Assembly (NCBI GenBank): GCA_032718475.1 | Contig: JAUCBJ010006915.1 | Location: 62,001-126,000, forward strand | Source: Nemertoderma westbladi | Taxonomy: Eukaryota; Animalia; Xenacoelomorpha | Reading direction: 5' to 3' | DNA: 64,000 bases | Shown: in pieces, positions 1 through 64,000 of the stretch | Layout: each line of letters opens with the position of its first letter | Position numbering within the stretch: position 1 is the stretch's first letter | Translations under genes and position numbers: made by a program | The notes under the pieces: model-generated | What the model saw: the letters and a program-made list of their open reading frames with translations, nothing else | Database searches by the model: none | Told to the model about the DNA's origin: nothing

Positions 1-1710
1 TCAAAATGTCCAGTCGGTAGCAGACGTATGGTATCTTCCATCATCTCCAGTGACCGTTTCTCATCAGTGGACATGGCTAGGTCATATCCACCGGGTTCCA
101 TTGCGTCCCTATCCAGCCATTCGACGGTTCTGGCTCCTGTCTCGAGGTCCTGGCGTATCAATTCCTTCTGCAATTCCTCCTCACTGTATTGGAAAATGTC
201 TAGGTCTCGATATTTAGCCACTTGACCCTCCACTATGTTGGTATAAGTCAAAACGTTACTCAAATAGGTAGTGTGGGCCGCTGAACCAGACCCACAGGTC
301 TGATAACAGTAGTCCTCGGGTTCACTATCTGTCCGGTCGTTATGAAGTGGTTCCGACAACCTAACATTATCGGGAATCAACTCCTCGTCCGACTCGCTAA
401 AGTCACTATAGTGGTCAATACAGGTTCTCCTAAACTCGTCTATGTCTGGTGGTTCTACTAACGGTGGTTGAGTTATAGGCTGTAATTCGTCGTATCTATC
501 CATTGGCTTGTCGTCACCTGTAAACTCATAAGACATGGGTACTCGTGTATACCAACCTAATATAGTCCTATGGGCATGTGGTCCATTGACATGCGGCTCA
601 GCTGGTCTCGTTTCCCATATTTGGTGTGTGATCAGCTGTTCTGCACCAATTAACATAGAAACATTCCTATAACCTACCTGATGTCTGGGTATTCTGAGCT
701 TGTCAAAATACTCCTGTGCTATGGGACTCATGTCTGTCTACTGAGTTAAATGTCACAGTGGTCCTGTCATCGTCAAAACTTACCATAGACTTACCGGTAA
801 CAGGTTTAGACTCTCTCATATTCTCCTCTGAGAAGTTTGATTTCATCTCTGCTACTGCGTCTGTGGCTATCATGTCATGAATATGCTGAAGTGTCAATAC
901 TTTACCTTGGCCCTCCAACTTATTCTTTAATTTGCGCCATTTCTGTCTGTAACGCATGTTTAGACGTCTTATTACGCCTTTCAAGACTTCGGCGTGATCA
1001 CCATGATAAGGTAGATTCACCGTCCTCAAGATGTCCAATGCGTTCGAAATAGCGTTCGCTAAGTTCAACAGCTCTAACGGAGTTGTAATCCTTCCGCCCT
1101 TACCCAAGTCTTCCACTATCGACTGTGCCATCTTGGTTTTATTCCCGTAGAGGTCGCTAAGCGTCTTCATTGCCAACTCAAATGCCCTTTCATTGCCGAC
1201 GAAGTTGTCAGCAATGGCTCTAGGTTCTCGATGGAGCATCTGAAGCAAATAGTTGAACTTCTCGTTGGGAGTAAAGGTGCTGTTGGTCAGCTGCTCGTCG
1301 ACATAGGTTTTGAATGTCCTCCAGTGCTTGTGGTTACCCATAAACTTCTGGGGTTGTTGCGTCGGCAGTCCTTGCCTAGCAGCAAACTTACCTATGTCCC
1401 TAAGGGTTGCGTCGTTCCGGGTTAACAAATGGTTTAGTTCTGCAGGGTTGTTAAGTCTGGTCCTTTCCCGGGGATTGAGACTTACCTGCTCCGCGTCCGT
1501 CCTTCTTTCCTTATAGTTTCGGGACTTCTGACGTCTCATGTCTTCCTCTTCATCACTCGATTCTGTGTCAGTCCTTAGCGCTCGCGATGGTTTGCGTGCC
1601 GAGGCCCTGACCCAGGCTTCTTGAATAAACTTTTCGGCTGAGTTTTCGAAATCGGGATTATGGATATTCGGGACAGGCGTCCTTACCTGAGGTCTATGTG
1701 GTATGGGCTG
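1..1710 (-). mobile_element. BEL/Pao gag-pol, copy A (continues past the left edge, internally deleted)
   Basis: The reverse complement is nearly identical to about 6847-9420. It has a DUF1759-like motif (KFMGNHKHWRTFKTY...EKFNYLLQML). At about 733 it jumps from the sequence matching ~7797 to that matching ~8687, a deletion of about 0.9 kb covering the zinc knuckles and protease. Confidence 0.9.
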
Positions 1711-1915
1711 CTTCCTTTAACCGTAGGTTGCTAAGCATGTCTGCTATAGGTTGGATGTGCGGCGATATAGCTTGCGCTAAACTAGCACTTAACTCATCCC
1801 TCGTAATAAATTCCTGGCTAGGGTTCTGTTGTATAGTCGGCTCTATCTGAGTAATCCGCTGTCTCTCATATGATCCCTCTTCCGGTTTAACCCGGAAGTT
1901 CTCCGTCGAACTGGG

Positions 1916-3601
1916 TCAGCGCTCCGTCCGCGTATTCCAAACCCGCGGGTTCGGTTCGCCAAATACTCGGCCCGTCGGAGTTTCTCCTCTAAACTCTTCG
2001 TTGTCTCGTTCGGTGTATAGTGGTGCGGTGCGATGATACGCTGGATTCTGCGCGATAGGTGAAGCACTAATACCAACTGGTGTGTGATATGTAGAGAACG
2101 GTTTAGCGATCCGTGTACTCGTAATAGCTGGACCGGGTATGGGAATTCTGGTCGTCGTCGACTCGCGTATGGTCGGAGTTCTCGCTTCCTGTTTGGCCTT
2201 CTGCATCTGCAGTGCGAACAGTTCTCGCAACTCGGTCCCTACACTCGCCCCACATTCTTCGATCATTCGCATCCCCTTCTCGGCGATTTCATTCGCCTTC
2301 CTGGTCCGTTCTTCGCTCTCTAAACTTAATCTCGCACTTTCCAACTGCGCCAGTTTACGTTCTTCTTCTTCCCTCGCAAGTCTCGCTGCGCTCTCTTCTT
2401 CTAGTCGCGCCTTCTCTTCGTATAATGCGCGTCGCTCTTTCTCGATCTCGAGTTTGCGTTCTTTGCGCTCGCGTTCGAGATGGAACTCGCGTTTCTTCTG
2501 TTCGCGCTCGAATTGAAGTTCGCGTTCCTTTGCTTCCCGTTCGCGTTCAAGTTGGAGTTCGCGTTCTTTCTGTTTGCGTTCAAGTTGGAGTTCGCGTTCG
2601 AGCTGAAGTTCGCGTTCCTTCTGTTCGCGTTCGAGCTGAAGTTCACGTTCCTTCTGTTCGCGTTCCGCTCGCTCACGCTTACCTTTATCTTCCAACTCTC
2701 GCAACTTTGCGTCTAACTTACGTGTTCGCTCCCTTTCCCGCTCGGCTTCCTTCCGTGCTTGCGATGCACACAAAACTTCCGCCTGTTGTTCGTCCAGTCG
2801 GCGTCTTCTCTCCTCCGCCGAGTTGTGAGAAACAAGGGATCTAGCACATATAACTTTACCTCGCGCGTGACTAACCTGGGAATCGCCACTGTCTCTAGAT
2901 GCGTCATCGGGTGGAGTTAACGTTCTCTGTTGGATATTGTCCGTTGTTGGTAGCACCTGGCCCGGTACCACCACTCCACTCTGCATCAGCCAGATGGTAA
3001 CTTCCCGCTGATACCTGCGCCCTTCTTTATCCTGCATCTCTTCCCGCTCCACTAAGTTTCTTAACTCTGCGTCACTCACTTGGGTCGCCTGCGCTTGTGA
3101 TGCCCATAGCAGCCAGTTCTCCGTCCTAACTCGCCGAAATCGCTCCGATAACGTGCGGTGCTCCAACAAGGCTGCTAAAACCCTGTCGTAAATCCTCGTC
3201 GCCACGTCGCTCGACTGAGACTCTACTGCCTTCTTCGCTAGGACTGCAAGCTCCTCCATCTGTTTGAATAACGCTGAGTGGTATCCTCTTCTAATCTCTA
3301 CTAACCCTTCCCTTCTGATGTTCGCTGAGTCGGCTAACATCTTCCTTACCTTGTCCGCCGTCCGAATTATATGTCCAGCATGCGCGCGAAGTTTCTTCTT
3401 TATCGCGATATCAAGTTCTCTTTCGCTTACCTGACTCACACTTGGTGGACTTGAAGGATTATTTCGGGAACTACGGGTACTCCTAACAGCCGTTGGGACC
3501 ACGGCACTTACCATACCCACAGGTCTGGACGGCGGCAGGACCGCCTTCTCATAGCTGTCCTCTAATGCCTCCTTCTCTAAATAATATTTGCCTTCTGGCA
3601 A
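1916..3601 (-). CDS. BEL/Pao retrotransposon Gag N-terminal region (long coiled coil), copy A
   Basis: 561-aa ORF with an E/R/K-rich coiled coil and imperfect 11-aa repeats (EREQKERELQL). It lies directly upstream, on the same strand, of the DUF1759-like gag segment at 703-1539. Confidence 0.75.
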   Translation of the reverse strand: MPEGKYYLEKEALEDSYEKAVLPPSRPVGMVSAVVPTAVRSTRSSRNNPSSPPSVSQVSERELDIAIKKKLRAHAGHIIRTADKVRKMLADSANIRREGLVEIRRGYHSALFKQMEELAVLAKKAVESQSSDVATRIYDRVLAALLEHRTLSERFRRVRTENWLLWASQAQATQVSDAELRNLVEREEMQDKEGRRYQREVTIWLMQSGVVVPGQVLPTTDNIQQRTLTPPDDASRDSGDSQVSHARGKVICARSLVSHNSAEERRRRLDEQQAEVLCASQARKEAERERERTRKLDAKLRELEDKGKRERAEREQKERELQLEREQKERELQLERELQLERKQKERELQLEREREAKERELQFEREQKKREFHLERERKERKLEIEKERRALYEEKARLEEESAARLAREEEERKLAQLESARLSLESEERTRKANEIAEKGMRMIEECGASVGTELRELFALQMQKAKQEARTPTIRESTTTRIPIPGPAITSTRIAKPFSTYHTPVGISASPIAQNPAYHRTAPLYTERDNEEFRGETPTGRVFGEPNPRVWNTRTER

Positions 3602-6420
3602 AAATATCTTGCAAAAGTTCGAGATATATATATAATTTAATCGAAAATACGATTAAATTTTTTGTCAATATCTAATTTGTCCAAAACGTCAAAATAAATT
3701 CGCAATGCAATATTGTGAATTTAATAGGATCTAATTTTAGCAAATACTAGTACAATATTTAAACAAAATATTATTCTATAGTTATTATATAGTATTTAAA
3801 TACCGGTATGACACAAATAATTTTTTGAATCTAATACAAAATATTCAAAATAAACTTGCCACCCGAATATTTCTAATTTTACATAAATAACTCTAATCAA
3901 CGCAATTTTAATTTCAAATATTATATGTATCCACTAGCGCGTGGCTACATCTTCGGGTTGCGACTCTCTCTCTCTCTAACTCGAGCGATTCAAAAACCCA
4001 TGGTCGGCTAAACCTAACTATCCTAACTAATAAATTGAGTTCAGCTTTGCAGTTAAACAACCGATAATTTTTTACTGCTTCCACAAACACAATGGTGCCA
4101 ACAGAACAACTAACCTTGTTTGCTGTGAGATTCCACGTCCGCGTCCAAAGTTTCAGTCCTTTCGCTGATTGCAAACCGAACCCGCAGACCCACACGAACC
4201 CCAAACTCAGAAGCTCCGTCTTGCCATGTATCTCCAGATGGTATAAAATAACTAAGCGGTTATCCAACATACCGGTACAAAACTCTAGATTTTATTACAA
4301 ATAATTTTGACCAAAACTAAATTCTCACAAACCTAGCTAAAATATTTTCAAAAAACTTACTAATTACGGCCCGCCCTAACGGCCTAAGGAACCGCTGTAT
4401 TTGCGATTAGTAAACGCACTACCGTATATCCACTGTACGCAATACAGTAAGTAAAACAGTACACCAACCTAACAGCCTAATGAATACTGTGTGCGGTACA
4501 GCAAAACAAATATCTTTTCTACTTGTACGCAGTAACAGCAATCAGCCTAATGTACTACTGTACTATTGTACGCGACCAGTGAATACAGTAATCTAAACTA
4601 ACAGCCTAAAAGAATACACTCGATGTTCTACCGTACGCAGTACAGTGCCTAATACAGTAATCTAATTCGTATTTACTGTACGCAGTACAGCAAACAAAGC
4701 GTCCTTTACTGTTAAACGAACTACCCCAGCCTAACCAATAAAGACACAAAACTGCTCTATTTACTAGACGGGGCAATCAGGAGCGTATAATTACTAATGT
4801 AGGGTTTCAGGTACGGAAAACCACTACTTCCCATTGGATGGCGCTAGTCTACCGTCCGCTAATATATTTTACTAAATTTCTACGACTCCTTCTAAATTCT
4901 CGTTCCTTTCTCTACCAATTGCTCGATAGAGAGCTAACTGTTCGAATATATGAGCCACACGGGAATAACCAAAACAATAAACCCGAATCGGCTCCCTAAG
5001 CTGACTTAAAACGAGTGTGAGAGATTTTACACTCAGAGTGTATTCTATAGCCTAATATTTCTGTAAATTTGCGCTTACAACTATGTCCCTTCTAATCGCA
5101 TCTAATCGCAATACTGGGGTTCCCTAACGGAATGTGTGAATGTGAGAATATTTAAAATAATCGAAAATCGGTACGGCAATTATTTCGGGACTCAAACTTA
5201 TCTGCGGCTGGCTTTAGGCCAGCAATTTACTGATGCGCGCTGCGTACTGTATACTACGATGTGAATTTTGTCCGCTAATTCAAATAACCGCCCAGCGTGA
5301 ATAGTGTACGGTACTCTAAATTTATTACCTAACTACCCTCCGCTATGCAGCGTACGAATTCCTAATTTTACTAATTAATTTCAGTCACAAATATGTAACG
5401 GCGTACTAATTACTAAGTATTCCAGAATGCGCAATTCTAAATTATCACGCAACGGGTCACACTAGCAACAGCCTAAAATACCGTATTATTTTCGACCTAA
5501 TCAGAAATTAATTACAGTAAGCTAAGAAATAGAAATCAATCAAAGGGGAAAAGAGTGCCTATCCAAGCATTCGTGATTCATTAGGCACACTTTAGTAACA
5601 CACCAATCAGCATAACAACAATCGCAATCTACAGTTTAGCTAGCAATTCACAACTCGCAACGTAAAGGACGCAGATCTCTCCCGGCTACGTCTAGGCTTC
5701 CTAACTAACCCAATTCCTGTCCCCCTAATACTACAAAATAGAGACAAAACCTGGATCATCAGCCCCCAATTGCCGAGCCGGCGTACCTGACCCACTCTAC
5801 GCTGCAAACTTGCGCGCGCAATAGTAATCCCCCCAATGTTGCTTGTCTTTGAATCCTCCGCACTCCCGTCGTCGCTAACCCCCCGATGCGCCCGCCGCGC
5901 TTACCGGTACCCTAGCCCTCCATCATAATGAGTAGCTACCGTAGCGGCACATGCAAATCACAAAAGTCTGACAGTCTGAGAAATCCCGTAGGATTATTGT
6001 CGAAAGGAATCACATAGAACCATTTACTAAAGGGTAGAAATCATAGTTCCAACTTGTAATTAACAGCTATCATTGAGATTGATTGAGAAAACACAAACAA
6101 GAATCAAACAGAAATTGCAAATTTACGAATCATTGCAAGAAATCAAAAGGGGCAGTAATTTACACAGAAAAACTAAGCATCGAATAATAGTTGAAGGTGA
6201 GCTGTTGAGATAACAAGGATTGGTATGACTAATGGGTAAGGTGAAGTAACAATGGAAGTAGGCCAATTTATAGGTGATTTGAGAAGGGTGATGCAATCGA
6301 TCTCTCATTGGCTCCCCAATCCGAGCTAACACTAGACCAACCTGGAAGCAGTTAGGCCAATAAGAGAGCCGGATTGTGAACCTTTGCTCCCTGAAATCGT
6401 AAATTGCCACCATATAAGGT
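3602..6420 (-). other. Probable long 5' leader/LTR region of BEL copy A
   Basis: Non-coding sequence upstream of gag with recurring (c)tgtacgcagtacag-like motifs at about 4430-4690. LTR boundaries and PBS could not be fixed. Confidence 0.35.
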
Positions 6421-6704
6421 AATTTTCCCGATGCTTAATTTGGCGGTACTAATAATATCATGCACAAATATAAATTTAGCGCAATTATAGTGAAATTAAA
6501 ACCAGTAGCTAGCCTCATCAAGGCTAATAACGGCAAGCCCAGATCCAGGGTCCAACAAGGACTTGCTACCCTGGAACTATCTACTTATATCCTATTACAA
6601 AACTACATAGGTAGGGCTACATACTATACAAAATTGATGAGTCAAAATATATGGGCGTTTCAATTTCCTTATCTAAATATTATTGCGCATTATGTCTTAT
6701 CTAA

Positions 6705-6812
6705 ATAATTATACTGCATCACGGACTAATATATGATACTATATAATGAACTAATATATTATACTGTATAATGGACTAACATTATTATACTGTATAACGG
6801 ACTAATATATTA
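6705..6812. repeat. Short imperfect tandem repeat (ttatactgtataatggactaata-like)
   Basis: About four degenerate copies directly before the start of BEL copy B. Confidence 0.6.
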
Positions 6813-6846
6813 CATAATGTAGGTACAGCGCCATATACCGCAACAA

Positions 6847-9800
6847 TACCACATAGACCTCAGGTAAGGACGCCTGTCCCTACGATACATAATCCCAATT
6901 TCGAAAACTCAGCTGAGAAATTTATACAAGAGGCTTGGATCAGGGCCTCGGCGCGCAAACCATCGCGAGCGCTAAGGACTGACACCGAATCAAGTGATGA
7001 AGAGGAAGACATGAGACGTCAGAAGTCCCGAAACTGTAAGGAAGGAAGGACGGACGCGGAGCAGGTAAGTCTCAATCCCTGGGAAAGGACCAGACTTAAC
7101 AACCCTGCAGAACTAAACCATTTGTTAACCCGGAACGACGCAACCCTTAGGGACATAGGTAAGTTTGCTGCTAGGCAAGGACTGCCGACGCAACAACCCC
7201 AGAAGCTGGAGGACCTTTAAAACCTATGTCGACGAGCAGCTAACCAACAGCACCTTTACTCCCAATGAGAAGTTCAACTATTTGCTTCAGATGCTCCATC
7301 GAGAACCTAGAGCCATTGCTGACAACTTTGTTGGCAATGAAAGAGCATTCGAGTTAGCAATGAAGACGCGTAGTGATATCTACGGGAATAAAACCAAGAT
7401 GGCACAGTCGATAGTAGAAGACTTGGGTAAGGGCGGAAGGATTACAACTCCGTTAGAGCTGTTGAACTTAGCGAACGCTATTTCGAACGCATTGGACATC
7501 TTGAGGACGGTGAATCTACCTCATCATGGTGATCACGCCGAAGTTTTAAAGAGCGTAATAAGACGTTTAAACATGCGTTACAGACAGAAATGGTGCAAAT
7601 TAGAGAATAAGTTGGAGGGCCAAGGTAAAGTATTGACACTTCAGCATATTCATGACATGATAGCCACAGACGCAGTAGCAGAGATGAAATCAAACTTCTC
7701 AGAGGAGAATATGAGAGGGTCTAAACCTGTTACCGGTAAGTCTATGGTAAGTTTTGACGATGACAGGTCCACTGTGACATTTAACTCAGTAGACAGATAT
7801 AATTCGAGTACCCCAGCCTTTAGATCAGACTCGCGAGAATGGTCAGGTGAACGGTTAGATAGACCTAGATTAAAGCAACAGGAGTTGCCGGATGGATTTG
7901 TAGGTTGCCAATACTGTTTACTAAAGGAGGTAAGATCTGACGACCATAAGTTAGATAGTTGCAGACGGTTCAAAGAATTAAATTCGGAACAGAGAAGAGT
8001 TCAAGTGCGGATGTTGGACACCTGTTGGGCATGTCTTGCGCCAGGTCATGTACGGCGGCAGTGCCCGAGCAGCAAGGACGGATGCATGGAATGCGGCAGA
8101 CTACACCACAAGTTGCTACATGCGGATTTCCACACCCCAACGGACCGTTACTTACAGCGAAATCCTCAAAGGAAGGGGAGCAAAGAACCCGTATCGATAA
8201 GAAGGAATACGTACACCAGCATTCAGGACGATGGTTACCAACCAGGTTCGTCGGACGAGGATGGCGAGTCGAGCACAAGAGAGGTGACCTGCCAAGGTTT
8301 CACCGCGGATAGTTCATCGACCAGCGCGCGGACGTATTTATCATCGGCCACGTTGGAAATATTTAGCGTGATTCCGGTGAAACTTACTGGCGATAAGGGA
8401 TCTAAGCGAATATATGTAATGTTGGACACTGCGTCCACATTATCGTATATCGATGAGGAAGTGGCGAGAGCTGTTTCTAGCTTCCAGGACGCAGAGGAGA
8501 TACAAATAGAGTTGAAGTCTATGCATGGAGTAGGGGACCTCAAGGGACACAGAATTTCGGTAGAACTAGACTCCCTACTTCCGAGAGACCAACATACTCG
8601 ACAAGAACGGAAAGCTTTGCCATTGGACGGATTTAAGTGTTTAGCTATGAAGGGGTTCAGCAGGCAGTTAGGTAAGGTGCCGCCGATGAGTCCCATAGCA
8701 CAGGAGTATTTTGACAAGCTCAGAGTACCCAGACACCAGGTAGGTTATAGGAATGTTTCTATGTTGATTGGTGCAGAACATCTGATCGCACACCAAATAT
8801 GGGAAACGAGACCAGCTGAGCCGCATGTCAATGGACCACATGCCCATAGGACTATACTAGGTTGGTATACAAGAGTACCCATGTCTTATGAGTTTACAGG
8901 TGGCGACAAGCCAATAGATAGATACGACGAATTACAGCCTATAACTCAACCACCGTTAGTAGAACCACCAGACATAGACGAGTTTAGGAGAACCTGTATT
9001 GACCACTATAGTGACTTTAGCGAGTCGGACGAGGAGTTGATTCCCGATAATGTTAGGTTGGCGGAACCACTTCATAACGACCGGACAGATAGTTAACCCG
9101 AGGACTACTGTTATCAGACCCGTGGGTCTGGTTCAGTGGCCCACGCTACCTATTTGAGTAACGTTTTGACTTATACCGATATAGTGGAGGGTCAAGTGGC
9201 TAAATATCGAGACCTCGACATTTTCCAATACAGTGAGGAGGAATTGCAGAAGGAATTGATACGCCAGGACCTCGAGACAGGAGCCAGAACCGTCGAATGG
9301 CTGGATAGGGACGCAATGGAACCCGGTGGATATTACCTAGCCATGTCCACTGACGAGAAACGGTCACTGGAGATGATGGAAGACACCATACGTCTGCTAC
9401 CGACTGGACATTTTGAAGTTGGAATGTTGTGGCGTCGACAACCTCCTAAGTTGGAGAACAACTACAGCTTAGCCTTGAAAAGATTGAACGGAGTAAGGGC
9501 TCGGTTGTTGAAGAATCCGGACATTAGGGAGAAGTATTGCGCCCAGATCAACAACTATTTTGCCAAGGGATTTGCTGGGAAGGTAGAGGACCCTGACTTA
9601 GTGACAGACCAGACTTACTACCTCCCACACCACTATGTGACTCACCCTGACAAACCTGACAAGGTCCGATAGCAGTCTATAGAGGTATGTCCCTGAATTC
9701 AGAGTTGATGGATAGTCCCAACCTGAATAATTATTTGATAGGAATATTGTTGCGTTTTAGACAGCGGCGATTCGCATTTACTTGTGACATCGAGGCGATG

Positions 9801-12637
9801 TTCCACCAGGTAAGAGCCTGTAAGGCAGACCAGGATAGTCTTCGATTTCTCTGGTACAAGAATGAAGACTTATCCGGCCCAGTGGTTACATACCAAATGT
9901 ACGTTAGGATATTTGGTGCCGCGATAGTCCGAATGGCACGCTGTTTGTTCTAAAGAAAATGGCAACAGCCCAGATTGGTAAGTATCCAGTAGAAGTGATC
10001 GAGTCCATCTTGAGAAACTTCTACATGGACGACGGATTGGTGTCCAAGGACACGACAGAACAAGCCATAGAAGTGGCTCACGGCTGCAGGAGTGCTTGGC
10101 TACAGGGGGTTTCCCTCTGACCCAGTTCACTACGAACTCGGAGGCCCTATTAGAATCGTTCCCGGTAAAAGATCGCGGGAGCGGAGACATAGAATTGGGG
10201 GTAGAACCCATCCCCATGGCGCGAGTACTGGGACTCGCTTGGAACCCGAACACGGATAAATTCCAGGTAAGAGTTAGGTTTGAGCCCAGTAGCCCAGACA
10301 AAGTTTTGACAAAGAGAATTTGCTTATCGACTTTAAGTAGACTATTTGACCCGATGAACTTTATCTGTCCGGTAATATTACAGGCACGAGCGTGCATGAG
10401 GAAAATTTGGTTATCCGACCTAGAGTGGACGAACCAATATCTCCTATACATGCAAAGCAGTGGAGAGAGTGGGAAGCCGAGTTACATCTATTGAAAAATA
10501 TAGATGTACCCCGTTCCTACTTTCCGAATCAGCTGGTATTCCCAGCTGATCTCGAACTCCATTTATTCAGTGACGCAAGTGACACCAGCTTTGGTATGGT
10601 AGCCTACCTTCGCCGAGAGGTGAGTCAATATAAATTTGAGACGGCCTTTGTGACTTCTAGATCAAAGACAATGCCGGTCAAATACATGACTGTCCCTCGT
10701 GCAGAGTTACAGGCGGCTGTAGTTTCAGTCGAGGTAAGTAAGCAGATAATTGAGGAGTTAGACACGACATTGACCTTATTCTATTGGACGGACGCATCCT
10801 TAGTGTTAGTATATATTGCGGCCGACAATATTGCACTAAAGACATTTGTGGCCAACAGACGCGCTCAGATCGTCGACTTTTCGACGAAGGAACAATGGAG
10901 ACATTGTCCGGGAGTGTTAAACCCGGCCGACATAACTTCGAGAGGTGCAATGCCGGCGGAATTCTGTCAGGAAGAGTCGCAGGAGTTTTGGTTGCATGGA
11001 CCTGATTTTCTAACGAGGACACAGGAACATTGGCCAGAGCGACTAAAGATAGTGACCAATCCGATGCCTGAAGATGCAGAAGTCAAGGTGGAGAAAGTCT
11101 CTAAGTCAAAGTCTAAAGCCAAACTTAAGTCATTGCAGCGGCCTGAAGAGTCATTGGAGCGGCCCGGAGACCTGTCAGACCAACAGACTTACGTGACTAC
11201 TAGGTCCGGAAAGGTAAGTTATGACATAAAACCACCCTTACAGACTAAACCAGAGTCACAATTGGTAAGTGACGGACAGAAAATGACCGACACAATGGAG
11301 CCTTTGGTTTCCAAACCTGCGGGTTTGGATTCGAAACTTCCATTAATTAGCGGACAACCGTCGCTGGCATTAGAGCCATGTAGTATTTTTGACAAATTAC
11401 TAAATTCGTCTGCCTCTTGGCTGACAATTTGTAAAAGAACTGCGTGGTTAAGCCGATACATTTCGTACCTTTGTATAAAACATTTGAAACATTTGGGAGA
11501 ACAATTGAGCGCTAATAGTAAGCGAATTCAGAAATTGAAACAACCTCTGACAGAGGATGAGATTGATCAAGCGGAATTAAAGCATTTGAAACATTATCAA
11601 ATGTGTGCCATCCCGAAAGAATTCCATCTATTATCGGCTCAACGACCAGTTCTCTATAAACCCCTTAGAAAATGGAGTCCATTAATCCATAAGGGTTTAA
11701 TTTGTCATAGATCGAGAATCCAGACTGTCGACATAAATTCACAGTTTAGGTTCCCAGTGAGAATCCCTAGTCTAGTCACCCAATAGAATTGCAAAGAGCG
11801 ATTCTATGGGATATACACAAGAGGTTGCATCACGCGGGAAAGTTACACTGTTTGTCGGCAGCGAGACAGCGATTCATTCTATTGCAGCCAAGCAGGGCAG
11901 TAGGCACTATGTATGACGCCTGTCTGGTTTGCAAGAGGGTGAACGCCAGAGTATTGGAACAGGAGATGGCTGAACTCCCGGAAGCGAGAGTGCAGGCATA
12001 TGACCCACCCTTTACGAACACAGGGGTGGATTGTTTTGGTCCGATTGAGGCAAAGAGTGGACGGCTGACCCACAAACGATGGGGCCTGTTACTGCCATGT
12101 ATGGCTAGTAGAGCCATACATATTGAGCGTGTGGCAGACATGTCGACCAAATCTCTGCTCCTGGCCTTAAAGAGATTTATGGCCAGGAGAGGACTAGTAA
12201 AGGCGTTCTACTCCGATAAGGGTACAAACTTTGTCGGAGGGAACAGCGAGTTGAACGCGGCTCATAAGGCGGCACAGAATAAAGAAATTTCTGCAGCACT
12301 TTTGCCGCAAAGAATAGAATGGAGATTTAATACTCCAGAAAGTCCTTGGAGAGGAGGAAGTTGGGAGCGTTTAGTTCGCTCTGTAAAGCAGGCCATTGCC
12401 AAGACGTTGCCTGTAAACAAACAACTTACCGATGATGAACTGGTCACAGCTTTCATCGAAATCGAGCATACACTAAACTCGAGGCCGATAGCTATGTTGC
12501 CAGACGGTGTTGCATTAACGCCGAATCATTTGCTAATGCAGAGTCCAGCATTTCTTGTGCCGGCATCAGAACCCATTAGTGCCGACCTATATAGTCGTAA
12601 AAGCTGGAAAGTACCTAAAGAGGTGAGGTCTCTATAG
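6847..12637 (+). mobile_element. BEL/Pao LTR retrotransposon copy B, degraded gag-PR-RT-RH-IN, truncated at both ends
   Basis: DUF1759-like gag; knuckles CQYC..H..C, CWACLAPGHVRRQC and CMECGRLHHKLLH; protease MLDTASTLSYI; RT YYLPHH, CDIEAMFHQV and FYMDD (ttctacatggacgac at ~10019); RNase H LHLFSDAS and FYWTDA; integrase HxxxH..CLVC, GVDCFGP, YSDKGTNF and GGSWERLV. Several stops and frameshifts, including a 20-bp deletion at ~7206 relative to copy A. Confidence 0.93.
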
Positions 12638-12639
12638 GG

Positions 12640-13319
12640 GTGCTTTCAACAGGCGGCGGCGGACTCGTGAGGGTCTGGGGGCACGTTAGTAGTATATATT
12701 AGTAGCCCCCCACATCAAGGTCACCCATAGCCCAGTATTACCATCCATTTCTAGTACTGCATCCAATCAGAAGCCACCATTTCAACCTTTACCAATGGTC
12801 GTTATTATTTCAACCAATCAGATGCCAGCATTTCATTCGTAACCATGGTAACTTCTCAAGTTCCCGCTTATTCCGCTAGAGGCGTTATTAGTCACCCAAC
12901 GCTAGTACTGCATCCAATCACCAACCTTTATTTTACAGGTGTTCGGGTGTCTACACTTAGCATCAGGTAACGTCTACTATTTTTCAAATCGCTATTTTTC
13001 AGCAACCAGTATTTTCATATTCACCAACCTTTATTTTACAGGCGCTACGAGTGTCTACAGGTAACGTCTACTATTTTTCATTTTCGCTATTTTTCACCAA
13101 CCATTGCATATTCATCTTCGCGTAGCCTAACCTCACGATGCATGGCTAGCCCCCAACCCATCGCTACTCGATCCACGGCTGTTACCCACCCAGCCACCCA
13201 CCAACCAACCAACCAACAGCGATGCTTGCCTAACCCTACGGTTATTCCCCTTTTCGCCACGCTACCACCACCAGCACCACCAGCACCACCACCACTGTAT
13301 ACTGTATATGGTGACGACA
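12640..13319. repeat. LTR-like non-coding unit with internal direct repeats
   Basis: Duplicated blocks ctagtactgcatccaatca (12751, 12902), tcaccaacctttatttt(t)acagg (~12918, 13021) and caggtaacgtctactatttttca (twice). It ends in ...gacgaca. No partner LTR was seen. Confidence 0.35.
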
Positions 13320-14367
13320 CTAAATCAATTAAATTAAAATTAATTAAATGTCGCCACTGGTTTGAAATATCAAATTTGTAACGTTTTTGACCACTATTGT
13401 TTGCATGTCCCAAAAAAAACGAAAAAAGTGAGAATAGGAATAATTTGGCATACCAAATGACCAACTTGAAGTTTGAAAACACTTGAAGTTCAAAATAAAA
13501 AACAATATGCCACTCTTCCTAAACATATTAACATTAAAAAAAGGAATACTGTATAAGCCTAAATTAATTTGCCTGTAGTTGAATTTAAAAAATGGTTAAA
13601 TGGTGTTTCCAAATCTGAAAAACGCTATTTAATAAATCTTTTAGTTTTCAAGTTATAACAATTTCCATTTAGGGATTCCTATTGAAATTACTATTACTTT
13701 GTATAATGAAAGGTTGATTATCTACAAATATTTTTTTATAAAATTGTCAACTTCAAAACCCTACTTCTTCTACAATTTTTGAGCAATTAGTCTGAAACTT
13801 TCTGTGGGAGTCTACGTAGCCACCCTACATAAAATTATTAGACAACTTTTCGAAATTATTTGTTAATAAAATTTAATACTATTTATAACAAACCAAAAAA
13901 ATTAACATAAATTTGCAGCGCCACCTAGCGGTGCAGAATTATTTTCACAAAATTTTGCCTGATAGTTATTTTGCCAATCTTCGATCTATCATATATTGTA
14001 GCCTAAACCAAACACTTTTGAAACGTTGAGAGTGATAAATCGAAGAGTTGTCCGAAAATGGTGTCCCCCCCCTTAAAACCTCTGGCTTTCAAATCCTCTG
14101 TGCGCCTTTGGGTTGGGGTGGTACATATTAAGAGTGGGGTTGAAGCGGGGGGGGGGGGGGGTGGGGAACTTTCTTCTCTTCTTTGATTTATTTTTTGTTG
14201 AATAATTGGTTCAATTTCTTAAATACCGATTTTGGGATAGAATTGCTCAATTTTAATCTATATCTGATACCCCTGAGCCTAGTGCTGCACGAAGGCCCCA
14301 CGAACGAGTCTTAACGGAGCAAAGTACACTATGCAAGAATGCACTATGAAAGAGTGAAACTAGGCAA

Positions 14368-15340
14368 TAGAGTGGAAGTATGTTGTGCTGTTTTGGGATA
14401 ACAATTTATTGAAGTATAACAACAAAGGTATTAAGATGGCACTAGTAGCTTGTGGGACCATTTTTGAAAATTGATTTTATTTTTTTTTTTATTTTTTTAT
14501 TTTACTTTTGATTGATTTTTATCAAGGTGGATGTTCTAGAACATTAGTATATTTTTTTTTAATGGTAGTTTTAATATTTCCAAATGTCAGAGAGTATACT
14601 TTCTCTGAATATTCTCTGATTATCGTCTCCCCGATAATAATCGGGCTAATTGACGAGGAGGATTTAGTACTCATCCAAAATGAGTTGCATGGGTGAATGC
14701 AGAAATAATTAGCGCAAATTTTGATACATGTTTGAACGTGTTAAACCAAAGTAGCTACATTTTATGGCAGTTAATGTAAATGTTGGTTTCTTAAAAAAAG
14801 TGAAAGTATTTTGTTCTCATGTAAATTTATCGCATTTAAAAAATAAAAGTGGCGATATACAGTATTTGTATTTAAATTAATTGCCGCGGTCTTCCCTCTA
14901 TAAGAAAAATGTTCATTTGAAAAAATTGATTGCATTTATATTCAACCAGAGGGCCCAACATAGAGTTAGGTAGGGGTCGGCTAGCTAGCTTGTTTTTGGC
15001 CTGTAGTTCTAGAATGCAAATTAGCTATACCGATCACCAACTGTGTTCTGACGTCTAACATGGTCCTTCATCCAAAAATAATATTGTCGTTAATTTACCG
15101 AAGGTATTGCGCTTAACGCCGCCAGAGCCCGTACTAAATAGAGTGGAAGTATGTTGTGCTGTTTTGGGATAACAATTTATTGAAGTATAACAACAAAGGT
15201 ATTAAGATGGCACTAGTAGCTTGTGGGACCATTTTTGAAAATTTATTTTATTATTTTTTTTATTTTTTTATTTTACTTTTGATTGATTTTTATCAAGGTG
15301 GATGTTCTAGAACATTAGTATATATTTTTTTAATGGTAGC
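14368..15340 (+). repeat. ~195-bp direct repeat pair (14368-14567 and 15138-15338), probable DNA-transposon ends rich in TTCTAGAA
   Basis: Both copies start tagagtggaagtatgttgtgctg. Similar gttctagaac motifs recur at 36790-36985, next to the Academ-like remnant. Confidence 0.7.
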
Positions 15341-15802
15341 TAGTGTTTTTTTTTTACTAGCAAGTATTTTTAAAAATAACAAAAATAAAAGTAATATTGT
15401 TTATGAGTATTTTTTTGATATGGGTGAATGTTCTAGAACCTTAGTAAATATTTTTTATGGTAGCTAGTGTTTTTTTAATCGATAGAATTTTTTGAGAATG
15501 TAAACAAATTTAAAAAAATTTGCTATACACTGTAAACTGTTATAATATCATCAATATTTTGGCCATTAATATATTCTGCAAGAGTAAACCTGAAATATCA
15601 ATGTTTTCATATTTTTTACATAATTTCAAAAATATTTGACCAATCAATATTTGGCTAGTACTTTTCTAGCTAGTCAAAAAAATATTGAAAAAAATTCTTA
15701 CATTACTGAGTCATGTGGTAGCTACAGTAGTATTTTTATACAGTACAATAATATTATACTAGCTAGTGTTTTTTTTTATTTGGTTTCTCATAATCTATTC
15801 TA

Positions 15803-17026
15803 AGCAAAGCTATACAATAGAATTCTATTAAATCGCATCAGGGATCCCATTGAGAGACTGCTCCGTGGAAATCAGCATGGGTTCCGTAAAGGTCATGGGA
15901 CCATGGAGCCCATTTTGGCACTTAGAAGGATAATTGAAGAGTTATCAAAAAAGAAAGACAGGCATCTGGCTGTATCTTTGTTGACTTCTTCAAGGCCTTT
16001 GATTCAGTCTCTCGCTCACGTATGTTCAGCATACTTTCATTATATGGGATTCCTGATGAAATTATTGCAGCAATCAGATCAGTATACGATGGTTCGACAA
16101 CATTTGTGTCTACTGTTGACGGTGACACAGAACCATTTGAAGTGTTATGGGGCGTCCTCCAGGGAGACACACTTGCACCATTCTTGTTCATAATTGTTGT
16201 TGACTATGTTCTACGCATGTCCTTAGATCATCATAATGATGATGGGGTGATGATAACTCCATCTACTGGCTCCAGAAGTCGAGGAAATCCTGCCAAGTAC
16301 CTAACTGATCTAGACTTTGTTGATGACTTAGGAGTACTCTCAGAATCACTAGAGGGAGCCCAACGGCTCCTCAGTTCATTAGAACATGCTGCTTCTAGTG
16401 TTGGTCTTTTTATTAACTCCAGAAAGACCAAATTTTTGACAGTTAACTTTGAAAGCCCTCAGCAAGTCTCTGATCGGATGAGCATAAGCTCAAAAGATGG
16501 TATGCTTGAGCATGTGGATGACTTCTGTTACCTGGGATCATGGATCCGGAAGTCAGGTGAGGACATTCGAATACGTAAGGGAAATGCCTGGGCAGCCTTG
16601 AATAGGCTTTCCAGGATTTGGAAGTCACCGAGAATTAATCGGAAACTTAAGGTCGGATTATTTAGAGCAGCAGTAGTTCCAGTACTCCTCTATGGGAGTC
16701 CATGCTGGGCTCTAACTGCTGAATACACCAAATCTCTGGATGGCATATTCACAAGAATGCTACGCCGGGTTCATTGTGTCAAGTACAATGCACACATCTC
16801 CAACCAGACACTATATAACATTGGAGGTGTCCCATTGGTTCCCCCAAGCTTGACACTAGAACAAAATCGCCTCCGCTTTGCAGGGCATTGCTTTCGCCGT
16901 GAGGACCAGCCAGTGCATAATCTTGTACTTTGGCAGCCTCATGGAGTGAATAAGCATGGTGGACAGCCCATGGCTTTCTTGAGACGCATCTTAAAGGACA
17001 CCGGCCTTGAAGATGCGGATGATCTA
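15803..17026 (+). mobile_element. RTE-clade LINE fragment (RT domain), copy 1
   Basis: GVLQGDTLAPFLFIIVVD, DLDFVDD (degenerate FADD) and FCYLGS. Near-identical to 46204-47616 on the - strand. Frameshifted near 15975 and truncated at both ends. Confidence 0.92.
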
Positions 17027-17394
17027 GAAAGCAAGTTGCGAAGAATGGCGATGATAGGAGATGTGCAATTTCGCAAAAGACACTTTTTTAAACGCTTATA
17101 AAAAAAATGTAAAGGCAAAATCGAAAATTCCGGCTTCATGGTAACAATCACGGTGAGTTGAACTAGTTGTGTTTCAAATTTTAAGTAATATGATAAAGAT
17201 CTGTAGAAAAATTTGAGGGGGGGGGGGGTCCGTGTCATCAGAAAATGACATTATATTACGGGTCATGGTGTATATACAGTAGGCTATACAAATGTATAAA
17301 TTAATCAAAAGTTTAATGGTGAATTTACCCATGCTTATAAAGTTGAATATTTATTTCTTTGTATTTCCCTCCAGTTTAAATCTAACATACTTAA

Positions 17395-18948
17395 CCCTAT
17401 TAAACCCGGGGGGGGGGTCAATATGACCCCCCCCCGTGGTTTTTTTATTATAATTCTGAAACATACGCAGTTGGGAATCTGAAATTTTATGACTTTTCCT
17501 AAAAATCTATTGTCTTCATGGTAGTGAAAACCGTTTTCAAAAATATTCGGTACTTTTCGAGTTATAGCACCATTTTTAAACCCTACTTTTGGCACTTTTT
17601 TTGAGACGTTTTTTGAAAATTACATTTCATTAAATATGAATTGTAACATCTCTATTTTTGATTTACACCGGTTTTTTGGTCTTAGAAATTGGATGGAATT
17701 CATATAAATTGATTTAGAAATTTCAAACTTGATTTTTTCGATGGGTGCCAAATTTTAGTGCCAGCACCAAATTTTGAAATAAGTCAATTTTGTAAATTGA
17801 TTGTTTGAAACTTGTTTTTTACGCAATTGGGGTTTTTTGAGGTTCTGGATTCGATGAAATATATACGAGTTGAACCAAGCGTATCAAACTTGTATTTTTC
17901 GGTGCTGTGTGCTAATTTTGGTGCTAGCACGAAATTTTGAAAATCCATTCAATATATAAAATTGCTTGTGACAATTTATTTCTTGCGTTTTAGAGGTTTA
18001 TAGCTGTTCTGAATTCGATGGAAAATATAATTATCGAACTAGACATCTCAAACTTGTATTTTTCGGATGTGGGTGCAAAATGTGGTGCTAGCACCAAATT
18101 TTGAAAACCATCAAATATATCAATTGATTGTGTCACCTTGTTTCTTGCGTTATACGGGTTTGTGATGGTTCTGAATTCAATGGAATCAGTAAAAATTTCA
18201 TAAGAGTTCTCAAACTTGTATTTTTCGCCTGTGGGTGAAAATTGTTGTGCCAGCACCAAATTTTGGAAAATATGCAAATTGATAATTAGATAGTATCACC
18301 TTGTTTCTTGCGTTATACGGGTTTATGAGGGTCCTGAATCCGATAGAATCAATAAAAACAGCACTGGACATCGCAAACTTGTACTTTTTGGTGATGGGTA
18401 CGAAATTTGGTGCTAGCACCAAAATTTGCTAAATTACGCCGAAAAATACAAGTAGCAATGATCTGGCATATTAGAAATGTATTGCATTAGAATCAGCGCC
18501 CTCGAAAACCTGAAAATGTGAATTTATAGCATCGTATAAGTGAATTAAAAATTTTGTGTTCTAACTGAAAAGTGCAGGTTACTTGTTTTTTTCATTTTTT
18601 TCCTACGCAGAGAGGACTAAACAGCCATTTATAGTAATCATATCATTTTTAAATATTTTCCAATGTATTTTGCACCCCAAAAAACCTGTATTGAAAAATA
18701 ATTAGCCGAAAATGTAACTTTCAAATTTTGTGAAAATTGTGCACTACTTGTAATTTTGGTGCTGCAATATAACCACCCCAGTACATTTTTTCGAAAATTT
18801 TTTTTTCGGTCGGATCCAGACAAGTGATACCTACGTACAAACAAAAAATCAGACGTTTTCGTAAATATTTGTAGATTTTAGAGGGGGGGGGTCAATATGA
18901 CCCCCTCCCGGTATTTGTACAACATTTTATAGCCCGGTACTAATAGGG
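17395..18948. mobile_element. Non-autonomous piggyBac-like element
   Basis: TTAA on both sides (17391-94, 18949-52), CCCTATTA...TAATAGGG termini and a subterminal GGGGTCAATATGACCCC palindrome at both ends. Internal ~170-180-bp tandem units at about 17700-18430. Related fragments at ~43100-43395 and ~55895-55950. Confidence 0.88.
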
Positions 18949-19329
18949 TTAAGGCCGGTGGTTCCGCTGTTAGAGGTAGGATATGCAACTGAAGACACCA
19001 TGTTCAATATAATTGGCCAAGATGGGAGATTAAGTTTCAAGGGGCAAGTGGATAAACTGTTTAGCACTACTGATGAGGCCTTATAGCCTGAAACCCCCGG
19101 TGACGTGCCTCCTCATTTTCTCAATTTCTGAACAAAATCATATAATATTTCGTTGCTTTCGTTTCAAGGATTGCAATTATATATAACAATGATTTCGTTG
19201 AAAAAAGTTGTTGAGGTATGAGTTCAAAGAATGAAAGAATTATCATCAGCTAAGGGCCATTTATTATTTATTCTATTTAATAATTATTATAGTAATTACA
19301 AATCGTTCTGGAACATTTTGTTTATGAAT

Positions 19330-19710
19330 TGTTGCCCCATAGAGATTTCTGTAGCTGCCCCATATTGTACTGTAATATACTGTATTTACATACTTACTGT
19401 ACCTGGACAAAGCTCACCCAATAAGCGAGGTTTGTACTGGCAAAGTACTTTCACTTTAGATGTCAGCTACAATACTGCTGTACTTTAGTCAGCATATCAC
19501 ACTCAGTCTGTCTTCAGTCTGGACTCGATACTGTTTGTCTGCCTGAACCAAGGCCATCTAAACAACAGGCCATCACAAGGACCTAGCCTTCAAAATTATT
19601 GTACGCTGACTGTGCTGATTATGTTACCTAAACTGTACCTAACAGCCTAAGCTCAGAAGCTATTATACTGTTGCAGTATTGGGGTTTGGAATAATCCATT
19701 TGTTTTAACA
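19330..19710 (-). repeat. 3' LTR of the Copia element
   Basis: TGTT...AACA termini. On the - strand it is preceded by the purine tract aaataaggggattcaa, downstream of the RNase H remnant. Confidence 0.65.
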
Positions 19711-20522
19711 TTGAATCCCCTTATTTATTCTAAAATCATCCGAAATATCCGCTCCATTACTGTCTGAAACGCTTCCGACAGTCCGATGTATCTGGACCCG
19801 AGCAGCCGAGTTGCATCAAGATGTGAATAACGGAGGAATAATACTACCGAATTGCTTGCTTGTCAGTACGATTCTATTTACTACAGTAAGACTACACTGG
19901 GAATACGGCGGTTGGTCGGATCGTAATGCGGGCCACTGCCAAGTTCCTCATGCCTCACTCACTCACATGCGAAATGAAATAAAAAAACCAAATTAAAATT
20001 AAATAAATTCCGAATTAAATTCCGATATCAAACTCCTGAGATAGACAACCTCGTCAACAGCATCGACCATAGATATAGCCTCAGCAGCCTCGTCAACAGC
20101 ATCGACCATAGATATAGCCTCAGCAGCAAGAGCACTTCTAGTGATGCGTTTTAGTCTATACGATTTCCACCCAATAACAGCTCTACCCCAGATTAGAATA
20201 TATCCACCCCAAGATGGATTTCCAAAGGATGCATCAACATACACTGTTATACAATCGGACATATCTCTTAAGAATGGAAGTATAAATGGTTGAGATTTCA
20301 CTGTGCGAATCAATTTGTTAAGTTTGTTTAAATCAGAGACCGTAGCTGAACTAGTACATGTTGCCAATCGACTCAAAGAAAGAATGATATGTCTGGGCGA
20401 CTTGTTGTGCAAAGCCACATAAGTATACCAACTGCCATCCTTGCAGTTTCTGACTCAAAACCAATTCGAACTGTGTCACTAACATTCAGACACTCTAGTT
20501 GATCCACATATTTCTCCTGTGA
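19711..20522 (-). pseudogene. Copia pol 3' part (RT end and RNase H)
   Basis: SQEKYVDQL, LMWLCTTSRPDISF, YVDASF and IGWKSYRLKRITRSALAAEA. Contains a 39-bp tandem duplication (AEAISMVDAVDE twice). Confidence 0.88.
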
Positions 20523-20876
20523 TGTGAGCGGATTCAATTCCGCCTCACCAACCCCCATAAAGTTGGGAAGGGCGCCTTTATGCAATATTGGGGAGTACGA
20601 GGTTGATTGCCAATCAACCTCGTATCACCCCCAATAAACGGGGACGACAAACCCCAGAGGGCCTCACACAATGGGGGTCAGAGGTTAAGCCTCCGGGGAG
20701 AAGGAAAGTAACAGCAGCGGGGGGGGGGGGGAAACACCCCCGCAGAGCTGAAGGCGAGAAGTAGGTTGTCGGCCAATGGGGGGACAGCAGGGCATCAGCT
20801 GAGTAACACGGCCAAAGGTAGTGTAGTATATTACCGGTCGGTGTTATATCGTTCAGTAGTTTAGTCAGTCACTCAG
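20523..20876 (+). repeat. 5' LTR of the nested BEL element (3' half deleted)
   Basis: Near-identical to 27518-27871; the match stops after cagtcactcag. Confidence 0.92.
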
Positions 20877-22439
20877 ACGACAAGAGACGGTCCGGCGGCC
20901 CAGGCGGAGGGCGGCCGTCTACCACAGGGAGGGACGAGCGAGTTGAGAGAAGGGAGAGACGAGTCGACACACGACGGCGGTCGACGTACCGATGTCGGAC
21001 GGCCCACCGGAACGGCGACGGAGGGGCCGCCGGTACGACGCCGGACACGGAGAGAAAGAGGGGATGTCGGCGACAAGGACGTCGGAGTTAGCGACCGGCT
21101 CCGACGGGCCTACAACGCGACGAGGAGGCAGATAAAGGAAGCTAAGGAGGGAGAAAAGTTGGACCAGGTGAAGCTAGAGAAGTGGCTAGGTGAGTTGAAT
21201 AAATATTTTAACTATCTAGTTCGCTTTGGGCAAGGAGAGTTGGCGGGTGAAAGAGCGAGAGAGACCGCCACCGAACTGTTTGAACTGTGGTAATGTAGGG
21301 GTATGGAGCCTGGTGTAGTGTACATAGGGCCATATTTAGTTGATGCCAGGGGAGTTAAGGTAGTGGGTTGGGCGGGACCGCACGAGGGCGAATCCGAGGT
21401 TAACTCCGAGGATTCGGTCTCGTCGGTCAGCGAGAACCCCGGAAAGCGGGGGAAAGTTAGTAGGACGGAGGGGCGACGGGAGTCCGTCGCAACCGATAAG
21501 TCTGCTACATCCTCTGTAAAAGCAAGACGGGTGCGGGAGATAAATCTGGCGTGTCAATTGAAAATTGCGGCGCTAGACCAGAAAGAGTTAGAGAGGTAAC
21601 TGAGTGAGGGAACCGCATTGTTGGAGAGAGAAAGAGAGTTGGCAAGGGAGTATAGAGAGAGAGCCGAGGAGCGTAGAGAGCGGGAGATGAGAGAAGAGAA
21701 CGAGACGGCGAGGCGGCTTGAGAGGGTTGCGAGAGAGGCAGAGTTGGCCGAGCAAAGATTACGAGAGGACAGAGAGAGAGAGATAGAGGCAAAGCGTGTG
21801 CGGGATGATTTGCATACCCGCCTAAGGGGGTTTATGCAATATCAAGCCAAACAGAAATGCCGACTAAAACTGGCGCAGTTGGGACTATCAGAGAGTGAGG
21901 CTGTCTCGGGTAGTGTTTACGAGGAGCCAGAAGTAGTGAAAACTTTTGTTAATACCCCACTTACAAGCACCGGGCGACAGAACCAGAACTGGTGTAGCCA
22001 TACGGGCGGGGGGGGGGGGGTAATAATAATACGTTAGAAGTAATTAATATTAATAGTACCGTAGTGGATAACCCTAATCAAACCTTTATTGCAGAAAATA
22101 TTTTACCCGGTAATTGAAATTCAAATATTCCAAATAATTCGAATAATAATTTAAATTTAGAAAATGATAATAATTCTAATTTAAATAATAATATTGATAA
22201 CAGGGCTATTAATACTAATTTAGGAGACACAGATGGTCCGGCCAACGGTGGCCTGCAAGGCAACGCAATTAGTGCGCAGAGAGTAGCGGGGGCGGGAGAC
22301 CCCAACGGGGGCCTGGTAGGCCACGTAGTTAGTAGGCAGGGAGCGTCGGGGGTGAGTCAACCCGACGGGGGCCTACCAGGCAACGTAGTAGTAGAGAGAG
22401 AGGCGGGAGTGAATAGACCCAGCCGTAGTAGAGACAGTG

Positions 22440-22830
22440 CGTCGACTAGAGAGGGGTGTAGAAGCGAAGTAAGAGGTAGTGAAGTTAGAAGTGGCAAGTG
22501 GGGGGGGGGGGGGGGCTACGGGCGCCCCACCATGAAAGATCAGTGGCGAGAGAGGGGGGGGGGGCAGAGAACGCCCCACAAGAGGGACGTAGAAGTGAAG
22601 TAAGAGATAGTGAAGTTAGAAGTAGCGGGTGGGGGGGGGGGGGGGGGCTACGGGCACCCCACCACGGAAGATTAGTGGCGAGAGAGGGGGGGTAGAAAAT
22701 GTCCGACAAGAGGGACGCAGAAGTGTAGTAAGAGATAGTGAAGTTAGAAGTGGCGGGTGGGGGGGGGGCTACGGGCACCCCACCACGAGAGATTAGTAGT
22801 GAGAGGGGAGGGGGCAGAGAATGTCCCACA
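22440..22830 (+). repeat. ~125-bp G-run-rich tandem repeat (about 3 copies) inside gag
   Basis: Recurrent gtaagagatagtgaagttagaagt-G-run-ctacgggcaccccaccac units. Confidence 0.8.
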
Positions 22831-23800
22831 GGCATCGGCAGATAATGCGCGGGGCAAGTTAGGTGAACCGCGGCACCCGACGACGGAGAATAGTAGGGGG
22901 ATGATGAGTATCCCCAGGAGGGTCCAACCGGACAGAGTAGAGTCAGATGTTAGCGCCAAGAGTGGGCGAGCGACGAGACGTCGAGCCCAGTCAGAAGAGA
23001 GAAGAAGATTAGTAGAGTTTAACCGAGAGGTCGAAGAGAGAAGAAGATTAGTAGAGTTTACTGAGAGGTCGAAGAAAGAAGAAGATTAGTAGAGTTTAAC
23101 CGAGAGGTCGAAGAGAGAAGAAGTAAAGATAATAGAAGAGTCGTTGCTAGGAGCAACTGGAGAGCAGGGATGGATAGCGAGCCGTCGATAGTAGAGATGG
23201 AGTTAGGGAGTCAGTGGGGTCGAACTCTGGGAGATTGCCGTCGCCCCGGAGAAACGTACCGCACGCCAGGAGAGGGGTACAGGACGTACCGATACGAAGA
23301 CGATAATATAAGAGGAGATCGAAGAGAAACTTCCCGACGGGATATAGCTGCCGATCGAGAGTACAGTAGTCGAGGGGAGACTCGAGATTCGAGAGAATTA
23401 AACTTCGGTTCGGAAGGGCACATGCAGACTGCAGGACATACTGTAGGCCTTACTGCACATACTATTATAGGCCATGCTGGGAGAGATAGAGTAGGCGATA
23501 GGGTAGCGCGGATGACGGGATTAAACCCGGAAGTCGCGGAGTACATACCGGTAGGTAGGCAAGAAGTGGATAGGCCTATATCGGTACCGGCACAGCAGCA
23601 TGACTATAATATCCAGGGACATAACAAATATCCAGGGGAGAGGAGAGTTATTGCAGATAGATGTATGGGCCCCAATATATTAACATCAACCCCAGTACCA
23701 AATATAATACCGGTGGGGGGGGGGGGGGGGGGGACAGGGTGACATTCCCCCATTACAATATCAACAATACACTCAAACAGCAATAGAACATCGAACCCCC

Positions 23801-25660
23801 GTGGACGAGAACAGGTTGTGCGACACAGAAATATGGAGGGGGCCGTTACCCCCCATGATATATCCGACGCAACAGAACAGAACAACAGATAGGACGAACG
23901 GACCACACCCAACAGGAGAGTCTGTACAGCATCCATCGAACCCATTGGAAGCACAGGCGATGGGAATGGCTACATTAATCGATGCATTAAAGACCAGGAT
24001 CGAGTTACCACCAGTCGAGCCATTTAAATTCGACAGGAGTAGGCCGGAAGAATACCTGCAATTTCGGCGCATGTACAGCAACGAGATATTAAGTAAGAAC
24101 TTGATGCAGGCGGAGTGCCTAAAATATCTACAAGTGTATACAGGAGGCCCAGCATACGACATTGTGAGGCAGTACCAGGGCATCGAGGGCGGCTTCACGA
24201 CTGCATGGCGGGCACTAGACAGGGAATACGGACACCCAGCCAAGATCATCTGGCAAACCCTGAGAGGTATAACATCGGGTGGCCTACAGGACAACCCCGT
24301 TAGCATAAAGACCTTTGCGAACAAGGTCGAGAAGGCGTTAATCGTGTTGAAGACGCTAGCCACGCCATACGAACTCAACGCATCCAATAACATCACCACG
24401 ATAGCGCAGGCACTGCCGATCTGGCTGCGGAGCAAGTGGAGGAAGATCGCCTTCTCCACCCGGGAGAAGAAAGGTGCGGAGCCAGGGCTGGAGGAAATGT
24501 CAAACTTCCTCAACTATGAAGCCTAGTTGATTACAGACCCAGTCTATAGTGAGGATAGTTTGGGGAAGGCGCCAAAGATCGAATACAACAGGCCTAAACC
24601 CAAACACAATCCTGCAGATCCATTCCCGAGAGTGAGACAGTCGCTACCACACGCGGCCACACAGGGGGCTACAAGCCCACAGTTAGCTGGGAGTAGGGCC
24701 ACACCGTGGCAGGGACAGAAAGAAAATAACACTACAAATAAACCCAATCCCAACGTACCCAGTAGGTCGAATCTAGATAACCAAAACACTAAATCGGTAG
24801 ATATAAATCTACGCGCGATACGTGAAGGACTATACAGGAAACGCTATAATCCAGGATTCGAATGTCAATTACATCGGGACGGAACCCATAAGACCATGAG
24901 TTGTAAGCACTGGTAAGCATTGCCCAAAGAAGATCGTATAGCCTACACAGATGCAAATGGACTATGTCATCGATGTGTGGTAGAAGGACACAGATCCGGA
25001 GAGTGGAGAGAAACAGCAGTTAGAGAGTCCGAGACTGGAGGCCAAACAATGGCTACAAGCACGACATTGGCAAGAAAGAAGAGAAAAGTACTACTCAGGG
25101 TAGTACCAGTGAAGATATCAGGAGAGGGCGGTCAATCAGTAACGACATTAATGCTGGTCGACAGCGGAGCAGCCTTCACGCTGGTGGAGAACTGGGTGGC
25201 CGAAGAGATAGGGCTAAAGACGAGGCCGAATAGAATGGCGGTAACTACTGTCTCAAGTAAGAATGAGGTCCTGGAGATGAGGACGGGGTGGTGCAGGATA
25301 TCAGCGATTGAACCGGGATGCGACTATGGGGCGACCATCGACCCCATCCAGGTGATAGAATCGATAAATATCGACGCCAGGCGACCAACCAACATTGAGG
25401 TCGAACAATATAGATTCCTGGACGGTATCGATTTCTCAATACCAAAGGTGGACGTTAGGAAGGTGTCCATCATAGTAGGAATGGACTGCCCGACGGCCCA
25501 CGAGAGAATTAAGACGGTCTTCGGCGAAGACAGACAGCGGGATCCGAAGGCGAGACTCACGCCATTCGGATGGACACTTAGCGGTCCAGTTAAAACCAAG
25601 ATTCCATCCAGGGTGACGGAGACATCAGGGTGCATGTTACCAGGCACCGTAGACGTTTAG
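23801..25660 (+). pseudogene. BEL gag core and aspartic protease with in-frame stops
   Basis: ORFs 23801-24526, 24527-24916 and 24920-25660 share one frame. They contain remnant knuckles (CQLH..H..C, CHRCVVEGH), a DSG protease motif and TPFGWTLSGP. Confidence 0.85.
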
Positions 25661-26659
25661 GACGAAGAGGAGAAACAGGAGACAGCAGATAAACCAGACG
25701 GGGAAGTATCAGTAAGAGAGTGGGCGGAGGAGAATGGATTTGATGCGGAAAACTTAGAGGCAATGGGATGGAACAAGGGTCCCAGCAAGTATCGGTATGG
25801 GGATGGAGAGGAGCGGACGGCGAGATGTCCGGAGGACAACCCGGAGGAGTGTCCGGTGGAGTGTCAGGAGGACAATAGTCCGGAGGAGTGTCCGGAGGAG
25901 TATCCGGAGGAGTGTCCGGAAGAGACGCCGGTCCGGTTGAGAGGCATACCGACAAGGGGGAGGTCGAGAAGGAAGACAGGATGGAAAGGGATAGGACTTA
26001 CTATTGTACGTTCTGTTTTGTCTGTTCTTTCACTTTCTTTTCATTCTGCCGCCGGGAGTCAACAAGGTGGGAGGTGGCATTTTGATGCCAAGAGACGAGG
26101 AAGTTAAGAAGGCGGCGGAGAGACCCGATTTTGGGGTGGCAGAAGAGGGAGAACCAATTCCTGGTGAGTTGGAATTGGCGAGAGAGAGTGTGGCGAAGAA
26201 TAAGAGGACGTATAGGGGGGCAGTGGGAGAATGCCTCCTGGAAAGAATCGATGGAAGATCAAGGGGGACATTAGAGTTTAGTCGTCCAATATTTTGGACT
26301 GAGGGGGGTGGGAATGAGGGCGAGACGCCCTTCCCACACAAATAATTATTTAATTAAAATAAATAATAAATAATTAAATAATAAATAAGTAGAAGTTAGA
26401 TAGTAAGTAGAAATATTTAGAAGTATGAAAGTTAGTAGATAGTTAGATAGTAGAAGATAGTAAGTAGTAGTCAGAAGATAATAGAAAGTTAGTAAGTAGT
26501 TAGAAGATTAGTTAACGTTAGAAGTCGGCGGGCATAGGGAGTGTGGTATATAGACATACCACGGGAGTAAGAGGGTACGTAGTACCAAGTTAGGTTAGAA
26601 GTCGGCGGGTATAGGGAGTGTGGCATATAGATAAGGGAGTGTGATATATTAACATGCCA

Positions 26660-26850
26660 CGAGTAGCAGAAGGGTTGTGGGCACCGGAAGCGCCACGTAG
26701 AAAGTAGTAGTAGAGAGGTTGTGGGCACCGGAAGCGCCACGTAGATGGAGGTAGTAGCAGAGAGTGGTTGTGGGCACCACAAGCGCCACGTAGATGGAGG
26801 TAGTAGCAGAGGGTGGTTGTGGACACCAAAAGCGCCACGTAGAAAGTAGT
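26660..26850 (+). repeat. ~43-47-bp tandem repeat (ggttgtgggcaccggaagcgccacgtaga...)
   Basis: About four copies in the purine-rich 3' region of the nested element. Confidence 0.8.
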
Positions 26851-27517
26851 AAGTGGAGTAGACTTAGCAGAGAGTTAGAGAGTTTTAGTTAGAGAACTAG
26901 TTAGAGCTAGTAGGGTTCGAGTTAGTAGAGAGTTGGAGAGTTCTAGTAGAGTTAGGAGTTAGTTAGAGTTAGAGAAGCTAAAAACTAATAAGTAGTAAGA
27001 GAGTTAGATAGTAGGTAGTTAGTAAGCTAGAAAGTTAGAAGATAGTAAGTAGTTAGATTTAGATAAGGTAGATAGTATGATAGCACAGTGGTAACACAAG
27101 AGGTTTAGCGCCTTTGAGGGCAGTATGAGAGGAGTAAAGAGATAGCGAGAGAAGCTGTCGATGAGAGAGAGTGCAGGCGAGTGCGATTCAGGTGTGGGGA
27201 GAGAGTAAGAGCGGAGTTAGAGTGGAGTTAGAGGAGAGTTAGAGTGGGAGATTAGAGTTAGAGTGAGAGAGTTTAAAAATTGTGTGAGAGTCAACAATTG
27301 GCTCGACACGAGACGTCAGATGTCTTGGTGCAAGATAGATGAAGTTGCACCAAGACAGGGTAGCGATATCATACCCAGCGGGAGCGGCCTGGAAAGCCGA
27401 CTCCGAGTAAAAGATAACTCCACCCCACACCCGATAGTAGATCGAGTTCCAGCGGAATTGAAGCGCTTTTTGTGGTTGATGCTATCTTCTCACCGGGAAG
27501 ATAGCATGGGGGGGGAG

Positions 27518-28091
27518 TGTGAGCGGATTCAATTCCGCCTCACCAACCCCCATAAAGTTGGGAAGGGCGCCTTTAAGCTATATTGGGGAGTACGAGGTTG
27601 ATTGCCAATCAACCTCGTATCACCCCCAATAAACGGGGACGAAAAAACCCCAGAGGGCCTCACACAATGGGGGTCAGAGGTTAAGCCTCCGGGGAGAAGG
27701 AAAGTAACAGCAGCGGGGGGGGGGGGGAACACCCTTGCAGAGCTGAAGGCGAGAAGTAGGTTGTCGGCCAATGGGGGGACAGCAGGGCATCAGCTGAGTA
27801 ACACGGCCAAAGGTAGTGTAGTATATTACCGGTCGGTGTTATATCGTTCAGTAGTTTACTCAGTCACTCAGTCATGGCAGTACGGTGACATTTTAAGACC
27901 GTCACCGCCGTCACCAACTATATTATCACACATACCGGTAAACTGTGCTATCTGCTATTGTATCTACATTGTATACCATATCATATTTATATTATTAACA
28001 ACACTGGAACAACAGACTCTCTTTTTCCATCACACGGTGCGGCTGACGCGTACATAAACCAAACTGGTCGGGATCCTCCGATCCCGTCACA
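27518..28091 (+). repeat. Complete 3' LTR (574 bp) of the nested BEL element
   Basis: Follows the PPT, has TG...CA ends and is followed by the TSD. Confidence 0.9.
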
Positions 28092-28096
28092 TGTGA

Positions 28097-31000
28097 AATT
28101 TCAAATCGCGAAGCTCTTTTCCGAATCTGAAGACCTAGAAATTCTACCAATTCGCTATTGACCTTCTTAATCTTTCCTATTTTGAATATCGAATCCAACG
28201 TTTTTATAATCTTATTAACTATAGATGAATTTCCAGCTAATAAAACATCATCAACATGGAGTCCAATAACACCCACTACTTCATCATCACTACTTTTGAA
28301 TATAAATAATGCATTATCCATTTTAGACATTATACCACCAAGTTTCTCTATTTCTTCCTTAACCTTTCCATACCATTGTCTCGAAGTTAAACCGTAAACA
28401 TATTTTCGTAATTTCCATAAAGTTTTAACACCATACGTCAGTGGGACTTTTGGAGGGATTAAGTAAACATCTCAATGTATCTGATGACCCTGCAAAAAGG
28501 CTGTCTTAAAATCAATAACAACTGCCGACCAATCATCATCACTAGCAATTGACAACGCAATTCTCATTGAATACTTAGTAACAGTTGGGGCATAACCTAA
28601 CACATCATCCGTATCCTCAAATCCCCTTGCTACTAAACACGCCTTAGGGTACTTATCCTCCCCATCACCTTTGTATGTCAACACCCACCGTGTCAAAATC
28701 ACAGTAGAAGTAGATTGGATATCATCTCCATTTATTTCTTCAAAGGCATTATTGTCAACCCATGATTTATATTCCTTATATTTGACACTATCAAATTCTT
28801 TGAGTCCTTCTCTTCCTTTGCTTTAACAAACATTGATACAAATCTATCTGGTTCACTTCGCTGGCGTGTCGATCTTCTTAATGATTCCGAATTCCCAAGT
28901 TGAACAGTTGGTTTTCCTGCTGAACCATGTACAAGATCATCAGCATCATTACCACCAACATCTGGTAATTCGTCACTATTTTCGGATTCATCATCATCTG
29001 ACATGTCATTTTTGTTTTCTATCTGAATCATTTCAGTTTCAGGTTTTTCTTGTCCTATATTTCCTGGAATCGCAACATTAAAGTCATAAGTATCTTGGCT
29101 GTTATTCAGCCTCAATTCATCTCGATGACAGCGTAGATACCTACTACCATGTTTTACTAACACTTCAGTTCCATCTTGGCTAAAAACACGCGGTGGACCA
29201 CTCCACTGACGATTGTTACGATGTCGAAAATATACTGACTCACCTTCTATAAACCTAAATTCCGAATTGTTGTAGTTGCAGTTCTTGCAAAGCAAGCCAT
29301 GCGAAGAATCTAATCAATAGTTAAATCTTTCTCTTTCAAACTGACCTTATAATATATCTCCTTTATTGTACCATTGTGTCTTTCTACAACACCATTAGAA
29401 AATGGGCAATAAGGTACTGTTGACAGATGTTCAATGTTTAAATAATCACACATTTCTGTGAAAGAAGCCCAGCAAACTCTCCACCGTTATCAGTCAATAT
29501 GGCTCTTGAATTACCGAATAATGACATCCAGTTATCTAATATACAATGTTGTATTGTTGTGCTTTGCTTATCCTTTATTCTTAGAACCATACTGTAACGT
29601 GTATACATATCAATAATACGAATTACCCAAAAAGAACCACGCAGCTGGTCTTTAATTTGGGTTAAATCAATGGCGAGCATTTCATTAGATTCATTCGCCA
29701 TTATTGGTAGAGTATCTATCGGTTTTGGTTTCATTCGTTTGAAAATTTGACAACTTTCACAATTTTCAATAATTTCAACAATATGATTTTTATCAAATGC
29801 CTGACCACTGTTGGTTAGCAATGAACCCAATTATTCACATGTCGGATGTCCGAATTGGTTATGTAATTTTAGTATAGACTCCTTGTTCAAGTTAACAACT
29901 TGAGCTGATTCACACTCACTCACCTTAGAACTAAACAAATCAATAGTATAGTGTCCAGACTGAATTTCCTTTAGAGATAACAAGTCATTTCTTACAGTCA
30001 TTGTATGGTTCGTAAAGTCAATGATTGCATCTATCTTCTTCAATGATTCAACTGAAATCAGTAATGGTAGATCACCTGCAATAATCTCTACCTTTAAGGT
30101 ATGTTTTTACCCGCAATCCTAATGGGAATTATCGTACAGAGCATAGCCTTGCACTGCTCACCACCTCCAAATGTAAATCCTGCATTTCTATAAAAAATTT
30201 CGACCTCAGCATCACAATTCTTTCTGATCCAACAACTATACATGGAATACCACTTGTAACCTGCCACTGTTTTTGTACAAGCAGTGTCAATTATGCCTCT
30301 TGGCAAAAATTCATATTCCTTCTGATCCACATGCAGACACAACGAATGTGATGATATAACCATGAATGATGCTGATGGTTGTTCTCTACGTTGCTCCTTA
30401 TGTGGACAATCACGATACCAATGCATGGACGAATCGCATATAGTACATCGATATGCTGCTGATGGCCCTGGTCCTGACCTCCTATATTCATTGAAATTAT
30501 TTCCAATCTGACGACCTCGTCCACGCTGATAACCTCCACGAAACGATCTACCACAACTCCCCCCAATTTTGTCTTCTATTCCAAAAACAGCCTTGGTTGT
30601 TCCCATGATTATCCATGCCTAAGCTCTGCGTCTCAATTACCTCTTCCGTCTTAATTACTCGATCACATCCTGTAGCTGATGACATCCCTGAATAAGTTCG
30701 AAGTAACGTCGATTTTATATCATTGAACTTCACTGTCGATGATGCAAGTATCATTCGTCTTTCCCGCTCATCCACATTTGCATTGTATAACAACTCAGAA
30801 GCTAAGACTACATCACTGAGAGTCATACATATTGTCTCATTTCCGCATACAACTTTTCAAATTGCAGAACATAGTCTCTCATTGATGTATGTGACTCCCG
30901 CCTATTTCCTTTAAACTTCATGTATGCTGAATACGCCCTATCATCAGCTGGCGTTTGAAATGCTTCATCTAATAGTTGTAAAAAGGTTTCTAATCCACTA

Positions 31001-31180
31001 TCAATATTTAACTCATTCGCAGTTAGATTAAGAGCCCTTTCTTTAGCTCGCCCAACTAAATTGAGGACGACCATCCCGGCTCGCTTTGGAGATGGAATAT
31101 CCGTTACACTACCCCATATTGCCAGCTCTTTCTTCCAATATATGTAATCATCCAACTCAGGATCAATATCTCTATTGTGT
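28097..31180 (-). mobile_element. Copia retrotransposon (GalEa-like) gag-PR-IN-RT, degraded, 5' LTR missing
   Basis: Gag YWKKELAIW..VTDI; knuckle CTICDSSMHWYRDC; protease IIDTACTKTVAG; integrase LHNQFGH..CESC, AIDL and TDNGGEF; RT TRWVL..LVARGF, DFKTAFLQG and LHVDD. IN lies before RT, which is the Copia domain order. Confidence 0.92.
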
Positions 31181-31299
31181 ATCTATTCATAAATAAACAA
31201 AATGTTCCAGAACGTTGTGTAATTAATTATTAAATAGAGTAAATGGCCCCCTGTGGATTATAATTCTTGCATTCTTTAAACGCCTATATTAGTCAAGTA

Positions 31300-34070
31300 G
31301 ACAGTGGTGACCACCACCGTTAATTGGGTTTGACTGCAATTTGTTTTCCTGAAAGTGTTCACTTGTATAAGACATTTGAAATGATGTTAACACAGTCAGC
31401 ATTGAGCATTTTTTTAATAAGAATTATTAATTTTAATTAAGAATATTTAACTTAACTACAGAAGTTTTGCATAGCAACAAAGTTAAATTAACACGAAGAG
31501 CTATTTTTACCTATGGAGACACTGTGCAATATAAATAACGAAAAACTAAGCTTAAAAATATACAAATATAAGGAATAAGCATTATAATGGGTTACAAATT
31601 TTGTAATACATACATAGCGCGGAGTGCACATTTTTGGAGCACATCATTGAGGCTAATTAATGCACCGACATACCTCTCTGTCCTCAGTAATACCTGATGC
31701 CATATCAGCTCGCTAATACACTCTACATATGTATCCTCAATAAGCCACGGAAGTATGAGTTTGAATGTAAATTCGTAGCCAACATATTTGGATGTAATGG
31801 CGCTGCTGCTACTACTACTACAACTTTTTGGTCGAGCGTGCTAGAACATTATTGCGCTGCATGATGAGCTTCTGCACAAATGTCTCATTCCTGAAGTAGC
31901 AGTGTTCACCGAAACGGATTTTTGATGTTTATGTAGGGTGATGTTAAGTTTAATAACTGGACCGTTGATGCATATTTCCTGAATTCGGTGACATAACATG
32001 GCATGTACTGGAAGTAATTAGTTTATTTTTGAGATTTGATTTATTTTTGATAATATAATTATTAATTTACAAATTATAACACTCATTGTTCGCACAGTTT
32101 CCAATACAAATTACAAGGAACCTTTATAGCCTGGCAACTACATCTTGCAGTAGAACAAGGTCTTTGAGAATTGCATCTACAGGATGCTACTGTATTAGTA
32201 ATATAGGCTCTGGAGCCATTGCTGGTACACCTGGATCTGGTTTAAGTTTGTTATCGGCCGACAACATCCAACCAAAGTTTGTTGGTTCTAGTGGTGGCTG
32301 AATAATGTCCCCAGCAGCTCTCCAGAACAATAACTGCAATCTCGCTCTTCTTATATGCTGGACTGCTGAGACATCAGTTGGAGGTAAACTTCGTATCTGA
32401 AATAAATGAGAAATTATAATTTTATTTTGTGCATGATATTTTGCAAAACTAGGTTAGCTTGCTGGAATTAGATGTACAGTAGTGCGAGTATATGCAAAAT
32501 AAAAAGTCACAATACGAGTTCCTGTTCTAGTATTATATATACAGCGCTGGTTGTACACTAATATCGGTTGATCACCCATTAAATTCATAACATAATAATT
32601 ATCTTACCTTTGGGGATGTTTGGTTGTAGTAAACACTTTGTATCTTAGCTCATTCAATTATTTGGGCGCCCCTGCGCCTAAAGACCGATATAGGTTTAAG
32701 AGAAATACATTGCCAGCTTTTAACCAATCATATTCTTCTGCAAAGGGGTCAGTAAACGCGGTCAATGTGCTATTCATAGAAGGGAGCAACTTTAGAGCTG
32801 TCTTCTTTCCTTTACGGAAGGGAAATGAAACAGTATGACAGCCTATGACACTTATCCTTTAATGTTGCAGCTGTATATATGTATGTATGTCAATAACTTT
32901 TCCTGAGAAAGAGAAAGTTATTTTTGTAGCTGGTTTCATATTCCAATAAAAGAACAATAAAAGTAAAAATATATCTGTATCATCCGCAGTAATCTGGATA
33001 TGATTAAATTAATTAATAAACTTCAACATATAACTAATGATTATAACATATCCTTCCTCATGTTTGAATTCCGAGTTATTTTCACCCACTAAGCACAGAT
33101 TTGAATCCTTGTGGTCGTAGGCGTGGTTGCATAATATATCAATGAGTTGCTTTTTGCTGTTTTCACATTTCACGACTGAGTCTCTTGGTGGTAATGTTGT
33201 ATCTGGATTCAAATCGTATTGTTGTCCGCTTCCTTTTGTATTTTTCTGTCTCCGTTCTCTCTCATAAGATTTAGTACTGTTGTGACTGTAGTGATCAAAT
33301 ATAATAAGTGTTTTGTCGTAAGAGTTTGTGTGTATTTAGTGGTGAAGTTTTCACATAAACTTTTCACACTAGATCTACTTGGCCAGTGTATATGGTATAA
33401 TGAGGCATTCCCATCGACCAGTTCCAAGTCTACAGGTTCAAGAGTATCACAATAATGGGCAATGCAAAATAATGCCGATTTTTGGCCACTGCGCATGCAT
33501 CCATTTTCATTGAAAAGTGAGGGAGGAAATGGTGACAGCTCGAAATTGAATAATGTGGCAAACTCGATATGTTGTTGTTGTGCAATAACAAGAAGATGTC
33601 CGTACAGTTTCTCTGAATCGCAATAACTCATTGGTGCTATATCGCACTTGATATGTTTAGCCATTGTAACTACTTCTTGTTTAATGGGTGAGTAGAAGGA
33701 TTCTGGGAGGCCGGATATAAACCTATTTAACCACAGAATTGTCCACATTTACAGCAGGAGAAGCGACATGTCCATCAACAATATTAATCAATTTATTACT
33801 GTAACAGTTCAAGAAAGGATTGGCACTTTTTTCAGAGCAGTTGCTATACTCTTTCTATCCTTTGCGTCAAGTGCTCTCCGTTTCTCGGATTCTTCCCTAT
33901 GTTTACTATTACTTTGACCTGACTTAGGATCTTCATCTAACATCGTTTCTACAGCCATCGAGAACATGTTACTTATGTGGTGTGATAAGACCCAAATGTG
34001 TCTGTTCCTCTGAGAGAGTCTTTCCAACTAAGCCACCTTTGGATTTTCCATACCGAATATATGTTTGCTC
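31300..34070 (-). mobile_element. Academ-like (XPG-nuclease-containing) DNA transposon remnant, copy 1
   Basis: FELSPFPPSLF..G.MR, LVDGNA, HEEG(AD-like), ADDTDIF, GCHTVSFPFRKGK, LPPT..HIRRARLQ..W and a Cys-rich tail CRC..C..CSC..C. This matches the transposase + XPG + Cys8 layout described for Academ. Confidence 0.65.
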
Positions 34071-34199
34071 GCCAAATTGATCTTGGAAGACAGAATTCCA
34101 CACACCATTATGATGACGGCAGATTATTTATTATTACCGAATATATGTTTGCTCGCCAAATTAATCTTGGAAGACAGAATTCCACACACCATTATGATG

Positions 34200-36650
34200 A
34201 CATACCTCTCTGTCCTCAGTAATACCTGATGCCACGATAATACACTCAAGATTATGCATCCTCAAGACAAGAAGCCTCGGAATTGTGAGTTTGAATGTAA
34301 ATTCGTAGCCAACATATATGGATGTAATGGCGCTGCTACTACTACTACAACTTCTAGATAGAGCGAGCGCAGACATTATGACGCTGCATGATGAGCTTCT
34401 GCACAAATGTCTCATTCCTGAAGTGGCAGTGTTCACCGAAACTGATTTTTGATGTTTATGTAGGGTGATGTTAGGTTTAATAACTGGACCGTTGATGCAT
34501 GTTTACTGAATTCGGTGACATAACTTTGCATTTATTGTAAATAGTTTATTTATGATATTTGATTTATTTTTGATAATATATTAATTTACAAATTATGACA
34601 CTCATTGTTCGCACAGTTTCCAATACAAATTACAAGGAACCTTTATAGCCTGGCAACTACATCTTGCAGTAGAACAAGGTCTTTGAGAATTGCATCTACA
34701 GGATGCTACTGTATTAGTAATATAGGCTCTGGAGCCATTGCTGGTACACCTGGATCTGGTTTAAGTTTGTTATCGGCCGACAACATCCAACCAAAGTTTG
34801 TTGGTTCTAGTTTGATGTACAGTAGTGCGAGTATATGCAAAATAAAAATAGTCACAATACGAGTTCCTGTTCTACAGTAGTATTACAGTACACCATAACC
34901 CTTAATACAACAACCATTTTTAGGGGGTCGGAGCCCCCCCCCCCCCCCCCCCCCCCCCAAATGTTTTTTCAAATTTCAATAAAATGCTACAAAATTTGGT
35001 ATGATGATAGGTCGACACCTTTTCTTACTGCTGGCCTGGCCGGATTTTTTAATTTCTCAGTTATTTCCATACAACAAGCCATTAAAAAATGTATATTTAG
35101 CAATGTTTAACCACCTCCGTAGACTTTATTTTTCGTCTTTGAAATGAAATCTAGATATCATTAGAACCGCCTTCATCTGCAGATTCCGAATCTGAAACCC
35201 ATTGTAAATTTCACCTAGAACTTCCGGAGATATTATCAAAATACTAAGGTGTAAATTTTGTGATGTAAATCGCTATAATTCTAATGTTTTTTACTCAATT
35301 CTAGAATATTATTATGGGTAATGAAAAAACAAGATGGAGAGTTTTAAGCGCTCTGCTAAATAATAATTAATATTCTAGAATAAAGACAACAAAACATCAG
35401 AATTATAGCGATTTACGTCTCTAAATTTACACATTAGTATTTTGATAATATCTTTATCAATTTTTTGTTAAATTTAAAACGGTTTTCAGATTCGGAATCT
35501 ACAGACGAAGGCGCTTCGAATGATATCAGGACTTCATTACAAAGACGAAAAATAAAGTCTACGGAGGTGGTTAAACATTGCTAAATATAGATTTTTTAAG
35601 GACTTGTTGAATGGAAATATCTGAGAAATTGAAAAATCCGGCCAGGCCACCAGTAAGAAAAGGTTGTCGATCTATCATCATACCAAATGTGTTCATTTAC
35701 ATTACATTTCATTTGTAGCATTTATTGAAATTTGAAAAAAAAATTAGGGGGGGGGGCTCCGATCCCCTAAAAATGGTTGTTCTATTAAGGGTTATGGTGC
35801 ATATGTACAGCGCTGGTTGTACACTAATAACAGTTGATCACCCATTAAAGTCATAACATAATAATTGTCTTACCTTTGGAGGATGTTTGGTTGTAGTAAA
35901 CATTTTGTATCGTACCTCATTCAATGATTTGGGCGCCCCTTCGCCTACAGATCGATTTAGGTTTAAGATTGAATTGTTTAACCAAGCATCTTCATCGGCA
36001 AAAGGGTCAGTAAACGCGGTCAATGTGCTATTCATGGAAGGGAACAACTTTAGAGCTGTCTTCTTTCCTTTACGGAAGGGAAATGAAACCGTTATATGGT
36101 TTAGCACTCCCTTCACTTGATAGCTGTGTGAACTCTAAAGCTGTAGCGTTTCTCGATATCCATTTGGTGTATAATCACACACTATAATAATAATATCACA
36201 CACTAATTATAGTTGGACTATCATTGAATACATCTTTGAAACAGAAGTCACATTCACTGGAATACTTTGGGGCCGATTTGCGAAATCTTAACACTTCATC
36301 ATAACTAGCAATGTATCCACTCGAGTGTAAAATATCAATAAGTTCCCTGGATCCAAACTGGAAGTGTAGCTTTATAGCCAAACCAAGCGTGGTCTGATTA
36401 TACGATTTACTGACTTGTGATTGTATAGATTGAGCGAGACATATACTTTTCATGGACAATTCACCACCTGACACTAAGGTTGAAGCGAATTCCAATAATG
36501 TTGGGCTTGTGAATTGAAGAGCACTTTCCTTTGAGAAATTTCTCAACCTGTAAGAAGTTTTAGTGTCCATATATTTCCTTAAGTTTGTAACCTCAGTACA
36601 AATTTTGCGGCATATAATGGCGATGCCATTTCTCTCCCTCGTCATCACTG
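34200..36650 (-). mobile_element. Academ-like remnant, copy 2 (internally deleted)
   Basis: 34200-34885 and 35802-36090 duplicate 31667-32830 with deletions. 36196-36648 encodes LGLAIKLHFQFGSRELIDILHSSGYIASYDEVLRF. Confidence 0.65.
34891..35799. mobile_element. Foldback MITE, Tc1/mariner-type target (TA)
   Basis: CACCATAACCCTTAATA...TATTAAGGGTTATGGTG with arms of about 440 bp forming a near-palindrome. The empty TA-rich site is visible in the paralogous sequence at ~32530-32545. Confidence 0.9.
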
Positions 36651-37364
36651 GTCACCAGTTTTATAGCACAGGAATAATAATATTAGCGCAAATTAGAAAA
36701 AAATAAATTTAGAACACAATATTAGCTAATTTCTGAACATTTGCTACCGCTAATAAAAAATCAAGGTATATTTTTTAAATTAGCTATACGTTCTAGAACA
36801 TTATATCTGTATTTTATTTATGTTCTAGAACAGTATATATTGCTTTTCTATTGTTCTAGAACTCGTCAACGTTGCCATGGCAACAATGATATATGTTTTA
36901 AAAATGTACTACTATGTGGAAATATAGCCTACAAAAAGTAGAAAAACTAGCTTGTATAAAAAATAAAAATTGTGTTCTAGAACAAAAATATATTTTCAAA
37001 ATAGATGAAACGAATGCTTTATTATGATGATATTGTAATGTAATTATTGTAATGATATTATATTATGGTTTTGTTCAGAAATGTAAAAATTAAGGCCTAT
37101 CAGGCCTCATAAGTCGCACTAACCAGTTCAGCAGCCACTTTCCCCTGACATTCACTATCCCACCTAATCCACTTCTATTGAACAGGCAGTCTTAAGTTGC
37201 ACATACTTTCTCTAAAAGGTGACCTACTGGCCTCAAGTATGTTACTGTACATTGAAACAGGAGGGAAGTACAACTAAATAAATATTCAACTTTTATAAGA
37301 ATGGGTGAATTAACCATTAAACTTTTGATTAATTTATATAATTATGTAGGCCTAGTCTATATAT

Positions 37365-37650
37365 ATTTTTTATTTATTTGTATGGAATTAATTTCGCACT
37401 ATCAAATCGCCAGGGCGACATATTTTCCAACTTTACATCGCAGTGCAACATTATTTCCCAGCATGTCACTACGCAATACATTTTACTATGTATTTCCAGT
37501 ATCCAGTATGTCACCGCGTTATTGTTAGGTTGTTCTAGAAAGTTTAAGTGCATAACTCCCCCAACATAATTCCCCATAATTCCCCACAAATAAATAAAAT
37601 CAGATTCGCCATTGTTCATAATTAGCACTTTAAAGCTTTTGAAATTGACG
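37365..37650. repeat. Dispersed repeat family member
   Basis: Matches ~48440-48600 (aatcgccagggcgacatatttt) and ~49640-49740. Confidence 0.7.
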
Positions 37651-37769
37651 ACTTTGTTTATTACCCAACGGGTATAAAATGGTTGGAATTAAATATACAA
37701 ATGAAATATAAATACACCGTTTTTAAATGTATGTACAGTAAAATAAAATAAGTTTACCACTATATTTAA

Positions 37770-38860
37770 AAATAATTGTAAGTTAATATTTTAGACGGTT
37801 GTTTGCGATGGAATTCTTGATTGAAGGTGGAAAGCTAAAGCCAAGGCTGTGTTGTAAGCGGGGATTGCCGGGCAAAGAAGCGCATGGCAGGTATCCGTGG
37901 CAGCATCGCCACAGAGACTGCAAATGCACGAACTGTCTGGTCTCCAACACCGCTCGGTAGAACAGAGACGATGGTGGAAACCGTTTGAGATGTATTGCGC
38001 TGCAACTCGGCGACGCTGACCCGCTAGGTTGGCCAACGATATCGCAGCAGTTGAGGGGTGGTCCACGGCAGCCAATATTTTGGTCGTGGAAGCGTACTTG
38101 CTTACGCCACTCCAGAGCTTCCAGTAAAATCCTCGTACCTTTACAACGTGCTGTAATTGGAGGAGTTGTTCATTGGAGGAGTTTCCAAAAGTCGAGCAAC
38201 CGTATGTTGCCGCCGGCAGTATAACTAGTGACCATAGTTTGGTAGCTGTTGCCATGGAGACTATATTTAAATTAACCAGGGAAGCTATTCGCATGCAAGA
38301 AGCTATACCGCGGGATTGGAGGTGCAAGTAGTGATTACTTGGCGTATTAGTGGTGGATAGTACTACCCCAAGGTAGTTAAATTTATTCACAAATGGTAGC
38401 TGGTGTCCATTAAATGTTAATTTATCATCTCGCGATAAATGCCCCCCGTTTCGGAATTTGACCACCTTTGTTTTAGATAGATTTACTGTCAGGTCATTGG
38501 CCTTACAGTAGTCCGCTAGGTTGTTTAGTGCCGCTTGTACCGTGTCGATTGAAGTTCCGTATATTACAAGGTCGTCAGCATAGAGCAACACACGTATTCC
38601 TATTATTATGATAGTAAGAGCTGCCGGGAGGTCCGCAATGAAAAGACTGAATAGGAGTGGTGACAATTTGTCGCCCTGTACGACGCCGACCATCTGCACT
38701 ATTGGGTCTAGAATGTAAGTGCCGATACATATTCGTAATAAATTTGTGGCAATTAGTGCCCATATTGCTGTGATAAACATTCGGCTGACGCCAAGTTGAC
38801 CGAGTTTCTTGCAAAGTATTTCTCTGTTGACCGAGTCAAATGCCTTGGTATAGACCTTGG
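37770..38860 (-). mobile_element. 5'-truncated non-LTR retrotransposon (RT C-terminal half with Cys/His tail)
   Basis: KAFDSVNR (~38830-38850), GVVQGDKLSPLLFSLF, LLYADDL, FNYLGV and a C-terminal CSLC...HALLC. Clade uncertain (RTE-X or CR1 group). Confidence 0.88.
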
Positions 38861-39364
38861 AGCTTTTACGGCCCTCGTTCTATTATCGTTCACTCGTGCC
38901 GTAACGCTAATAAGTGCTATTTTATAAAAAATGACATATAAATGAAATATAAGCATATAGTTATTATTATTGATCAAGATATATATATCAGATATATATA
39001 TCTGAGATATATATTTAAGATATATAATATCGTTGGAAACTAATAAATTATTTAGAATTAAATTAGTTTTCTTAGATACGTTAGCTTTTAATTTGAAGGT
39101 ACAGTAGTGTAGAAATCTTATAAATAACACATTCAAACATAAGGAATACATTAATTAAAGAACTATGTTTCACTAAGTACTTACTGCTCGTAATTAGTCA
39201 GCTGGCTGGAATTGTGAAATTGACAAAAAACTTAAAAGATGCGCTGCTTGATTTCATGAAGCTGTCATAAGTCAGCCGTTCTACGCACAGTAGCTTAACA
39301 CAAGCTTTATGGAAACAGAATCACATTAACTCACCAGTGTGACGATCTACCAGACTTTGACATT

Positions 39365-41947
39365 ATGCCAAGAGATGTGCCTCTTTTGCAACCAGGAGGC
39401 CCCCCAATCCCATATATGCAACAAAGAGAGCGAGAGCCATCATCAGCTCCCCTTATACAATCAGTAGAGCCTCCAGCTCCTTATATGCAACGAGGAGGGC
39501 TTCTAACTCCCCTTATGCAACCAACAGAGCCTCCAACTACCTATATACAACCAGCAGGGCTAACAACCCCATACATGCAACCAAGAGAGCGAGGGCCACC
39601 AGCTTCCCTTATACAACCAGGAGAGCCTCCAACTCCCCTCATGCAATCAGGATGGCTTCCAACTCCCCTTATACAACCAGCAGAGCATCCAACTACCTAT
39701 ATACAACCAGCAGAGCTACCAACCCCATATATGCAACCAAGAGAGCGAGGGCCACCAGCTTCCCTTATACAACCAGGAGAGCCTCCAACTCCCCTCATGC
39801 AATCAGGATGGCTTCCAACTCCCCTTATACAACCAGCAGAGCATCCAACTACCTATATACAACCAGCAGAGCTACCAACCCCATATATGCAACCAAGAGA
39901 GCGAGGGCCACCAGCTTCCCTTATACAACCAGGAGAGTCTCCAACTCCCCTCATGCAATCAGGATGGCTTCCAACTCCCCTTATACAACCAGCAGAGCAT
40001 CCAACTACCTATATACAACCAGCAGGGCTAACAACCCCATACATGCAACCAAGAGAGCGAGGGCCACCAGCAGACCTTATACAACCACGAGAGCCTCCAA
40101 CTCCCCTCATGCAATCAGGATGGCTTCCAACTCCCCTTATACAACCAGCAGAGCATCCAACTACCTATATACAACCAGCAGGGCTAACAACCCCATACAT
40201 GCAACCAAGAGAGCGAGGGCCACCAGCTTCCCTTATACAACCAGGAGAGCCTCCAACTCCCCTCATGCAATCAGGATGGCTTCCAACTCCCCTTATACAA
40301 CCAGCAGAGCATCCAACTACCTATATACAACCAGCAGAGCTACCAACCCCATATATGCAACCAAGTGAGCGAGAGCTACCAGGTCCCCTTATACAACTAG
40401 GAGCGCCTCCAGCTACCAATATGCAACCAGCAAGGTATCCAAATCCCCTAATGCAACCAGTCGGGCCCCCAACCCAATACATGCAACTAAGAGAGCGAGA
40501 GCCACCAGCTCCCGTTGTGCAACTGGGAGAGCGTCCAATTCCCTATATGCAACGAGGAGGGCTTCTAACTCCCCGAATGCAACCGGGAGTAGAACAGGGT
40601 CAACCCTTCTTGATGCCAATATACCGTAGCCCTATAAAACCGGGACTGCGTCAAGCCCCCACCCAAACACATACAAACGCTCTTATTACACAAACAGAAG
40701 GTCCGCCAAGGCAGTGGTGTCCACCACAGCGAGACATGTTGGAAGAGAACAAAACATACCATGGTCTGTGTGATTCTTTTAATGTTGCGGAACAATGTGG
40801 CTACATAAAACCGGATATCAGTAAGAAATTAGTATTTTTTTTACAGTCTAAAGTCCATATTGATGGATACAAGAAGATTCTGAAGGAGGGTGACGCTGTT
40901 ATATTTCAATGCGAAATTAAAAAAGATAGAAATGATAAAATTGCATATAGAGCAACATGGGTTAGTGTTCCAGGATGTAATTATTGCGGGTCAGATAGAT
41001 ATAAACTTCCAAACATAGAGGAGACCATAACTTATACCGGCCGTTGTCTATACTATAATTATGAAGATAAACATGGGTATATAGTTCCATTCGATAAAAA
41101 AAATAACATGGAACTTTGTCATTGCCACACAATATACTTTCGTGAATATAACATCCATGTTACTAAGAAACGCAGGCCTCGTTTCAATATTGACCACAAA
41201 AAGCTTCTATTCCAGTATAGTTATAAGGAAACATATGGCTATCGTTATGCCACATGTGTTACAATACAGGGTGATGATTCATGCGAGGTAGCTAAAAGTA
41301 TTAACCTTAACCAAGATGGAGAAAGCAAACGTTTGCAAACGGATAAGTATGATATGCTAGAGGATGGTAAAACATACAAAGGAGAAGTGCAATTAGTTTG
41401 GAAAGATAACAGTTATTGCTTTACTGTACCGATAATAAACGGATTGCCACTTTGCTGTTGTTATGTATTGTTTACGCTGCCATCGGACATCCATATTAAT
41501 GGACACCAAAATTATCTGAAAAATGATGACTTCGTTAGATTCCGGATCCACTCTTATTTACACACCAGACAAGAAGGAGCCTTAGTGGTTACCGTGGAGG
41601 GAGACTTTAAATGCAGGGCCGCACGGATGGTTAACAGGAACGCAACTTTTATTGAAGAAAACAAACCACACAATATCGAAGATGCCCATACCTTGCATGA
41701 GGAAAGAATATATATTGGTATATACAGTTATAAATTATTCAATCATGAAGCAGAATATTATGAATCTATAATTCCGATAATTGATGAGAAGGAACTCTGT
41801 GGATGTTACAGAATATTAGTTAGCCAAGAAATGATTGAAAAACTTAAGAATGAAATGAGAACGTTAGGAAGGAAAACCGTTCGATTTCGGTTCCGATTTG
41901 ACGAAATAAAAAAACAAAGGATAGCAACATGGGTGCGGGTAATTTAA
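39365..41947 (+). CDS. 860-aa protein: Pro/Gln-rich tandem repeat followed by four tandem cold-shock-like (LIN28-derived) domains
   Basis: Uninterrupted ORF. Domain 1 (GLCDSFNVA..GYI..VFFLQSKVHIDGY..LKEGDAVIF..VSVPGCNYCGSDR) aligns by eye with the LIN28 CSD. Three further ~85-aa repeats start TYTG, TYKG and IYIG. AATAAA at 42033. Confidence 0.85.
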   Translation: MPRDVPLLQPGGPPIPYMQQREREPSSAPLIQSVEPPAPYMQRGGLLTPLMQPTEPPTTYIQPAGLTTPYMQPRERGPPASLIQPGEPPTPLMQSGWLPTPLIQPAEHPTTYIQPAELPTPYMQPRERGPPASLIQPGEPPTPLMQSGWLPTPLIQPAEHPTTYIQPAELPTPYMQPRERGPPASLIQPGESPTPLMQSGWLPTPLIQPAEHPTTYIQPAGLTTPYMQPRERGPPADLIQPREPPTPLMQSGWLPTPLIQPAEHPTTYIQPAGLTTPYMQPRERGPPASLIQPGEPPTPLMQSGWLPTPLIQPAEHPTTYIQPAELPTPYMQPSERELPGPLIQLGAPPATNMQPARYPNPLMQPVGPPTQYMQLREREPPAPVVQLGERPIPYMQRGGLLTPRMQPGVEQGQPFLMPIYRSPIKPGLRQAPTQTHTNALITQTEGPPRQWCPPQRDMLEENKTYHGLCDSFNVAEQCGYIKPDISKKLVFFLQSKVHIDGYKKILKEGDAVIFQCEIKKDRNDKIAYRATWVSVPGCNYCGSDRYKLPNIEETITYTGRCLYYNYEDKHGYIVPFDKKNNMELCHCHTIYFREYNIHVTKKRRPRFNIDHKKLLFQYSYKETYGYRYATCVTIQGDDSCEVAKSINLNQDGESKRLQTDKYDMLEDGKTYKGEVQLVWKDNSYCFTVPIINGLPLCCCYVLFTLPSDIHINGHQNYLKNDDFVRFRIHSYLHTRQEGALVVTVEGDFKCRAARMVNRNATFIEENKPHNIEDAHTLHEERIYIGIYSYKLFNHEAEYYESIIPIIDEKELCGCYRILVSQEMIEKLKNEMRTLGRKTVRFRFRFDEIKKQRIATWVRVI
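39575..40354 (+). repeat. Five 156-bp (52-aa) coding tandem units built from 30/36-bp subunits
   Basis: atgcaaccaagagagcgagggcc recurs at 39575, 39731, 39887, 40043 and 40199. Confidence 0.95.
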
Positions 41948-42032
41948 ATTGAAAAGGACAGTCATGATAGTGCATATGAGTAATCTAAATTTTAATTTAG
42001 ATAAATTATTATTAAATACGATTTTGGCGACC

Positions 42033-42038
42033 AATAAA
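42033..42038 (+). promoter_or_regulatory. Candidate polyadenylation signal for the 860-aa gene
   Basis: AATAAA 86 bp after the stop codon, in an AT-rich background. Confidence 0.35.
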
Positions 42039-42284
42039 ATATTGTTACTAGTTAGTCTGTTACCAGTTAATGCCTCCATATCTTATTCTCATGAGTAGAC
42101 CTACTGAAGTAAGTAAGACAGTGAATAACAACTATTTGTTCAGTATATACAATTCAATGCTATATTTTACACAAGTTACTGAGCTCCCGTAAGCTGGTTG
42201 GTATAACGGGTATGTTTGTACTGGGAGGATATCAGATTAGCAAAATATTGTTGAATTGAGTCTGTTCTATTACCAGTTGTTATA

Positions 42285-43003
42285 TATGGGTTGCCGTTGA
42301 TGTAAAAAGATAAGAAAAAATATTGGAGAGAAAAATAAATATTTGTAAGAAAAAAAATATATTTGTGAGAAGAAAATTAATATTTGCGAGAAGAAAATTA
42401 ACAATTGTGAGAAAAAGTATAAATTGGTGAGAATAAATAAATATTGTTGATACAATAATATATTAGTGAGAAAAAATATCTATGTTGCTGAAATTTCTTT
42501 AAAATTATGTTGGCAAGAAACTATATGTATTGGTGGAAAACTTTGCGAAAATATATTTTGCACAGAAAATATATATTGGTGAACTTGGTCTGATGTTTTC
42601 ATGCATACAGTAGAGACATCAAAATTGATACCGGTACAAGCTAAATTTCAGTAGGCCTACGACAGTATAAGCAGTAGGACTACAGTACCAGTAACAGTAA
42701 TACAGTACGGTACGTTGTGCAAAATGAGCTAATGCCAAACGTTTCACGAACCAAGTTCACCAATATATATTGTTATAACCAAAATATCTTCTCATAAGTT
42801 CACCAATATAAATTTAACTGACCTAAATATTTTTTCATAAATTAGACCAATATATATTTGTCTCTTTCAAACCAATATATTTTTTTAAGATAGTATTTTT
42901 TCGTATATATATTTTTCTCTCCAACATGTATTTTTTCTCACTAATATAAATTTTCTCTGAATTATCTCTAAATTTTCTCTTTTTGCATTAACGGCGCCCC
43001 ATA
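42285..43003. mobile_element. Non-autonomous IS3EU-like element
   Basis: TATGGG...CCCATA imperfect TIRs and a 6-bp TSD GTTATA (42279-84, 43004-09). Confidence 0.75.
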
Positions 43004-43920
43004 GTTATAAGTCAATATAATTAATTATTACATGGGAAAAAAGTATAACTTTTTGTTCTCTATACTCGAGGAATTTTATTGACCAAGCGTCAGCGAGGTT
43101 AACGCAGTTTGGAATTTGAAATTTTATTACTTTTCCTAAAAATATATTGTCTTTCTAATAGTGAAAACGGTTTTTAAACATATTGAGAAGTTTAGGTTTC
43201 GAGTTATAGCACCATTGTTTAACCTTCTTTTGGCACTTTTTTGCGATGATTTTTGATTTACACGGTTTTTTGGTGTTCGCAATTAGATGAATTCATATAA
43301 ATGAGCTAGAAATTTCAAACTTGTTTTTAGCGGCGAGTGCCAAATTTTGGTGCTTGCACCAATTTTTGAAATATGTCAATTTTGTAAATTGATTCAGGTT
43401 ACAATGGCACGTTATTTTAACCAAAACAATAAACTAAACACAATAGAACGGGTACCAGTTATATCTTTGAGTGTTATTTGCATCCAATTTCCCCTGTAGA
43501 GGGATGAATTTTTATTGCGTCCAGTTCCCCCCCCCCCCCCCCCCCCCCATCTGAAATGGATGTACAGATGTACTGTCGAAATAGGTACGAACTAAAATAC
43601 TGACCCAGCTGAAACCACCTGAAACCAGCAGTAAAACACCTGTGAAAACCAATAATATTTAGTTTCTAGTGGAACTTAGATCTCGGCTGGGAACCAGGGG
43701 TGCTACCTTAGATCCTAGACCCTTAGATCCTGGGCTCTATCTAGTTATAAGACTTAGGATCTTAGACACGGTCTTGGATCCTTGGTTTGATATTACGGAT
43801 TCGACCTTAGATCCTAGATGCGAACTTAAATCCTGGGTGTAACCTAGTGGTGTGACTATAGATCCATGATGCGAATATGCTATATCTCTGTAACAAGAAG
43901 TAGCCTACAATTTTTAAATA

Positions 43921-44552
43921 CAGGGTGTTCCACAAAATTTGACACGTTTTTGTTTTTTAAAAACTTTGCGCAATATCAACCGAATTTCCTAGTTTTTGTG
44001 GCAATTTGAAGCCAAAAGATTAACTTAAACTTTGGTTTGGGTATGGAATATTGCAAGATGGCGCACCACCCCACCGGGGCTTATTGGAGAGTTTCTAAAC
44101 GAAAACTTTGGGGACGATGAATCGGATTACTTCGCTAATTGCTTCAAGGAGATGCGCAGCAGACAGGATCACGTCCAGCATATTGGAGGAGGACATATTG
44201 AAGTGTATTAGTAGTAAATTATTATAATTAAATAAATTAAATTAGTATGAAGTAGTAGTAAACTCATTATAAACTTACCCAATCTTAAACTATTTTAGCC
44301 CACTACCTATATCATATATGTTTCATTATTTCACTAATATGAGCCTTTATATTTACAGTAAAATTAAGTGGATAATCAAACTCTTGTTTTATATAGCAAC
44401 TAAGTTTCCATAGCAACTAAAACATGCCATACCCAAACCAAAGTTAAAGTTTATCTTTTGGCTTCCGATTGCCACCAAAACTAGAAAATTAGGTTAAGAT
44501 TGCGCAAAGTTATTAAAAAACAAAAACGTGTCAAATTTTGTGGAACACCCTG
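43921..44552 (+). mobile_element. Tc1/mariner deletion derivative (MITE)
   Basis: TA TSD and ~130-bp TIRs starting CAGGGTGTTCCACAAAATTTGACACG. An internal remnant encodes ...HIGGGHIE (~44180-44202), typical of a mariner-type transposase C-terminus. Confidence 0.92.
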
Positions 44553-44809
44553 TATATCAAAAATTCAACAATATATTAAGGTAACTGATGTAAACAACTA
44601 AAATTCCACTCACTGCTAGGAGGTTTAATAAACGATTTAATTTAAAAAGCGACGATTTTTAACATTACAAAATTGGAATTGCTTATTGATTTTAGGAGTA
44701 ATGTTAGGTATTTAAATTCGTTTTAATTTAAAAACAACAACAATTCATAATAGAATTATTTTTTGGGAACAAGGGTTTTTGAGGTAGTCATATCTGACTT
44801 TTGACAAGA

Positions 44810-45878
44810 GTATTGCCCACCCCTACCTTAGGGTTGCAGATAAAAGTAGCGACCACGCCTACCTTCGGGTAGCAGATAAGAGTAGCGCCCAGCCCTACCT
44901 TCGCGTTGCTGATAAGAGTAGCGCCCACCCCTACCGTCGGGTTGCTGATAGGAGTAGCGCCCACCCCTATCTTCGGGTTGCAGATAAGTGTAGCGCCCAC
45001 CCCTACCTTCAGGTAGTAGATAGGAGTAGCGCCCAACCCTACCCTCGGGTGGCAGATAGGAGTAGCGCCCACCCCTATCTTCGGGTTGCAGATAAGTGTA
45101 GCGCCCACCCCTACCATCAGGTAGCAGATAGGAGTAGAGCCCAACCCTACCCTCGGGTTGCAGATAGGAGTAGCGCCCACCCCTATCTTCGGGTTGTAGA
45201 TAAGTGTAGCGCCCACCCCTACCTTCAGGTAGCAGATAGGAGTAGCGCCCAACCCTACCCTCGGGTTGCAGATAGGAGTAGCGCCCACCCCAACCTTCGA
45301 GTAGCAGATAGGAGTAGCGCCCACCCCTACCTTTGGGTAGTAGATAGGAGTAGCGCCCAACCCTACCCTCGGGTGGCAGATAGGAGTAGCGCCCACCCCT
45401 ATCTTCGGGTTGCAGATAAGTGTAGCGCCCACCCCTACCATCAGGTAGCAGATAGGAGTAGAGCCCAAACCTACCCTCGGGTTGCAGATAGGAGTAGCGC
45501 CCACCCCATCTTCGGGTTGTAGATAAGTGTAGCGCCCACCCCTACCTTCAGGTAGCAGATAGGAGTAGCGCCCAACCCTACCCTCGGGTTGCAGATAGGA
45601 GTAGCGCCCAACCCTACCCTCGGGTGGCAGATAGGAGTAGCACCCACCCCTACCTTCGGGTTGCAGATAAGTGTAGCGCCCACCCCTACCTTCGGGTAGC
45701 AGATATGAGTAGCGCCCACCCCTACCCTCGGGTTGCAGATAGGAGTAGCGCCCACCCCTACCCTCGGGTTGCAGATAGGAGTAGCGCCCACCCCTACCCT
45801 CGGGTTGCAGATAGAAGTAGCGCCCACCCCTACCCTCGGGTTGCAGATAGGAGTAGCGCCCACCCCTACCTTTGGGTT
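44810..45878. repeat. 36-bp minisatellite, about 29 copies
   Basis: Unit gcagataggagtagcgcccacccctaccctcgggtt, head-to-tail with no spacers. Confidence 0.95.
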
Positions 45879-46158
45879 GTCTGTGGCTTTGGCCAACTGT
45901 TCTTGAATGAGGTGTTCTTATTTCCATGTGTGCTACATATGATGTTTGTGCAGCATAAGATGTGCGAAAAAAGTGACTGAAATCTGAATCAGCAGTCGAT
46001 CGGGCAGAAAGCTGAACAATATAGAATCACACCAGCTATTCGATAAAGGTTCGGCCACAATGTGTTATAGGGTATATACAAGATGAACGAACGTTAGAGT
46101 TTTGCACTTGGTCAATGAAGCCGTTTTGCGTGTTTCTATGGTGTTTATATATTTTGGA

Positions 46159-47690
46159 CTACTACTACTACTAGGATCGGCATGCTGCATTGCAGCTGCA
46201 TTATTAAGAATGCTGTGCCGGCTTGTCAACAAAATTGCACCGCCACAACTCCCTATCACCCATGACATTTGCTAGATCATCCGCATCTTCAAGGCCAGTG
46301 TCCTTTAAGATGCGTCTCAAGAAAGTCATGGGCTGTCCACCATGCTTATTCACTCCATGAGGCTGCCAAAGTACAAGATTATGCACTGGCTGGTCCTCAC
46401 GGCGAAAGCAATGTCCTGCAAAGCGGAGGCGATTTTGTTCTAGTGTCAAGCTTGGGGGAACCAATGAGACACCTCCAATGTTATATAGTGTCTGGTTGGA
46501 GATGTGTGCATTGTACTTGACACAATGAACCCGGCGTAGCATTCTTGTGAATGTGCCATCCAGAGATTTGGTGTCCTCAGCAGTTAGAGCACAGCATGGA
46601 CTCCCGTAGAGGAGTACTGGAACTACTGCTGCTCTAAATAATCGGACCTTAAGTTTCCGATTAATTCTCGGTGACTTCCAAATCCTGGAAAGCCTATTCA
46701 AGGCTGCCCATGCCTTTCCCTTACGTATTCGAAGGTCCTCACCTGACTTCCGGATCCATGATCCCAGGTAACAGAAGTCGTCCACAAGCTCAAGCATACC
46801 ATCCTTTGAGCTTATGCTCATCCGATCAGAGACTTGCTGAGGACTTTCAAAGTTAACTGTCAGAATTTTGGTCTTTCCGGAGTTAATAAAAAGACCAACA
46901 CTAGAAGCAGCATGTTCTAATGAGCTGAGGAGCCATTGGGCTCCCTCTAATGATTCTGAGAGTACTCCTAAGTCATCAGCAAAGTCTAGATCAGTTAGGT
47001 ACTTGGCAGGATTTCCTCGACTTCTGGAGCCAGTAGGTGGAGTTATCATCACCCCATCATCATTATGATGATCTAAGGACATGCGTAGAACATAGTCAAC
47101 CACAATAATGAACAAGAATGGTGCAAGTGTGTCTCCTTGGAGGACGCCCCATAACACTTCAAATGGTTCTGTGTCACCGTCAACAGTCGACACAAATGTT
47201 GTCGAACCATCGTATACTGATCTGATTGCAGCAATAATTTCATCAGGAATCCCATATAATGAAAGTATGCTGAACATACGTGAGCGAGAGACTGAATCAG
47301 AGGCCTTGAAGAAGTCAACAAAGATAACAGCCAGATGCCTGTCTTTCTTTTTTGATAATTCTTCAATTATCCTTCTAAGTGCCAAAATGGGCTCCATGGT
47401 CCCACGACCTTTACGGAACCCATTCTGATTTCCACGGAGCAGTCTCTCAATGGGATCCCTGATGCGATTTAATAGAATCCTATTGTATAGCTTTGCAGCA
47501 ATCGAGATCAATGAGATTCTCCGAAAAGAACCATAGAGTGTTAGGTTGCCCTTCTTGGGAACTGGCACCAACTTATTTGTTTTCATTTCTTGCGGGACTC
47601 TTGTTGTTCGGTACATGTCTACTATGGTGGGATAGATGAGCTGTAAACACTCAGGTATTTTAAAGACCTCAGGGGGAAAACCTCAGGGGA
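46159..47690 (-). mobile_element. 5'-truncated RTE LINE copy 2 with (TAG)n tail
   Basis: ORF 46204-47616 with PVPKKG, QNGFR, FVDFFKASDS, GVLQGD and DFADD. TAG-repeat tail at 46158-46173. Flanked by direct repeats 45798-46158 and 47691-48032. Confidence 0.93.
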
Positions 47691-48897
47691 CCTCGGGTTG
47701 CAGATAGGATTAGCGCCCACCCCTACCCTCGGGTTGCAGATAGGAGTAGCGCCCACCCCTACCTTTGGGTTGCCTGTGGCTTTGGCCAACTGTTCTTGAA
47801 TGAGGTGTTCTTATTTCCATGTGTGCTACATATGATGTTTGTGCAGCATAAGATGTGCGAAAAAAGTGACTGAAATCTGAATCAGCAGTCGATCGGGCAG
47901 AAAGCTGAACAATATAGAATCACACCAGACACAATGTGTTATAGGGTATATACAAGATGAACGAACGTTAGAGTTTTGCACTTGGTCAATGAAGCCGTTT
48001 TGCGTGTTTCTATGGTGTTTATATATTTTGGAAAAAAAACACACTTCCTTAATTTTCAAGCATAAGTCAATTTTCCCAATGCATTATACTTATATTAAAG
48101 GTACATCGAACGGAAAATTTAGAAAAATGTAGCCGCGTGCTTTTTGTAACTTCATTTAATCATATAGTGATTGTAAATGGAAAATACCACCCCCCCCCCC
48201 CACCCCTCAATTCGATTAGCCACATCCTGTGAACAGAATACAGTGAATGGAATATGAGTCAAACATAAGTGGTTTTAAATAGCGGCATGTTGAATATTAT
48301 ATGATAATGATAATACTATTGTGTATCTGTTAATTTAATTATTGCCTAAACCTAAATCTATAAATACAAAGACTAATTAATTATGTTGTGAACATGTGGA
48401 TGCTGTGTACAAATTCGCAATAAACTCAAAAAATAATATTTTATTTATTTGTATGGAATTAATTTCTCACTACCAAATCGCCAGGGCGACATATTTTACA
48501 ACTTTATATCGCAGTGCGAAATAAAAATCTCCAGACATTTTTTGAACTTAAATTAAGAGTTCAGACACACTGCTATGTATGCCTAGTATGTCACCGAGTC
48601 ATTCTAAATATAATCCCATGACGTCATTCGATTACATTCTACAACTAATTATTCACAATAAATTGAAGGGCTGAGCATAAAAAGGTCCTATGTGACATTT
48701 TCATAGAATCAGAGTTATACTCATGCAGAGGTCCTATGAGACCTAACTTAACTTACCAATAAGGTTCTGAGATCATATGAACAATACTGTGCCCATGTCA
48801 AGAATACCAGGATTTTACTTTTCGGTCGACTTTTTATTGGAATTTTATATATGAAGATTTTTTATTTTTTTTAATTTATCTTTATTAAGTGTTTTAT

Positions 48898-49038
48898 AGC
48901 GGTGGGGGGTATTACAACTTGTCTAATGTGACATAGGGGGGGGGGGGGGGGGGGGTCGAGCTTGTGTGACACTTTGTGACAGAGGGAGGTGTCAAAAATA
49001 GGAAAAATTTGCGTGACATACTTTATGAACGCCCCCTT
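48898..49038. mobile_element. Partial Harbinger-like MITE (same family as 57954-58169)
   Basis: Shares the tgcgtgacata(t)ctttatgaacgccccc terminus. Confidence 0.7.
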
Positions 49039-50754
49039 ATGTACTGATACTGCCTGCAGGGGGGGAAACTGGACACAATAAAAATTCATCCCTCTCCTGG
49101 GGAAATTCGACGCAAATAACAGCTGATTATTCTCAAAAATAAAACTGTAACCTGTTCTATTGTGTTTAGTTTATTGATTTGGTTAAAATAACGTGCCACT
49201 GTAACCTGATCCTTTCCCTAAATTGAGAATTTAACATTGAGGCGGGATATTAATTCGCCAAGGCGGGTTTTGCGTCCAGTCCTGTCTCACTGCCTGATAT
49301 ATGCGAAACAATTTTGAAGTTTTTGAAAAAAAAAATTTTTAAGTAAAGATTTTGAAGTAAAGATTTATGTACTTAAATGCAAAAATACAGAATGCAAACA
49401 TCAACTGTAATGTGTAGGTAAAAAAAACTCAAAAGTGTGATTATTTCAGAATAACACTTTTGTCCCATACTCCCATATGACCTTTTTATGCGCAGCCCTT
49501 CAATTGTAAGACTCTAAAATGGACTCGGTGAAAATCGAAGAAACGACCATAACATTTATAACCCAACGTGTTATCCATTACGCTAATATGTACGAGATGA
49601 AAGTGTTCATAATTAACATGTGATGCTTCCATGTTACAAGGATGTTCTAGAATATGTAAATATGCATTATTACAAATAATTCCACACAAATAAATAAAAT
49701 AAGATTTGTTTCGTTGATAATTAGCACTTTAAATTTTTAGACTGGTGCCGTAACGCTATAAAGTGATATTTTATAAACAATTACGTATATATATAGATAG
49801 ATATAACATGATACTAACAAGTAACATAAAAAAATGTATTTATACAATATCTATTCCACCAATTAACTTGAAAATTATGTGAACAAAAACATAAAGAGTG
49901 CGGTATATATATTACAAACATTATAAAGTACCGGTACCTTATTAAATCCATTTTCAATAGCGTCCATTTCAACACAATGTAGTTGTATGTGATTTCAGAA
50001 GAACGTGATATATACCGGTACACAATTACACATACAATAATACATTACTGGATTAATTACCGGTAATGATAAATGGTTAAACTTAAAACATATATATTAA
50101 CCTAATATATAAACGTGAATCCATAAAAACTATGACAATTAAAGTAATCACACCGTTAATAAAGATTAAGTAGTAGATACTTGAGGGAGCTGAAAAGAGA
50201 CAGTAGACAGTTAGATGGCTATGGTGGAAACGTAAGTACCGGTACTAATATTGTAGTTCACAAATCCTTGATGTAGGTGATATAGCAGATATGTGGTATA
50301 ACAGATGAGAAATAATTCAGATCCGTATTTCGATAATATACAAAAATTGAATGATTACGGAAATCAAATAAAAACAAAATATTACATAAATGCAATAGTA
50401 CCATGATCAATATGGCGGGGTAGGGACTGATAGGCGTCCTAAACACTGTGTTTACGAGGTCTTGGGGTGCAGACTGCTATATAAATAGTGATCAGATCAT
50501 AAGCCAAACGAAAGTAACGATCATTAAGTCTGTCTCAAAAATAAAACTACTGTAAATCATAAATAAAATCGACAACACCTTTGACCTGTGACATTAAAAA
50601 TTTATAATATACCGCTATACGGTGTGTGCAACACTATTATATAGTAATTATTCATAACCTATACACTTAAAATACATAAAATTTATCAACATCAATGGGA
50701 ACTGGCTTATTAAATAATTGAGCAGAATTGATGCGTCCCACATATATTACTGAA

Positions 50755-52290
50755 TTAACAATTTTCGGTTTTCATAACCAAGTTACTATTCGGTGTGTTT
50801 ATTACAATATTGTTATGGTGGTTAATAGAAACCGTTGGTAGAGCGGATTGTACCGGCGGACATTCGGTGATTGGTAGAGGTGTCTGCAAGGGTTGGAACC
50901 CAGATGGGAAGGGGCGAGAAACTGTGGTCGCATCGGCCTGCACAACCAACGGAAACGTCGGCATTATACCGGGTGGTTTATTGCTAATGGAAACAGCGTG
51001 AGAGAAACCGGGAATAGCCGTAGAGGGAACCGAAACGCTGGCGGCGAGGAACGCGGGTGGAACGCTGGTGGAGGGGAGGGAAACGCCGCCGGGGAGGAAA
51101 TTGGGAATACTAGTGGTGTTTGTACCGGGACCGACGGCGAAGGATTGGCTGGTAGTCGTCAAGGGAGACACCATGGTAGGGAAGCTGGAGGTGGCGACGG
51201 CGGCCTGGAGCCGGCGGGCGTGTTGCTTGGTTATGTGCTCCTGCAGCTTCGTCTCATTGTAGTACTGCAGCGGACACATGTGACACTTTAACATCGCAGG
51301 GTTGGTGTGGCGGCGTTCGTGGCGTTGGAGATGCCACTTTGAGGCGAACGCATTGCCACAGATGGTACAAGTAAAGGGTTTAATTCCGTCGTGGGTGACA
51401 CGTTGATGACGTACCAACTTATCCTTCCTCGTAAACCCCTTCTCGCAAATTGTACAGAAGAAATGCTTCTCTCCCTGTTCGGTTTTCATGTGGCGATCGA
51501 GATGGGCTTTCCTGGTGTAAGATTTGGGGCAATTGTGACACGGATGCTGTTTATTCTCCATGTCTTTATGCGTCGCCATGTGAAGGTCAAACGCGTCTTG
51601 ATCGTCGAAGTATTTACTGCAGTCCAGACACTGGAGATGCGGAGCGTGGCGTTTCTTGCTGTGGGAAACCAGCTGTCTGCGCAGACGGAAGGTCTCGGAA
51701 CATACGCCGCAGACGTGTTTGTTCTTGGAGGCATCAACCGGTTTTAGGAGTCGATCCTTAGCAGGGGGCACAGATACCGACTGGGTTTCCAGGGCAGGAG
51801 CCGGAAAGTTACCACTGGGAAGCACAGGAATATAAGGAGCTACCGGTACTCCTACCGCAGGCTGGGTGGCTAGAGGAGCCGTCATGGCGAAGGAATGGGA
51901 GGGAGAGAGGAGAGCAGCGGTAGGTTTAGGTTGTGGAATAATCATAGCATTGTAAAACTGCGCCAAATTGGGAGCGAATGATGGACGGTCGTATTGGGGC
52001 TGTACTTGAACGTAGGCATCGCCGGAAGTAACTGCAGAGGTTGACGCCATCATCTGGTTGCTATTGTTGCAGTTGGGGATGGAGGGATGAGTTTGCGGTC
52101 TGTGCTCTGGTAACTTTTCTACTCCTCCCAGTTTTGTGTGCTGCTCCAACATACAGGATGAACGCAACAAGCCGATATGGGAAGCAATGAACGTTGTCGT
52201 CGCGGTACTAGAAGGAACTCCTGACACAGAACTACGGTCCAGGGATGTCGTGAAGGTTTGCTGATTCATTTGGGACTGCGATCTATCCAT
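50755..52290 (-). CDS. C2H2 zinc-finger protein (six fingers, S/T/P-rich flanks)
   Basis: Intact 511-aa ORF with fingers CGVC..H..H, CLDC..HMATH, CHNC..HMKTE, CTIC..HQRVTH, CTIC..HERRH and CHMC..HITKQH, and linkers GEKHF and GIKPF. Confidence 0.9.
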   Translation of the reverse strand: MDRSQSQMNQQTFTTSLDRSSVSGVPSSTATTTFIASHIGLLRSSCMLEQHTKLGGVEKLPEHRPQTHPSIPNCNNSNQMMASTSAVTSGDAYVQVQPQYDRPSFAPNLAQFYNAMIIPQPKPTAALLSPSHSFAMTAPLATQPAVGVPVAPYIPVLPSGNFPAPALETQSVSVPPAKDRLLKPVDASKNKHVCGVCSETFRLRRQLVSHSKKRHAPHLQCLDCSKYFDDQDAFDLHMATHKDMENKQHPCHNCPKSYTRKAHLDRHMKTEQGEKHFFCTICEKGFTRKDKLVRHQRVTHDGIKPFTCTICGNAFASKWHLQRHERRHTNPAMLKCHMCPLQYYNETKLQEHITKQHARRLQAAVATSSFPTMVSPLTTTSQSFAVGPGTNTTSIPNFLPGGVSLPSTSVPPAFLAASVSVPSTAIPGFSHAVSISNKPPGIMPTFPLVVQADATTVSRPFPSGFQPLQTPLPITECPPVQSALPTVSINHHNNIVINTPNSNLVMKTENC

Positions 52291-53141
52291 TTCTTTAATA
52301 CAGTAATAATAGACTAGGCAAGCCTACTCCCTGACTCCTGTCTGGTTGTTATGGTATATATCCGCCTATTCAACTATCAGACTAGGCCTATTGCCGTTGA
52401 TACCGTTGTATTAGGCCTACTACTGTCTGACTGTCAGACTGTACTAATCTGCTAATAGGCCTAAACTAGGAGCGCAGTTCACCTCACACCTGCACACACC
52501 GTCGTCCTCCCTCAGGCGTTATCGATCGCCCACTCGAGAGGTTCGGGCAGACCGTGATGTGATAATTGTACAGTATGTCGATTTATCGGTGAATAAAGGC
52601 ATTCCAATAACAGAATAATCGCGATTTCGGTCAACACTGACGGGTGACAGACCGAACGTAATCAGGATCGAATGTAACATAGTTTTTACTAATCGAATGT
52701 AACCTCAATTATGTTACATTGGATCCTATAACTATGTTACATTCGATCTACAAATACATGAGAGTAAAAACCCAAGCGATCATTTTGTGAACATCCAATG
52801 ATATTGCCTGTTTTATAAATGCTTTAAGTTGTTATGGGATGTTCTGTTTGATTGGTTGTTATGTGATTTACTTGCTAATCTTGGCCAGTATTAAATACAC
52901 TAAATCAACAAGCACTGATCAATGTGTACAGATATACAGTAGGAGTCAATATGTTTCACAGGAGGCATGATGGAGGGGGGGGGGGGGGGGGGATTTTCGA
53001 AAACCTATCTTGGCAGCTTGGTGAATTAAAAGCACATCCCGGCGAATTAGCAATGATAATTATTAAGTGAGGGAAAGGAACAGGTTGCTGTGGCAGGACA
53101 ATGGATAGAATAATAATAATTTTTATTACGTACTATATTTA

Positions 53142-53324
53142 TTATTTATTTTGGAATAAAGATGTAAGGTAAAAAGAGCACGACATTGACATTTTCGTCG
53201 ACATTGACTGATTGACGTCGTCGGGATGTGCAGTTATCCGATGTCGGATTATATTACTTTTCTCTGTAAATCTTTTCTCACAATGGGTACCGGTACACGT
53301 ATAATAATCTTTTTCACAATTCAT
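53142..53324 (-). pseudogene. Single C2H2 finger fragment
   Basis: EKDYYTCTGTHCEKRFTEKSNIIRHRITAH. Confidence 0.65.
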
Positions 53325-53781
53325 TATTAGGGCCTACTGTATTACGTATTATTTACCTACTTTAAATGTCCAGTTACTGCTGTATTGTACGATATGACAG
53401 TATTTTACAAAGATTAAAGCTGTAAAGAGGTCTGGCCTCTATCCTAGAACCTAGCACCTAGACCTAGAGCAAGAGTCCATCAATTGTATTATATTCTTAA
53501 GTACATTCCTGCATTCTGTCATTATTACGTCAGTCACTGCAAACAATCACTCATAGCGTCATAGGTAAGTGTGTTAGAGTCTGAGAGTACATGTAGAGCT
53601 ACCAGCATACTGCTAATATTTAAATGTAAACTACTAAGTTACATTGATCGCTTGTTGATTTAGTGCATTTAATACTGGCCAAGATTAGCAAGTAAATCTC
53701 ACAACAACCAATCAAACAGAACATCCCATAACAACTTAAAGCATTTATAAAACAGGCAATATCATTGGATGTTCACAAAAT

Positions 53782-54372
53782 CCAGGTTGGAATTCATGCA
53801 TGAGCGCGCAGGTACGCTTTGTTGTTTTGAAATCACCGCGCACCTGAAATTGGCTCGTCGCGCACCTCATCATACTGTCATAATCCAAACAAAATCGCGC
53901 AGCTCATGTCATGCATATCTCAAAAAATCGCACAGTTCATAAGAACAATTTACATTCATAGCCTATTTTACAAGTTTGAGCGTTTTATGCTTATCTTTAC
54001 GTCTGTCTGTCTGTACGTTGAATCTAGGCTTACATAATAAATGTAATTTTTGCAACATCAAAATTGTTAATGTTAACAAATATTTTTTTAATCCACTACT
54101 ATGGTGGCCCATCGGGCTCACTGCTTTTATAACAGAAAATATTATGAAACTAAAGCGAGCGAAGCGAGCGAAATTTTTTTGTGTATTTTCGTGATTTCAA
54201 TTAATTTGTGGTGCACATCAGAGGCAGAGCTGCGTGCTGAGGCGCAATGCGCACCTGTCTCACCCGAACGCGCACCTGTCTGCCTGTCTCACCCAAACGC
54301 GCAACGCGCATCTGGTTTGCGGTCATTCGCGCAGGTACGCGTCCGAGTTTTGCAGCATGAATTCCAACCTGG
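53782..54372. mobile_element. hAT-like MITE (inner element of nest 1)
   Basis: Perfect 18-bp TIR CCAGGTTGGAATTCATGC, 8-bp TSD CACAAAAT (53774-81, 54373-80) and subterminal cgcgca motifs. Confidence 0.9.
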
Positions 54373-55586
54373 CACAAAATGATCGCTTGGGTTTTTACTC
54401 TCATGTTCTACAAATTACTAAGCTAGAATGTAACATACATTTATTTCAGTTGTGTTTTGATTTCAGGAGTTAACCGATGAAATGCTTCGTATAATTACAC
54501 GAAGAAACAGTTTGGCAGTTTGGTGTTGGTTACTGGTGAGTACAAAACAAAGACCCAAGACCCAATTAAGTAACCTGCATGATCTTAGTAACATGTGTTA
54601 ACTTTTGTTTATTGTTTTGGTTCCCCCAACGCCTCTGTAACCTGCTTCTTTCAGCCTTTAAATAAAAGTAACCTGCATAATCTTGTAACATGTCTTAACT
54701 TTCGTTTATTGTTTTGGTTCCCCCTACACGCCTCTGTAACCTGCTCCTTTAAATCTGTAAATGGCAATGTTACATTCGAGCTTAGTAATTTGTAGATCGA
54801 ATGTAACATAGTTATAGGATCCAATGTAACATAATTGCGGTTACGTTCGATACGTAATAACTATGTTACATTCGATCCTGATTACGTTCGGTCATGTATC
54901 GAACACTGACATATCCAGTTTACAAGCGCCTATGCTGCATCGCTACATCTCCCACATCCATCCCTACATCGTTACAAGTAATTAACCAGAACGCTGATAA
55001 GTTGACATAATGTGACAATAACAAAGCTGCAAAGTCTATTACCAATACAGTATTATAAGTTCTATCCTGATTAGGGTTCAACAGAAGGCACTTTATGGGG
55101 CCGAACCGAACCGAACCGAAGCAGGGCCAACTTCGGGCCGAACCGAACCGAATCCGAACCGAAGTTCAGAAAGTTATGGTCATAAATTCGTATTTACGTC
55201 ACTATACTGGCTGACTGGCAGTGGCAGACTGGTACCTATTTGGTCTGCGGGCTTATCAAGAAAGCTATGATTAATTAAAAAAATAAGTACTACAAAATAA
55301 AATGACAATATTTACATTACTATACATTACTAAGCTAAACTACTGTATACTTACTGTATGCACCACATTTTCACCCGTAGTAAGTAGTGACATCAAATTT
55401 AGAAAACCTCACTAAAGTACAGGTAGTCTTTGTAATACTATTTATATGAGGTAGTAGGTATATTTGGTATTATGTATCAAAGTTATGATTAATTAAAAAA
55501 TATGTAGGATGGCTAAAACGTCTGTCCTTATCTGATCTGATCTGATCTGATCTGACGGTATCTGACACTTGTTCCACCTTGGTTCA

Positions 55587-55880
55587 GAGCGCACCTTGGT
55601 GTAGTGGTTATATTGAATTCACATCTCTCGGAGGTTGTGGGTTCAACCCCGGCATGGGGCCAAGGTAGTGTTCGTTTCGGCACGAATGTTTTGAAGGGTT
55701 TAGCGAGGCATCTCTGCCTTGCATCCTTAAATGGTAGCTAAATGAGTACTGGACTTTCTGCCTATGTCAGCATGTGAAGTTTCCCCGGTATTCCCCTTAA
55801 ACCCGGAGGGTGTCAATATAATACTTCCCGCTCTGAAACTAACGATACTAACTAAAATACTAACTGAAACTAACTAAAAG
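55587..55880 (+). mobile_element. tRNA-derived SINE
   Basis: A box TGGTGTAGTGG, B box GGTTCAACCCC and an (ACTA)n-like tail. Confidence 0.78.
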
Positions 55881-57345
55881 GAATTCAAATAAAATAAGCT
55901 AGAAATTTTAAATTTGTTTTTAGCGGCTGGTGCCAAATTTTGGTGTCGGTCCATGTGAAGAATACCGCCCATGTGAAGCATACCAGGATTTCACTTTTCG
56001 GTTGACTTTTATTGGAATTTTATATTTGAAGGTTTTAATTCTTTTTTAATTTATCTTTATTGAGTGTATTATAGAGCTTATTTATGTCTTATAACCTGCA
56101 CATATACTAATTCGTTTATTGTTTTGGTTATATTCAGTGTAACCTGTGTTTTTGGTGAAAACCTGGTATTCTTCACATAGGGGTAACTGCAAAGTAAAAT
56201 AAAACGGCAGAAAGTCTGGTATTCTTCGCCCATGTGAAGAATACAAGGATTTCATTTTTCGGTCGATATTTTTTATTAAATTTGTCTTTATTAAGTGTTT
56301 TATGCGCGTGCGCGATGTCCTTTATTTTTTGAGGGGGATGATCTATTGATCAGTCAGTAGGACGGTTAGTAAGAAGGTGACCGGTGTAACTGTGTAAACA
56401 AGCCGCCGCGGTAACATATTCTACTTTCCCTCAATTGGTAGGTAACAAAATCGTTTATTGTTTTGGTTAGAAAACCCTGTCTCGGTAACCTGCTCCTTTC
56501 CCAATTTGTAGGTAACAACGTCGTTTATTGTTTTGGTTAGAAATTACAGCCGCTGTAACCTGCTCTTTTCCTTCAATTGGAAGGTAATAAGTGTTTATAA
56601 ATTCCCACATTCCCATCCACCTTCCCCTATTCTTTAATAAATAGTAAAATTAATAAATTTCTTAAATTTCATACATATTTTAAATGTAATATATTAATAA
56701 GAATCATTACCGTACTTAATTAATAATATTAATTATAATTAATATAATTAACTTTAACTATTAATAATGATAACTATTAACAAGAAAGATTTACGAGAAA
56801 AATATTGCAGCAAATGCTGTATTGTTTTTAATAAAAGTTTAATATTTCAACACCAACTAACAGACTAAATCTACGAAAGTTGTTTACATCTGAAATTATC
56901 CATCTTGTTGGGACAATCACACAACTTTCATACCCACCATCCTTCATCCTACTGTATATCGCATTTTTAATATATAATAACATGCCTTTGTGCATTTAGA
57001 TGCATACCGATATGCCTGTACTGCTACTTCATATGATGATACTGATACGTAACAGGCAACCTGAAACGTGATCCCCTATTCAGCTATTGGCTATTTACCT
57101 AACAGACCCCTGCAAACCACCAACGTTAATCTAACGTTGGGTTTATGTTAGACATTCGTTAAAAAATGACAGTTAGAATTTAACCATAAACCTACGTTAA
57201 TATACGTTAGAATTCTGTCAATTTTTAACGTTAATTTTTTACAGTAATTATACGTCAAAAATTTACAAATATCGGACAATACCAGATTTTTTAACGTTGA
57301 TTTATCGTTAATTTTTAACGTTAATTTTTTACAGTAATTTACAGT

Positions 57346-57465
57346 AACGTTTCGGTTAACTTTATGAAACTGGATGTACGTTTCGGATAACTTTATGAAA
57401 GTGGATGTACGTTTCGGTTAACTTTATGAAACTGGATGTACGTTTCGGTTAACTCTATGAAACTG
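57346..57465. repeat. 31-bp tandem repeat, about 4 copies
   Basis: cgtttcgg recurs at 57348, 57379, 57410 and 57441. Confidence 0.92.
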
Positions 57466-57953
57466 CATGAGTCCGGTAGCAACCTACGGGTCTCTGAACT
57501 ATAGATCTAAGCCTCCCATTGATAAATAAAAATTCCACAAATCATTTCTAAAGCCTACTTTATAGTGTTTTAGAAATTAAATTCAGAATCTATTCAAGAA
57601 AAAATCATACATAATTATTGATTTTTTCATTGATCAATTACACGAGATTATGAATTTAAGCTTATGGTTTTAACACTTGAATTTGTTCAAAATTACATTT
57701 CACTGTATGTAACTGGCAATTTGAAAATCTATCGTAATGTGATAATAACGTGTATTATTAATATTATATCTAATACATAATTAAAATATATACATAATTA
57801 TTATATGTAATATTGATTAATCATACGTAATGTGTTAATTGTGAGATAATACAGTACAATATAATTTTGTCAATATTAAGTGGCAAAGTTGTCTTCGGCC
57901 GTTAGGCCAGGGAAAACATTACGCACAAAGTCTGACGACTTGTTTCCAGATAA

Positions 57954-58169
57954 GGGGGCGTTCATAAAGTATGTCACGCACTAGGGGGGGGGGGGGGTAG
58001 AGCTTTCGTGACATTTTGTGACAGGTGGGAGGGGGGGTGTCGACCTTTGTGACGGTCACGGCGATGCAAATAAAAAAATTTACGAAAATAGGTTTTTGGT
58101 GACAGAAGGGGGGGGGGGGGGGGGTCAAAAAAATGGAAAATTTGCGTGACATACTTTATGAACGCCACC
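57954..58169. mobile_element. PIF/Harbinger-type MITE
   Basis: TAA TSD and TIR GGGGGCGTTCATAAAGTATGTCACGCA. Confidence 0.88.
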
Positions 58170-58172
58170 TAA

Positions 58173-58375
58173 TTCCACCATATTTTTATTCACCAGAGGA
58201 TACTCCAGTACCCATTAAAGGACGCCCTTGAGAAATGCGCCCTAGCTCGTCCCTTTAAAGCGTTCGTCCTGAAACGAAAACTCTCCCGACCCCTTTGCGG
58301 GGATCGAACCCATGACCTCTGGAGAGATGTTAATTAAAGGCAACGGATTAACACTACACAAACTACAAGGGCGGG
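58173..58375 (-). mobile_element. tRNA-derived SINE (related head to the 55587 element)
   Basis: The - strand reads ...acatctctccagaggtcatGGGTTCGATCCCcgcaaagggg, similar to 55621-55660. Confidence 0.7.
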
Positions 58376-59033
58376 AAGAACATAAAAAATGTTAGATTTT
58401 TGCTTGATCAAATGTGGCGTCGAATGCTGGACATTGACATTGACATATAGATTATCTATCATTACTAATATCAATATTAATCATAACAACACATTTTGAT
58501 GCTAACAAATACAATAGTATTTGTAATTTCTCTGAATGCTATTTTTAATGCAACCACGGCGACAATAAACCGAGAGGATCATAGATTCGAGCTGAGTTTC
58601 AGCAGAGTAAGTGCAATACAAAAGACCGCAACTACTTAAATTTATGCAAAAAAACCGTAAGTCAACAAGACTTGCGGTTTTTTGTCATTAGAATTTAATG
58701 AGGATTTCACATCTGGAAATGGCTTGGCGAGATCTGTTGTATGCATTTTCAATAATTACCAGAAGTAGCTCCGATGAGAGAAAGCTTTTAATTTAACTGA
58801 TGTTATTAATTCCATTAGTCATCTGAGGTCAACCCACCCTACCCTAACTGTTTAATATGAGAATGCCTTCTTAGGTTGTTTCGAGTTATCACTGTCTACC
58901 GGTCTGACCGTCAAGATGTAAATTTAGACAGAGCCAGATAAGATAATAGCAATTGTCTGGAATATGTGATTATTTGACGTTAATTAACGTTAAGTTAATT
59001 AAGCGTTAATTATTATAATTATGTTTTTATCAC

Positions 59034-59335
59034 TGTCAGTTGTTTGTCATTTTTTGACGTTAAATACAATATATTTTGACGATCCAAACTGATTGTCAGT
59101 AATATGTCATTTTTTAACGTTAAACATACAATATATTTTGACGATCCAAACTGATTGTCAGTAATATGTCATTTTTTAACGTTAAACATACAATATATTT
59201 TGACGATCCAAACTGATTGTCAGTAATATGTCATTTTTTAACGTTAAACATACAATATATTTTGACGATCCAAACTGATTGTCAGTAATATGTCATTTTT
59301 TAACGTTAAACATACAATATATTTTGACGATCAAA
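59034..59335. repeat. 62-bp tandem repeat, about 5 copies
   Basis: gacgatc recurs at 62-bp spacing from 59078. Confidence 0.92.
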
Positions 59336-59750
59336 ATACCTACCGTTTAAAATTAACGTTAATTTGCGTTAATTTTTAACGTTAAAAGGGCGGCCAAACT
59401 AACGTTATTTATATGTATTATTAACGTTAATAATTAACGTTGGCATTGTCAGAAAATAACGTATATTAATGCATTATTAACGTTAAATTGTTTGCAGGGT
59501 GTATGTATAAACTAATAGTATAAACCACAACACTAAGGTGGAACAAGAGTCAGATACCGTCAGATCAGATCAGATCAGATAAGGACAGACGTTTTATTCT
59601 ACCTCAAAAATATGTACTACAAAGTAAAATGGCAATATTTAGCCTAACCTAAACTACTGTATAATTAAACTAATTTTGAAACTACCCAAGTAAACTGAAA
59701 ACAATTAAAAAAATAATGCCATTTAAATGGAAGTTCAGTCCAAAATTAAG

Positions 59751-60510
59751 GGTGTAAACGTTAAGCAGACAATGGTGCAGACACCTGGTGCGGACAGTGG
59801 TGCAGACACCTGGTGCGGACATTGGTGCAGACACTGGTGCAGCGTGCAGACAGTGGTGCAGACACTGGTGCAGACAGTGGTGCAGACACAGGTGCAGACA
59901 GTGGTGCAGACAGTGATGCAGACAGTGGCAGAGTGGTGCAGCGTGCAGACAGTGGTTCAGACACTGGTGCAGACACTTGTGCAGACAGTGGTGCAGACAC
60001 TGGTGCAGACAGTGGTGCAGACAGTGGTGCAGACAGTGGTGCAGGCAGTGATGCAGACACTGGTGCAGACAGTGGTGCAGAAAGTGGTGCAGACACTGGT
60101 GCAGACAGTGGTGCAAACACTGGTGCACATAGTGGTGCAGACACTTAGCCCGTAAAACAATAACGTTTATTGTTTTGGTTCCCCCAATACTCCTCTGAAA
60201 CCTGCTCCTTTACTAAACTGCTCCTTTACTAACCTGCTCGCCTCTTTACTAACCTGCTCGCCTCTTTACTAATCTGCTCGCCCCTTTACTGTCTGCCTGC
60301 ACCAGTGTCTGCACCACTCTCTGCACCACTGTCTGCACCACTGTCTGCACCATAGTGTCTGCACCATTGTCTGCACCACTGTCTGCACCAGTGTCTGCAC
60401 CACTGTCTACACCAGTGTCTGCACCACTCTGCACCACTGTCTGCACCAGTGTCTGCACGACTGCACCACTGTCTGCACCAGCACCAGTGTCTGCTTAACG
60501 TTTACACCCA
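59751..60510. mobile_element. Foldback element with 12-bp minisatellite arms
   Basis: Perfect 22-bp TIR GGGTGTAAACGTTAAGCAGACA. The left arm is (tggtgcagacas)n and the right arm is its reverse complement. Confidence 0.85.
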
Positions 60511-60922
60511 TTCTGCTAAGTAGGGCATGTACGCCGAACGCGTTCGGCGCACAATTTTTTCCAGAATTTGGAGCAGGCGCAGAAAATTGAGAGCGCAGCG
60601 CAGCGCCGCGCAGCGCCGCGCAGCGCGCAGGCGCAGAAAATGTAGAGCGCGGCGCGACAGGCGCAGAAAATTTATAGCACGGCTCAGACTTGCACTACAG
60701 CACTAAGTCAGTACCGGTAAGTAGACCTACCCCTGGCAGTCTGCCGACTACCGGTAACAGCTAACAGGCAGACATACCTACACGTTGATACCTACATGTA
60801 GCCTCTATGTAGGCTATACCTCTACGCAAAAACTTTATAGTACAGCCTGACAGTACCGGTACACAACCAACTGTATACTGCAGTACTGTTATTCTGATAT
60901 TGGTTTACCGAGACTCAAGAGA

Positions 60923-61900
60923 ATGGCTCGACGTCAATCTCTACGTCCAGTTGATATGTCGAAGTTATTTAACTGCGACTCCTGCGCGGCCTTATTTGTG
61001 GAGAAGAAAGCATTGGATGAACATCTACTTTCTTGTGGGACTGATCCATCTAGTAGCCCGTGCCCACACTGTAATAAGAAGGTTTCAAACTCGAACTGTT
61101 TGGCCTGCGACATATGCGGTTTATGGGTACATGGTAGCTGTCTGAAGTTATCTGCTTCCGAAATACAAGTGCTCGCAAAGTGCAAAAACTGCAGAATAGT
61201 TTGCAATAAATGTGATTTGAAAGGACCCATTTCCGCCGGCTCGCCACGCAACTCCCTATCTGATGAGTCACTAACCCGACTGGAAGCATCCATTACGTCT
61301 AACATAGCCGACCTCAGTTCCAAGATTAACGTACTGTGTGCGGACGCCGACGCTGATGGCTCTCGTGGAACTGACACTGGCTACACATCCGACGTTTGGA
61401 GAAAGGTTACTTCGAAATCACGATCATCTGTAACGAAACCTCTCCTGACACTGGATGATGTCAGCAAGGAAGCTGCAGAGCAAAATAAAAGATCAGCCAA
61501 CATTGTTATAAAGGGACTGGATCTGCCGGCCAGCTCGTCTGATGACGCTAGATCGGTCGAAGACTTTATGTCCAAGGAATTTAATGTAGATAATTCCGTG
61601 GACACGGTACTTTTCCGACGCGCAGGAAACGCGACGAACAGACAGCCTTCAATGATTATTGTTAAGTTAACCTCGGCTGAAAGAAAATCCGCTATATTAA
61701 AGGCTAAAAACAAACTGCGGCATTCTGATTCACATTCAAATGTTTACGTATCACCTGATTTGACCCGACTTCAGTCTGAACAGGCATTCCTTCGACGTAA
61801 ATCAAATCGCGATTCGAACAATGTTGGGCGAAGTTCAGGAGGCGAAACATCAAACCCGATTGCCACCCCCACTGAAAGTTCGGACTCGGAAAACCACTAA
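60923..61900 (+). CDS. CR1-type LINE ORF1 (zinc finger + PHD finger + RRM-like region)
   Basis: CDSC..H..C, a PHD finger (CPHC..CDIC..WVHGSC..CNKC), RSANIVIKGL and VYVSPDLT. Confidence 0.9.
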   Translation: MARRQSLRPVDMSKLFNCDSCAALFVEKKALDEHLLSCGTDPSSSPCPHCNKKVSNSNCLACDICGLWVHGSCLKLSASEIQVLAKCKNCRIVCNKCDLKGPISAGSPRNSLSDESLTRLEASITSNIADLSSKINVLCADADADGSRGTDTGYTSDVWRKVTSKSRSSVTKPLLTLDDVSKEAAEQNKRSANIVIKGLDLPASSSDDARSVEDFMSKEFNVDNSVDTVLFRRAGNATNRQPSMIIVKLTSAERKSAILKAKNKLRHSDSHSNVYVSPDLTRLQSEQAFLRRKSNRDSNNVGRSSGGETSNPIATPTESSDSENH

Positions 61901-64000
61901 AGGGAGAAAATTCCCGTAATTCAAACCCGCTTGTACAGTGTTGTACTTTTAATGCTCAGTCATTGGGTAACAAACTATTGGATCTTGAACTGTTTTTATC
62001 CGATTCAAGATGTGACTTAATCGGTATTACCGAATCGTGGTTAACTGATGATATTACCGACGAGATGTTAAGTGGCGATGGGAAATTTAATGTGTATAGA
62101 AATGACCGTACTACTAGAGGTGGCGGTGTGGTCTTACTTGTTAAAAAAGAAATAATTGCTATAAAGGTTCCCCTAAATAACATGAAGTATGGTAGCGATA
62201 TTGAAGTTGTTGCAGTAGATTTACTAAGTAACACTCCATCTCGTGTAATATGTGCATATAGATCGCCATCTTCTAGTATAGATACTGATACCCGTTTTTG
62301 TAAATATTTATCAGATTTATGTGAGGTACAGTACCCAGTCGCACTCTGTGGTGATTTTAATCTCAGACTATTTGACTGGCAAACAAATTCACACCCAGAC
62401 AGTCCATTGTATAATCTATTTGCAAACTTTATCCTGGATAATGGTTTAACTCAATTACAGTACAACCCCACACGATTGAGTAGTGTTCTTGATTTGGTGT
62501 TTACGTCAGATGAGTTATTTATTTCTAATGTTCATGTTTCTGCTGGTTTAGGTACGAGTGATCACGATGGATCAGTATTTTTTAGCATTTTCACCCCGCA
62601 ACCGGAAACTTATGATGACCGCGATTTTTATTATGATTTTAAAAATGCAGATTATGTAAACTTTTCTAGATTTGTTGATAATAATAATTGGGTATCCGAG
62701 TATGAATCATGTATATCTGTTAATGACTACTGGACAACATTTAGTAATATTTTAAAATCTGGTATAGAACGTTTTGTTCCTCGAATTTTACTGCGAAAGT
62801 CAAATAAGAGATCATATCCGGCTTACGTACGAACTCTTCAAAAAAGAAAAAAAATAGCGTGGCGGCGAAGACACACTGTAGATGGCCAGGCCGAATACAA
62901 AAGGTGTGCCAAAGCAGCTTCAAAGGCGGTTTACCGTGCCGCATGTATTCGTGAAAATAAGATACTAAGTTCTGGTAAGTCGGATGCAATTTTCTCTTAC
63001 GTAAATTCAAAGCGTAACAATCGAGCTGGTATTTCCGCTTTTAAGTACAATGGTAGTATTATTGTTGACGATTGCGCGAGAGCTAATATACTTGCAAGTG
63101 TGTTTACAGAAAATTTCACCACTGATGATAATGTTTTGCCAAATTTTACCAATAAAGTATCTTCTAGTGTGCATATATCGAATATAGACTTTTCACCTGT
63201 TAATGTTTTTTCAGTTCTTCGTAAATTAGAGCCTAAATTAAGCAGAACTCCTGATGGTTTACCATGTTACATATTTTCTAAACTGGCGCGTTGTCTGGCG
63301 GCTCCTTTATCTGTAATTTTTAAGGTATCATTTGAATCACACACTTTACCCGACATATGGCGTACAGCCGATATTATACCCTTATTTAAAAAGGGAGATC
63401 CAACTGATCCTTACAATTATCGTCCCATATCACTTACTTGTATTGGTTGTAAAATAATGGAATTATGTATAAAAACAGAATTGCTTGATTATCTACTGAC
63501 AAACCATATAATAACAAAGTCTCAACATGGTTTCATGAAGAGACGGTCTACATGTACACAACTTTTGGAATCTACAAACCATTGGTACAAACAGCTTGAT
63601 AATCGCAATTCCGTTGATATAATTTATGTAGATCTAGCTAAGGCCTTTGACTCTGTGGTACATAACAAGTTGGTGCATAAGTTGTCTTGCTATGGTATAT
63701 CAGGTAATTTATTATTATGGATTAGGGCTTTTCTTTCCAATCGCACGCAACGCGTGGTTGTTGGAAATCAGCATTCGATAACTTGTGACGTCATTTCCGG
63801 CACCCCCCAGGGTAGTGTATTGGGTCCCCTTCTCTTCCTGTTGTTTGTAAACGACCTGCCAGACATAATTAGTCCAGTTACCTGTCAGCTGTTTGCCGAC
63901 GATTTGAAAATGTATGCGAAGAGTGATGATAGTCATCTTTTAATTTCAGCTATTCAGAGGTTGGAATTGTGGACCAAAAACTGGCAGCTTAAAATAGCAG
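61876..64000 (+). CDS. CR1-type LINE ORF2 (APE endonuclease + RT), open to the window edge
   Basis: All motifs lie in one frame: FNAQSL, ITESWL, YRNDR..GGGV, YRSP, GDFN, LDLVF, SDHD, RPISLT, SQHGF, DLAKAFDSV, PQGSVLGPLLF and LFADD. No stop was seen in the stretches translated by hand. Confidence 0.93.

Follow-up and report, generated by a model that had tools for sequence, protein, structure and literature searches.

Animal proteins with a cold-shock domain (CSD), such as LIN28, YBX, and Unr, are among the most conserved RNA-binding proteins. What, then, is the Nemertoderma westbladi protein described here, with four CSD-like repeats in one chain: where does its domain come from, and does it handle RNA? 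The reading that we favor, with modest confidence, is that its gene belongs to a lineage-specific multicopy family with four diverged CSD-type repeats behind a Pro/Gln repeat, encoding a putative cytoplasmic RNA-binding scaffold. The features of the locus are as follows (the window is the whole stretch of 64,000 nucleotides that was analyzed).

39040-39364 (limits approximate), + strand: upstream flank common to the sister versions discussed below; contigs of the DNA runs X1, X3, and X5 align here
39365-41947, + strand: single open reading frame, 860 aa, ATG to TAA
39404-40584, + strand: Pro/Gln/Leu/Thr-rich low-complexity half, a tandem array of 6.8 units of 156 bp (52 aa)
40751-41008, + strand: repeat 1 (R1), cold-shock domain (Pfam PF00313, E 4.6e-7)
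40976-40999, + strand: LIN28-like tail of R1, C-x-x-C-G-S-x-R (motif)
41027-41302, + strand: repeat 2 (R2), diverged CSD (CSD HMM 10.1 bits, 0 of 1000 shuffles as high)
41114-41128, + strand: L-C-H-C-H loop of R2 (motif)
41369-41632, + strand: repeat 3 (R3), diverged CSD (CSD HMM 4.5 bits, 1 of 1000 shuffles as high)
41450-41461, + strand: L-C-C-C loop of R3 (motif)
41705-41944, + strand: repeat 4 (R4), the most diverged (CSD HMM 0.8 bits, 49 of 1000 shuffles as high)
41795-41806, + strand: L-C-G-C loop of R4 (motif)
42011-42038, + strand: candidate polyadenylation signals, ATTAAA at 42011 and AATAAA at 42033 (consensus matches only, in AT-rich DNA)

An intact 860-aa frame amid degraded transposable elements was part of the original prediction, and this is what is found: the frame is present and fragments of Pao/BEL and LINE elements surround it (Pfam-based scan of the window). 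At the local base make-up, the chance of a stop-free run of 430 codons is ~3e-15, and the two alternative frames of the ORF span carry 21 and 53 stops. Hydropathy reveals no signal peptide or clear membrane segment in the 860-aa protein. The predicted absence of zinc knuckles is borne out, as the ORF encodes no CCHC knuckle and neither does the + strand over the next 22 kb; the only two CCHC motifs in the window, at 8023 (+) and 30447 (-), are both distant from the gene. The window holds no second copy of the gene and no Rfam matches. A foldback-like element adjoins the gene, and a donor-like GTAATT at 41939 makes a far downstream exon formally possible.

The upstream flank (39040-39364) is likely the promoter or 5′ UTR. 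It had been proposed that the gene was possibly retroposed. The sole support for this suggestion is the absence of introns (one open frame, judged from the DNA alone): the upstream flank is repeated together with the ORF, and neither the stop codon nor AATAAA 42033 is followed by a genomic poly(A) run. Old retrogenes lose the genomic poly(A) tail.

The Pro/Gln tandem array was not part of the original description. Its 52-aa unit is composed of 10-12-aa [MI]Q sub-repeats, and this half carries 20 S/T-P sites and no RGG boxes. Its length varies in frame between sister versions; the eight joints listed all keep the frame (8/8), which is partly expected because the repeat unit is a multiple of 3.

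The C-terminal half is made up of four repeats beginning at residues 463, 555, 669, and 781, each with Y-x-G and A-[TL]-x-V, as originally proposed. Pairwise similarity gives z scores of 8.4 (R1-R2), 9.8 (R1-R3), and 10.0 (R2-R3), with 0 of 2000 shuffles as high in each case, and of 5.5 (R2-R4; 1 of 2000), 3.9 (R1-R4; 9 of 2000), and 3.6 (R3-R4; 9 of 2000). Identity between repeats is 24-30% and the net charge per repeat is 0 to +3. That all four are CSD-like holds to different degrees. R1 reaches 30 bits against PF00313, where the Pfam cut-off is 27, and is firmly a CSD, while R2-R4 match no Pfam family at E<=0.1. The assignment of R2 and R3 as CSDs is supported by the HMM scores given above. 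A profile of R2-R4 aligns with 17 CSD proteins (probability 38%, E 3.3e-4) over 67 columns spanning the whole domain; in a search of the PDB, a profile of these repeats matches no CSD at E<=10. For R4, which 49 of 1000 shuffles equal, the assignment is weak and comes solely from similarity to the other repeats; it has neither the RNP glycine nor the tail and is likely a pseudo-RNA-binding domain. With a profile of R1-R4, the first PDB match is Cag3 (E 0.13), which we consider to be chance, followed by CSPs, YBX, and LIN28B (E 0.3-2).

Modeling of the fold was guided by CSD homologue rows aligned onto R1-R3, with R4 outside the model, and is partly circular because these homologues guided it. 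Of the four OB folds expected, R1 appears as a CSD barrel (pLDDT ~90), and R2 (pLDDT mostly 60-86) and R3 (~47-70) as beta domains of lower confidence; a single-sequence fold without homologues gives a pLDDT of 30. The R1 model matches CspA, YBX1, and LIN28 with Z 10-12 and rmsd 1.6-2.6 Å (mouse Lin28A: Z 10.6, 1.8 Å over 71 residues). Foldseek with the whole model returns Unr tandem CSDs as best matches (E 3.7e-9), and a viral fold library returns generic multi-OB proteins only. The folds leave ancestry undecided, because Lin28A shares first place with Unr CSD1 and CRHSP-24 in one structure comparison, and another is headed by CspA.

The domain had been predicted to derive from LIN28, in part on the basis of motifs. 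We compared these in 176 CSD rows, seven from LIN28 and 169 others, including 100 of bacterial type. Both G.C..[FWY]NV and C.?GS.R occur in 6/7 LIN28 rows and 0/169 others; [VI].F.C, a motif picked after inspection of the data, occurs in 4/7 and 0/169. QSK and LKEG are not LIN28 marks outside vertebrates: each is found in 0/7 LIN28 rows (invertebrate rows in the case of QSK), and LKEG is present in 17/100 bacterial-type rows. Moreover, a LIN28 profile scores R1 at 30.2 bits and YBX profiles at <=15.7 bits (15 draws).

Function aside, the domain could instead have been acquired horizontally from a cold-shock gene of a bacterium or protist, or could descend from Unr/CSDE1 or YBX, an alternative that we regard as possible but doubtful. 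The best PDB sequence match of R1 is CspA (21.4 bits; LIN28A, 19.7), and the two best pairwise scores among the 176 rows are bacterial-type. Six-sequence bacterial and protist profiles give 30.8 bits at the 90th percentile, compared to 30.2 for LIN28, but the scores of the bacterial rows are raised because a motif derived from LIN28 was used to retrieve them, and the tail of R1 past strand 5, ending C-G-S-x-R, is present in 0/100 bacterial-type rows. A YBX origin is countered by the low profile scores and by the lack in R1 of the loop insertion of YBX proteins P0042-P0052 (alignment). No YBX or Unr chain matches R1 in the PDB at E<=10, and neither PF23456 (CSDE1-type) nor SUZ-C matches the protein at E<=0.1; by Atlas features, however, the nearest clusters are CSD/CSDE1 clusters carrying PF23456, not LIN28. 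The existence of three-CSD eukaryote-type proteins (P0001, P0003-P0006) and the lack of introns also fit an origin outside LIN28. The phylogeny is equivocal: R1 groups with another long branch in a 42-row tree, and with LIN28 (support 67) in a 30-row tree from which 12 of these rows, including the long branch P0001b, were removed, both trees being without Unr sequences. AU tests reject neither placement with YBX (p 0.35) nor with bacterial CSPs (p 0.49). As judged from sequence comparison, LIN28 appears to be the likeliest animal ancestor of the R1 domain.

CSDs expose an aromatic W/F/H face in RNP1 and RNP2 (PMC7825780). At the five stacking positions, R1 of this copy has S, C, Y, F, and L, with two of five kept, and R2 has Y, H, Y, Y, and R, with four of five kept. 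The substitutions noted originally in R1 (KW to DS, GFGF to QCGY, VH to FL) are real in this copy. They do not extend to the gene family, because several sister versions retain aromatics, reading K-Y-F, H-G-Y or Y-G-F, and F at stacking sites; the loss is a trait of this copy. A Leu-Cys-x-Cys loop between strands 2 and 3, likewise absent from the original description, is common to R2-R4.

Several diverged versions of the gene are present in public DNA runs, an observation new here. Along a 3.5 kb region, 344 contigs align in X1 and 329 in X3, and 116 and 119, respectively, are <90% alike. Five different X1 contigs overlap 40737-40787, each with 5-18 differences. In X5, no contigs cover the ORF in one mapping and two do in another, so that mapping gaps prove nothing, and we claim neither sex linkage nor a loss of copies in X5. 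Instead of the single lineage-specific offshoot envisaged originally, the gene is likely one copy of a lineage-specific multicopy family. The sister versions might alternatively be alleles of one highly diverse locus in pooled animals; X1, X3, and X5 are without a library record, one individual per run is not on record, and the window holds one copy only. We consider this reading very improbable given the divergence of up to 17-19% together with large in-frame deletions, the clustering of X1 contig depths near 1x and 2x of ~24 (depth not being equal to copy number), and the recurrence of most listed variants (30/40 shared by samples S1 and S2) in a second sample from another study.

Is the putative multicopy family constrained? 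The variant tables list 40 of 57 rows in one comparison and 40 of 452 in another, with no substitution rows for R2-R4. In the CSD half, 4/6 listed indel events keep the frame, compared to 0/8 listed flank rows (p 0.015-0.03); in the upstream flank alone, 0/6 are multiples of 3. The 40 listed variants include no stops (p 0.08-0.13 on its own). The dN/dS check proposed with the original prediction, carried out as a crude pN/pS, gives 0.8-0.9 (30 nonsynonymous and 10 synonymous among the listed variants), close to neutral. Variants spread evenly over codon positions (13, 14, 13), and one version carries indels of net -22 and +1. Such a pattern, along with the transposon debris and the foldback-like element beside the gene, is what passenger copies would show, that is, a once-working gene multiplied by segmental duplication or a non-autonomous mobile element and now decaying neutrally. 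This explanation seems improbable to us: all 860 codons remain in one unbroken frame, frame-keeping indels are a feature of the ORF and not of the flanks, core residues are unchanged among the listed variants with synonymous changes at G467, G479, and S495, and no transposase or inverted ends bracketing the unit were found in the window.

The listed variants also separate the two sides of R1. In codons 465-495, positions that we take, by CspB numbering, to be on the RNA face are variable in 5/8 cases and core positions in 0/8 (p 0.026); with loose ends included, the ratio is 7/8 to 0/8 (p 0.0014). The invariance of the core is limited to the listed rows (40/57 and 40/452). A core that is kept while RNA-gripping positions differ among versions suggests a likely fast-evolving RNA-handling family. 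Loss of binding would give the same pattern, and it has to be considered that the protein serves purely as a pseudo-RNA-binding scaffold, four barrels without RNA whose binding face drifts and whose Cys loops and Pro/Gln repeat serve protein contacts or structure. The pN/pS near 1, the S, C, and L at three stacking positions of this copy's R1, and the barely basic repeats (net charge 0 to +3) are consistent with this idea, as are the non-binding CSDs with an extra loop in Unr and the 25 predicted proteins without any other domain that have been reported (PMC7383231). We nevertheless regard it as unlikely, since several versions retain aromatic residues or His at stacking positions (K-Y-F, H-G-Y, Y-G-F, F) and R2 retains Y, H, Y, and Y, which exceeds the expectation for free drift at 24-30% identity.

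The favored reading, an RNA-binding multicopy family, would involve the following steps. A LIN28-type CSD would have been tandemly duplicated long ago (the repeats are now 24-30% identical) and the knuckles dropped. The L-C-x-C loop, which may bind metal or lock neighboring barrels, would have arisen in the ancestor of R2-R4 once the first duplication had taken place. Later, the entire gene would have been amplified together with its upstream flank, giving copies that are now ~80-99% alike, at least one of them apparently frameshifted. R1-R2 would stack single-stranded RNA on the aromatic face, and R3-R4 would mainly be spacers, like the non-canonical CSDs of Unr. The Pro/Gln half is predicted to be disordered and might drive the assembly of RNA granules, tunable via S/T-P phosphorylation. 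With the barrel kept and the RNA-gripping face varied between copies, individual copies would recognize different targets or bind with different affinity, and R1 of this copy would be among the weakest.

A bolder version, which we think has little chance of being right, pictures amplified four-barrel arrays of LIN28 CSDs with Cys zinc clasps and grip residues under diversifying selection, each copy reading different RNAs. These might be, for example, this genome's transposon and retrozyme RNAs, in germ granules, which would make the family an analogue, at the level of RNA, of KRAB zinc-finger arrays. A Cys loop that does bind zinc would be an addition to the CSD for which our literature searches found no description. 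A kept barrel with a grip face that changes per copy would in itself provide a natural series in which to follow the gain, change, or loss of specificity in a weakly specific CSD. In this context, Hollmann et al. left open whether non-binding CSDs derive from binding ones (PMC7383231). The present chain, whose repeats grade from near-canonical to degenerate and probably began with a LIN28-type domain, bears on that question.

No relatives turned up among the 1923 candidates searched (222-709 aa) nor, for R1, among 66 longer candidates; a protein collection look-up gave no identical sequence, and metagenome and viral contigs gave nothing. Among 1.84 billion representatives there were two matches, P0001 (E 1.9e-4) and P0002, the latter a spurious match to an FG-GAP repeat protein. 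The collections are poor in animal genes, and such blanks therefore say little about close relatives. The architecture, which was not recognized originally, was not found in literature listings either, although the 1,038 predicted ncCSD proteins behind Fig. 1D of PMC7383231 might include similar ones.

How does the protein compare with known systems? Over 83 aa, R1 and LIN28 L015 are 36% identical (the invertebrate LIN28 rows are L015, L025, L036, L048, and L111), and R1 has G-x-C..F-N-V, F-x-C, A-T-x-V, and C-(x)-G-S-x-R in common with LIN28. LIN28 has one CSD and two CCHC knuckles, which bind pre-let-7 and recruit TUT4 (PMC7825780), whereas this protein has four CSDs, no knuckles, a 450-aa Pro/Gln half, several gene copies, and altered stacking residues; descent from LIN28 is probable rather than certain. 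Knuckle loss through loss of let-7 in the lineage was considered and dropped: an older paper reported let-7 as absent in acoels (PMC3384580), and a 2026 preprint reports an acoel with a divergent let-7 and a lin28b (10.1101/2024.12.01.626237).

Y-box proteins (YBX1-3; P0042-P0052) likewise combine a CSD with a long low-complexity region, but they have one CSD with a loop insertion and a long charged C-terminal tail, where R1 lacks the insertion and the protein has no basic/acidic tail. The three-CSD proteins P0001 and P0003-P0006 share tandem CSDs and a Gln/Ala/Pro/Tyr-rich region. They differ in having canonical CSDs (K-W-F, G-[FY]-G-F, V-H-Q), a low-complexity part at the C-terminal end, and no Cys loop, and the likeness to P0001 appears, from sequence, to be at the level of any CSD.

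Unr/CSDE1 is a conserved single-copy gene. Its protein also carries tandem CSDs in one chain and gives the best whole-model Foldseek matches. It has nine domains rather than four, and PF23456 and SUZ-C are not matched here. Some Unr CSDs are without RNA-binding residues and have an extra loop (PMC7383231), which lies between strands 1 and 2, in contrast to the L-C-x-C loop between strands 2 and 3. DAZ, a lineage-specific offshoot of the conserved RNA-binding gene DAZL/BOULE, offers a parallel in its multiplied RNA-binding domain, its gain of a length-variable tandem repeat, and its variable copy number (PMC2322974). The DAZ domain is an RRM and not a CSD, and here the domains are far more diverged and there are no introns. 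By analogy, the gene may best be read as part of a lineage-specific family of Unr-like tandem-CSD proteins of RNA granules, amplified in the manner of DAZ.

The gene has a sole open frame.

39365 to 41947, plus strand: open reading frame (ORF) of 860 aa

The non-repetitive half of this frame could not be open by chance (~3e-15), and over it the other two frames carry 21 and 53 stops. The N-terminal half is a tandem array of a 156-bp unit (6.8 copies, 93% match). It is 24% Pro and 10.5% Gln, contains 20 S/T-P sites, and lacks membrane and signal segments. The C-terminal half consists of four repeats (R1–R4), as the original prediction had it: R2–R4 are 26 to 30% identical to R1, and all six repeat pairs exceed shuffled sequences (z 3.6–10; 0 to 9 of 2000 shuffles reach the score). 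The 64-kb window holds no second gene copy. A donor-like GTAATT (41939–41944) lies immediately 5′ of the stop codon, where the tail common to R1–R3 is missing from R4; judging from the sequence, splicing from this site into another exon is possible.

All four repeats had been predicted to be cold-shock domains (CSDs) with OB folds. R1 passes Pfam PF00313, while R2–R4 gave no Pfam match. An HMM was built from 66 CSDs of the comparison proteins P0001–P0052, without the window sequence but from a collection whose query included R1. It scored R1 at 32.3 bits, R2 at 10.1 (0/1000 shuffles reach the score), R3 at 4.5 (1/1000), and R4 at 0.8 (49/1000). A profile of R2–R4 aligned over the whole CSD against 17 CSD proteins (probability 38%, E 3.3e-4) and found no CSD in the PDB. 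Without an alignment, AlphaFold2 reached pLDDT 30; a second model, covering R1–R3 and partly circular in that eight multi-CSD homologues were aligned on these repeats, reached ~90 for R1, mostly 60–86 for R2, and ~47–70 for R3. Its R1 matches CspA, YBX1, and LIN28 (Z 10–12), and the closest folds to the whole model are the tandem CSDs of Unr. R1 is firmly a CSD, R2 and R3 are likely CSDs, and R4 would be one solely by its likeness to the other repeats. R2–R4 (24–25% mutual identity) share a loop with an invariant L-C-x-C, inserted between strands 2 and 3; R1 lacks it and carries a C-x-x-C in its tail instead. The Cys loop may bind metal.

R1 probably descends from LIN28, as its motifs suggest. 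Against solved structures it scored 21.4 bits with CspA, 19.7 with LIN28A, and 15.5 with LIN28B, and no YBX or Unr chain appeared at E≤10. A metagenome motif scan (114 loci, 110 CSD segments) yielded seven invertebrate-type LIN28 rows, of which six include a CCHC knuckle and the seventh is truncated; two are identical. At locus L040 of the scan (3–765), 0.8 kb holds a tandem of three cold-shock genes of bacterial type, all nearly identical. Among 176 pooled CSD rows (7 LIN28, 169 others), three R1 motifs are confined to LIN28: G.C..[FWY]NV (6/7 versus 0/169), [VI].F.C (4/7 versus 0/169), and C.?GS.R (6/7 versus 0/169). A-T-x-V occurs in 7/7 and 13/169, and neither QSK nor LKEG, both put forward as LIN28 marks, is carried by any of the seven. 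On six-sequence profiles R1 scored 30.2 bits for LIN28, at most 15.7 for YBX (15 draws), and on average 26.1 for other eukaryotes and 28.2 for bacterial types (60 draws each); the 90th percentile is 30.8 for both of the latter, the bacterial rows having been selected with a motif derived from LIN28. R1 forms a very long branch (5.3) in a tree of 42 rows, where it pairs with a second long row; after 12 rows were dropped it stands beside LIN28 (support 67), both trees being built without Unr sequences. AU tests on the reduced tree reject neither a YBX (p 0.35) nor a bacterial placement (p 0.49). Atlas features point to CSD/CSDE1 clusters (0.90–0.91), a weak lead. LIN28 has CCHC knuckles; as predicted, the 860-aa protein has none, nor does one occur downstream of the gene within the window, and the protein is therefore not a LIN28.

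The gene is flanked by Pao/BEL and LINE fragments.

703 to 3652 (minus), 7159 to 12637 (plus), 23065 to 25660 (plus): three disrupted fragments of Pao/BEL retrotransposons (DUF1759, Peptidase_A17, integrase)
15938 to 17101, plus: close copy of the LINE reverse transcriptase at 46204 to 47682
42312 to 42956 and 43911 to 44562: pair of foldback-like elements shortly 3′ of the gene, with AT-rich inverted arms made of sub-repeats, and arms of 142 bases (90% complementary)
44808 to 45879: 36-bp unit, 29.8 copies, long open stretches on both strands (12-aa unit on minus)
46204 to 47682, minus: LINE reverse transcriptase adjoining the 36-bp array
47691 to 47773: 2.3 further copies of the 36-bp unit, on the other side of the reverse transcriptase
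50755 to 52323, minus: open 522-codon frame, C2H2 zinc finger cluster between Pro/Ser/Thr-rich regions, by its sequence likely an intact single-exon host gene
60851 to 61900, plus: open frame carrying a weak PHD/C1 finger, as is typical for LINE ORF1

The gene stretch is present in four of the six public runs listed, all DNA. Contigs aligning to 38800–42300 number 344 in run X1 and 329 in X3, about one-third of them <90% alike, and five different X1 contigs overlap 40737–40787 in R1. By hand count, S1 and S2, the two samples, share 30/40 of the variants listed. Contig depths in X1 group near 1x and 2x of ~24. Because depth does not equal copy number and pooled animals are a possible source, we speak of at least five versions, likely at several loci. 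The repetition extends to the gene's upstream flank, and likeness among versions drops ~20–130 bases past the stop. Run X5 (same species label, different study) gave two contigs, of 818 and 1163 bases, over 40721–40795 and 40866–41030; on R1 none is 95% alike to the window, and X1–X3 gave 19–29 short contigs there. One of the two X5 contigs is the K-Y-F (470–472) version, also found in X1. Fewer copies in the X5 sample are weakly hinted at.

Among the indels listed (12 of 106 rows for 38800–42300), 0/8 flank rows are multiples of three, while 4/6 events in the CSD half (p 0.015; 0.03 if six flank events are counted) and 8/8 joints in the Pro/Gln half keep frame. The two frame-breaking events (net −22, +1) apparently fall on one version, likely a dead copy. 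Substitutions in R1 (40 of 57 rows, each classed singly) comprise 30 non-synonymous, 10 synonymous, and no stops; the crude pN/pS of 0.8–0.9, taken alone, looks neutral, as expected if the copies were decaying neutrally. With face and core positions set by CspB numbering, and given that nucleic acid is bound by the exposed W, F, and H residues of CSDs (PMC7825780), 5/8 face positions vary among the rows listed (470, 471, 478, 491, 493; 7/8 including loose ends) and 0/8 core positions do (G467, C469, F472, N473, G479, I481, V490, F492; p 0.026, or 0.0014 with loose ends). The substitutions are non-randomly placed, and neutral decay is quite improbable because indels in the ORF mostly keep frame and the core is fixed. 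The changed stacking residues of the original prediction (D-S, C, L) are present in the window copy; sister versions read by eye (R468, N/K470, Y471, H/Y478, F480 in one version, F493) are nearer canonical CSDs, and the changes are therefore recent and the window copy's own.

A fixed core with a variable face fits loss of RNA binding and diversifying specificity equally; loss is nevertheless unlikely, because aromatics are retained in several versions and in R2. The reading we favor, by a modest measure, is that the protein most likely acts as a cytoplasmic RNA-binding scaffold. R1–R2 would stack single-stranded RNA, and R3–R4 might space and orient them, like the non-canonical CSDs of Unr (PMC7383231). 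Stiffness of the array may come from the Cys loops, and the Pro/Gln half could drive granule assembly.

No relatives were found in protein-representative, metagenome, and viral collections, where animal genes are thinly sampled, nor did the paper listings covered, or passages of PMC6652013, show a description of the architecture. Its elements are already known singly. Unr has tandem CSDs with degenerate members; P0001 and P0003–P0006, a separate tandem-CSD architecture of eukaryote type, join three canonical CSDs to a Gln/Ala/Tyr-rich low-complexity tail. DAZ, an amplified RNA-binding offshoot, likewise multiplied its domain (there an RRM) and acquired a repeat of variable length; its copy number differs too (PMC2322974). 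The novelty lies in how these features come together: a LIN28-type origin, which is likely, the absence of knuckles, the L-C-x-C loop, the presence of several copies, and an RNA face that varies.
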